The notes beneath the pieces were generated by a model. The model was not told the origin of the DNA. It did not search any database and saw nothing but the letters and a program-made list of their open reading frames with translations. From the IMG/VR virus record IMGVR_UViG_3300025875_000047, positions 1-46,337 of that record: a DNA stretch of 46,337 nt; one strand, 5' to 3'. Origin of the DNA: a virus. Lineage: Duplodnaviria; Caudoviricetes. How positions within the stretch are numbered: position 1 is the stretch's first letter; every line of letters starts with the position of its first letter. Of this stretch, positions 1-46,337 are shown piece by piece. Both the position numbers and the translations under genes were made by a program.

Positions 1-127
1 AATTACGTCATCAAGAGGTAAAGAAGCGTAAGCTTCAGCAATTGCGTCCGACCAAGGATCATAAGTCATGTTTAACTATTCCATTTGCTACCCGCGTAGG
101 TAAACCGGCGCGAACCATAGTTAGTGT
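1..127. repeat. Terminal direct repeat, copy 1 (127 bp), probably assembly overlap of a circular contig
   Basis: Identical to 46211-46337; tail genes read continuously across the junction. Confidence 0.95.
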
Positions 128-2582
128 TGATTGTAAACGTACCGGATGAGGTATCTAACGGAACTCCGCTTTCTGCGCTAACTGTAATTGGAAATGCTGC
201 GGCGTTGCCTTGGTGGTCCTTCACGGTAACAACTTGTCCGTCGAATGGGGCGGTCGGAAGAACAATACTAAACGCCGCGCCGCTTGTGTTATTAACGCGT
301 GCGTAAGTTGTTACCGGATCAATTTGCGTCGCATTTACCTGAATTTGTTGAACAACTTCGGTAGTTGCCGGAACAATGTCGCTTACTGCTATTCCGTTCG
401 TCGGATTGCCCTTAAACGTCGCTCGGCCACCTTTGCTTGCAATTTTATAGGTCATGGACGATCCACCCGCACTCCGGCCCGCAATATTTCCGTCGGTTGC
501 GGCGGTGACAGCCAATGCGGCCAAGGTAGGTTGATAAGCGACCATTTCATAATCGCCGATCTGCCCGCGAATGCCGCGAGTTTGGCGAAGAAGGCCGGTA
601 GTTGTCAAACCCGCTCCCGAAACTACATAACCAGCAAAGATAGTCGTGATCGTACCTAGTGCGGATACACGTAGGATTTGCGAACGCGTAGTTAGGGCGA
701 TAGGCGCGCTACTTGTGCCGATAGTTTGTTCGTTGTCCAATAGAGCTATCAGCGCTGTTACAAGACCAACTACACGCGCGGGCTGACCCCCGTTCGGATA
801 GACAAGCATACCAATTTCAAGCGCGCCTGAAGTTGTATTAGATACTATCAGCAGATTACCCACAATATAACCCATTCCGACGAAGCCAGGCACGCTTGCT
901 GTAAAGGTGCCGCCGCGAGCGTTATTGACCGTTATCGGATTGATATGCGCGGTGTTGCTGCGATCTTCGATCGTCACACGACAGCCCGGCGCAAGATAGA
1001 CGTTAGTTGCTTGGTTCGTCACTACTGCGACGCGTTGGTCTAATTTGTCCAATATCGTTGTTGCCTCCGTCACTGTCCGAATTTTTTCGGTAGGCCACCC
1101 CGCCTGAAAAGGAACAGCGATGCCGTCGCTTCCTAGTTTAGCCGCAGTTGTGCGCGGCTGAACCCAACCCGCACCGTTTTGTATCCAAATCGCAGCAGCG
1201 GCCGAAGGGCCGCTAACAAAGTCGATATCCTTGCCGACGTTATCAACACCGGACGAACTATCAAGCCAACCATACTTGCCCAAAGCGCCGAGGTTTAGAA
1301 CTGCGCCGGTAATTGTTACGTCGTGCGTTTGATACGAAGTTTGCCCCGCCGCGTTTTGCTGGAATAGAACTGCGGCATTGCCGTTAGCAGTCCAACGCCC
1401 ATGCGCGTTCACACCATCAACAATCAAATTGTTGATCGCGATATCGTGAACTTCAGCCGTATCGTCGCTGGCCGTGCTGAAGACAACACCCGCCAAGCCT
1501 GCCCGAACAATCGTAATGTTCGATGCGCGGCAATGCGAAGCACCGTGAACATACTTCAATCCGAAGTTATAAGCGTCTTCGATATACGCACCCCGAATAT
1601 CGCAATGCGTACCGAAAAGGTCGAACGCTTCGGCGCAACGCCGAATATCCGCAGCCTCAACCCGAATGCTGCTATTTCGGCCCGCAACATTAATGCCGTC
1701 GGATTGATCGCCCCCGTTAGCGCCGCGAAAAGCCGGGCCGCATTTAATGTCAGCAACTTTAGGCGAGTAAAGATAGAAGTCGGAACCGATAAGGTTTACC
1801 CGATCGCTATCGAATAGAAAACCCGTCGTGTTCGGCGCGTTCGTAACAAGCGCGTTCAACGTTGTATTGGTGTAACAATCGTGGGCATTAAGCCGCCGTC
1901 CGCTACCGCGTACCGAATGAAAGCTGAACGCTTCACCTAAAGGAAGACCGAAGACCTCGATATCGTCAAGTTCCAAACCAACTACGTTACGGAATGCCAA
2001 AGCGCGAACATTGCGGTTATCCGCTACTTCCGACTGAACAGCAAAACCGCCAAGTTTAATATCAGACAAAGGTGCGAAAACACCGTCTAATTGCCCATAA
2101 GCCCCAATGCCGACAGAACCCGGAAGATAGCGGTTAGCAAAAGTATTATCGGCGGTTGTGAAATGCGCGGCGGGCATAAAGATTATAGGCCGGGTTCCGT
2201 CTTCTTCGCAAATAATACCCGAACGCGAAACCATAAGAAGCGATTGATCGATTTCGAAATAGTCGCCAGCACGAAGACGAAGCACTAGCCCGCCCGCAAG
2301 GGCTAAGTTAATCGCAGCCCGATTTATGGCGCGCTGCGCAGGCGATACGGCACCGGAAACAACGCCCGGTAGTTCATGCACATAGTTGCGAACAATATGC
2401 GCCTGATACCGTCCGCCTTGTGTCGCTCCATCGCCTGAATACAACCGCCCGGTTTCTTCTTCGATAATAAGCTGACCAACTGGAACAACATTGTTATCGA
2501 ACGCGTCGCGAGGCAACACGGACAACAAACCGTCATCCGCAGTCGATTGCGAAAGCAAGCGGCTTTTTGAAATCGTCGCCAT
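72..2582 (-). CDS. Tailspike/tail fibre, receptor-binding protein with a beta-helix (pectin-lyase-like) domain
   Basis: 836 aa. N-terminal GQLIIEEETGRLYSGDGATQGG resembles the Mtd_N motif; central G/N/D-rich beta-helix pattern; C-terminal NTSGAAFSIVLP...PITV fibre module; located in the tail operon. Confidence 0.8.
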   Translation of the reverse strand: MATISKSRLLSQSTADDGLLSVLPRDAFDNNVVPVGQLIIEEETGRLYSGDGATQGGRYQAHIVRNYVHELPGVVSGAVSPAQRAINRAAINLALAGGLVLRLRAGDYFEIDQSLLMVSRSGIICEEDGTRPIIFMPAAHFTTADNTFANRYLPGSVGIGAYGQLDGVFAPLSDIKLGGFAVQSEVADNRNVRALAFRNVVGLELDDIEVFGLPLGEAFSFHSVRGSGRRLNAHDCYTNTTLNALVTNAPNTTGFLFDSDRVNLIGSDFYLYSPKVADIKCGPAFRGANGGDQSDGINVAGRNSSIRVEAADIRRCAEAFDLFGTHCDIRGAYIEDAYNFGLKYVHGASHCRASNITIVRAGLAGVVFSTASDDTAEVHDIAINNLIVDGVNAHGRWTANGNAAVLFQQNAAGQTSYQTHDVTITGAVLNLGALGKYGWLDSSSGVDNVGKDIDFVSGPSAAAAIWIQNGAGWVQPRTTAAKLGSDGIAVPFQAGWPTEKIRTVTEATTILDKLDQRVAVVTNQATNVYLAPGCRVTIEDRSNTAHINPITVNNARGGTFTASVPGFVGMGYIVGNLLIVSNTTSGALEIGMLVYPNGGQPARVVGLVTALIALLDNEQTIGTSSAPIALTTRSQILRVSALGTITTIFAGYVVSGAGLTTTGLLRQTRGIRGQIGDYEMVAYQPTLAALAVTAATDGNIAGRSAGGSSMTYKIASKGGRATFKGNPTNGIAVSDIVPATTEVVQQIQVNATQIDPVTTYARVNNTSGAAFSIVLPTAPFDGQVVTVKDHQGNAAAFPITVSAESGVPLDTSSGTFTINTNYGSRRFTYAGSKWNS

Positions 2583-4381
2583 TATACTAGAACCTTCCAG
2601 CCGGTTATGGAACTACCTGTTTGTTTCCACCATAAATGACCATCTTGGGTTGCGGAAGTCTGCGAATAAAAAGACCCCGGCGGCGCTGCAATAACCCCGT
2701 CGGGAACACCTTCGCCGGAAAAAAATGCAACACCATTCTTAAACGCAAAGTTTTCGGCTTGAATAGCCTTTTTGCTGTTCAAACCGAAAGCGATATCCGG
2801 GTTTGCCCCACCGATACCAATGTTGCCATCGCGATCCATTAAAGTTTGAGCGTTGTTGTTCGCGCTCGCATTGAAGATATTCGTATCGCAACTTTCGAAG
2901 ACGTTCATCAAACCAATGCGAGTAAATGAACTAGACGCATCTAAGTAAATGCCGAATGTGCTTCCTTGAAACTGATTAGCATCGATCACAACATTCGTCA
3001 TCGTTCCATCGACGTTGCCTTGCAAAAAGATCGCAATCTTTCGTGCGGCACTCGCGCCGCTATGAAAGAAGCAATTGCGAAGGATTGTACCTTGCAATGC
3101 CGGGCCGTTACGCGAAGCCGCGTCAATGAAATGGCTTTCGGTCGCCGTAGCTTGAACAGCTTGACCGTAGAAACTGTTACCCGAAATATCGAATTGAACA
3201 ATACCGCGAAGAATGATCGCATTTTGCTCAATATTGATATGGTTCATTGTGAACTGCAAAAGCGGCTCAACTTGATCGCCGTCGGCTTGCCAATCAATAC
3301 CGTCTAAACAAGCAACTGCCGTAGTGCGCGAAATCTTAACACCCTCTTGATGACCGCGAATAGTCGCCATCTTACGAAGAAAAAAGAAATAGCATCGGCT
3401 TATATCGATATCGCCTTTGTCGAAACCGGCTTGGGCGACAAAGTTAAAGCCCGAAGATTTCAATGGATTGTTAGAGCGATCGCCCTGAACCCGACAGCGT
3501 TCGAACGTCGGATAACTAATATTGATGAAGTTAGCCGCAAACGGAAAGCCGCAGTAACCGTTTGCGCCGCGCCATTCGCAATCGATGAAAGCAACTTGAA
3601 TAGCCGTGCCCACATTGGTAGCGGCGCACTCGACATGTAGAGGCGCGATTGCGTAAACCGCAGACGTTACCCATGAAATACCGCTGAAAAGTTGCTGCGC
3701 TCCCGTATAATCTTCATCGGTCGAAATCATAAATTGAGTTTGAGCGTTAGGCCCGTTTATTAAGAAGACAGCACGCGCACCGCAAAAGCTAACTTGTTTT
3801 AACCAAACAACGGGGCGAAGAATTCGGTAAATACCGGAACCCATATCAACTTTAACCGGGCGGCTTTGTCGGTTGCAGTAACCGGCAAGTGCAAGCATCC
3901 CGTCGGTATCGTCGGCTATACCGTCACCGACACAACCGAACATATATGGCGAAATTGATACCGCCCCGGCCATCGCATTTGAAGGAAGAAGAAAATAGAT
4001 ACTAACTTCGTCCGCGGCGCTACAACCCAAGTTCAAGACAATAGGCGAAGTTCCGCCGGGGGCGGTGTATTCGGTTTGGGGCTGAAGCACGCCATTAATG
4101 AATAGCGAAACCAACCCGCCTTGATAGGCGAAACCCGGATCAAATTCAGTCTGCCCGTCGATCGCGATGAAATTCGCACGCCGAGACAATTCGGTTGCGT
4201 CTTTTCCATCGCGAATATCGTTCAGCCGATCAGTCGTCGTTTCGAACAAAGTCGGAAGCGACGGAATGCGGGCACCGGAGGAAAGCGTAATATACTCGCC
4301 AACGCCGCCGTTGATGATGCTATCAAGCCGGGGTTCGTTCGAAACGAACCGGTCAACCTGTTCAGATAGCGTAGGCAACAT
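2582..4381 (-). CDS. Tailspike with a pectate-lyase-superfamily domain (putative depolymerase)
   Basis: 599 aa. SPYMFGCVGDGIADDT is the typical beta-helix N-cap motif; N-terminal virion-anchor-like segment; C-terminal GEGVPDGVIAAPPGSFY...WWKQTG...GW fibre motif. Confidence 0.85.
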   Translation of the reverse strand: MLPTLSEQVDRFVSNEPRLDSIINGGVGEYITLSSGARIPSLPTLFETTTDRLNDIRDGKDATELSRRANFIAIDGQTEFDPGFAYQGGLVSLFINGVLQPQTEYTAPGGTSPIVLNLGCSAADEVSIYFLLPSNAMAGAVSISPYMFGCVGDGIADDTDGMLALAGYCNRQSRPVKVDMGSGIYRILRPVVWLKQVSFCGARAVFLINGPNAQTQFMISTDEDYTGAQQLFSGISWVTSAVYAIAPLHVECAATNVGTAIQVAFIDCEWRGANGYCGFPFAANFINISYPTFERCRVQGDRSNNPLKSSGFNFVAQAGFDKGDIDISRCYFFFLRKMATIRGHQEGVKISRTTAVACLDGIDWQADGDQVEPLLQFTMNHINIEQNAIILRGIVQFDISGNSFYGQAVQATATESHFIDAASRNGPALQGTILRNCFFHSGASAARKIAIFLQGNVDGTMTNVVIDANQFQGSTFGIYLDASSSFTRIGLMNVFESCDTNIFNASANNNAQTLMDRDGNIGIGGANPDIAFGLNSKKAIQAENFAFKNGVAFFSGEGVPDGVIAAPPGSFYSQTSATQDGHLWWKQTGSSITGWKVLV

Positions 4382-4384
4382 TAT

Positions 4385-4879
4385 TCAATCTCCCGTAACG
4401 ATAGACGGATAAACTTCGTTGACGAATTCGTCAACTACACGACTAAGCCTTATGCCTAGCGAGATGCCGATCATATTAAAATAGTCGTAAACAGATTGAT
4501 CGATATTTGTTATACTTCGAATTAACAAATCCATAGACACATTCGTAACATTAAACCCGGCTTCAGTAACCGACGGGCTACCTTCAGGCGCAAACATTAC
4601 TAAATTAATTATATATTTGTTGCCTCTTTGTATTGGCATATAAAACCATAGCGAGCCGTCTTTGATGACATTCGCGTAAAAGAATTCAAATAGCGAAAGT
4701 TCGTCGTAAGACATTCTTACTATCTGCGACTGCGGCGATATTATTTTTGTAAAACGACGGCGAACACGTTTTGCGCCGTTATCCATGTCCGTTATGGCGC
4801 GGCCCTGACCGTCTGAAAGCGACATATTGCCGCTTCCTTGATTGGCTAGGTAGTTAATATTAGGCCATAGGGGTATCAT
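4385..4879 (-). CDS. Minor tail / distal tail protein
   Basis: 164 aa directly after the tape measure gene; TDMDNGAKRVRRRF and DGSLWFYMPI resemble lambda gpM-like/Dit proteins. Confidence 0.75.
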   Translation of the reverse strand: MIPLWPNINYLANQGSGNMSLSDGQGRAITDMDNGAKRVRRRFTKIISPQSQIVRMSYDELSLFEFFYANVIKDGSLWFYMPIQRGNKYIINLVMFAPEGSPSVTEAGFNVTNVSMDLLIRSITNIDQSVYDYFNMIGISLGIRLSRVVDEFVNEVYPSIVTGD

Positions 4880-7800
4880 TAGCCGTTTCCTCGCGCTGGG
4901 TTCGTGCCATAGCGACTTTCAATCGCCCTATTGATCGGGGTTCCGCCGCTGCGGATATCCCCGGCGACTTGTGCCTTCACCTTTTCAACGATTACGTCGA
5001 TCGTCTTCGAACCGTCGGCGTTAGTCGTTTCTTCGGTGCGTGCGGTGCCTTCGCCGTAGTTGTGAACGTTCACCGTCACACCCGAAGACCGCTGTTGCGC
5101 CTTCGTTTCAATGCTGACCCGTTCACCGCGCGATACGTTCATGTTGATATTGTTTTTATCGATCCCCGGAGTTCCCTTCACCATAAAGGAACCGCCATCG
5201 TTATAGCTGCCCACGTTCGTTGACGCGATCCCGGCAATGTTGATCGCTGTCTTGATCCCGACCGCCGCAGCCGTGATATAGTTGAATGGAGGCGGCGAAC
5301 TCGCAAGTGCTTTCTGAATAGCGACATATCCGTCGAACGTAGCTTGTGCGATTGCCGCCGCCTTGCCGATAGCAGCAAGCTTCTTATTGTGCGACGATGC
5401 GAGCCCGGCAATTGAACCCATAAGGTCGCTATACGATTGATTACGCATTTCATCGAACTTTAGGTTCAAGTTAAGCCGCGCCCTTGCCGCTTGCTCTTCC
5501 GACAGCACGTCAGCTTGGCGAAGACGCTCAATTTCGGCGTACATCGCGGCTTTGTTGTCGATCATCTTTTGTTCGTCTAGGATCGGGTTCACGACTTCGC
5601 CAACTTGCGATTGAACGAATTGCTGATTGCGCAGCGCGTCGCCACGCTGAAGAAGCGCCTGAACTTCAGCCTGAATAGCAGCCGTGCTATTCTTCGTGAT
5701 ATCGATCCCCTTTGCCAAGTAGGCTTGACGAATTTGTTCGTATTGATCGTTACGCGCAACAGCGTCGCCGTAAAGCTTCGTTGCGCCTTCAGCCGAAGTC
5801 ATGCTTTCCTTCAGGCTGAATAGCGGGTCTTTCGCTTCCGCGAGTGCCCGGTTCGCCTTTAGCTGTTGCTGCGAAAACTCCGCTTGCGTGATAACGTGAC
5901 GCGCAAGCAAATCCGTCGCGGCGGCGATCGTCGCGTTATAGGTGCGCTGCGGCCCTTGGCTTTCTTCAACGATCCGATCCATTTCGGCTTGCTGATACTT
6001 ATAGATTTCGATCGCATGTATCTTATCGGAGAAAACCTTAATCTGCGCAGCATCTAGCGGCATACGCCGCTTGATGAACTCTTCTTCGATTTGGTCTAGC
6101 CGCTGTTGCTCCGCGCGGGCGTCCTTCAGCAACGACATACGCGACAATTCCTTGTCAAGTGCCGAATTCGTGTCGTTGATATAGTCGGCTTGCGTCTTCG
6201 GGTCAGCTTCCTTCTTATCCTTCTTCGGCGTGCGATCAGCCTTCAGCGCGTCAGCCGCCCTCTTAATACGGTCTTTCGCAGCTTTGACGCTGTTGTCAGT
6301 CCAACGCTTATAAAAGCCCTTGATGCCTTTCAGCGCTTCGTTCGTTGCGTTGCTTGTTTCGGTCTTGAACGTGTCGCCGACTTGCTTCGCCGATCCCGCG
6401 AACTGATTTTGCATCCGACCTAGCGAAGTCGGGTCAATCTGCGGAATTTGCAGGCTATCGGGAAGGATCGTGTTCGCCTTGCTCGAAACGTAGTTGATCG
6501 CTTCGATCGACTTGTTCACAAGCTTTTCGATCCATTCGATCGAAATGTTGACAGTCTGAACGAACAGGTCGCCAAGCGCCGACGGGAGCAATCCCCACGT
6601 CTTCACAATGGCGCGGTATCCGCCGACGAATGTTCCGTAAAGCGACGCCATAGACTTGTCGCCGTTTTCGTTCAGGTTGTTGAACCAATCCTTCACGGCG
6701 GTTGCTGCGCTCTTCAGCGTGGGCGATAAATCGAATGTTTCTTCAATCGTTACCCAAAGGCCCTTCAGCGTATCCATATAGGTTACGGTGATATCCTTCA
6801 GTTCCTTGACCTTGCCGGTTCCGCTCGAAGTTTCGCCCGCGAGTTGCTTCATTTCTTTCCGCGTCAGCCCAAGCGAATTCGCGTATTCTTTCAGCCCGCC
6901 TTGCTTGTTTGCGGCTTCGTTGATCCGCACGGTATCCGCAGCGAGCCCGACAAGAATCGCGCTAACCGCTAACCCACCGGCGCCTAGCAGCGTCAGCCCG
7001 GTTCGCGTCTTCGCTGCGGCTGCGGCTCCCGCTTCAGCGGTGCGGGCTTGCGCTGACGCGAGCGCGTTAGCGGTGATTGCGGCTTCGGTGTTCGCGACGC
7101 CTAGTTCAGCTTGCGCGAGCGCAAGGCGATTGGACGCAAGCGCAGCTTCGTTCGCCGTCGTCGCCATCGCAACTTGTGCTTCAGCGACGGCGATGTTCGT
7201 TTCGGCCGCGCGAACGGCTGCGGTTGCTGTTGCATTTGCCCCGGCGACATTCGCTTCGGCTTGCCGGGCTGCGGCAAGGGCGGCGGCTTCGGCGGCTGCG
7301 GTGACGGTCTTCGTCAGCCCAAGCATTTGCGTCAGCGCTCGCATGAAGCCGCCAAGCGTTAGCCCGGTTTGCCCGTAAATCTGACCGATTTGCGCGCCCT
7401 GTTGAATGAAGACGGTCAGCGGCTTTTGTCCCGACGCCAGCGAAACGAATACGTCGTTAAGCTGATACCCAAGGTTTTGCACCTGATATCCGGCAAGGCC
7501 CGCGCCTTTGCCCAAGTCCGCCAATTGCGCCGCGCCGCCGTATCGCGCAAAGTTCGGCCCGGTGCCCCCGGCTCCGCTACCCCCGCCGCCAGCGCCACCG
7601 CCCGGCGAAGGCGCGGCCGGGGCGCGGATCGTGCGCAGCACCGCCGCAGCCGTGCGAGCGGCGTCAGCAAGGCCCTTCAGGTCAACGACGGCACTTGCGG
7701 CCCCGGAAGCCCCGCCAGCGCCCCCTGCGCCCGCTCCGGGCGATCCCGTGGGGGTTCCGGTGCCCCTAGCTGCTGCGGCTGCGGCTGCGGCCTTGGCTTG

Positions 7801-8148
7801 GGCTTCATACGCCGCAGTCAGCCGATTCACCGCCGTCGTTTCGGTACGGATCGCAGACGTTACAGCCTTCGAAGACGCCGCAAGACGATCCTTGTTCGAC
7901 GCAAGGGTTCCGGCGGCTCCGGTTGCCGCCTTAGTCGCCGCGAGTTCGCGGCCAAGCGTATTCGTCAAGTTCGCCGAAGCGGTCGCAAGGCGGCGAACCG
8001 CCGTATCGTTCATATCCGAAAGCGCAGCCTTCAGCTTACGAACCGCGCTGTCGCCTTCGGTCGCACCCTTCGCAATGTCGCGAAGTTTGCCCGGAATATC
8101 GCCGTCAATCTTGTCGGTGACTTCAATATCATAACGTTCGTTTGCCAT
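4879..8148 (-). CDS. Tail tape measure protein
   Basis: 1089 aa, Ala-rich and helical; QNLGYQLNDVFVSLASGQKPLTVFIQQGAQI is the lambda-type TMP motif; expected position in the operon. Confidence 0.95.
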   Translation of the reverse strand: MANERYDIEVTDKIDGDIPGKLRDIAKGATEGDSAVRKLKAALSDMNDTAVRRLATASANLTNTLGRELAATKAATGAAGTLASNKDRLAASSKAVTSAIRTETTAVNRLTAAYEAQAKAAAAAAAARGTGTPTGSPGAGAGGAGGASGAASAVVDLKGLADAARTAAAVLRTIRAPAAPSPGGGAGGGGSGAGGTGPNFARYGGAAQLADLGKGAGLAGYQVQNLGYQLNDVFVSLASGQKPLTVFIQQGAQIGQIYGQTGLTLGGFMRALTQMLGLTKTVTAAAEAAALAAARQAEANVAGANATATAAVRAAETNIAVAEAQVAMATTANEAALASNRLALAQAELGVANTEAAITANALASAQARTAEAGAAAAAKTRTGLTLLGAGGLAVSAILVGLAADTVRINEAANKQGGLKEYANSLGLTRKEMKQLAGETSSGTGKVKELKDITVTYMDTLKGLWVTIEETFDLSPTLKSAATAVKDWFNNLNENGDKSMASLYGTFVGGYRAIVKTWGLLPSALGDLFVQTVNISIEWIEKLVNKSIEAINYVSSKANTILPDSLQIPQIDPTSLGRMQNQFAGSAKQVGDTFKTETSNATNEALKGIKGFYKRWTDNSVKAAKDRIKRAADALKADRTPKKDKKEADPKTQADYINDTNSALDKELSRMSLLKDARAEQQRLDQIEEEFIKRRMPLDAAQIKVFSDKIHAIEIYKYQQAEMDRIVEESQGPQRTYNATIAAATDLLARHVITQAEFSQQQLKANRALAEAKDPLFSLKESMTSAEGATKLYGDAVARNDQYEQIRQAYLAKGIDITKNSTAAIQAEVQALLQRGDALRNQQFVQSQVGEVVNPILDEQKMIDNKAAMYAEIERLRQADVLSEEQAARARLNLNLKFDEMRNQSYSDLMGSIAGLASSHNKKLAAIGKAAAIAQATFDGYVAIQKALASSPPPFNYITAAAVGIKTAINIAGIASTNVGSYNDGGSFMVKGTPGIDKNNINMNVSRGERVSIETKAQQRSSGVTVNVHNYGEGTARTEETTNADGSKTIDVIVEKVKAQVAGDIRSGGTPINRAIESRYGTNPARGNG

Positions 8149-8157
8149 GAAGTCACC

Positions 8158-8601
8158 CTAGTCGAACAGTTTCGTCTTATATCCTTTGAAGGTGACAATG
8201 CGAGCCCGGAGAATAGCGGCTTCAATGAACCCGGCCGGGGCTTGCGCTGACGAACCTTCGTTCAGCTTCCTAATGTAATCGACTAGGTTCGACAAGTAGA
8301 TAGGTTGACCCGGTTTCTTTCGCTGAAGTTCGATCTGCGCTTCGGCTATTGCACTCGAAGCGCTTGCACCTTGCGACGATCCGCGCGACCCTAACGAGTA
8401 TGCGTTGATTTCGTCTGCGGCGGGGCTTGTCAGATTGACTTGCCAGTTCGACAGCGCCGTCGAAGTATCGACCGGAGTTTCGTAAACTAAATGGTATTCG
8501 ATTTGATACGCGAACGCCGCAGCAAGATCGGACGCAACGGTTTCACTCCGCTTCGCAGCGACAGTCATCTTCTTCGCCAAGTCGGCTAGAGATTTACCCA
8601 T
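8158..8601 (-). CDS. HK97 gp10-like tail completion/neck protein
   Basis: TPVDTSTALSNW and LNEGSSAQAPAGF motifs. Confidence 0.8.
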   Translation of the reverse strand: MGKSLADLAKKMTVAAKRSETVASDLAAAFAYQIEYHLVYETPVDTSTALSNWQVNLTSPAADEINAYSLGSRGSSQGASASSAIAEAQIELQRKKPGQPIYLSNLVDYIRKLNEGSSAQAPAGFIEAAILRARIVTFKGYKTKLFD

Positions 8602-8986
8602 TGCGCCCGTTCCTGTAGCGCTCGCGAGCCGTGGGCTTTACGCCTACGGATTCCTTCGGTACCTTTGGCTTCCAGAACTTCAGAAAGTCCCGATCCATTT
8701 CGCGAATATAAAACCAAAGGTCTTCGCGTTGCGTTTCATCGAAGCCGAAGTCGTCGGCGTATTCGAACACACTTGACCGCCGGATAGGTTCAAGCTTATT
8801 GCGATCGCGTTCGCCGTCGAGTTCGTGCCATGCATTCAGATAGAGTGACAGCCCTAGGAAGAGTTGCGGAGGCTTTTTCATATCTTCCGGCAACTCTTCC
8901 CCTGATCTTCGGGCTTCCGCTCGCATTTGCCGTTCAGCATCCGGCGGATACCGAAACGAGTATAGCAGAACGGCGGTTAGTTTCCC
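8594..8986 (-). CDS. Tail assembly chaperone, frameshifted C-terminal part (gpT equivalent)
   Basis: Lies in the -1 frame of 8977-9420 and is open from the GGGAAAC site (8986-8980) into ORF 8594-8926. Confidence 0.85.
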   Translation of the reverse strand, partial: GKLTAVLLYSFRYPPDAERQMRAEARRSGEELPEDMKKPPQLFLGLSLYLNAWHELDGERDRNKLEPIRRSSVFEYADDFGFDETQREDLWFYIREMDRDFLKFWKPKVPKESVGVKPTARERYRNGRNG

Positions 8987-9420
8987 GCCGATTGCTCCCG
9001 TTCACGATCGCGGAACGCGGCCGACGACTTCGCGCGCTTTTCCCAATCGTCATAAAGATCGGGTAGTTCATCGAACAGGGTCAGCGCGTTTTCGCGGCTA
9101 TACGGAAGATCATCGGTGTCGTTGTCGTCGCCGGTTAGTTCCGACTTCGGAAGGTTCCGCCAGCCGAGCAACACCGTATCGGCGAACACTTCCTGAAGAA
9201 GCTTCGAGCCGATATCATTGTCGAGGGTTTCGTTGTTGATTGCGGCGGTATGCGGACGCGTCGCCTCTTCGAGCGCCTTCGTATAACGCTTGTTCGCGCG
9301 CGACATTCGCGAAATGGTGATGAAGATCGGCCGATTGTTGTGTTCGTTCATCCCGACGGGGATTTCGACGCCTTCGACTTCGGCCGTCTTGTTCGTCTTG
9401 AACGTCTTGCGCAGCGACAT
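8977..9420 (-). CDS. Tail assembly chaperone (gpG equivalent)
   Basis: 147 aa between the tail tube and TMP genes; ends in GCG GGA AAC TAA. Confidence 0.88.
   Translation of the reverse strand: MSLRKTFKTNKTAEVEGVEIPVGMNEHNNRPIFITISRMSRANKRYTKALEEATRPHTAAINNETLDNDIGSKLLQEVFADTVLLGWRNLPKSELTGDDNDTDDLPYSRENALTLFDELPDLYDDWEKRAKSSAAFRDREREQSAGN
8980..8986 (-). promoter_or_regulatory. Programmed -1 ribosomal frameshift site G GGA AAC
   Basis: XXXYYYZ heptamer immediately before the stop codon; the -1 frame is open (LTAVLLYSFRYPPDAERQMRAE...). Confidence 0.88.
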
Positions 9421-9436
9421 AGCTAGTCCTTCCTTG

Positions 9437-9470
9437 AAAGAAAAAGGGCGGGGTGATTAGCCCCGCCCTT
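9437..9470 (-). terminator. Rho-independent terminator after the tail tube gene
   Basis: AAGGGCGGGG-ctaatca-CCCCGCCCTT followed by TTTCTTT. Confidence 0.8.
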
Positions 9471-9495
9471 ACCCTAGTTCAGTTGTCGCGATCGA

Positions 9496-11034
9496 TCAAC
9501 CGCCGGTTGCATTGCCCACGTTTGGGACATACGGAAGCCAAGTGAACAGGATCGTATGCCCGAAGGGGCTTTCGGCCGCTGCGGTCGTCACCGGGATCAT
9601 GACGGCTTCGTCCATCGAAACATCGAGCGCACCGCCGCCGGGGCCGATAAGCGGAACGTCCATGATGATTGCGGCGTTTTTCTTCGAATAGATCGCATCG
9701 AATGTCGTGTCGGCGTTGTCTTCGATCGCTTCGAGCGACGCGACGGTGCCGAAGTATCCGGTGAAGGAACCATCAACTTCGAACATGCCCGAAGACATAT
9801 CGAACGCGCCGAGTACGCCTTGCGCCTTGTTCGCGGACGTGCCGTTTGCGATCGTCATCGTCCATTCGGTGACGCGGGCGAACATCGGCGTCGGGTTGAG
9901 CGTTTCGGGATCGATAACAGAAAGCCGCAGGCGATAGACGTTCGAAGTCGTGTTGATCGCCTCTTCGCCAAGGGCCTTCAGCAACGTCGATCCGGCCGTG
10001 AGCGACTTCGGCCCAAGTGCGCCGGGCCGCTTGCCGTAATACATCGCGATATAGGCAAGATCGACCGTCACCTTGTCGGCCATCGGCGAATTCCACGTCA
10101 GTTCGTTGGCGACGCCGCCTTCGAAGTATTCCGACTGACGCCCGTTGTCATCCCGGCCAAGGAAGCGTTCGGCCTGAAGCGTGAAGCGCTTGATAAGATC
10201 GGGATCGTCTTCGTTCTTCACCACGTCGCCGAAGAAGATGCGCAGCGTCTTCGTTTCGCCGTCATCGTCCAAGTCATCGGGAACGGCGAAAGTCGTCTTG
10301 TCGAATGCGATCGACGCGCCGTCGTCTGCGATCCCGTTGACGCTGATACGGGCATAGCCCGGCTTCATGTCTGCGAACTGATCGCCCACGGCATCGCCGC
10401 CGATGAACAGCCATTGACCGGGGATCAACGGAAGATCGTTGAAGTCAACGGCTCCCGAAGTGATGACGACAAGTGCGCCGACCTTGGCGATCGACAAGTC
10501 ACCGGCCGGGAACGCATGGCCGACAACCTTGATGTTCGCACCCTTCGGCGCAGCGGCTTCCGCCGTCAGAACGGTGACGACGCCGACCTTACCATCGGCG
10601 ATCGTATCGACCACCTTCAGACCGTTGTTCGTCGCGATCCCGAAGCCGCCTGCGAGGATAAGCGAACCCGCGAGGAAACCCGCTTCTTCGGTGACGGTAA
10701 ATTCGCCCGAAACCGCATTGATCGCGGTCGAAAAGGTCTTCGCCGTGCGACGGGCTTCGGCGAAACAGAACTCTTCGATACGCGGCAACATATTATGTTG
10801 CGTCACGTCTTCGTTCCAACCGAACTTGTCGTCGCGATCGGTGACGTTGCCCTTCTTCCGCTGACGATTAACCGAATACGGCCGACGCGCGGTCGTGGCG
10901 TATTCTGCGCCGAAGTCGCTGAAGTCGTTCGGCTCCCGCGTTTCCCATACCGGGTTTTCGGGAAGTTCACGCTTGTCGGTTTCGCGCGTCACCGCCAGCC
11001 CGACAACCCGGCCCTCTTGTTTCTCGACTGCCAT
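9496..11034 (-). CDS. Major tail (tube) protein
   Basis: 512 aa; EPNDFSDFG...RQRKKG motif seen in siphovirus tube proteins; upstream of the chaperone genes. Confidence 0.88.
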   Translation of the reverse strand: MAVEKQEGRVVGLAVTRETDKRELPENPVWETREPNDFSDFGAEYATTARRPYSVNRQRKKGNVTDRDDKFGWNEDVTQHNMLPRIEEFCFAEARRTAKTFSTAINAVSGEFTVTEEAGFLAGSLILAGGFGIATNNGLKVVDTIADGKVGVVTVLTAEAAAPKGANIKVVGHAFPAGDLSIAKVGALVVITSGAVDFNDLPLIPGQWLFIGGDAVGDQFADMKPGYARISVNGIADDGASIAFDKTTFAVPDDLDDDGETKTLRIFFGDVVKNEDDPDLIKRFTLQAERFLGRDDNGRQSEYFEGGVANELTWNSPMADKVTVDLAYIAMYYGKRPGALGPKSLTAGSTLLKALGEEAINTTSNVYRLRLSVIDPETLNPTPMFARVTEWTMTIANGTSANKAQGVLGAFDMSSGMFEVDGSFTGYFGTVASLEAIEDNADTTFDAIYSKKNAAIIMDVPLIGPGGGALDVSMDEAVMIPVTTAAAESPFGHTILFTWLPYVPNVGNATGG

Positions 11035-11043
11035 GATCGTTCC

Positions 11044-11520
11044 TTATCCTACTTCGCTGAATTCATATTCGGCGATGACGTTCCACCGAAACGCTTTCGT
11101 ATCATCTTCGAGTTCATTCACGCGAACGTTCCTGAACACGACGCCCGACGGCGTTTCAGCGCCGCGAAAGATAGACTGCGCCAGCCGCGCAAGCAAGTCA
11201 CCACGCGCGAAGCCATCAACTTTCGACATTGGCGCGAAGACTTGAACGAATAGAAGGCCGTTCGTTTCGTATTCCGTCGGCTCTTCGCCGTCGGGCTCCG
11301 GCGACATAACGAAAGCCGACTGACGCGACATAACGCCGCGCATCGAAAACCGAACCCAATAGCGCGAAGGATCGACCGGCTTCAGCGGTGTATTCGCGAT
11401 ATCGAACAGAACGCCTTGATAGCGAATTTCGACGGCTTCGCCGACAATCTCCGCAGCATCGGCCGCGAACAACACGGTAAAGCGGCGGGCGCATTCGTCG
11501 CGAACGGCAAAAGGCGTCAT
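11044..11520 (-). CDS. Tail terminator protein
   Basis: 158 aa; WVRFS...GLLFVQVFAP...WNVIAEYEF pattern; position in the operon. Confidence 0.75.
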   Translation of the reverse strand: MTPFAVRDECARRFTVLFAADAAEIVGEAVEIRYQGVLFDIANTPLKPVDPSRYWVRFSMRGVMSRQSAFVMSPEPDGEEPTEYETNGLLFVQVFAPMSKVDGFARGDLLARLAQSIFRGAETPSGVVFRNVRVNELEDDTKAFRWNVIAEYEFSEVG

Positions 11521-11900
11521 GATATCAACGATACGAAATAGAGGATGGCTTGACCGTTCGGCGCAATGCGATCGATAGACTTGATGCCCTTTTCACCATC
11601 CCAACGAATGATAACATCGGCGTCGGACGGCTCGAAGTCCAATCCGCCAGCCATCAAGCCGACTTCGGAAGACGTGGGCACGTCGGTTCCCGCAAGCGCA
11701 GCAAGAAATTCACCCGCACCCCGGCCAAGGTCTTTCGGGCTGAAGAAGGCGATCGAAACTGTCTTGTCGTCGGGTTCGGCGGGTTGCGGGTTCCACGCAT
11801 CGCCGCCTTCGGCACGCTGCGGCCGACGCCAAACAACTTGCGCACCCTTCGTCGCAATCATCCGCTTTGCCACAGCAATCTGACAATCATACACACCCAT
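11517..11900 (-). CDS. Head closure / head-tail joining protein
   Basis: 127 aa; position; C-terminal IAPNGQAILY motif. Confidence 0.7.
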   Translation of the reverse strand: MGVYDCQIAVAKRMIATKGAQVVWRRPQRAEGGDAWNPQPAEPDDKTVSIAFFSPKDLGRGAGEFLAALAGTDVPTSSEVGLMAGGLDFEPSDADVIIRWDGEKGIKSIDRIAPNGQAILYFVSLIS

Positions 11901-12397
11901 TAGACGCGAACCGTCGAAAGCGTAAATGCACCTTGCCCACGCTCTAGCGGCTCTAGCAGGATATCCGCGAGCGGGATCGAAGGCGAAGGATCGCCGCCGC
12001 CTTCGAAGTATTCCGTTTCGAGCGGGCCGGTTTTGTCGCGCTTTATCGCAGGCTCCGCATTGCCCGCCGGGAACAAGTCGATCCCGGCGGCGCGGTAAAC
12101 GACAAGCTGCGCTTGCGCACGCTTCAACAGTGTCGGCACCGCATCCGGCGCATATTCGCCTTCTTCCGTCACAACGCCGATGCGCGGGAACGAAAGCGGC
12201 TGAAGACCCGGATAACTGCGAACGCCCTGATACTTGCGCGCTTCGATCGCGTCCATCGCGTCGATAGCGAAGCCTTCAACGTCATCGTCTTCAGGCAACT
12301 CGACACGACGCGACGCGGCATAGGCGCGAATGAAGTCAAGATCGGCGTAGCTGTTCGCATTCGCCACCCCGGAACCGTCTTCGATAATCAGCGCCAC
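11900..12397 (-). CDS. Head-tail adaptor (DnaT-like family)
   Basis: GTG start at 12397 with RBS; MALIIEDGSGVANANSY, QPLSFPR and DKTGPLETEY motifs. Confidence 0.8.
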   Translation of the reverse strand: MALIIEDGSGVANANSYADLDFIRAYAASRRVELPEDDDVEGFAIDAMDAIEARKYQGVRSYPGLQPLSFPRIGVVTEEGEYAPDAVPTLLKRAQAQLVVYRAAGIDLFPAGNAEPAIKRDKTGPLETEYFEGGGDPSPSIPLADILLEPLERGQGAFTLSTVRV

Positions 12398-12408
12398 GTC
12401 GGCCCCCC

Positions 12409-12849
12409 TTATGCGTTTGGCTTCCACACCGGGCGGGAGCCGGGCGCGGAAGGCGTAGACGTCGCCGCAGCGGGCGCGGTGCCCCATGCGGTGCCCTGCG
12501 GCCCCGTGGGAGCCGGGGCGGGCGCTGACGGGCTTCGCAGCGGCACGGCGGGCTTACTGCGGCGATCGACGGGGCGTTCGCCCTGTTCTTCGACCCGCTG
12601 ACGGTCAAGCGCCCGGCGCTCGCGCTTCGTCATCGCAGGGCGCGGCTTGCCGTCGCTGTTGGCATAGTCGGGCGGAACCGCACCCGCGACACGATCGAAG
12701 GGTTCGACGGGTTCGCCCGGAACAACCTTCGAAGCGCAGCGAAGCACAACGCCCGGCTGAAACTGTTCGGTATCGGCCAATTCGTCGGCCGTTGCCTGAA
12801 GACCCGCGATGAAATAGATTGTCTTACGCGGCTGATTAACCTTGCCCAT
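12409..12849 (-). CDS. Hypothetical virion-region protein with a Pro/Ala-rich tail
   Basis: ORF directly after the capsid gene, GGAG RBS before ATG 12849. Confidence 0.65.
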   Translation of the reverse strand: MGKVNQPRKTIYFIAGLQATADELADTEQFQPGVVLRCASKVVPGEPVEPFDRVAGAVPPDYANSDGKPRPAMTKRERRALDRQRVEEQGERPVDRRSKPAVPLRSPSAPAPAPTGPQGTAWGTAPAAATSTPSAPGSRPVWKPNA

Positions 12850-12862
12850 CACGAACACTCCG

Positions 12863-12893
12863 AAAGGTAGGCGGGAGCCCGAAGGCCCCCGCC
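12863..12893 (-). terminator. UUCG hairpin after the capsid gene (weak terminator or mRNA stabiliser)
   Basis: GGCGGGGGCC-TTCG-GGCTCCCGCC followed by TACCTTT. Confidence 0.55.
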
Positions 12894-12901
12894 CGGCCGC
12901 G

Positions 12902-13861
12902 TCACTTCACCTGAAGAAGAACGCCCGCCGTATCCTTGTGCGAAGTCGAGATACGATCCCAGTTATTCGCAGTCGCGAGCGCCGCGTCGTTCGGCGACTT
13001 GCCGCCCGTCGCCTTGTCCCACGAATAGCCCTTGATGCCCATCGAATAGGACCATTCGGCCTGAATGGTCCGAATGATGTTTTCGTCGCCGTTGTCGGTA
13101 TCGACGTTCTGATCGTAATCGTCATTCATTTCGATCACGATCGCCGAAGTCGTCATTCCGGCGATGAAATGGGTATCGGGATCGGGGCCGACGTTGATAA
13201 GCGACGGGCTATCCGTCACGATGAACGGCCGGCCGAAGCCATCCTGCCGAACGTTGACCGTGCCGAAGTTGAACAAGCCCGACGTGTTCGCCAGCGCGAC
13301 GCCGAAGATATCGAAGAGCGACTTCGAGTGCATCGCCCATCCCCGGATATCGTTCGACCGATCGCCGAACTTCGCCGACGCCGAAAGAAGCGTGTTGAAC
13401 GACGTGTCGGTCGCCGAAACGTCTTCGTACACGTCGTCTTCGCCGGTCAGCGCCGCGACGTATGCCATCAGGCCGGTATTCAGCATATCGGCCATCGTGT
13501 CTTCAGCCAACTGCTGACCGAACAGCGCCCCGGCTTCCTCCGGGTTCTGCTGTATCCACCGGAACTGACCGGGATCGATCCGAACCGGGGGCGTGCCCGC
13601 CGCGATCTTGACCATCGTGTCAACGATGTTCTCGAAGTTCTTTTCGGCGACGGCACCGGAGCCGTAGGCATTACGCCGACGAACGAGCCCCTGAATGCGA
13701 GCCCAATTCACCGTATCGGAGAAATCGCCGACGTGCGCCGCCGTGCGAAGCACGATCGCGCCGCCCGAAGCCGCGTTGAAGAGTTCGATTTGCTGCCCGA
13801 TGACTTCGAGCAAGCCTTGATAGGCGTATTCGGAATACACCGCGAGGTCGGAAAGTGCCAC
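12902..13861 (-). CDS. Major capsid protein
   Basis: 319 aa; QQIELFNAASGGAIVL and KGYSWDKATGGKSP...KDTAGV motifs; follows the scaffold gene. Confidence 0.92.
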   Translation of the reverse strand: MALSDLAVYSEYAYQGLLEVIGQQIELFNAASGGAIVLRTAAHVGDFSDTVNWARIQGLVRRRNAYGSGAVAEKNFENIVDTMVKIAAGTPPVRIDPGQFRWIQQNPEEAGALFGQQLAEDTMADMLNTGLMAYVAALTGEDDVYEDVSATDTSFNTLLSASAKFGDRSNDIRGWAMHSKSLFDIFGVALANTSGLFNFGTVNVRQDGFGRPFIVTDSPSLINVGPDPDTHFIAGMTTSAIVIEMNDDYDQNVDTDNGDENIIRTIQAEWSYSMGIKGYSWDKATGGKSPNDAALATANNWDRISTSHKDTAGVLLQVK

Positions 13862-13912
13862 GTTATTGTTCCCTTGCTTCGCGGTGTCTTCCGATCGGAA
13901 GGACGAACCGCG

Positions 13913-14590
13913 CTATGACTGCGCTTGCGCCGCCTGCCTTGCCTTAATCCGCTCGACAAGGGTTGTCGGCGCGGCCTTGGAAAGATCGACAGCTTGTTCG
14001 CCATCCTTCGGGGCACCGCCGCCAAGGGGCTTGATCGGGGTCTTCGGGGCACCGCCGCCGGAAGCCTTCGATGCGATGATTATATTCTTATAATCGGCGT
14101 TGGCAACTACCTCCGCCTGTAATTTTTCGATCGTCATATCGTCGGACGGCTTGCCGTCTGCGCCCTTGATCTTGACGACGGGCTTATCGCCCGAAAGATC
14201 GACAACGAAGCGGTCGCGAAGGTCTTTCGCGAGCAACTTCGGCGAAGTGCTGATCTTCGTCGCGAGTTCCATCGCGGTGCCGTCGATCAGCGTTGCTTCG
14301 GTGAACGACTTGTATTTGCCGACTTCCTTTTCGTGTGTCACCTTCAGCGCCGCCACGTCTTCGAAACCGTCAACCGTCGCCTGAAGCGCGTCCTTCTCGC
14401 CCTTCAGCGTCTTCGACTTGTTCTTCTCCGCTTCGAGCGCCCGCTTCAGCGGCCCGGTATCTTCCGGCTTCGGAAGATCGGAAACGTCAAGAATGAACTC
14501 GCCGTCGGCGTCGCCTGCGATATATTCGGTCTTCAGCGTATCCGACAACTTGTCATAATCGGCTTGCTTGATCTTGAACTTCAGTGCCAT
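13913..14590 (-). CDS. Capsid scaffolding protein
   Basis: 225 aa, coiled-coil, ASKASGGGA motif; immediately before the capsid gene. Confidence 0.8.
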   Translation of the reverse strand: MALKFKIKQADYDKLSDTLKTEYIAGDADGEFILDVSDLPKPEDTGPLKRALEAEKNKSKTLKGEKDALQATVDGFEDVAALKVTHEKEVGKYKSFTEATLIDGTAMELATKISTSPKLLAKDLRDRFVVDLSGDKPVVKIKGADGKPSDDMTIEKLQAEVVANADYKNIIIASKASGGGAPKTPIKPLGGGAPKDGEQAVDLSKAAPTTLVERIKARQAAQAQS

Positions 14591-14601
14591 AGTCTTGCCT
14601 C

Positions 14602-15627
14602 CTATTCAGAAAGAATGATGCCCGCCTTTTCTAAGAACTGTTCAAGGCTGATCGGCTTCGATCCTTCATATGTCGAAGGGGCCGAACCGTCAAACGCATC
14701 ATTGACGAAATCCGCAGATTGCCGACGTGCCCACACTCCGAAGCCTTCGTCGGGCGACGATTTGCCCTCCCAAGGCTTGATGCTTGACCGGCAACCGACG
14801 TGGGCAGGCGGAAGCGGGCCTTTGCCGTAACGCCAGTGCTGACCGTCTAGTCTGCGGCAAATCTTCGTCGTGCGATCATCTAGGATTGAAACCCATTCGT
14901 ATTCGCCGAAGATCAGCCCGGCGACGGCGGAATTTGCCTGAACGCTTGCCGCCTGAATGATTGTGTTCGTCGTCGCCTTCGCGGCATTGTTGAACTTGTT
15001 CAACAGGCCGTCTTGAAGCGTCGCGCCGGGCGGCGGTGGCTTCGAGCCCTGCGGCGTTGCTCCGGCCGTCGCACCGCCCGGCCGTGCCGTTGGCGTGCCA
15101 CGCATCGCTTGTACCGTCTGCGCTGGCGTCCAACCCAACGCATAGCCTTGACGGATCGTATTCGTCGCTTGTGTGACGTGCCCGGCGATCATCGTTGTCA
15201 GCATCGTTAGCGGGAGAATACCGTTCGCCCCTAGCGGGGCATTCTTCCACCGGGCGAAGATCGGAAGCCAAAAGCCATCATCCTTCGTTTGTTCTTCGAG
15301 TTCGTCAGCGTCTTCAGGCTGATATGCCGAATACAACTTCGTAAACATATCGATATCGGCGCGCATGTAGTCTTCAAGCCATTCGAGCAACTTGCGAAGC
15401 CAAGGATCATAAATCCCGATCATCGCCTTTTTGAACTTGGCGACAAGCTTATCGACTGATGCCTTAGTCATATCCGAAAGCGCCGCGTACGGAAGATCGG
15501 CTAGTTGATTGCGAATAAGTTCGTCAAGGGCGATATACACCTTCGCGAAGTTCGCCGTCTGACCCGCCTTCAAACCTTCGAGATAGATTTGATGACGGTT
15601 GACGATATCGTATAGCCCAAGTTCCAT
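14602..15627 (-). CDS. Head morphogenesis protein (SPP1 gp7/Mu gpF-like)
   Basis: WVSILDDRTTKICRRLDG...PPAHVGCRS motif. Confidence 0.9.
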   Translation of the reverse strand: MELGLYDIVNRHQIYLEGLKAGQTANFAKVYIALDELIRNQLADLPYAALSDMTKASVDKLVAKFKKAMIGIYDPWLRKLLEWLEDYMRADIDMFTKLYSAYQPEDADELEEQTKDDGFWLPIFARWKNAPLGANGILPLTMLTTMIAGHVTQATNTIRQGYALGWTPAQTVQAMRGTPTARPGGATAGATPQGSKPPPPGATLQDGLLNKFNNAAKATTNTIIQAASVQANSAVAGLIFGEYEWVSILDDRTTKICRRLDGQHWRYGKGPLPPAHVGCRSSIKPWEGKSSPDEGFGVWARRQSADFVNDAFDGSAPSTYEGSKPISLEQFLEKAGIILSE

Positions 15628-17126
15628 TATTCAGCGGCCGGGGCAGGCTTCGGCGGCGTTGTCGCTTCGGTAAGCCGCCCTTCCTTGTCGATTTCGAGTT
15701 CAGTCATATCAGCGCGAGCCGCTTCGATATCGCTCTTCGCCTTTGCATCGGGAACCGTTGCCAGCCCGCCCCGGCGCAGCGCATCGCGCATTTCTTCGAA
15801 GGTCAGCGCTTCGGCCTTCCACGCAGCGACGATCGCGTTTTGCTCTTCGGGCGTCAGATTGACTAGATCGAATTCGGTGTTCATATCATAGTCGATCCCG
15901 GTTTCGGGAGCGCCGACGAACACGGCGCACCATTCGAGCGCCCATTTGAACCCGGATGCGACGTTCTGCGCTACCTTCGACAGAACCGAAGTCTCCGACA
16001 CGTTGTCGATATCGCTTTCGGTTGCGGTGCGCTGAACTTGATCGGGACGGCGAAACTTCGCCCCGATCGCTATCATTTGATCTTCCTTCTTATCCATCGC
16101 TTCTTTGGCGATTGTATTCGGCTGCGCCTGAAGAAGTTCGATCGATGCGCCGACGGGAAGCGGAATGCCGCCGCGAGCGCCCATCGCGAGCCGCCCCTTC
16201 AGCACCTTCGTAACCCATTCTTCGGTAAGCCCCGCCGCCGCAAGCGTGGGCTGTCCGACGATGAACACGCTTTCTTCATAGTCAGCGGAGTTCATATAAT
16301 GGTGAATGTTAATCGAACAAAGCTGATACATCGGCGGCGGATTCGGCGTCGCTTCGTTGTTGATCGATCCGACGAACGTAAACGGAATTTCGGTCAGCCG
16401 CTTTCCGCTCGCATCACGCGGTTCGTATCGTTCGGCGGGCTGCGGCCCTGAACGCGCGTGATAGATTTCGATGACGTATTCGTCGTTTTCGTCAAGGCGC
16501 AGAACGCGCCATTGATCCTTTGTCTTCGTCTCGAAGCCGTCGTCGTCAATGATGCGATCTTCGCGAAAGACGACAAGCGACAAGATGACTTTCGCCCCGC
16601 GCGCTTTGACCCGATAGTTCAGGCAATCCCACGGTTCGATGACGCGGATCGTCGGTCGCACGTCACCCGCTTCGATATCTGCGATCGTTGCGGGCTGTTC
16701 TTCGTCGGTTCCGTCAGCGGCAACGATGTTCGTCACCGGATAATCGACGTATAGCCCTAGCCGCCCGTATGCGAGCCCATGCGACGCCGCCGCCATCGCC
16801 TGTTGCTTCAGCGGCACCCCGGAGCCGGTCGCGTCGTCAACGACGGCCTTCAGGATCGCAGGAACCTTCGCCGTCGGCTCGCGCATGAAGATTTGACCGA
16901 CGAAGCCGGAAAGCGTCTGTTCGGCCATGCCGAAGAACATCGCTCGCGCAAGATAGGTATCGTATCGAGATACGTTTTCCTTCGACGTGTCTTCGGCCGA
17001 AGGCATCGGAAGATAGCGCGTCTTCCTGAACTTCACTTGATGTTCGCCCGCGAGGCAATCGCGAATTAGTTCATACTGCGGCAACCGACGCCGAACTTCA
17101 TCGCGAACAAATCCGACGTTAGGCAT
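15627..17126 (-). CDS. Portal protein (DUF4055-like)
   Basis: 499 aa after terL; YLPMP...YLARA and NIHHYMNSADYEE motifs. Confidence 0.88.
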   Translation of the reverse strand: MPNVGFVRDEVRRRLPQYELIRDCLAGEHQVKFRKTRYLPMPSAEDTSKENVSRYDTYLARAMFFGMAEQTLSGFVGQIFMREPTAKVPAILKAVVDDATGSGVPLKQQAMAAASHGLAYGRLGLYVDYPVTNIVAADGTDEEQPATIADIEAGDVRPTIRVIEPWDCLNYRVKARGAKVILSLVVFREDRIIDDDGFETKTKDQWRVLRLDENDEYVIEIYHARSGPQPAERYEPRDASGKRLTEIPFTFVGSINNEATPNPPPMYQLCSINIHHYMNSADYEESVFIVGQPTLAAAGLTEEWVTKVLKGRLAMGARGGIPLPVGASIELLQAQPNTIAKEAMDKKEDQMIAIGAKFRRPDQVQRTATESDIDNVSETSVLSKVAQNVASGFKWALEWCAVFVGAPETGIDYDMNTEFDLVNLTPEEQNAIVAAWKAEALTFEEMRDALRRGGLATVPDAKAKSDIEAARADMTELEIDKEGRLTEATTPPKPAPAAE

Positions 17127-17136
17127 TGGCGGCTTC

Positions 17137-18684
17137 CTATCTGGCGAACGACACGTTCAGGCTAGTAACGACGCGGTTAGCGCCCTTCAATACACGATAC
17201 CGCACCATATCGTAAGGGTGATCGACCGCATCCGTATCAACGTCGTCGGGATCATCTTCATCACGCGGGAGCGGCGGCAATGTTGCAATCGACGCTAGAC
17301 AGTTCTCCATGAAATACAAGCCGGGTTGCTCCGGTTCATCATATGGAGCCCGAAGACGATCGCGAATAAGTTCAAGACCGTTCTTCCGCGAACCCGGCGC
17401 TTTGTCGCTTTCGGTCCAACGAACTCCCGCATTCTTGAACTTCGTTTCGATCGTATCGCTTTCGCTATCCGTCACGTTGCGAATTTGATTATCCGCAGGC
17501 CCCGGCCAGGGCTGATCGATAACCCAACCTTCTTCCATAAGTCGGATTTCATATGCGATGATCTTTTCAGATATCGCAGTCGGCCCTAGGCGCAGCCCAA
17601 CGTTCTTCGTAAAGCTTTCGGCGAAGTAGAGTTCACCGATTTGTACAAGTGTTCCGGCTGGCGGGCAAAACGAACGAAGAGTTCCGTCAGCTAGTGCGAC
17701 GATCGCTTCTTCACCGTTGGCTTCGGCAAACCATCCGATCGAACAGGGATGCGAAGAGCCCCAATCCATCGCGCGATCAACACGCCACGTCGGCGGGATC
17801 GCAAAGCGCGGGATAACATGAATAGCCTTGCGCCAAACATCGTCTAGCGCGCCGCCTGCGGTGATTTCCCAATCGCCTTCGAGCCAAGCCTTGCGTTTGT
17901 TCGGATCGCTGATCTTTTCGAGTTCAGCAACGTATTCAGGCGATAGATAAATGTTCTCTTTATACGAACCGAAGATCGCAACTTGCGTCTTCGTAATATC
18001 AACATCGCGCTTCAGCGCCGGGTGAAAGACGCGCGTTGTCACTTCCAACACGTCGCCAGCCGGAGCCGCGTCAATGAAGCGTTCCTTCACCCAATTATGC
18101 CCGGCCCCGTAAGGGTTCGTCGTGCTGAAGACTTCGAGCGGAATAGGCCCTAGCAGATATTCACCGTCTTCGCCGACTTCGCTGTCTTTCTCTTGCGTCC
18201 ATGATGAACGGTTACAAGACATCATGGCATCGTAAGGATCGCTCTTCGGATATTTACAAAGTTCGTTCCAGCCGATGAAAGGAAACTCTTGCCCATGATA
18301 GTTCCAATAATCATCGGGCTTTTCGAATGCGCGAAATAGCAGTTCTTCGCCCGTCGGCCAAACCCATTTATATGCGCTGGCACTTTCGAGGAACTTCGCC
18401 CCGTCATCGAAGCGCGGAAACCATCGCTTCGACTTCAGGATCAAGTCGTCAAGGTTCTTATATTTGCGATCGAAGATGACGCCGCGCCAATAGGAACCGT
18501 ACCCGATCCCCACGTTCCGCCGGAAGCGCATCAATTGCGTGTCGGTCTTGCCCGGCCCGCGTGCGCCATGATAGAGGATATGCGAACAGTCGGCCCCTAG
18601 GGCTAGTTCCTGCGAACTATCCGGTATGTATTCCCATACGTCTTCGAAGACGACTTCGGGTTCAGCTATTGCTTGAGCGGGCAT
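17137..18684 (-). CDS. terL: Terminase large subunit
   Basis: Walker A GARGPGKT, Walker B region IGWNEL, TTNPYG, nuclease motifs DWGS and DHPYDMVRY. Confidence 0.95.
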   Translation of the reverse strand: MPAQAIAEPEVVFEDVWEYIPDSSQELALGADCSHILYHGARGPGKTDTQLMRFRRNVGIGYGSYWRGVIFDRKYKNLDDLILKSKRWFPRFDDGAKFLESASAYKWVWPTGEELLFRAFEKPDDYWNYHGQEFPFIGWNELCKYPKSDPYDAMMSCNRSSWTQEKDSEVGEDGEYLLGPIPLEVFSTTNPYGAGHNWVKERFIDAAPAGDVLEVTTRVFHPALKRDVDITKTQVAIFGSYKENIYLSPEYVAELEKISDPNKRKAWLEGDWEITAGGALDDVWRKAIHVIPRFAIPPTWRVDRAMDWGSSHPCSIGWFAEANGEEAIVALADGTLRSFCPPAGTLVQIGELYFAESFTKNVGLRLGPTAISEKIIAYEIRLMEEGWVIDQPWPGPADNQIRNVTDSESDTIETKFKNAGVRWTESDKAPGSRKNGLELIRDRLRAPYDEPEQPGLYFMENCLASIATLPPLPRDEDDPDDVDTDAVDHPYDMVRYRVLKGANRVVTSLNVSFAR

Positions 18685-19162
18685 TCGCGATCAGCTTCGT
18701 TTGCTGTTCTTTCAACCGCGAGCGGAAGGCGTCACTCGACCCGTATGCGGGAACACGAAGAACCTTGATCGTCTGCGAACGGTTATCGACGTTGACGTTG
18801 ACGCCAGCCTTCGGCATATAGCCCATGACTTCGGCGTGAAGCTTAAACGCGGCAACCTTATCCTTCGGATCGCCTGCGGCGCGGCCGGTGTCTAAGACTT
18901 CCTTCGCGAACTGTTCTTTCGTGGGCAACAGCACGTCAGCTTCGCCCGCATCCTGAAGCCTTTCGAGTTCAGCGCGAACGATCGGATCATGTTGCCATAC
19001 TTGCGCCTGAAGTGCCCGGCCGTAGTTCTCCGGGCCGGGAAACACGTCATAGCCGATCTGCCCGGCCCGTTCGGGATGCGCCGCTAAAAGGCGAGCATAG
19101 CGAAGCTTCAGTTCGCGTTCGTCTTCACCTTCGAAGATCGGGGGCGGCGCGTTCCATGACAT
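18662..19162 (-). CDS. terS: Putative terminase small subunit
   Basis: 166 aa helical protein overlapping the terL start. Confidence 0.65.
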   Translation of the reverse strand: MSWNAPPPIFEGEDERELKLRYARLLAAHPERAGQIGYDVFPGPENYGRALQAQVWQHDPIVRAELERLQDAGEADVLLPTKEQFAKEVLDTGRAAGDPKDKVAAFKLHAEVMGYMPKAGVNVNVDNRSQTIKVLRVPAYGSSDAFRSRLKEQQTKLIANARSSNS

Positions 19163-19168
19163 ACGCGC

Positions 19169-19197
19169 AACCTATGCGATCCCGCCTACTTCGGCAA
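19169..19197 (-). promoter_or_regulatory. Sigma70-like promoter giving a probably leaderless terS mRNA
   Basis: TTGCCG-N17-TAGGTT, then 6 nt, then ATG. Confidence 0.5.
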
Positions 19198-19479
19198 GGC
19201 GTTTGCGGCGGCTTCGGAGCGCTTCAGGGCGTCGCCACGCCATTGACGAACGCCGTCGATCCGATCGGCGCAGTCGTCGCGCTGGCGGCGCGTGCGGGTC
19301 AGTTCGTCGGCCATTTCGCCGTTCGTGGCGATCGGCTGTTCGGATCGATCGCAGGGCACCACAAGCGCCGCGTCGGGTACGTCAGCCGGAGCCGGGATGA
19401 ATTCAACGGGATGCGTTGACCGCGCTCCGCACGCCGTCAGGGATAGGGCTATCAGCCCAAGCGCGAACAGTCGGGTCAT
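19186..19479 (-). CDS. rz1: o-spanin (Rz1-like lipoprotein)
   Basis: Lipobox LSLTAC, Pro-rich, overlaps the i-spanin 3' end. Confidence 0.85.
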   Translation of the reverse strand: MTRLFALGLIALSLTACGARSTHPVEFIPAPADVPDAALVVPCDRSEQPIATNGEMADELTRTRRQRDDCADRIDGVRQWRGDALKRSEAAANALPK

Positions 19480-19771
19480 TCTTCACCGCCTCTTTGATGA
19501 TCGTTTGTGTCTGAACTTCGCGGGTCGCATTGCCGCTTACCTTCGCCGCGACTGCGGTTGCGATAGCGTCGTTGTCGATCCGTTGTTGCGAAAAGCCTTC
19601 GATGACTTTCGCGTTCGCTTCGTTCGCCTTCGCGAGTTGCGCAGCTTCGGCGCTCTTCGCGTCAAGCTTGGCGTGAACGTCGGTTAACGAATTCCTTTGC
19701 CAAAGGAAGACGCCGATCAACAATGCGATGGCGACGAACGGCGCGAACTTGCGAATGATTGCCCATGACAT
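19403..19771 (-). CDS. rz: i-spanin (Rz-like)
   Basis: N-terminal TM helix plus coiled coil; C-terminal WADSPIPDGV. Confidence 0.85.
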   Translation of the reverse strand: MSWAIIRKFAPFVAIALLIGVFLWQRNSLTDVHAKLDAKSAEAAQLAKANEANAKVIEGFSQQRIDNDAIATAVAAKVSGNATREVQTQTIIKEAVKNDPTVRAWADSPIPDGVRSAVNASR

Positions 19772-19786
19772 ATGCCCACACTCCGG

Positions 19787-20410
19787 CTAGGCGTTGAAGC
19801 GCTTCCACCATCCTTCGGGATCGCCCGAAAGAAAGTAGTTCGTGCGATTGCGCCAACCGTTGCGGTTCTCCGCTTGCTCCGGGTGCGCTTCGATGACGGC
19901 TTCGTAATATGCGAGCCGAACAGCGGCGAACCGGCGGCACGTCTCTTCGATGCCGTGCTTCGCGACATACTTGTCGGTTGCGCCATCGGTCAGCATCCCG
20001 ATTGCGCCATCGGGGTTGACGCCGACCAATCCCTGAAGCTTGCGCGCCGACGTGCCCGGCCCCGCGCCCCAACCGAAATCGAAGACCGACGCGATAAGCG
20101 GGCTCCAATCGAGCCGATCGAAGCCGGGGCTGCGCAGATAGTTGGCGATTGCGATCCGCGCCGCTTCCGGCCGGGTCAGCGCGTGCATGACTGCGACGCT
20201 GATTTCATCAACACTGACGCGGCGGTATGCGGCGAGTGCGACGGGCGTGACGCCGTGATTTGATCCGATCAGCTTACCAGCTCCGATCGCGCCGCCGGTC
20301 CAATTGCCGCGATCGTTGCGGCGCATTGAATGCGTCTTCGCCGGATCGTTCGACTTGCCATCTTCCCAACGAAAGATGAAATCGTCGGCGAATGCTTCAG
20401 GCGTCATCAT
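19787..20410 (-). CDS. Endolysin, glycoside hydrolase family 108 with a peptidoglycan-binding domain
   Basis: WEDG (EGG-like) catalytic motif, DRGNWTGG, VFDFGWGAG, DGAIGMLT and GWRNR. Confidence 0.9.
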   Translation of the reverse strand: MMTPEAFADDFIFRWEDGKSNDPAKTHSMRRNDRGNWTGGAIGAGKLIGSNHGVTPVALAAYRRVSVDEISVAVMHALTRPEAARIAIANYLRSPGFDRLDWSPLIASVFDFGWGAGPGTSARKLQGLVGVNPDGAIGMLTDGATDKYVAKHGIEETCRRFAAVRLAYYEAVIEAHPEQAENRNGWRNRTNYFLSGDPEGWWKRFNA

Positions 20411-20425
20411 AGTTCGAACTCCCGG

Positions 20426-20800
20426 CTATCGCGGCCAACAATGGGCCTTGGCACTCATGCGGTTCAGGCGATCCCATACGCTCGCCGGAAGACGCTGGCG
20501 AAGAAGGTTCCACGTCATGCCGAACTTATAGATCAGCGTCAAATGCGCGAGTAACTGAAGCTTCGACTGCGGCCCCGGCGGAACGGCAATGATGCCGCTA
20601 TGCCATACGCAAAGAAGCTGAAAGCCGATGATGCAACACCCGGCCGAAAACAGATAGATTGTCGATCGCGTAATAAGCGAAGACGACGGATACTTCGACA
20701 TTCGGGGTTCAAGGATAAGAACCCGAAAGAGCCCCAAGGCTCCGGCGAAGAACAATTCGAGCCCGGTAACGAGTGCTTCAGTCATGGCTTTTTGCTCCAA
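20426..20800 (-). CDS. Membrane protein, putative holin or antiholin
   Basis: About three hydrophobic segments; directly upstream of the endolysin. Confidence 0.6.
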   Translation of the reverse strand: MEQKAMTEALVTGLELFFAGALGLFRVLILEPRMSKYPSSSLITRSTIYLFSAGCCIIGFQLLCVWHSGIIAVPPGPQSKLQLLAHLTLIYKFGMTWNLLRQRLPASVWDRLNRMSAKAHCWPR

Positions 20801-21105
20801 GGAAACGAACCCGGCAAGTTCGCAATGATTTCTTCGGCTTTCTTGATGAAGGCCGGAGCAAGCGGGTTGATTAACAACCCAACTGCGAAATAGGCGGGTT
20901 CATGGGTTGGCGTCCAAAGGAACGCAATCATCTTGCCGACGACAGGGGCAATGATCGGTGAAGCCGCAACACCCATGCTTAGAGCCGTCGCAACTGTCAC
21001 AATCGGTCGAACTCCGGTGCTTTCCGCAGACAGATAACGAGGGATCGCGAACAGGCCCGCACCGACGAAGGCCGCTCCCAAGTGCATGAACTGTTCGTCA
21101 ATCAC
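20782..21105 (-). CDS. Membrane protein, putative holin
   Basis: About three hydrophobic segments; first gene of the lysis cassette. Confidence 0.6.
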   Translation of the reverse strand: MIDEQFMHLGAAFVGAGLFAIPRYLSAESTGVRPIVTVATALSMGVAASPIIAPVVGKMIAFLWTPTHEPAYFAVGLLINPLAPAFIKKAEEIIANLPGSFPWSKKP

Positions 21106-21158
21106 ACAACGCCCCTACATCGGATATTCATTAACGTTCCACTACGCCGACCGGGCGC

Positions 21159-21196
21159 AAAAAGAAAGCCCCGCCGATCCGAAGACCGACGGGGCT
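21159..21196 (-). terminator. Rho-independent terminator separating the early and late regions
   Basis: AGCCCCGTCGGTC-TTCG-GATCGGCGGGGCT followed by TTCTTTTT. Confidence 0.88.
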
Positions 21197-21234
21197 CCCG
21201 ACGCCGCAGCGAGGGGTTGACTGCGGCGAAGGCG

Positions 21235-21903
21235 TCAGGCCGTGCGCTGAACGAGCGCGCCGTTCGCCGGGGCCGTCCATGCGCCGTAGGACTTGCCCGC
21301 TTCGACCGTCTTGACGGCGAACTTGCGGGTTTCGTTCATCTTCGGCCGCGTCTTCTCGACGCCCTTGACCTTGTACGTCTCCATGACGGCCGAACCGTCT
21401 TCGTTCGTCACGGGGGTTGCGAAGCGCTTCGCGGCCGACGTGGCGGTGCTGGCGATCGACTTCGCGGGCTCCGGCTTGTCCGACGTGGCGGGCACGAAGA
21501 ACGACTGACCGACGTTCAGGTCATCGAACGGATAGACCGGGCCGTTGCGACCGCCGCGCGACGCGCCGGGCAGGCTGGCGTTGTCGATGATCGCGAAGCC
21601 ATTCGACGGAACCGCCGTCGGCGCGGTCGCGGGATCGGTGTTCGCCGGATCGGTGTTCGGCGCTGCGCCGGTCGTGTCGGTATTGGCGTCGCCGCCGGTG
21701 TTCGCTTCGGGCATCTTCAGTCCTTCGTCGGTCAGTCGGATCGCGATCTTGGCCCCGTCGCGAATTTCGGGGTTGAATTCGGCGAACCCGCCGTCGGTCA
21801 GTTCCTTGGCTTCCTTTTCAGTCGCCAGCGCGTAGAACGGATCGGACGCCATCGCAAGCGCGATGGTCGAAACGAGTGCGAGCGATGCCTTCTTCAGTGC
21901 CAT
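21235..21903 (-). CDS. Conserved-type phage hypothetical protein
   Basis: Strong RBS, own promoter and terminator; YPFDDLNVGQSFFVP motif seen in phage proteins. Confidence 0.8.
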   Translation of the reverse strand: MALKKASLALVSTIALAMASDPFYALATEKEAKELTDGGFAEFNPEIRDGAKIAIRLTDEGLKMPEANTGGDANTDTTGAAPNTDPANTDPATAPTAVPSNGFAIIDNASLPGASRGGRNGPVYPFDDLNVGQSFFVPATSDKPEPAKSIASTATSAAKRFATPVTNEDGSAVMETYKVKGVEKTRPKMNETRKFAVKTVEAGKSYGAWTAPANGALVQRTA

Positions 21904-21954
21904 GTTCGAATTCCTTCCTCTGTTCAAGCCGTAACTGCCCGGCTGACGAAAAGC

Positions 21955-21983
21955 ACGCTATGCGGTGATTGCGCGCCGGTCAA
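21955..21983 (-). promoter_or_regulatory. Sigma70-like promoter
   Basis: TTGACC-N17-TAGCGT. Confidence 0.65.
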
Positions 21984-21992
21984 CACAATAAT

Positions 21993-22322
21993 TCACGTCG
22001 TCGGAAAAAGTTTCGAGATACCTTCATCGGCCGCGCGGCGCGCAAGTTTCAGATTGGCGGCGATTTCTAGGAAGGCATTCACGCCATCGTCGCCGCCGTG
22101 TTGCTCTAACAGTTCGATAAAGGTTGACAGTGCCGCTTCAGTCGCTTCGTTGACCCGATAGAGCAACAGCGAAGCACCTATAAGGTTCGTGAAGTCAGAG
22201 TGTGGGAAGCATACCGGCCGAATATGGCTGCGATCGGGGATAACGCCCGGCGCGAGTTCAGGGCCTTCATATGCCCACACAACGCCCCATTCATCGGTAT
22301 AGAAGTTTGACGCCTTCATCAC
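21993..22322 (-). CDS. Hypothetical protein
   Basis: 109 aa; GTGA overlap with the upstream gene. Confidence 0.65.
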   Translation of the reverse strand: MMKASNFYTDEWGVVWAYEGPELAPGVIPDRSHIRPVCFPHSDFTNLIGASLLLYRVNEATEAALSTFIELLEQHGGDDGVNAFLEIAANLKLARRAADEGISKLFPTT

Positions 22323-22555
22323 TTTATTCTTTTAATGAAGATGCGGTCTTTGATCTGCGCCGCTCTATACGTTCTACCCGGAAACCTGTTATTGAGCCTC
22401 GACGCGAACTGTCGCCATTGTGCTAAAGTTCTTTCGCCCTTAGGCGCGTAAAAACCTTCGTCGGGTTTTAGCTTTTCCGCTACAGCAAGAGCCGGGTTTA
22501 TCAAACCAACTTTAATTTGCGGAAGTTCAACCCCTTTAACGATTTCGTAAGCCAT
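22319..22555 (-). CDS. Small basic hypothetical protein
   Basis: 78 aa; preceded by AAGGAACCGGGCA. Confidence 0.75.
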   Translation of the reverse strand: MAYEIVKGVELPQIKVGLINPALAVAEKLKPDEGFYAPKGERTLAQWRQFASRLNNRFPGRTYRAAQIKDRIFIKRIK

Positions 22556-22569
22556 TTGCCCGGTTCCTT

Positions 22570-22797
22570 TCAGCGCTGCGGCTTGGGTATCAGCACCCGC
22601 GACGGTTGCGAAGCTTCGTGCGCAGCGCGGCGAAGACTAGCCCAACGCTGGAATTCGGTCAAGGTGCGGAAGCCATACGCGGCCCATTGCGGCGATGGCG
22701 GGCCGAAGATCGGCCCTACTTCGAGCGCTAGAAGTTCTTCGTCGCTGCGCTCTTCAATCGTCGGTTGCGACGAATGTTCGTCTTGCGGGTGTTCCAT
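22570..22797 (-). CDS. Hypothetical protein
   Basis: 75 aa ORF filling the gap in the operon. Confidence 0.55.
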   Translation of the reverse strand: MEHPQDEHSSQPTIEERSDEELLALEVGPIFGPPSPQWAAYGFRTLTEFQRWASLRRAAHEASQPSRVLIPKPQR

Positions 22798-23059
22798 CGT
22801 CTGCGCTGTCCTTCCAGCTGGGGAGAATGTCGTTCCCGTTTCGCCCGGCGGCTTCGAACCCGCGAATATAGAAGTTCAGCGCGACTAGGTCCATTTGACC
22901 GCCGCAGCGCTTGCATTCGACCTTCGCCCCTAAGCGGATCGCTTCGAGCGGAAACGGCGCGAATAGATGACGCGGGCAAGCGTCAAGTTTGTCGCGATTG
23001 CGGCTGACTTTGGCGAAGATCGCTTTATAGTCAACCTTGGGCTTGCCCGCGTCTTCCAT
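22754..23059 (-). CDS. Hypothetical protein with CPRH/CKRC (possible zinc binding)
   Basis: 101 aa; TGATG coupling to the upstream gene. Confidence 0.7.
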   Translation of the reverse strand: MEDAGKPKVDYKAIFAKVSRNRDKLDACPRHLFAPFPLEAIRLGAKVECKRCGGQMDLVALNFYIRGFEAAGRNGNDILPSWKDSADDGTPARRTFVATDD

Positions 23060-23661
23060 CAGATTTCGCCCATGTACGGGCTATCGACGCCGCGCAACGG
23101 CCGATCGCGCTCTTCGTCGGTCGCATTGCGACGTTCATGAACGATTTCGGCCGCAGTCGGGCTTTCCTTCTTCGCATCGACGCGCGCCGCCATCATCTGC
23201 GGGGCTTCGCCCATCGATGATTGCTGATTGGCGCGCGACGAAGGCCGACGCTGCGGGTTGTAGTCGGGCCGATCGGCATACGCGACACTGACCGGGTTGA
23301 CGCCCGCGACGGTGTTGTGATTGCTGTTACCTTCGGCAAGGTTCGTGATGTTCTCGCGGCCGTTCTTCCGATCGACTGCGCCTTCCTGTTCGCGAACCTT
23401 GTCGCCCGACGGGGCGTCGAAGTCGGAGATATAGTCCTTCGCCGACTTGCCTACCTTGACGAACTCGCGCGCGGTTTCGTCCTTCGTGTCGGTCCCCTTG
23501 CTTTCGCCGGGGTCATTCGGCGACTTCGCCGATGCGACGCCCGTATCGACCATCGTTGTCGATTTCTCGACGCTCTTCGCGTCCTGCGCCGCCTGTTCCT
23601 TGTCGGGGGCGGCGGGTGCTGCCTTGTCAACCACGTTCATTCCTTTCGAAAGGTGCGGCAC
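23059..23661 (-). CDS. Hydrophilic, probably disordered hypothetical protein
   Basis: About 190-200 aa with phage-like codon use; start codon uncertain. Confidence 0.7.
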   Translation of the reverse strand: MPHLSKGMNVVDKAAPAAPDKEQAAQDAKSVEKSTTMVDTGVASAKSPNDPGESKGTDTKDETAREFVKVGKSAKDYISDFDAPSGDKVREQEGAVDRKNGRENITNLAEGNSNHNTVAGVNPVSVAYADRPDYNPQRRPSSRANQQSSMGEAPQMMAARVDAKKESPTAAEIVHERRNATDEERDRPLRGVDSPYMGEI

Positions 23662-23707
23662 GCGCCGCCGTAGTCAGATAGCACCCGCCGCCGCCCGTTC
23701 CTAGGGC

Positions 23708-24079
23708 TTAGGCGAAGCCCTTGGGCTTGAAGCCGTAAGGCGGCACCCCGGTGCCCTGCGGCGCTTTCGTCGGCTCCCGCAACAGACTTTCGCCCATCGC
23801 AGCCTTGACCGCAGCCCGGCCGCTTTCGTGAAGAGTCTTCAGCCGATCGACCGTGCCGTCGTCTTCGAATTGCTCCCGGCCGACCGTCATCGGCGAAGTC
23901 TGATCGGGATGCGTATCGAACAGCGGCATATCCGGTTCACGATATGCGTTCGCCGCCGCTGCGAGGAAGTGTGCCTTTTCGTTGTCTGCGGCGTCTGCGA
24001 TATGCGTTTCGATCGGGACTTGCTGTCCTTCGTCTTCGACGTGAACGATTTGCTTACCGAAACTATGATACTTGCCCAT
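23708..24079 (-). CDS. Hypothetical protein
   Basis: ATG 24079 with AAGGAAGGA RBS and an upstream promoter. Confidence 0.75.
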   Translation of the reverse strand: MGKYHSFGKQIVHVEDEGQQVPIETHIADAADNEKAHFLAAAANAYREPDMPLFDTHPDQTSPMTVGREQFEDDGTVDRLKTLHESGRAAVKAAMGESLLREPTKAPQGTGVPPYGFKPKGFA

Positions 24080-24120
24080 GCTGCTAGTCCTTCCTTGTGT
24101 GGGCATGTTGCCCGGTGCCC

Positions 24121-24149
24121 ACACTAGCCGGGATCGCGCCGACGCTCAA
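24121..24149 (-). promoter_or_regulatory. Sigma70-like promoter
   Basis: TTGAGC-N17-TAGTGT. Confidence 0.5.
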
Positions 24150-24424
24150 TAGTCTTTGTAATAACCGCCGTCGTCGGACGCCGCGATTTCGTTCAGTTCG
24201 TCACGAATGCGCTCTTCTTCGCCCTTGCGAGCGGCAACGCGCTTTTCGAGCCATGCGAACGGGGCCTTCGCACCCTTCTTCGGGTAACGCCCGTTCACCG
24301 CCACAATCCACCATTCTTCGACGCCAGCTTGCATGATCCCAACGTCGGGTTCTGCGCCCTGAACGGTGTATTCGACGGTGATGGGGAGCCCGCCGAGGAT
24401 GCGAATGTCAGCTTCGTTTGCCAT
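24146..24424 (-). CDS. Hypothetical early protein
   Basis: 92 aa; AAGGAACCGGGCA immediately before ATG. Confidence 0.8.
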   Translation of the reverse strand: MANEADIRILGGLPITVEYTVQGAEPDVGIMQAGVEEWWIVAVNGRYPKKGAKAPFAWLEKRVAARKGEEERIRDELNEIAASDDGGYYKDY

Positions 24425-24451
24425 TGCCCGGTTCCTTCGTGCTATGCGAAC

Positions 24452-24480
24452 GATATATGCGGCGATTGCGATAGCGTCAA
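24452..24480 (-). promoter_or_regulatory. Sigma70-like promoter
   Basis: TTGACG-N17-TATATC. Confidence 0.7.
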
Positions 24481-24647
24481 GCGGTCAATTTAGGAAAAGT
24501 GCGATTAGATGCGTATAGCCGGTTAAGCCGTTTGCGCCGCTCTTCCCAAACTAGATGATCGATGAACGCCGAGACGTGTTGACAATGATTGCCGTCATAA
24601 TAAGCCGCTTCAGCGTAGTTGATGCGAGCGTATGCGAGCGCGTCCAT
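24477..24647 (-). CDS. Small hypothetical protein (56 aa, not in the ORF track)
   Basis: AAAGGAACCGTC-ATG; MDALAYARINYAEAAYYDGNHCQHV... Confidence 0.6.
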   Translation of the reverse strand: MDALAYARINYAEAAYYDGNHCQHVSAFIDHLVWEERRKRLNRLYASNRTFPKLTA

Positions 24648-24689
24648 GACGGTTCCTTTCGTTGCTGCGATGATCCTAGCGCGAAGGTG

Positions 24690-24818
24690 TTAACGCGGGG
24701 TAAAGGCGACGATTTCGGCGGTGATGCCGTGCTTATCGCAATACGCCTGAACGACGGCCGGGCGGCACCACGCGCCGAAGGTCCGAAGGTCGCCGTTGCT
24801 GAACGCGATCGTAATCAT
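24690..24818 (-). CDS. Small hypothetical protein (42 aa)
   Basis: ATG just after the upstream stop codon; MITIAFSNGDLRTFG... Confidence 0.5.
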   Translation of the reverse strand: MITIAFSNGDLRTFGAWCRPAVVQAYCDKHGITAEIVAFTPR

Positions 24819-24819
24819 A

Positions 24820-25017
24820 TCAGTTGCCTTTCGGACAATCGGGCCGAACTTCGCCGATATCCCAACGAAGCCGACAAGTTGGGCACGTCCATTCATCGCC
24901 TTCCCGGCGCGACAGACAACGTGGCGGCGTATGGCAATCGGCAATCCGCTCCCGAACTTGCTGACGGGTCTTGCCCACCGGTTGCCAGCGCCGCACGACT
25001 ATTCTTCGATTTCGCAA
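24820..25017 (-). CDS. Small Cys-rich protein (CPTC, zinc-ribbon-like)
   Basis: GDEWTCPTCRLRWD motif; start codon uncertain. Confidence 0.5.
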   Translation of the reverse strand: MRNRRIVVRRWQPVGKTRQQVRERIADCHTPPRCLSRREGDEWTCPTCRLRWDIGEVRPDCPKGN

Positions 25018-25198
25018 GCAAGTTGAACAGCATCACGCGGATGCTTATCGTTGGGATCGGTCCATTCATCGCTATAGACCCATACGGGTTGTTTACCCGC
25101 AAAACGTATTCCCATCGATACGATGCCGACAGTTAGACGATTGCTGACCATTACAGCTTTTCAGGTTCGCCCTTCGGCCACACAACAGCATAGTTCAT
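24999..25198 (-). other. 15-aa micro-ORF (25151-25198) plus an overlapping 50-aa ORF (24999-25151); possibly one frameshifted gene
   Basis: Promoter and AAGGAACCGGGCAAATG precede MNYAVVWPKGEPEKL*; TAATG overlap with the next ORF. Confidence 0.55.
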
Positions 25199-25227
25199 TT
25201 GCCCGGTTCCTTCCTAGTGGAAGCCCC

Positions 25228-25255
25228 TACATACTGCGCCGAATACGGTTGTCAA
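25228..25255 (-). promoter_or_regulatory. Sigma70-like promoter
   Basis: TTGACA-N16-TATGTA. Confidence 0.6.
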
Positions 25256-25800
25256 CCTTGCGATCGACATTGTTCAACGTATTTGACGATTTCGCGTGAC
25301 GCCGCCAGCCAATCGAAACAAACGCTTACCGCGTATCCTTGCCGCCGGGCGTATGCGATGAATTCGTTCTGAACATCGGACGTTGCCCCATTGCGCTGAC
25401 CCTTCGCCTTCGGCCGCTTCATTTCAATATAGAGCCCGGCGAAGGCGCGGCACGTCATGGGAAGGAACACGTCGCATATGCCCTTCTTCACGCCTTCAGC
25501 CTTCATCAAGGCTGCGGTGAAGCCATCCCTGCGCCCGCCGTTGGGGATCGCGTGAAGCCATTCGAGTTCTTCGATCGGCTCGCGCCCGCCATCGTCAATC
25601 CAACGCAAGCCCTTGCCCGACGGGTTAGGCTCCGATCGCAGATTGATCCCGTATGTCGATTGCGGATAGCCCATTTCGCTATAGCAGCGGGGATCGTCTG
25701 CGGCGGTGAAGCCATAGCGCCGGGCTATCTGCGCCCATGCGAAAAGCGCGCGTTGATGCGCGTGTTCGGTGTTCGATGCCGCGAGTTCAGGCGGCGTCAC
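25252..25800 (-). CDS. VRR-NUC domain nuclease
   Basis: HAIPNGG, KAEGVKKGICD, LYIEMK and Q..F...GY motifs; GTG start overlapping the upstream stop. Confidence 0.9.
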   Translation of the reverse strand: MTPPELAASNTEHAHQRALFAWAQIARRYGFTAADDPRCYSEMGYPQSTYGINLRSEPNPSGKGLRWIDDGGREPIEELEWLHAIPNGGRRDGFTAALMKAEGVKKGICDVFLPMTCRAFAGLYIEMKRPKAKGQRNGATSDVQNEFIAYARRQGYAVSVCFDWLAASREIVKYVEQCRSQG

Positions 25801-26288
25801 GTCCAATCCGCCTTGCGCAAGCGCTTCGTCATGCCCGTCACCATCAACCGGGTTCGGCCGTAGTCGAGTGCGACGGGTTGCCCGTTGATATGCCCCCAAT
25901 TAGACGCCTTCAGGTCAGTGAAGAACGCGGGCACTTCAGCCGGGAGCCGACTAGCTGCGATCGGTTCGGCGTAGTGCTGAAGCATGATCCGCCCGCAACC
26001 GCTTATCGAATGACACGGTGCAAACCATTTGGCGTGCGGTGTATGTTCGACTTCCTGCCAAGTGCGATATTCTTCAACGTTCTGAAAGCGGTGTTCGATG
26101 CTTTCGAACTTAATGACGTAGCCCGGATGCGGAGTGAAGCGGAAGACTTCACGCGACATACCGTGCCCTAAGCGCTGACCGCATAGGAATTCGAGCAATT
26201 CACGCTGAAGCCCGCTTTTGAACGATGGGCCTAGCGCATCGCTAAACCATCGATCAATCACGGGCTGCGATCGACCTTCAGTCGGCAT
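25797..26288 (-). CDS. Minimal protein-kinase-like protein
   Basis: LGHGMSREV (Gly loop), VIK, NVEE, DLKASN (catalytic loop) and DYG in kinase order. Confidence 0.72.
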   Translation of the reverse strand: MPTEGRSQPVIDRWFSDALGPSFKSGLQRELLEFLCGQRLGHGMSREVFRFTPHPGYVIKFESIEHRFQNVEEYRTWQEVEHTPHAKWFAPCHSISGCGRIMLQHYAEPIAASRLPAEVPAFFTDLKASNWGHINGQPVALDYGRTRLMVTGMTKRLRKADWT

Positions 26289-26359
26289 TGCAAACCGGAT
26301 AGATATACGGCAACCGCGACGCCGACGTGATAAGGTGAAGGTTGAATTCAGCGACGCGC

Positions 26360-26704
26360 CTACGCGGCGGCGACGCCAAGGAAACGGCGCAAGCCTGCGG
26401 CGTCGTCTTCAGTACGTTCATGTTCGACCCCCAATTCATCAAGTCTGCGAAGAAGGCCGGGCTCGCCTTGACGATACCGGCGCACCTTCAATTCGCACCA
26501 TTTGCCCGAAGACGGCCAATAGTCAAACGTTTCCGCACCTAACAGGCTCTTGAAGACGAAACGAAAGCCGCCCGGCAAGATCGACATATATGTCGCTCGC
26601 GCTCGAAGACTTTCGATGAAGCTGCGCTGACCTTCGGCACGTTCGCGCTTAAGGCCGCGCTTCATTTCGCGCATATCGCGAAAGATATCGCCCATATCAC
26701 CCAT
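26360..26704 (-). CDS. Hypothetical protein
   Basis: MGDMGDIFRDM...FDYWPSSGKW, a motif type common in phage early genes. Confidence 0.7.
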   Translation of the reverse strand: MGDMGDIFRDMREMKRGLKRERAEGQRSFIESLRARATYMSILPGGFRFVFKSLLGAETFDYWPSSGKWCELKVRRYRQGEPGLLRRLDELGVEHERTEDDAAGLRRFLGVAAA

Positions 26705-26957
26705 GGCAGTAACGCCATACGATGAAGATCGCAGCCCAAAGCAACAGGCTTGCAATCAACGCATAAAAGATACCGAAACCCGGAACGGCCCGGTACTCCG
26801 ACTGCGGTTCATTCTCTTCGATCCATTCATCAACTGCGGCCTGAACTTCAGCGCGAGTGCGGCCGAATCTATAAACATCGTGTTCAGGTTCCCAAGCCTG
26901 CCACCCCCACGGCGTCATACCAATAAACCAACACTTATAGTCATAATGCGTAACCAT
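26697..26957 (-). CDS. Hypothetical protein with a C-terminal transmembrane helix
   Basis: AAGGACCGGGCA-ATG; hydrophobic segment FGIFYALIASLLLWAAIFIVW. Confidence 0.7.
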   Translation of the reverse strand: MVTHYDYKCWFIGMTPWGWQAWEPEHDVYRFGRTRAEVQAAVDEWIEENEPQSEYRAVPGFGIFYALIASLLLWAAIFIVWRYCHG

Positions 26958-26988
26958 TGCCCGGTCCTTCTTTTTATGCGACGATTGC

Positions 26989-27405
26989 TTACCATCCACC
27001 CTTGCGAGGGTCAAGCGGCTTAGGGGACAATGCCCACACTCTCGGAGCCGCGTCGGTCGATGCGTAATCGACAATCAGCACGTCACCGACAGGCGGCTTG
27101 CGGAGCGCCCGGCCTTGCTCCTGCGATTGCGCGTTTGGGGTTAATACGCCCCAACCGCCAGTAAGCTTCGGTTTAGGTGGATACTGTTCAGCGGCTTCGA
27201 GAATGCGCCAATCTGCGGCGCTGTCATCGGCCTTCGTCATGAAGTCGCATTGCGTGCGCTGCGGCTCTTCGGACGCGCTCGCAACCGGCCAACAGCGCAG
27301 ATAGCCCCGGCTGAAGCTATGTTCGACGTAACAGCCGGGTTGCATATGCGGGGCCGTAATGCGTGCGCCTGCGGTGCATTCGCTCAAGGCTTCATCAAGG
27401 TTCAT
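26989..27405 (-). CDS. Hypothetical protein
   Basis: AAGGAACCGGACAAG-ATG; MNLDEAL... Confidence 0.7.
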   Translation of the reverse strand: MNLDEALSECTAGARITAPHMQPGCYVEHSFSRGYLRCWPVASASEEPQRTQCDFMTKADDSAADWRILEAAEQYPPKPKLTGGWGVLTPNAQSQEQGRALRKPPVGDVLIVDYASTDAAPRVWALSPKPLDPRKGGW

Positions 27406-27637
27406 CTTGTCCGGTTCCTTCGCTCTTAAACACCCGCACCCGGCCGCTGGGCTTAGGCGCAGGCTGCGGCCATATTGCCGCCTTGGCTTCGTCATACGAT
27501 GCCGTAACGCGATGCGTATCACTCTTCGACCGTATTGTGCAACCGCCGTCTTCTTCACTGATACCGATTATTTCAAGGAACGGGATCGCAATGCGGTTGC
27601 CATCGTAACCGGCGAATTCAAGTATGCGGAGCGTCAT
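27395..27637 (-). CDS. Hypothetical protein
   Basis: 80 aa ORF in the early operon. Confidence 0.6.
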   Translation of the reverse strand: MTLRILEFAGYDGNRIAIPFLEIIGISEEDGGCTIRSKSDTHRVTASYDEAKAAIWPQPAPKPSGRVRVFKSEGTGQDEP

Positions 27638-27836
27638 CGATCGTTGTCCCGAAGCGTGCGAAGCGAACCCCGGCCAAGTTCAGCCGAATGACGCCGCGCT
27701 TATAGTCATGCCACGTCGCATAACCGCGCCTCACTAGCGCAACTGCGGTGACATACCTAGGCGTATCGACGTAGTTCGGCTGACGTTTAGCGCGGATCAT
27801 GGCGGCTTTCTGCGCCCCGGTCAGCGCGGTTGCCAC
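27618..27836 (-). CDS. Small basic hypothetical protein
   Basis: GTG start in a TAGTG overlap; LTGAQKAAM...LVRRGY. Confidence 0.6.
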   Translation of the reverse strand: MATALTGAQKAAMIRAKRQPNYVDTPRYVTAVALVRRGYATWHDYKRGVIRLNLAGVRFARFGTTIDDAPHT

Positions 27837-28243
27837 TAGCTGCGCTCCCGCTTCGAACATTCGCAGCCCGTACCTAGGACTACATCGAACGTGACGGGCT
27901 TCAGGCATCCGGCGCATACGATCGGCATCGAAGGAGGCGTTATGTCGAGATACGGCTTGATTGCGGCTGCGAACTCGCGCGTTCGTTTAGCCTGAAGTGA
28001 ATAAAATGCTTGTTCATACCGCTGTTGTGCCATCTTCAACGATTGCACTAGAGCGTTAGCGGCTTCGAGCGAAGCAACCTTCACAAGCTGCACCGAATTG
28101 ATACCATAAGCGTATTTCTGTTGACTTTCGAGCGAAGAACGTTCCACGATCCGACCATCGCCATCGGTCGAATGTACGATGAACAATCGGCCCCCGTTGT
28201 TGTGCAACAGAACGGCAACTTCGCCCGGTTCAAAGGCATTCAT
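27836..28243 (-). CDS. Hypothetical protein with a C-terminal Cys cluster
   Basis: GGAGG RBS; own promoter. Confidence 0.7.
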   Translation of the reverse strand: MNAFEPGEVAVLLHNNGGRLFIVHSTDGDGRIVERSSLESQQKYAYGINSVQLVKVASLEAANALVQSLKMAQQRYEQAFYSLQAKRTREFAAAIKPYLDITPPSMPIVCAGCLKPVTFDVVLGTGCECSKRERS

Positions 28244-28296
28244 GCGTATTCCCTCCAATGCGGCTTACCGTTCAGATAAGTGACGACTGTCCACTC

Positions 28297-28325
28297 TAGA
28301 TAACCGTAGCTATTCAAGCTGTCAA
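28297..28325 (-). promoter_or_regulatory. Sigma70-like promoter
   Basis: TTGACA-N17-TATCTA. Confidence 0.7.
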
Positions 28326-28349
28326 CAACGATTGCAACGAATGCGACGA

Positions 28350-28697
28350 TTAAAGTTCAGCCCCGCAATGCGGGCAGTCGCGCCGCCCAGTGATATAACG
28401 ATGTTCGCCGCGCGAACAGGCTTGGGTTTCTTCAATGCCCACACTCCGGCCGAACGCCGCCATTGCGCAGTTGCAAGGATATCCGCGAAGGCTGGCGCAA
28501 CGATCGTCGCATAGATCAGTTGCCCGCTTCGGCGCAGTCTGATCGAACATATCGATACCGTTGACGTTGCGCGATGAAGCGCCACACCGCTTACACTCGA
28601 AAGCTGATCGGCCGCGCGTCATTCGCACAAGACCGGGGCAACCGCCGCAGTAGGGCAGATATCCCGGTTCGCCAACTGAAGGTCCATGCAATCCCAT
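28350..28697 (-). CDS. Multi-Cys zinc-ribbon-like hypothetical protein
   Basis: CGGC, CKRC, CDDRC..CNC and C..H..CPHC clusters; GGAG RBS. Confidence 0.6.
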   Translation of the reverse strand: MGLHGPSVGEPGYLPYCGGCPGLVRMTRGRSAFECKRCGASSRNVNGIDMFDQTAPKRATDLCDDRCASLRGYPCNCAMAAFGRSVGIEETQACSRGEHRYITGRRDCPHCGAEL

Positions 28698-28744
28698 AAT
28701 ACTTACTCCGCTATGCGGAGCGGCCGAAGCCGCCCCTAGGTCGA

Positions 28745-29014
28745 TCAGCGCCCGGCCCAATGCGACGTATCGCGATCGTAATAGGACTGCGGCAAAGCGT
28801 AGCGACGATCGTAATCGGCTGCGATGACTGCGCCGATTTCTGGCAGCGACAAACCGCTGTAGTCAGGCAAGGCGAATGCACCAGCGAAAGCCGGGGCAAC
28901 AATCGTCGCAATGCAATGCGCCTTCGCTGCGCAATCATGAACCGTCGCAACAGGCCGCATAAGCGTCGTCAGCGCGTGAAGCCGCGAAGTGAGTTGCTGA
29001 TTTGCCGTCATCAT
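28745..29014 (-). CDS. Hypothetical protein, first gene of the early cluster
   Basis: Preceded by a promoter, ACCGGGCA and AAGGA RBS. Confidence 0.6.
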   Translation of the reverse strand: MMTANQQLTSRLHALTTLMRPVATVHDCAAKAHCIATIVAPAFAGAFALPDYSGLSLPEIGAVIAADYDRRYALPQSYYDRDTSHWAGR

Positions 29015-29046
29015 CGTCGTGTTCCTTGCCCGGTGTTGATGAACTC

Positions 29047-29075
29047 TATCTAGGTGCCGCAATCGCCGCTGTCAA
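29047..29075 (-). promoter_or_regulatory. Sigma70-like promoter
   Basis: TTGACA-N17-TAGATA. Confidence 0.7.
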
Positions 29076-29099
29076 CCCCCATATCGTCGCATTTTGCCC

Positions 29100-29335
29100 T
29101 GAAGGTCGATTTAAGGGGTTTTAAGGGCTGATTTAGCGGCTAAGTCATTGATTATCCATGTTATTTAATAAGTTTAATAGTTTAATAGATAGATAGTATA
29201 GTAGAATGCGACGAATGCGAGCCCCGATCCCTCCCGCTTCCCCCTACCTGACCCCCCGGTCATTAAACCCGAAAACCCAAGCAAATCAGCCATTTAGCTA
29301 TTAAACTGCCATTAAACCGCTATTAAACTCGCCCA
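29100..29335. other. Putative replication origin
   Basis: Non-coding, AT-rich core; GTTTAATA/ATTAAAC repeats; two IHF-consensus matches; directly downstream of the primase-helicase gene. Confidence 0.65.
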
Positions 29336-29336
29336 A

Positions 29337-31733
29337 TCACCTGAACGCCCCGATATTCGCGACTATGAACATGCGGGCTGAAGCACCATATTTCGAATGC
29401 GCCTGCGCCTTGGGAAGTTCGCGAAGTTCGTCAGCGTCTAGAAGGAACTGCGATGCACGCTTGATTGCATTCGTTGCGCCTAGGCGATCAGTGCGGAACG
29501 ATGCGACGGCCATCAAGCGCCGGGTCAGCGCTGATAGCGGGATCACGCCGTCGCGCGCCATATCGGGCGATACGCCGTACTTCAGCCCGTTAGGATCGCC
29601 GGTCAGCCAAAGCGTAATGATCTTCTTCATATCCTTGATTTGCGCAGCTTCAGACGCGCCAAGCGCACCGGAACCGACTTCGCCAGCTTCGAAACGTGCC
29701 AGCAAGTTTTCAGCGTCAGCGACGACAAGCGACGTTGCCCATTGTGCCGTATCGAAGTCGATCACGGGCGCGTAAGGATCGTTCCCAACAGCGACAAGTG
29801 CGGCAATCTTCATCGCCTTAACGTGGGCACGGTTCCATAGCTGGCGGTTCGTTTCGCGTGCCTGCGGATCATTGATCGACGTATCGCAATAGTCGTTAAA
29901 CTGATCGAAGAGCGCTTCAGCGTCCTTCGTCATATGCACGTTCTGCGCCCCGCCCTTTTGCATGATTTCGAGGCAATGTCCGATGATAATCTTCATCTTA
30001 TCGACAAGGCCGAAGGTCGGTTGCGCGTTGACGTGCGACTTGTTCAGCGGCGGGCGCTTGCCCCGGTATTCGATCGTATGGAAGCGGGGCAACAGCCCTT
30101 CGCTAATCATATGTTCGTCTAGCACTTCATAGAAGCGTTCAGGCGTACTTTCGCCGATTAGGGTAAATGCGGGGCTTGCGATAGGATCGGTGTTCTTTTC
30201 CTTGTCGCTATACGCCATCGGATTAAGGACGTTGCCGTTTCCCGACTTGCCATAAAGGTCGAGTAGCACGCGCTTCAGGCCGATTTCGGATGACGATGCG
30301 TTCGGCTGCGCCATGCTCTTCAGCCGAAGACCGAACTCGCCTGTAACCGATACGAAGCACGGCGATTTCGCCAGCCATTTAAGAAGCGCAGCATCGGAGC
30401 GGATTTCAGCCGGGCCGACGAACTGGCGTGCCGATGCGATCCCGTTTTCTATCGTGCCGACGACTTGCTTCATCAACTTCGAGATACCCGCGTTGATGGC
30501 TTCTTTGCCCGTGCCCGTTGGCGCGATCAGCAAGACGTATTGGTTTAGGCCCGTGCCGCTGACGTTATACGCGCGGCCGATGATGCCTGCGGTTAGGCCA
30601 ATCGCGCCGACTAGGGCGCACTCGCGAACAGGACGTGGCGCTGCGGCATAGATGAATTCGGCTATCTCTCCGACAAGACCCGGCGGGAATAGCTTGACAG
30701 GATCGAATGCGGGCGTCATCGGTGGCGGCGCTGCTAGAGCCTTGCCCGGTTCAACGGCCGGGGCGGCGGGTGACGGTCCTTCCTCACTTGCCGTCCCGAT
30801 GTTTGCCGGGTCGCTCGCAATCATCGCTTCAAACTGCGCCTTCAGCATCGCGAGCCCTTCGATATCGACGGGCGGAAGCTGGCGATCGAACGCCTTGTTA
30901 ATCATGTATTCGCGATAATTGCGACGCTTCGCCTTATCGCGAGCGCCAAGCGGCGACGCTAAGAAGATACGTTCAATCTGTTCGCGGTTTTGCGTGTAGA
31001 ATGCGACGATATCAACGAACGCGAAGTCGGCTTCAGATTGCGACGAATAGATCGAACTCCAATCGCCTTGAAGAAGCGTGCGGAACTTGTCACCGTTCGC
31101 AGCTTCGAGCGCTCGCATGATGATCGTGTTATCGTCGGCCGTTTCAGGCGCATTGCCTTCGTGACGATAGATCGCCGCAGGCCCGCCCATTTGTGCCCAC
31201 AATAGATGATACAGTTCGCCGCGCTCTTCGATAGCGCCTTCGCGATAGACGTTGCCCGTCATCGTCATGAAGCGCTCTTGCGTATAGACTTCGATCGCGC
31301 TGCGCTTGCGGCCATTGGCGACAGGCGGCGTGTTGACGATCAAGTGAAGCCCGGTGCCGCTTGGGCTCCATTCGGTATAGGTGGCGAATTCGCTGAAGAC
31401 GCGCTGTTGCCGCTCGAATATCTCTTGCGGGTTGGGATACTTGAATGTGCCGTTCGCGTCAGCTTGCCAAGCGTTGTCAAGATCGATGAAGCCGAACGGG
31501 TCTTCGCGGGTCAAGACGAAGCCGATCCCGGCTAGTTCACCTTGCGCACCTTCATACGCCTGAACAGCCTGATCGAACGTGCCCCAAGTGCCCCGGTTCG
31601 TAACTGACGCATGGCCGCGAAATAGCGGCGAATAGGGAACCTTCGTCGGCTTGCCCCCGTCAGTCTCTTCGAACTTCCACACTACCCATTGCGGATAGTC
31701 CCGCATTTCGGCGGGAATGCGATCGAATGTCAC
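29337..31733 (-). CDS. Primase-polymerase (AEP, NrS-1-like) fused to a P-loop helicase-like domain
   Basis: QWVVW, KVPYSP, FIDLD, SPSGTGLH, IEVY; SQSEADF helical-bundle motif; Walker A APTGTGKE; GTG start overlapping the upstream stop. Confidence 0.9.
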   Translation of the reverse strand: MTFDRIPAEMRDYPQWVVWKFEETDGGKPTKVPYSPLFRGHASVTNRGTWGTFDQAVQAYEGAQGELAGIGFVLTREDPFGFIDLDNAWQADANGTFKYPNPQEIFERQQRVFSEFATYTEWSPSGTGLHLIVNTPPVANGRKRSAIEVYTQERFMTMTGNVYREGAIEERGELYHLLWAQMGGPAAIYRHEGNAPETADDNTIIMRALEAANGDKFRTLLQGDWSSIYSSQSEADFAFVDIVAFYTQNREQIERIFLASPLGARDKAKRRNYREYMINKAFDRQLPPVDIEGLAMLKAQFEAMIASDPANIGTASEEGPSPAAPAVEPGKALAAPPPMTPAFDPVKLFPPGLVGEIAEFIYAAAPRPVRECALVGAIGLTAGIIGRAYNVSGTGLNQYVLLIAPTGTGKEAINAGISKLMKQVVGTIENGIASARQFVGPAEIRSDAALLKWLAKSPCFVSVTGEFGLRLKSMAQPNASSSEIGLKRVLLDLYGKSGNGNVLNPMAYSDKEKNTDPIASPAFTLIGESTPERFYEVLDEHMISEGLLPRFHTIEYRGKRPPLNKSHVNAQPTFGLVDKMKIIIGHCLEIMQKGGAQNVHMTKDAEALFDQFNDYCDTSINDPQARETNRQLWNRAHVKAMKIAALVAVGNDPYAPVIDFDTAQWATSLVVADAENLLARFEAGEVGSGALGASEAAQIKDMKKIITLWLTGDPNGLKYGVSPDMARDGVIPLSALTRRLMAVASFRTDRLGATNAIKRASQFLLDADELRELPKAQAHSKYGASARMFIVANIGAFR

Positions 31734-31924
31734 GCAACAACTTCCAAACTGCGGAGATACGCGCAAAGCTTTTCAACTTGAATGACGCCCGGATTAGGCA
31801 TCAAACCTCGATGAAAGCGGGACAGCCATGCGTGCGATATGCCGCAACCTTCGCTGACTTCTTTCAATGTCGCGGGGCCGCAGCGGCGCGCAAGGCGCTC
31901 GCGTGTCTCTTCGAGCAAGGTCAT
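31730..31924 (-). CDS. Cro-like helix-turn-helix regulator
   Basis: TLKEVSEGCGISHAWLSRF...NPGV..VEKL. Confidence 0.85.
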   Translation of the reverse strand: MTLLEETRERLARRCGPATLKEVSEGCGISHAWLSRFHRGLMPNPGVIQVEKLCAYLRSLEVVA

Positions 31925-31930
31925 AGGCGA

Positions 31931-32001
31931 CGGCTAGGCGACGCGCCCGCCGATTGTCAATGCGAAATAGTTGTTGACTAGCAATTCGCCGGGGCTATGA
32001 G
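31931..32001. promoter_or_regulatory. Divergent promoter pair
   Basis: Minus strand TTGACA-N18-TAGCCG (31960-31931); plus strand TTGACT-N16-TATGAG (31974-32001). Confidence 0.6.
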
Positions 32002-32093
32002 GGTCAGCAAGCGGCGCTGGCAGACCGCAGGGACGCTTCAAGGACATATAGTCTGCTAACACTGAACCGGGCAACGAAGAAGGAATTAGCATC

Positions 32094-32645
32094 ATGGCAT
32101 GGGGACAATCACCGCAGGCTGCGCAGTCGGTTAATCCGGCGGATTTCATCGAAACTGTCATCGAAGGTCAGACGGTCAAGATCGATCGCACGACGCCGCA
32201 GGGCATCGCGCTTCGGGATGCTGCGCTTGCGCGCCACGAAGCCGCGAAGGCTTTGCTCGAAACCGCCAAGGCCGACGAAATGGAAGCGCGCAAGGAAGCC
32301 TTCAAATGGGCGTTCGGCGGCGACGCGAACGAAGGAACGAACCGCGTCGAACTGAACAACGGCTATGCGCTGAAGGGCGTGCGCAAGGTCAACTATAAGA
32401 TCGCCGTCAGCAATGACACGATCGACGCCGCTGAAGACAAGATGCCCACGCTTGGCAACGAAGCGACGTTCTTGTTCGAACGCATCATCGTTTGGACCCC
32501 GGAGTTCAGCAAGTCGGAATATAACAAGCTTGACACGGGCAACCCGACGCATCGCGCGGTGAAGGCCGAAATCGACAAGCTGATCGAAACGACTGATGGT
32601 GCGCCGACGCTGACGATCGAAGCCCCCAAGGGCTCTAAGAAATAA
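32094..32645 (+). CDS. Conserved-type phage protein, first gene of the replication operon
   Basis: 183 aa; AAGGA RBS; EGTNRVELNNGY motif. Confidence 0.8.
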   Translation: MAWGQSPQAAQSVNPADFIETVIEGQTVKIDRTTPQGIALRDAALARHEAAKALLETAKADEMEARKEAFKWAFGGDANEGTNRVELNNGYALKGVRKVNYKIAVSNDTIDAAEDKMPTLGNEATFLFERIIVWTPEFSKSEYNKLDTGNPTHRAVKAEIDKLIETTDGAPTLTIEAPKGSKK

Positions 32646-32646
32646 C

Positions 32647-33423
32647 ATGGCTTGGCCGACTAAACAAGTGAAGATCGGTGATGCGGTTCTTTATCGTGGT
32701 GATTGCTGCGAAGTTCTAAAGACGATCGATTCGGTTGATCTTGTAGTTACAAGTCCACCCTATAACTTAGGAGCGATGCCGTGGAAGCCGCTAGGTAACT
32801 GGAAACCCGGCAACATCGCAGGCGCGGGCGGTGGCGCGAAATGGAAACTCGGCCCTAATTCCGGCAACGGCGTAGCTTACGGGCACCATTCGGACGCGAT
32901 GCCTTGGGCTGAATACGTTAAATGGCAACGGGAAGTCATTTTGCTGCTATGGCAACGGCTTTCCGAAACTGGCGCAATCTTTCTCAACCATAAGGCTCGC
33001 GTTGTCGGCTCAAAATTGTGGATGCCAACTGAATTGTTGCCCGAAGAAGTTGAATTACGCCAAATCATAACTTGGGCTCGGCCGGGAGGGTTGAATTACA
33101 ATCCTGTTGCATTCATGCCGACAAGCGAATGGATAATGCTCATAGCGAAGTCAGCTTTTCGCTTGAAGTCGCGTGGCGTTTCGGGCTTGGGCGATGTTTG
33201 GGTAATGAAACCGGACCGAAGCAATAAGCACCCCGCTCCCTTTCCAGTTGAATTGCCGATGAAAGCTATCGAAGCAACAAATGACGGCGTAGTCTGTGAC
33301 CCGTTCATGGGTTCGGGTACGACGGCAATCGCTGCAATTCGGAGCGGAAGACGATTTGTCGGTATAGAAGTTGATCCGCGCCATTTCGATATGGCTTGTG
33401 ATCGCATTAAAGCGGAGCAATAA
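32647..33423 (+). CDS. DNA amino-methyltransferase (beta class, probably m4C)
   Basis: VVTSPPY, HPAPFP and DPFMGSGTT motifs. Confidence 0.93.
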   Translation: MAWPTKQVKIGDAVLYRGDCCEVLKTIDSVDLVVTSPPYNLGAMPWKPLGNWKPGNIAGAGGGAKWKLGPNSGNGVAYGHHSDAMPWAEYVKWQREVILLLWQRLSETGAIFLNHKARVVGSKLWMPTELLPEEVELRQIITWARPGGLNYNPVAFMPTSEWIMLIAKSAFRLKSRGVSGLGDVWVMKPDRSNKHPAPFPVELPMKAIEATNDGVVCDPFMGSGTTAIAAIRSGRRFVGIEVDPRHFDMACDRIKAEQ

Positions 33424-33426
33424 CGA

Positions 33427-34125
33427 ATGGCCGTTCAAGTCGTCATGACAAATCAAGTCAGCCAAAAGGCGGGCGTGAAGTGTCTTGTATATGGCAAGTC
33501 GGGCATGGGGAAGACGCGGCTGATCGCCAGCGCGCCCCGGCCCTTCGTCATTTCGGCCGAACGTGGGCTTTTGTCGCTGCGGCAATTCAACATTCCCGTT
33601 ATTCAGGTTCGGACGATCGGCGAACTTCGCGAAGCATATGAATTTGTGCTGAAGCCTGCCAATCGTCGCAATATCGGCACGTTGGCGCTTGACAGCGGGT
33701 CCGAAATTGCCGAAGTTTGCCTTGCGGAAGAGAAAAAGAAGAACCGCGATCCTCGCAAGGCTTACGGCGAAATGGGCGATATCCTTGTTCAAGCATTTCG
33801 CGACTTCCGCGATATCGACGGAATGAACGTCGTCTTTCTCGCGAAGAACGAAACCGTCACCGATGGCACGACGGGCGCATTGCTTAATCAGCCGTCGTTT
33901 CCGGGGAAGCAATTGGCGCAGGCTGCGCCGTACTTCTTCGATGAAGTATTTCAGCTTAATCAGTTTCATGACGCGGAAGGCAAAAAGCTTTACGCGCTCC
34001 GAACTTCCCCTGACCCGCAAAACGTGGCGAAGGATCGAAGCGGCATACTTGCCGAATGGGAAAACGCCGACCCCGCAACAGGTGGCGGATTGACCAATAT
34101 GTTTAACCGAATGTTGCAGGGGTAA
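33427..34125 (+). CDS. Sak4-like AAA ATPase / annealing recombinase
   Basis: YGKSGMGKT, SAERG, LDSGSE, AKDRSG; adjacent to the SSB gene. Confidence 0.85.
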   Translation: MAVQVVMTNQVSQKAGVKCLVYGKSGMGKTRLIASAPRPFVISAERGLLSLRQFNIPVIQVRTIGELREAYEFVLKPANRRNIGTLALDSGSEIAEVCLAEEKKKNRDPRKAYGEMGDILVQAFRDFRDIDGMNVVFLAKNETVTDGTTGALLNQPSFPGKQLAQAAPYFFDEVFQLNQFHDAEGKKLYALRTSPDPQNVAKDRSGILAEWENADPATGGGLTNMFNRMLQG

Positions 34126-34130
34126 CGAAT

Positions 34131-34874
34131 ATGGTAGCCTATTCATTCAATCCGGCGCAGTTCGCGCCGTCCTACGGCGGCGGTGACAGCTTGGGGCCGG
34201 GGCGTCACCAGGTCGTCATCACGAAGCACGTTCTTCAGCCCACGAAGGATGGTCAGAACGGCTTCATCGCACTGACGCTGACAGCGATCGACGGGCCGCA
34301 GAAAGGCGCGTCGAAGACTGACCGGCTGAACGTTCACCATTCGAACCCGGATACGGTTCGCATCGCGAATTCGCAGCTTTCGGCATACTGCGCCGTCACC
34401 GGGACCGGCGCGTTCACCGATCTTGAACAGCTTCATAACAAGCCGTTCGTGGTCGAAATCGCTCCGCAGCCGGGAAGCGACAAATACACCGACGTTACCG
34501 CACTTTTCACGATGGACGGTCTTTCGGTGCAAGACGCGGCGCAGCGCGGGCCGCAGCGCGGTGGCGGCAACGCCCCGGCCGGGTTCGGCGCATCCGGCAA
34601 CATGCCGCAGGGCGGTCAGCCGCAGGGCGGCGGCTTCGGTGGTGGCGCTCCGCAGGGCGGCGGTGCCCCGGCTGGCGGCGGGTGGTCGGCGGCTCCGGGC
34701 GCTGACACGGGCGCAGGGCAGGCGCAGGGCGGCGCTCCGGCCGGTGGCGGCGGTTGGGGCGGTGCTGGCGGGGCTCCCGCTGGCGGTGGCGCTCCGGCGG
34801 GCGGCGGCTGGCAACAGGGCGGCGCCCCGGCTGGCGGTGCCCCGGCGGCTGGAGGTTGGGGTCAGCGCGCATGA
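34131..34874 (+). CDS. ssb: Single-stranded DNA-binding protein (DUF669-like) with a Gly-rich tail
   Basis: DRLNVHHSNPDTVRIA...LHNKPF domain; low-complexity C-terminus; follows the Sak4-like gene. Confidence 0.75.
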   Translation: MVAYSFNPAQFAPSYGGGDSLGPGRHQVVITKHVLQPTKDGQNGFIALTLTAIDGPQKGASKTDRLNVHHSNPDTVRIANSQLSAYCAVTGTGAFTDLEQLHNKPFVVEIAPQPGSDKYTDVTALFTMDGLSVQDAAQRGPQRGGGNAPAGFGASGNMPQGGQPQGGGFGGGAPQGGGAPAGGGWSAAPGADTGAGQAQGGAPAGGGGWGGAGGAPAGGGAPAGGGWQQGGAPAGGAPAAGGWGQRA

Positions 34875-34880
34875 CGGATA

Positions 34881-34905
34881 CCGGGGGTTATTGCGTAACC
34901 CCCGG
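34881..34905. repeat. Perfect 10-bp inverted repeat overlapping a putative promoter of the HNH gene
   Basis: CCGGGGGTTA-TTGCG-TAACCCCCGG. Confidence 0.75.
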
Positions 34906-34926
34906 CTATTCTGCTACTGATCGCCT

Positions 34927-35268
34927 ATGAATGACTTTCCCGTTTGTCCCACCGAAGGTTGTAACAATAAGCGCCAAGGGCGTGGCAACGGGAAAGTTCG
35001 TAAATGGTGTTCAACTTGCTCGCGTAAGAAATGGCCGCCGAACAAACAAAGTTTTAGCGGAACTAAGCGTGCAATTGAATATCGGCGTAACAAAGAGCCG
35101 TATTGTTCGATATGTGGTCCAACAGTTGAATATCATAGCTGTCAACTCGACGTTGACCATATCGACGGAAATCATAAGAATAACAGATTAGATAATCTGC
35201 AAACCTTATGCGCTAATTGTCATCGGATGAAGACATTCAAAGAAAGACAATTAGCGGCTATTCGGTGA
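34927..35268 (+). CDS. HNH endonuclease
   Basis: CSICG, LDVDHIDGNHKNNRLDNLQTLCANCH; AT-rich relative to its neighbours. Confidence 0.92.
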   Translation: MNDFPVCPTEGCNNKRQGRGNGKVRKWCSTCSRKKWPPNKQSFSGTKRAIEYRRNKEPYCSICGPTVEYHSCQLDVDHIDGNHKNNRLDNLQTLCANCHRMKTFKERQLAAIR

Positions 35269-35332
35269 ACTGCGAAGACGGCTGATCTAAGCGTTGCGGC
35301 CATCGACTACAGTTTCGATAGCTTCGCAGTTC
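35267..35332 (+). ncRNA. Candidate structured RNA (three-way junction) in the leader of the nuclease gene
   Basis: 11-bp perfect closing stem enclosing two 5-bp hairpins. Confidence 0.4.
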
Positions 35333-35354
35333 TCCCAATAGTGAACCGGGCATC

Positions 35355-36227
35355 ATGTTTGATCTAACAACCGAAGCCGGTCGCATAGCGCTGGCGAAGC
35401 GCATATCTGACGACGTTGAAGCCGCGAGTGAAGAACACTTCGCCGAAGGCTTCCGTCGTCATTTAGGCGCGTCAATCATCGGGCACGAATGCGCCCGCTA
35501 TTGCTTTAATAACTTTCGTTGGGTTCTTCGCGAGAAGGTCGGCGGGCGTATGCGCCGCTTGTGGAACCGGGGGCATCTTGAAGAACCCCGCATGATCGAA
35601 TGGCTTCGGCTGATCGGCTTCACTATCCACGAATTCGACGCCGAAACCGATAAGCAATATCGGATCGAAGGCGCACAAGGGCACTTCGGCGGTTCCCTTG
35701 ATAGCATCGCCTTCGCCCCGGAGCGCTACGGCTTAGGCAACATTCCGCTTCTTCCTGAATACAAGACGCATAACGACAAGTCATTCAAAGACTTGAAGAA
35801 GCATGGAATGCGCAAGTCAAAGCCGCAGCACTTTAAGCAAATGTCTTCGTATGGTCGCGCCTACGGGATCGCTTACGGGTTATATGCCGCAGTCAATAAG
35901 AACGATGACGAACTTTATTACGAAATCGTTGCACTCGACTACGGGCAGGCCGACGACTTGTTTCGTAAAGCCGATTATATCATCTTCAATCAAGACCCGC
36001 CGTCGAAGATCAGCAATACGCCAACCTTCTATAAGTGCAAAATGTGTTCGTTCGCGGGTATCTGCCATCTAGGCGACAGCCTTGAAAGGAATTGCCGCAG
36101 TTGCATCAATGCCCGGCCAATCGAAAGCAAGGAATGGTGGTGCGAACTCCATAGCCCTGAAGCTAACGCGCCGATCCCCGGCGACGTGATACCGCACGGC
36201 TGCGCAAGTTGGAAGCCGATCGTCTAA
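35355..36227 (+). CDS. Cas4-like PD-(D/E)xK exonuclease with Fe-S-type cysteines
   Basis: HLGASIIGHECAR, GSLD, EYKT, QMSSY and CKMCSFAGIC. Confidence 0.88.
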   Translation: MFDLTTEAGRIALAKRISDDVEAASEEHFAEGFRRHLGASIIGHECARYCFNNFRWVLREKVGGRMRRLWNRGHLEEPRMIEWLRLIGFTIHEFDAETDKQYRIEGAQGHFGGSLDSIAFAPERYGLGNIPLLPEYKTHNDKSFKDLKKHGMRKSKPQHFKQMSSYGRAYGIAYGLYAAVNKNDDELYYEIVALDYGQADDLFRKADYIIFNQDPPSKISNTPTFYKCKMCSFAGICHLGDSLERNCRSCINARPIESKEWWCELHSPEANAPIPGDVIPHGCASWKPIV

Positions 36228-36228
36228 C

Positions 36229-37998
36229 ATGGCTATTCTTCAGCCCCGATGGTATCAGGAAGCGGCGGTCAAAGCCGTATTCGACTATCTTGCGAACACT
36301 GGCGGAATAGCTGAAGACGGTCGGCCGATAAAGGCGAACCCGCTTGTCGCTATGCCCACGGGAACCGGCAAGTCTCTTGTAATATCGGGGATCATTTGGG
36401 TTGCGATCATGCTCCGCAACATGACGAACCTTCGTGTCGTCATCGCGACGCATGACAAACGCTTGATCGAACAAAACGCGAAGACGCTGTTAAAGCTTTG
36501 GCCGCAGGCCCCGGTCGGTATTGTATCGGCCGGGTTGAAGCGCAAAGACCTAAACGCGCAACTGATCTTCGGCGGGATCAAGTCGCTTATCGGAAAGCTG
36601 ATCGACAACAGCGGTAAGCCCCAATGGGTTGACTTGCTGATCGTTGATGAAGCGCACCTAATAAACAACAAAGCCGAAGGGCAGTATTGCGAGTTTATCC
36701 TAGAGTGTCTGAAGACGAACCCTAATCTTCGCGTCGTCGGCCTAACCGCAACGTGGTTTCGGCTTGGGCAGGGCACGCTAACACAAGGGCAAATCTTCAC
36801 CGATATCTGTTACAACATATGCGATATCGACGGCTTCGCCCGACTTCTAGCTGAAGGCTTCTTAGCGCCTCTAATCACGCCGTCTGACCCGGCGCGCAAG
36901 ATCGCGATCGACCTATCAACCGTGGGTATGGGGGCCGATGGCGACTTCAGGCAAGGCGCGCTTCAGAACGCCACCGATCGCGCCGATATTAACTATGCTG
37001 CGCTTCGTGAAATCGTTCAGTATGGTGAAAACCGCCGTTCATGGATGATCTTCGGCGCTGGCGTCGAACACGTCGAACATCTTCAGCAAATGCTATCGGG
37101 AGCGTTTGGCGTGCCATGCGTCGCCGTTCACTCAAAGATGAAAGACGCTGAAGTTGACGCCGCATTCGGTGCCTTTAAGCGGGGCGAAGTGCGAGCGCTG
37201 ATTAACAAGGATATGGCAACAACCGGCTTCGATCATCCCCCCGTTGACTTAATCGGCGATCTAGGCGCGACTTGCTCCGCAGCGAAGCACGTTCAAAAGA
37301 ACGGCCGGGCAACACGTCCTTATGATTGTCGCAACCCCGATCAATATATTCCGGGCTTTGAGTTCGTTAAAGAAAACGCAATCGTTTTAGACTTCGTTGG
37401 AAACATCGAACGTTGCGGGCCGATCAACGATCCGATCATTCCGCGAGCGCCGGGCGATAAGAAGACAGGGGTTCGCGATGCTCCGATCAAGATTTGTGCC
37501 CATTGCGGTAACTATAATCATTCGTCGGTAAGGTTCTGTCACGTCTGCGGCGCTGAATTCGATATGCGTTCGAGTATCACGCAACACGCCAGCACGGCCG
37601 AAATCATCAAGCTTGATGATAGCGCAGTTCCGCAAGTCGAAATCATTCCAGTCGATCGGGTGAGTTATACGCGCCATGTTACGAAAGCGACGAAACGGGC
37701 TCTATCGACCGACGGGCGCAGTTGGACGAACAACGATCCTTTTATCATCAAGGCAAGTTATTATTGCGGCCTGAAGACGTATTATGAATTCGTTACCGTC
37801 GAAGCGCCTGAAGGAACTCGCGAACAGAACTTCATGCGCAAGATCGGCCGTGATTGGTTTCGCGCTCGCTATCAAGGCGAACCGCCGGAAACGAACGAAG
37901 AAGTATTGCAGTATTCATCTTATCTGCGGAGCCCTAGAGCGCTCCGGGTTTGGGTGAATAAGAAGCCCTATCCTGAAGTCAAGGGAGCCGAATTCTAA
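36229..37998 (+). CDS. SF2 DEAH-box helicase (RadD/YejH-like) with a zinc finger
   Basis: PTGTGKS, DEAH, GLTAT, TTGFD, QKNGRATR and CAHC...CHVC. Confidence 0.93.
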   Translation: MAILQPRWYQEAAVKAVFDYLANTGGIAEDGRPIKANPLVAMPTGTGKSLVISGIIWVAIMLRNMTNLRVVIATHDKRLIEQNAKTLLKLWPQAPVGIVSAGLKRKDLNAQLIFGGIKSLIGKLIDNSGKPQWVDLLIVDEAHLINNKAEGQYCEFILECLKTNPNLRVVGLTATWFRLGQGTLTQGQIFTDICYNICDIDGFARLLAEGFLAPLITPSDPARKIAIDLSTVGMGADGDFRQGALQNATDRADINYAALREIVQYGENRRSWMIFGAGVEHVEHLQQMLSGAFGVPCVAVHSKMKDAEVDAAFGAFKRGEVRALINKDMATTGFDHPPVDLIGDLGATCSAAKHVQKNGRATRPYDCRNPDQYIPGFEFVKENAIVLDFVGNIERCGPINDPIIPRAPGDKKTGVRDAPIKICAHCGNYNHSSVRFCHVCGAEFDMRSSITQHASTAEIIKLDDSAVPQVEIIPVDRVSYTRHVTKATKRALSTDGRSWTNNDPFIIKASYYCGLKTYYEFVTVEAPEGTREQNFMRKIGRDWFRARYQGEPPETNEEVLQYSSYLRSPRALRVWVNKKPYPEVKGAEF

Positions 37999-38240
37999 TG
38001 TCGAATGGTGTTGATCGCAGCGTCATTAAACCGACGTTTACCGAAGGCGTGCATATCAGCGCCGAAACTCTAACGGCTGCGGCGCTGAAGTCGCCTGCTA
38101 TCGGTGTCATGCGAACTTGCATAACGTGTATGAAGTTTATCGAGAATACCGAACATTGCAGTCAGTTCGGAGCGCAGCCCCCGGCGCGAGTTATCGCCTA
38201 CGGGTGTCCGCAATACGAAAACGACGATATCCCGTTCTGA
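37998..38240 (+). CDS. Small Cys-containing protein ending in DDIPF
   Basis: CITC...C...C; TAATG coupling to the helicase gene. Confidence 0.75.
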   Translation: MSNGVDRSVIKPTFTEGVHISAETLTAAALKSPAIGVMRTCITCMKFIENTEHCSQFGAQPPARVIAYGCPQYENDDIPF

Positions 38241-38242
38241 AG

Positions 38243-38503
38243 ATGACAAGCGCAGTCGCCTTCATCCTTTGGAATATCAGCGGGAAGAACCCCGAAATCG
38301 TCAGTCGTGGAACGAATGCGATCGTTCATGGCGATGAAGTCCTATACCTAGGATGCACGCCCGATCGAAGCGCTTACTTTTGGTTAGGCTCCGGCGAAGC
38401 CCGATGGCTGACCGAAGGACAGCTTGCCGAAGCGGGCTTCATCCTTCATGACTATCGCGATCCCCAAGGATTGAAGAGGCGTTTCGATGGCGAACCCGCG
38501 TGA
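38243..38503 (+). CDS. Hypothetical protein
   Basis: ATG 38243 just after the upstream stop codon. Confidence 0.6.
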   Translation: MTSAVAFILWNISGKNPEIVSRGTNAIVHGDEVLYLGCTPDRSAYFWLGSGEARWLTEGQLAEAGFILHDYRDPQGLKRRFDGEPA

Positions 38504-39512
38504 CAAAAAGAAGAAGGCTTCGAGCGCGACCGCCAAGCTTGGCGCAGCGCTCGAATTCGTTCTTCCCGCCTTCAAAGACAAGGGCGCACCGTATCAGCAA
38601 TTTTGCCGTATCAGCAATCAGCAAATCGTCGCATTTGACGGGGTGATTGCTCTAGGGCATCCGGTTGACGAAGACATTCAGATATGCCCACACTTGGGGC
38701 AGTTCAGCGACGCGATTAAGCGGGCGGGCGATACGCTGAATTTGACCGAACTCGCGAGCGGGTCGCTTTCGGTCAAAGGCGACAAGCTTCGAGCGGTGAT
38801 CCCGTGTCTTCGCGATCAGTCCGAAATGCCGCCAGTCATGCCCGATATCAACTGCGCCGTGATTGATGATCGCATTCGCGAAGGTATGGCTGCGGTGACG
38901 ACTGTTATCAAGGAAGGCGATCAGAATACGCGATGGATCGAAACCGCTGCGCTGTTGCGCGCGAACACGATCTTCGCCACGAACGGGCACGTTTGCTTCG
39001 AGTTCTTCCACGGGATCGACCTTCCGCCGAACCTGACGATCCCCAAGGCGGCGATTACGGCGATCCTGAAGAGTGCAAAGCCGATGACGGGGTTCGGCTT
39101 CGGTCCTAAGTCAGTGACGTTCTATTTCGAAGACGGCGCTTGGCTGCGCTCGCAAATGTTCACCGAAGAGTACCCCGATATTGATCGGCTGCTAGACAAA
39201 GAAATAGGTCAGCGCTTGCCCGGCGATCTTCCTGATTGCCCGCCTGATCTATTCGAAGCCGTCGAAGCGGTGAAGAAGTTCGCAGCAACGTCGGCCGTGT
39301 ATCTAGGGCCGGGCGTCGTGCGCTCGCATCCTGCGGAAGACGTAGGCGCAGACTACCCGGTCGAAGGGTTGACCGGCTTTCACGTCTTCAACGCCGAATA
39401 CATGAAGATGATCGCACCGCACGCGAAGAGGATCGACCTAAACCGATCGGAGCAATCGGCGATCTTTTACGGCGACAACGTTCGCGGTGTCATTATGAAG
39501 ATGCGCGGCTAA
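38487..39512 (+). CDS. DNA sliding clamp (Pol III beta-like)
   Basis: 341 aa; ATNGH, IPK, EYPD and C-terminal VIMKMR motifs; adjacent to the polymerase gene. Confidence 0.78.
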   Translation: MANPRDKKKKASSATAKLGAALEFVLPAFKDKGAPYQQFCRISNQQIVAFDGVIALGHPVDEDIQICPHLGQFSDAIKRAGDTLNLTELASGSLSVKGDKLRAVIPCLRDQSEMPPVMPDINCAVIDDRIREGMAAVTTVIKEGDQNTRWIETAALLRANTIFATNGHVCFEFFHGIDLPPNLTIPKAAITAILKSAKPMTGFGFGPKSVTFYFEDGAWLRSQMFTEEYPDIDRLLDKEIGQRLPGDLPDCPPDLFEAVEAVKKFAATSAVYLGPGVVRSHPAEDVGADYPVEGLTGFHVFNAEYMKMIAPHAKRIDLNRSEQSAIFYGDNVRGVIMKMRG

Positions 39513-41524
39513 TGTTCTTCGATGACGCCGACATAGTTCCGAAGAAGCTTGCGACGCTCCGGCTTCCGCCACCGATCCCGCATACGGGTTGGACGCCGCC
39601 CGCCAGCTTTCCGAACCTATCCGCCGCGACTGTTATTGCAGTCGATACGGAAACCAAAGACCCGGAGTTGACCGAACAGGGGCCGGGTTGGGCGCGTCAC
39701 CGGGGGCATATCGTCGGCGTATCGCTGGCGGCGAAGGACGCGCGCGGCAACTCCGGCAAATGGTACTTTCCGGTTAGGCATGAGGTGCAACCGGAGTTGA
39801 ACCTAGACCCGGCAAAGGTCTTCCCATTCCTGAAGACGGTGCTAGAAAACCCGCATACGCCGAAGGCCGGCGCTAATCTAATGTACGATATCGGTTGGCT
39901 GACCGAAGAGGACATTTACGTTGCCGGGCCGCTATATGACGTTCAGTTCGGCGAAGCGTTGTTGTGCGAGGATAGCGTTGCACTCGAAACCCTAGGTCGC
40001 AAATATCTAGGGATCGGCAAGACGACGAACTTGCTATACGATTGGCTTGGTCGCGCCTACCCCGACGTTTCAGCGACGAAGCGTCGTTCGAATATCTATC
40101 GGGCTCCCCCGTCGCTTGTCGGCCCTTACGCTGAAGACGACGCGGCGCTTCCGATTGAAATCATGGAACGCCAGCTTCGCGAAATCGAGGCGCAGGAACT
40201 AGGCGAAGTCTTCCGGCTAGAGAATGAACTAATCCCGCTGCTAGTTCGAATGCGGCTCGAAGGCGTGTCGGTTGACGTACCCGTTGCTGAAGCCTTGCAC
40301 AAGGAACTAGGCGGCGACATTCAACAGCTATATCAGCGGATCAATCACGAATTCGGCCCGCTCGAAAAGTCGTCGTCGGGGCATGTGGGCAAGCTGCTAG
40401 ATCATCTAGGCGTCAGCTATCCGCGCGGTGCTGAAGGTCGGCCGTCGATCGAAAAGGAATGGCTTGCGGGGCTTGAACACCCGGTCGGCGAACTGTTGCT
40501 TGATGTTCGCGAACATGAAAAAATGCGATCGACGTTCGTTGAAAGCTACTTCCTGAATAAAAACATTGGCGGCAAGATATATCCGCAGTTTCACCCGCTG
40601 AAGGGCGAAAGTAACGGAACTATAGTCGGCCGCTTTGCGTCGTCTGATCCGAACTTTCAGAATATCCCAAGTCGAACAAAGCTAGGCAAGCGAGTTCGCC
40701 GGATTTGCATTCCTGATAGCGGTCATCATGAATGGCGCAAGTATGACTATTCGCAAATTCACTATCGCATTCTAGCGCACTACGCCGTCGGTCCCGGTTC
40801 GAATGAACTTCGCGCCGCCTACTGCGATGATCCGAACATGGATTATCACGATAAGGTATATGACAACGTTTGCCCGTTGTTGGGTTGGGATGCGAACGAC
40901 GAAGCGCAGCGGAAGTTTCGTCGTCGGCCGGTGAAGAACGTGAACTTCGGTCTTCTTTACGGTCAATCTGAAAAGTCGCTGAAGTATAAGACGGCCGCGT
41001 ATTTCGGTGAAGGTTTCGGCGACGAAGAGGCGAAGGGGTTTTTCGAAGCCTACTTCAAGGGTGCACCATATGTGAAGCCCACAATGCAAGCGATCGGCCG
41101 CGAAGTGCAAGCCTTCGGGTATGTGCGAACGCTGCTAGGTCGCCGGGTGCGCTTCGATCAATGGGAGCCCGCCGACTTCGGTTCGCGCGGAATGCCCTTG
41201 CCCTATCATGCTGCGCTTGCGGAGTACGGGTCTAACATTCGCCGCGCTTTCGAGTATCGCGGCGTGAACTACAAGTTTCAGGGCTCCGAACCGGATATCA
41301 TGAAGACGGGCATGATTAAGTGTCTGCGTTCCGGTGTGTTCGACTACACCGGAGTTCCGCGACTAACAGTGCATGACGAAAACGACTATAGCGTTCGTGA
41401 CAACAGCCCGGCGACGAAGGAAGCCTTCGAGTTCATTCAACGTACTATGGAAGGCGCTATTCAGCTTCGTATTCCGGTTCGGGTTGATATGTCGAAGGGG
41501 CCGAATTGGGGCGAAGCGGACTAG
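39512..41524 (+). CDS. polA: Family A DNA polymerase with a 3'-5' exonuclease domain
   Basis: Exo motifs DTET, NLMYD, YAEDD; GRFASSDPNFQNIP; motif A DYSQIHYR; motif B RRPVKNVNFGLLYG; motif C VHDE. Confidence 0.95.
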   Translation: MFFDDADIVPKKLATLRLPPPIPHTGWTPPASFPNLSAATVIAVDTETKDPELTEQGPGWARHRGHIVGVSLAAKDARGNSGKWYFPVRHEVQPELNLDPAKVFPFLKTVLENPHTPKAGANLMYDIGWLTEEDIYVAGPLYDVQFGEALLCEDSVALETLGRKYLGIGKTTNLLYDWLGRAYPDVSATKRRSNIYRAPPSLVGPYAEDDAALPIEIMERQLREIEAQELGEVFRLENELIPLLVRMRLEGVSVDVPVAEALHKELGGDIQQLYQRINHEFGPLEKSSSGHVGKLLDHLGVSYPRGAEGRPSIEKEWLAGLEHPVGELLLDVREHEKMRSTFVESYFLNKNIGGKIYPQFHPLKGESNGTIVGRFASSDPNFQNIPSRTKLGKRVRRICIPDSGHHEWRKYDYSQIHYRILAHYAVGPGSNELRAAYCDDPNMDYHDKVYDNVCPLLGWDANDEAQRKFRRRPVKNVNFGLLYGQSEKSLKYKTAAYFGEGFGDEEAKGFFEAYFKGAPYVKPTMQAIGREVQAFGYVRTLLGRRVRFDQWEPADFGSRGMPLPYHAALAEYGSNIRRAFEYRGVNYKFQGSEPDIMKTGMIKCLRSGVFDYTGVPRLTVHDENDYSVRDNSPATKEAFEFIQRTMEGAIQLRIPVRVDMSKGPNWGEAD

Positions 41525-42060
41525 CTTTCGATTACTAGGACGTTCGCCGTTGCGCCGACTAGCAGCGTAACAAGTCCGGTCACTAGTGCTTGCGTCTGAA
41601 GCTTTACCTGAACTTGATCCTTCGTCGCCGATCCCGCAACAACGGTTGACATTGTAGGACCGGAAAGAACCGCAGTCGTTGCCGGTAGGGGAATGACAAC
41701 CGGCGCAGCCGCGAACTTGGCTGAAGAGTAGTTAATCGTCGCGATCCCTTGCGCGTTGCTTACTGCCGAAAAAGGCATGACGCGCTTGATCGCATTGAAG
41801 TTGAATGCGTCGGCCTTAGCGGTGACGTATCCTGCGGTTCCGATATAGACGCCGACGGCGGGCTTAGTTCCAGTGCCGCCGCTCCAATCGATGACTTTGA
41901 TAAGCGTGCGGGTGCCGTCCAACTCTCCGGCAAGGGCTGGCGTCCATCCTGAAGTTCCGTTCGAACCCGGCGAACCATCTTTCAGCATAACAGGATTAAG
42001 CGAACCGTCGGCGTTGCGAGTAGCGGCGACAGTATTGCGGATCGTCGTTGTTCCGGCCAT
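41521..42060 (-). CDS. Tail fibre-associated protein
   Basis: 179 aa, beta-rich; last gene of the tail operon. Confidence 0.6.
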   Translation of the reverse strand: MAGTTTIRNTVAATRNADGSLNPVMLKDGSPGSNGTSGWTPALAGELDGTRTLIKVIDWSGGTGTKPAVGVYIGTAGYVTAKADAFNFNAIKRVMPFSAVSNAQGIATINYSSAKFAAAPVVIPLPATTAVLSGPTMSTVVAGSATKDQVQVKLQTQALVTGLVTLLVGATANVLVIES

Positions 42061-42638
42061 TAGCTAATCACCGCGCTATCGGGGCCGACGACTGGCGACG
42101 CGAGCCCGCTATTGCTGAAGGATCGAACGAAATAGTAATAGGTTCCCGTTGCACCCGGCGCATCGTTCACCGTCTGAACTGCGCCAAGCCCGCCGACGAT
42201 ATCGCCGCCTATCTGAACAGCGTCGGCGAAGTTCGTCGTATTGCTCCGATAAAGCCGCGTCCAACCGTAGTTGTTATCGATCGGATTTCGCCAAGTTACG
42301 TTAGACGATCCGACGCCATCGGCTACGCTGAAGCGTGTCGGCGAAGTCGGCGCTTGTTCAACGTCGCTATAGGTGTATTCGACAATTTCGCTGCGCCCGG
42401 AATTGTTTAGGCACGTTACCCGAAGCTTGAACTTCGGCCAAGGCCCGCCAGCCGCTTTGATTTCATCGGCGGTAAACAGCGTTGACGTGCCGAAGACCAT
42501 CTTCGCAAGCTTACTATTCGGCGAAGTCGTCGTCGGATTGTTGACGCTCCCGGCGGGCGCAGTCGGATCGCTAGGCGTGGGATTGCCCCCGCCGTCGCCG
42601 GGATCGCCATAGTCTTGTTCGATGATTGCCCGCGCCAT
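42060..42638 (-). CDS. Fibronectin type III-like tail protein
   Basis: PTSPTRFSV...VTWRNP...LYRS...YYYFVRSF. Confidence 0.7.
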   Translation of the reverse strand: MARAIIEQDYGDPGDGGGNPTPSDPTAPAGSVNNPTTTSPNSKLAKMVFGTSTLFTADEIKAAGGPWPKFKLRVTCLNNSGRSEIVEYTYSDVEQAPTSPTRFSVADGVGSSNVTWRNPIDNNYGWTRLYRSNTTNFADAVQIGGDIVGGLGAVQTVNDAPGATGTYYYFVRSFSNSGLASPVVGPDSAVIS

Positions 42639-42640
42639 GA

Positions 42641-45331
42641 TTAAGCCTCGACTACAATTTCGACCGCATACGCTGAAGCGTATTGGCCGGGGAACCAATC
42701 GGCGGTAACAACGCTTTGGTCGGTCGCAACCGTAACTGAAAGATCGGTGACGGCTTCAGGCACTTTGTTTTCGGGGTCGAAGTCATATTCAACATATGTC
42801 CAAGGCCCCCGAACATTGCCGATCGCCGCAGCCCGAACAATAACGTCGTTCGCTTGCGCTAAAAACGTAACCGAAGTGCCCGAGCCTTCATAGACGGTAT
42901 CGTATGAAGCCCCGTCATAGCTGTATTGCACGACGTAGGCGGTTGCCCCTCGCGACGGTGCCCACGATGCCGACAGCAGCACCGGGGAAGCGCCGCTAGA
43001 CGGATCAAGCGTCACACGAAGGCCGTCAATCGCAGGGGCGCTAGGATCGCGCCCTAGCCCGCCTATCGCAGCTTCTTCCGGGGGAACGCCTAGGTCAGCC
43101 GTGTAAACGCGCGGATCGTCGTTCACTAGCGCGATTTGCGATCGGTCAAGGCCCTGCGGAACGATCGACGTTGCGACGAACCGCTTTGCGAATATGATCG
43201 AATTGTTTTGAATGAACCGGGTTGCGATCTTGTTCGGGTCAGTGACGATGATCGGCGCAAGCGGGCCGAATTCGGCTTCAGCATCTATAAGCGCGTCTTC
43301 ATCGATAACCGCTTCGAAGTTACTTGCGCCGCGCGTAACAGCGACCGGCCCCCATTGACGATTGCGACGATCCGAAAAGATAATCGAAAATGGACCGTTC
43401 GACCAATTGCCGGGTTCAGTTAGCAGAACCGTTCGTGAAGCGGTGTCGTAAAACTCGACTTCGCCCGCGCTGCCCCATTTCGGCATATCATGTGAAACCG
43501 TAACAGCGTCGCCACGAATTAGAAGCTTGCCCTCCATTTCGGAAGTAAGCTGACCGATGATCCGGCGATATGCGTTTGACGCCGCATGGTAGATGCCTTC
43601 ACGCCAAGCTTGCGCGTAGTTCGTTGCGCCGAACAAGCTAATGCGGGTTGGTTCATCCGACGTGCTACCGTCAAGCGTACATTGAACTTCGGCCTGTTTC
43701 CAAGTGCGTTCATCGATATATTCGACAATAACGTCATCGGGGCTATCCGCCCGGTAAAGAAGATGCGTTGTGCCGAACGATCCCTTCGTCATGTTAGCAG
43801 ACGTGAAGACGCCTTTCGGGATCGTGCGCGGTTCGTCACGAACAAACGTCATCACGCCTGCGATCAACATCGGTTGCGTTCGCCCGACTAGAAGAAGCGC
43901 CGCGAGTGCATCCCAAAACGTTTGTTTCGTGTCGAATACGCCGTTGAACGTGTCGTTGCGGGCGAACCAAGTCGCGTCTAGCTGAAGAAGCTTATCAAGG
44001 TCAATCATGCTATCTTGACGGCCTTCGCCGTAAATAGGATTGCGAAGCATATCAGCCGCTGCCCACGCTATAGATCGGGTCGGCTGCGGGTCGCTCCAAC
44101 CTTCGCCGTTCCATACGGGAAGCTTCGCAATCTGAATGACGTTGAATAGTCGTGATGACTGTTGCGAAAGTTGGTTCGTGGCCTTGATCTTCACCGCCAA
44201 AAGTGAAACGTCGGGATAGACGTTCGTTGACGGTTGGAAGCCGCGAAGCCCGGTCCATTGCACCTTATCCGAAACCGTCGTGTCGTCACCCGCGTCTGCG
44301 GTGACGCGCGTTACCCGGCCCTGATAGCGACTGTCGGGAACGACAAACGTCTTCGTATAGCGTTGCGCCGTTGACGTGCGGGCGGTAAATACAGCGATTT
44401 CAGCAACAACCCAAGGCCCCGCCGCCGTGCCGGTATTGTCAATCTCCTGATACTCGATAGTCACCGATACACTTCGGCTTCCTAGCTTGCCCTTCTTATC
44501 GGCCTTGAATAGCCCGGCGCTGAATACGAAGTCGTATGCCAGCCGATTAACGACGGTTCCGGCGGCGTTGACGATGTATCCGCCGATAGTCGCACCCGAT
44601 AGAAGATCGGCACCGGCAACTTCGGCGGAGGTCTGAACCGCCGCCGGGAATAGCGTTACCGGCTGACCCGGTTCGATAAACTGAAGTTCAACGTCTTCGA
44701 AGCTATCCGTAAAGCCGGTAGCTTTGCGCCAAAGGTCCGTATCGCCAATGCGAACGGTTTGTGTGTCATAGAAGCCGACGCCGCGAACGAACAACTGAAA
44801 TAGATATTGATCGTTGCCTTCGTATGTCGTGTAGGGTTGTGCGGCGAAATCCATGAACATATTATGCAATCCGTATCCGCGCGGGATCGGGTTCATAAGT
44901 CGGGCTTGATTGCCCTGCGCCTGAAGCGAATACGTCGGGCTTGCTTCGGCCCCTTCGGCATTGGCGACCTTCGGCTGAAGAACAAGGTTCAGGATCGCAC
45001 CGACTGCGGCCCCGGCGGCAAGCCCTAGCGCGATATTGCCGCCGGTAAGGACGGTGACGCCGATCGTTACGGCGATCTGCGCAACAACACCGATGATCGA
45101 CTTTAGTCCGCCGTTCTGCGGAAGGATGACGAAGGCCCCGCGATCGAAGCATGTTAGCGGGCGATCCCAATCGGCCCGGCGAACAGGCACTTCGTTGCAT
45201 ACGAAGATAACCGGAACCGATGAAGGAAACGCCTGTTCATCGAAGTATTCACGAATAGTCTTGCCGGGCGTGAACGGCGCATGTCCGATTACACTTAGCG
45301 GGGTTTCAACCGCGATCCCCAATCCATTCAT
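42641..45331 (-). CDS. Tail tip / host-specificity protein (lambda J-like) with FN3 domains
   Basis: About 900 aa; QGNQARLMNPIPRGYG, TRSIAWA, FNGVFD and GATNYAQAWREG; likely ATG at 45331. Confidence 0.9.
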   Translation of the reverse strand: MNGLGIAVETPLSVIGHAPFTPGKTIREYFDEQAFPSSVPVIFVCNEVPVRRADWDRPLTCFDRGAFVILPQNGGLKSIIGVVAQIAVTIGVTVLTGGNIALGLAAGAAVGAILNLVLQPKVANAEGAEASPTYSLQAQGNQARLMNPIPRGYGLHNMFMDFAAQPYTTYEGNDQYLFQLFVRGVGFYDTQTVRIGDTDLWRKATGFTDSFEDVELQFIEPGQPVTLFPAAVQTSAEVAGADLLSGATIGGYIVNAAGTVVNRLAYDFVFSAGLFKADKKGKLGSRSVSVTIEYQEIDNTGTAAGPWVVAEIAVFTARTSTAQRYTKTFVVPDSRYQGRVTRVTADAGDDTTVSDKVQWTGLRGFQPSTNVYPDVSLLAVKIKATNQLSQQSSRLFNVIQIAKLPVWNGEGWSDPQPTRSIAWAAADMLRNPIYGEGRQDSMIDLDKLLQLDATWFARNDTFNGVFDTKQTFWDALAALLLVGRTQPMLIAGVMTFVRDEPRTIPKGVFTSANMTKGSFGTTHLLYRADSPDDVIVEYIDERTWKQAEVQCTLDGSTSDEPTRISLFGATNYAQAWREGIYHAASNAYRRIIGQLTSEMEGKLLIRGDAVTVSHDMPKWGSAGEVEFYDTASRTVLLTEPGNWSNGPFSIIFSDRRNRQWGPVAVTRGASNFEAVIDEDALIDAEAEFGPLAPIIVTDPNKIATRFIQNNSIIFAKRFVATSIVPQGLDRSQIALVNDDPRVYTADLGVPPEEAAIGGLGRDPSAPAIDGLRVTLDPSSGASPVLLSASWAPSRGATAYVVQYSYDGASYDTVYEGSGTSVTFLAQANDVIVRAAAIGNVRGPWTYVEYDFDPENKVPEAVTDLSVTVATDQSVVTADWFPGQYASAYAVEIVVEA

Positions 45332-45725
45332 GAAATACGAACCTTCGCCAGCCTGACGCACGAAGCGCAAGGATTGTGTCAAATGTCACACCAACGCCCG
45401 CCGTCGCATGACTGATACCGCCACCGTCTATATCGAGGAACACCCCGATATGAAAGGGCCGCGAATTGTGGGCAAGTTCGACAAGCCCGCCATGAACCGG
45501 CGCTTCGATTTGACGCCAGTTCTTACGGGCCGGGTGCGACTTGACGAATTCGATGATTTCGCGCGTTGTTTCGGGCGGCTTGGCAATCGTGCCGATTTCG
45601 CGGTTGAACAGCTTACGTTGAAGCACTTCAGCCCAGCCCCAACAGTCGAACGCATCCGGCCCGGCTGCGCCCTTAACCCAAGGCTTTCCCAAGTTGGCGA
45701 CAATGAATTCAGCGTCAAGCGTCAT
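45306..45725 (-). CDS. NlpC/P60 tail tip protein (lambda K-like)
   Basis: GKPW...FDCWG...HIGV...HA. Confidence 0.88.
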   Translation of the reverse strand: MTLDAEFIVANLGKPWVKGAAGPDAFDCWGWAEVLQRKLFNREIGTIAKPPETTREIIEFVKSHPARKNWRQIEAPVHGGLVELAHNSRPFHIGVFLDIDGGGISHATAGVGVTFDTILALRASGWRRFVFHEWIGDRG

Positions 45726-46279
45726 GCTACAAGCCCCGGATATTCGACAGGTCGATATACCTTAGCGGGAAAGTTGCGATTGACAAGATCGGCGAAGCTG
45801 GCGGTGCCGGTCATTTGCGTTAGGTTCGATGAAATGCTTGTCATCGAAAGACCGCCTAGAATGAACTGCGGCGTATCCGGGTCGCTTGCGAGATATTCCC
45901 GATAAGTGATATCGAGTGTCGCGCGCACCCCGATAAGTGCGTCAAGCTGCGGCGTAATCAGATATGCGACGTTATCGACTGATACTGTTACCGACGGAAC
46001 TTGACCTTCCTGTTGATCGGGCAGGCTGAAGCCGAAGCCGCAGGCGATGAAGTCAACCGACGCGCCGGGGTCTAGTGGCGCGTCGGCTTCAAGCTTCAGT
46101 TTATGCCCGAACACGATATCACCGCCGTCTTCGGTCAATATGTCGCCTAGATCGGCAACGATTCGGATAGGTTTAACAAGCGAAGGATGACGCAATTCCA
46201 GTGTTGATAGAATTACGTCATCAAGAGGTAAAGAAGCGTAAGCTTCAGCAATTGCGTCCGACCAAGGATCATAAGTCAT
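45722..46279 (-). CDS. Minor tail protein (DUF1833-like)
   Basis: AEAYAS, TLELRHPS, YREYLASD and EYPGL; follows the tailspike gene across the circular junction. Confidence 0.82.
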   Translation of the reverse strand: MTYDPWSDAIAEAYASLPLDDVILSTLELRHPSLVKPIRIVADLGDILTEDGGDIVFGHKLKLEADAPLDPGASVDFIACGFGFSLPDQQEGQVPSVTVSVDNVAYLITPQLDALIGVRATLDITYREYLASDPDTPQFILGGLSMTSISSNLTQMTGTASFADLVNRNFPAKVYRPVEYPGLVA

Positions 46280-46337
46280 GTTTAACTATTCCATTTGCTA
46301 CCCGCGTAGGTAAACCGGCGCGAACCATAGTTAGTGT
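46211..46337. repeat. Terminal direct repeat, copy 2
   Basis: Identical to 1-127. Confidence 0.95.

Follow-up and report, generated by a model that had tools for sequence, protein, structure and literature searches.

A phage family A DNA polymerase with histidine at the steric gate and a coupled glutamate in motif 6

In the Klenow fragment, residue E710 holds the dNTP in position, keeps out rNTPs and makes a bond with Y766; this steric-gate glutamate is described as universally conserved (PMC3715850). In the same paper E710Q is a mutator that incorporates nucleotides at a low rate, and E710A is a mutator too. Three further papers describe the surroundings of the gate: in KlenTaq the dNTP, E615, N750 and Q754 share one water (PMC6125688), in Bst Q797, R615, E658 and D830 are close together (PMC10520511), and in Pol gamma helix Q has an Asp, five residues beyond the Gln, that meets the loop with the R668 equivalent (PMC3241644). 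The gate Glu has been removed by engineering in Klenow E710Q/E710A and in Taq/Stoffel E615G variants, as it is naturally missing from the phage enzyme reported here, and in SFM19 (I614E/E615G) a Glu was also moved to a nearby position (PMC4854868). The engineered mutants, however, use Gly/Ala or an uncompensated Gln, and a helix-Q Glu is absent from all variants listed. Our literature search found no description of a natural exchange in which a His or Gln gate is paired with a helix-Q Glu; subscription papers were mostly outside its reach, and the logos or supplements of Czernecki 2023 may display the variant. Term searches within PMC4882331, PMC9069017 and PMC6302109 yielded nothing on the gate/motif-6 pair.

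The closest described relatives are the PolA proteins of Sphingomonas phages Birtae (OR225224; 79.7%) and Kimi (OR225222; 66.0%) and of Paracoccus phage vB_PmaS-R3 (NC_026608; 63.7%). These three cultured lytic phages carry the His/Glu pair, with the same His/Glu/Pro signature and the same clamp-helicase-Cas4 module as the genome studied here, and the available portions of their descriptions mention neither an active-site change nor a polymerase assay (PMC10385605, PMC4641407). The sister enzymes of VpKK5, Me-ZS1, Baskent_P4_1, BP63 and ZCSE2 (43-59% identity) differ in having the gate Glu and a small residue at the position of our residue 593, as do twelve more distant named phages (43-50%). 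These sisters and phiJL001 gp28 share the combined exonuclease and polymerase architecture and a Phe at the Klenow 762 position, and motif A of the near sisters ends in YR. The phiJL001 protein, a member of cluster #11 of Czernecki 2023, has a Glu gate and a small residue at 593; at 29% identity, it falls on the same branch with SH-aLRT values of 81-93, below the threshold for strong support. Of the features given for cluster #11 (PMC10201439), which also include two insertions in common with phiVC8 DpoZ, our protein has the phage origin, an intact exonuclease DxE (D45/E47) and Leu/Phe at B3 (F479).

The window, by which we mean the whole stretch of DNA analyzed, is a complete virus record of 46,337 bases with direct terminal repeats. 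The polymerase ORF (39512-41524, + strand) encodes 670 amino acids without an internal stop and is the only PolA match of the record, which has one PF00476 match and zero PF00136 matches, i.e., no PolB. The protein is a family A DNA polymerase with a 3'-5' exonuclease (PF01612) and a polymerase domain, the latter scoring 196.8 bits against the PF00476 cut-off of 34.3. Its AlphaFold2 model (pLDDT 91.4) has the Klenow fold, with Klenow itself as the best fold match (1KFS; TMq 0.76; Foldseek E 3e-33), and fold searches returned the general PolA fold and nothing more specific. The fold, the catalytic Asp pair and the R668, F762, Y766 and Q849 positions are shared with the Klenow, Bst and KlenTaq large fragments. 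Compared with Klenow, the phage enzyme has E710 replaced by His, A852 by Glu and A853 by Pro, and lacks the 5'-3' exonuclease. The cellular Pol I model scored 247 bits against a cut-off of 720 and left the N-terminal third unmatched, which places the protein outside that group.

Profile alignment to Klenow (8OO6) pairs D412 with D705, H417 with E710, Q590 with Q849, E593 with A852 and P594 with A853. Klenow numbers were counted by hand off the printed alignment, and Taq was aligned as well; the naming of helices L and Q, like the residue equivalences among Klenow, Taq, Bst and Pol gamma, partly follows common usage. An earlier note, made from the DNA alone, had read a His at the steric gate and an altered motif 6, with the catalytic Asp residues, motif B and the exonuclease motifs intact, and the ORF and both alignments agree with it on each of these points. 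In detail, motif A (DYSQIHYR; 40745-40768, +) starts with D412 and has H417 (CAC, 40760-40762) instead of Glu at the gate position (Klenow E710, Taq E615), at the start of helix L. Motif 6 (QGSEPD; 41279-41296, +) lies in helix Q and contains E593 (GAA, 41288-41290) and P594 (CCG, 41291-41293). In the AlphaFold2 model, the corresponding helices span residues 416-424 on the gate side and 583-607, unbroken, on the motif 6 side. The catalytic set of family A is complete: besides D412 it comprises a canonical motif B (R471, K475, F479 and Y483, the last at the Klenow Y766 position; 40922-40963, +) and H621-D622 of motif C. Exonuclease motifs I-III (D45, E47, D126, Y206 and D210; 39644-40141, +) are likewise intact, and R374 at the Klenow R668 position (40631-40633, +) is invariant in 143/143 viral representatives. 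Motif C (VHDEND; 41369-41386, +) retains H621-D622-E623, followed by N624 (AAC, 41381-41383) at a variable position. The same note had counted this Asn among the active-site changes; its reading of the motif stands, but N624 is rejected as part of the signature. The residue is Asn in only 5 and Leu in 94 of 117 His-type relatives, so the motif C change is ordinary variation or noise.

The His/Glu pair is conserved. His417 and Glu593 occur together in 117 of the 120 top clusters, the query included, and the other three have Glu and Ala; with the query excluded, 116 of the 119 nearest clusters are His/Glu. The His codon is CAC in Birtae and CAT in Kimi and R3. The possibility that the pair is a sequencing error or belongs to a dead gene is negligible: the first, already thought unlikely in the earlier note, is ruled out by the 116 non-self clusters and the two His codons, and the gene is the sole PolA of a complete genome, with lytic isolates carrying the same pair. 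Across the 117 His-type relatives, D45, E47, D126, Y206, D210, D412, F479, D622 and E623 are invariant, and 116 of them retain Y483. Pro594 is found in 114; the other three have Ala594 and branch off before the His/Glu/Pro forms, so judged by branching order Pro594 is apparently a secondary, later addition within the His clade. As a compensator it is ruled out: the three His/Glu/Ala proteins exist, and the Gln types carry Ala or Gly. A search for loci with the exact peptide returned five loci only. Some polymerases of the His clade (P0009; L028, L189 and L389) contain a large insertion of ~280 amino acids, and P0009 has a precomputed match to PF14890, presumably an intein family.

Gate and motif 6 residues were compared in several samples. 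In the family set (n = 235, with P0009 and its long insertion left out, as also from the full-length FastTree) there were 117 His/Glu, one Gln/Glu and 117 Glu/small proteins, and no further state. A motif-blind test took the best 150 representatives at 50% identity from a profile search; among the 148 readable ones, Glu593 occurs in 12/12 proteins with a His or Gln gate and in 0/136 with a Glu gate. With 12 of 148 motif-blind representatives lacking it, the gate Glu is not universal in family A. We also scanned IMG/VR with a single motif A pattern in which the gate residue alone was varied, and matched an estimated ~1400 stretches for Glu (119 fetched), 39 for His and 33 for Gln. Among the readable picks, Glu593 was found with the Gln gate in 25/25, with the His gate in 33/33 and with the Glu gate in 0/71. 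Conversely, the 54 loci picked by motif 6 alone included 48 PolA proteins, 47 of them readable, with gate His in 31, Gln in 16 and Glu in none. The contigs of these IMG/VR scans overlap and the counts are not independent. In metagenomes, 120 of ~260 motif A matches were fetched (117 PolA, 72 readable), and all 72 have an acid at motif 6 (70 Glu, 2 Asp). Sequences too short to cover both motifs were dropped (48/119 in the Glu set, 42/120 in the bacterial set described below and 45/117 in the metagenome set), as were matches that were non-PolA or could not be parsed (6/54, 7/33 and 4/39). Across 143 viral representatives, column 593 is the only one that sets the His-gate and Gln-gate proteins together apart from the Glu-gate ones (score 1.0; the next column scored 0.36), and with a Glu gate this position is nearly always small (Ala, Gly or Ser). 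The only natural gate replacements seen in the viral and metagenome samples are His and Gln.

The gate and motif 6 changes are strictly coupled in every sample. This complete coupling, with the recurrence in independent lineages described below, strongly supports the suggestion of the earlier note that E593 may make up for the loss of the gate Glu; the covariation it had proposed to look for in phage PolA alignments exists for His and Glu593, and its Pro component proved secondary. It had also allowed that the variant might already be a common, characterized clade signature; the signature is indeed common, but we found no characterization of it. One more regularity, that a Gln gate always comes with loss of the Tyr at the Y766 position, held in 27/27 viral representatives, yet the Tyr is kept in 36 of 61 readable metagenome Gln/Glu proteins and the rule was dropped. 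Two metagenome loci (L423 and L426) have a His gate with Asp at the motif 6 site and Leu for the conserved Gln.

The exchange extends to bacterial-type enzymes. The metagenome set includes full-length bacterial-type Pol I, of which 6/6 tested pass the NCBIfam Pol I cut-offs; motif 6 Glu is combined with a Gln gate in L420:1867-4668(-), L479:1876-4659(-), L495:1867-4635(-) and L463:1843-4431(-), and with a His gate in L434:93-2747(+) and L453:542-3199(+). A GTDB scan for the motif 6 pattern matched an estimated ~2000 stretches (120 fetched), by title mostly from Patescibacteria and Prevotella/Segatella, and here the gate Glu is retained in 78/78 readable proteins (loci L053-L172). In Saccharibacteria-titled loci, the motif 6 Glu occurs with HDS instead of HDE in motif C in 72/75. 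The rule that exactly one Glu is always present is true of the viral sets and fails in bacteria, where 78/78 have both. The Glu/Glu state was never seen in viral sequences (family set, motif 6 picks or motif-blind sample). A motif 6 acid thus came with every gate-Glu loss seen, yet it does not force that loss.

Quick IQ-TREE trees (LG+G4; polymerase domain, trait columns removed; 161 and 165 rows), which have long branches and SH-aLRT support without bootstrap, place the present His clade on a single branch (SH-aLRT 98 and 97). The branches with strong support require at least three His/Glu and at least six Gln/Glu changes, and independent pairs on those branches agree in 6/6 cases (p = 0.031; six pairs in total). 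P0096 had seemed an independent origin of the His gate in the FastTree of full-length proteins, but joins the His clade in the polymerase-domain trees. Three distant His proteins also have Q590 replaced, by Ile or Val. The present clade retains Q590 and Y483 and is the minimal form of the exchange. For five queries of the Gln type, the best matches among cultured phages reached 25-55% identity, none of them close. The Gln/Glu exchange occurs in L230:1889-3862(-), L236 and L239, whose best cultured matches are Roseobacter SIO1-like phages (37-41%). A further Gln/Glu lineage (L259, P0280, P0285, P0298 and P0303) has the motif 6 form Q-D/S-G-E-G and mostly HDD in motif C. In L252, the Gln-gate polymerase has HDS as its motif C and lies downstream of a separate polymerase-family ORF, a possible exonuclease/polymerase split, and in L186 a separate exonuclease gene and a match to dATP/dGTP pyrophosphohydrolase lie beside the Gln/Glu polymerase (L186:667-1458(-) and L186:4674-5039(-)).

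The exchange is real, conserved and repeatedly evolved and, within the literature searched, undescribed. The reading that we favor, and hold to be fairly probable, is that of a compensating swap in which a relocated carboxylate leaves an intact phage replicative polymerase with near-normal dNTP selection. The canonical gate Glu would have two jobs, providing bulk under the sugar C2' and a carboxylate for the R668/Q849/Y766 network. The space under C2' would be taken by His417 here and by Gln in other lineages, and Glu593, three residues or about one turn past Q590, would face the gate pocket and supply the carboxylate. The carboxylate would thus have shifted from helix L to helix Q, with the bulk retained by His. 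From the role of its counterpart in the Pol I literature, we infer that R374 is the partner of the relocated carboxylate. That E710Q alone is a slow mutator fits the need for a second change. A plausible route leads from Glu/Ala through Glu/Glu, as in bacterial Pol I, to His/Glu or Gln/Glu, and Pro594 would have become fixed afterwards in the His clade; the bacterial Glu/Glu proteins fit such a stepping stone, but viral sequences gave no example of it. Recurrence in many unrelated phage and bacterial polymerases points to a working alternative active-site design and not a leaky or broken enzyme. The residue that PMC3715850 calls universally conserved has natural substitutes in many lineages, each time together with an acid at the same second site, which makes the A852 position a candidate natural suppressor of gate-Glu loss. 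The exchange also separates the bulk and charge roles of the gate Glu in an experimentally testable way, and the three cultured lytic phages with the minimal His/Glu form make both virion DNA and enzyme directly accessible. Should selectivity prove normal, motif A with His or Gln is no sign of a dead or leaky polymerase; should it prove altered, these enzymes would be natural starting points for polymerases that use modified sugars.

Against a near-neutral compensating swap, the exchange may have arisen repeatedly because a changed property was selected. It is possible, though unlikely, that the pocket has been retuned toward more ribonucleotide tolerance, lower fidelity or different dNTP affinity, selected for example at low host dNTP pools. 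Both Klenow mutants are mutators (PMC3715850), and Taq/Stoffel E615G variants, including I614E/E615G with its Glu shifted by one residue, accept rNTPs and 2'-modified NTPs (PMC4854868). The many origins would agree with such selection, and no ribonucleotide reductase gene was recognized among the 74 ORFs of the window. However, the engineered rNTP users have a small gate residue, whereas the natural replacements are His or Gln only, the same exchange occurs in full-length bacterial Pol I, and the proofreading motifs are invariant. No RNase H gene was recognized in the window or in the His-clade flanks. The genomes of R3 and of Kimi and Birtae were completed from ordinary 454/Illumina libraries, according to the sequencing details in PMC4641407 and PMC10385605, which counts against heavy substitution only. 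The stronger form, a second sugar-selection architecture that alters the accepted substrates, with some ribonucleotides used or copying at low dNTP and rNMP-containing virion DNA, seems to us rather improbable.

Quite doubtful is the proposal that Glu593 is merely permissive, stabilizing helix Q or the region of R374 and motif C indirectly and without touching His417, so that the gate drifts to His or Gln. The abundance of Glu/Glu Pol I in GTDB agrees with it, and the 78/78 bacterial proteins together with the Saccharibacteria pairing of the Glu with HDS indicate that the motif 6 Glu may have another role. The viral sets argue the other way: Glu/Glu co-occurrence is absent from them (0/136 and 0/47), as would fit a competition of two acids for the same pocket, and position 593 stays small beside a Glu gate.

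Adaptation to a modified nucleotide, as in the adaptation of phiVC8 DpoZ to 2-aminoadenine, is very improbable. DpoZ (7PBK) is the top single-sequence PDB match and thereby the nearest solved phage PolA, and the viral Gln/Glu enzymes share with it the loss of the Tyr at the Y766 position, which in DpoZ is a Tyr-to-Phe change in helix O (PMC8599892). However, DpoZ keeps the gate Glu and the present clade keeps Tyr483. Against the DpoZ model (NF038380; cut-off 500), our protein scored 232, similar to the 238 of a Glu-type sister (P0100), and with Y483 kept and no purZ it falls outside that group. No purZ, deazaguanine or thymine-modification gene was recognized among 74 ORFs of the window, 78 of the His-clade flanks and 90 of the Gln-type flanks, in agreement with the remark in the earlier note that no nucleotide-modification genes were recognized; the exception is an N6/N4 methyltransferase in the window. 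As many ORFs have no family match, an as yet unrecognized modification pathway is possible. The 78 His-clade flank or genome ORFs included scattered methyltransferases, MazG-like proteins, a DEDD-type exonuclease family and one PAPS-reductase-like protein, and no gene is common to the Gln-type flanks (90 of 102 ORFs scanned).

The polymerase gene is embedded in a replication module. Directly upstream is a clamp-like processivity factor (38487-39512, +; phrog_947, E 2.7e-53), which is present in 36 of the 37 His-clade loci clustered. The rest of the module (33427-37998, +; Pfam and PHROG matches) encodes a Sak4-like ATPase, SSB, HNH, a Cas4-domain exonuclease and an SF2 helicase, and a primase with an NrS-1-type domain match is located on the other strand (29337-31766, -; phrog_3022, PF22763). 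The R3 paper (PMC4641407) reports a family B enzyme for KL1 and PA73, whose modules are homologous in other respects, a replacement that fits an interchangeable, ordinary replicase.

No tRNA genes were found in the window. The tail module (41521-46279 and, on the - strand, 72-4879) encodes a tail protein J-like protein, NlpC/P60, DUF1833 and two large proteins without a match, and most of its genes cluster with none of Birtae, Kimi and R3. Inside the replication module are the N6/N4 DNA methyltransferase (32647-33423, +) and the HNH endonuclease (34927-35268, +), and the Birtae module has no ORFs of these sizes at the corresponding places. At the DNA level, the replication module is 78% identical to that of Birtae.
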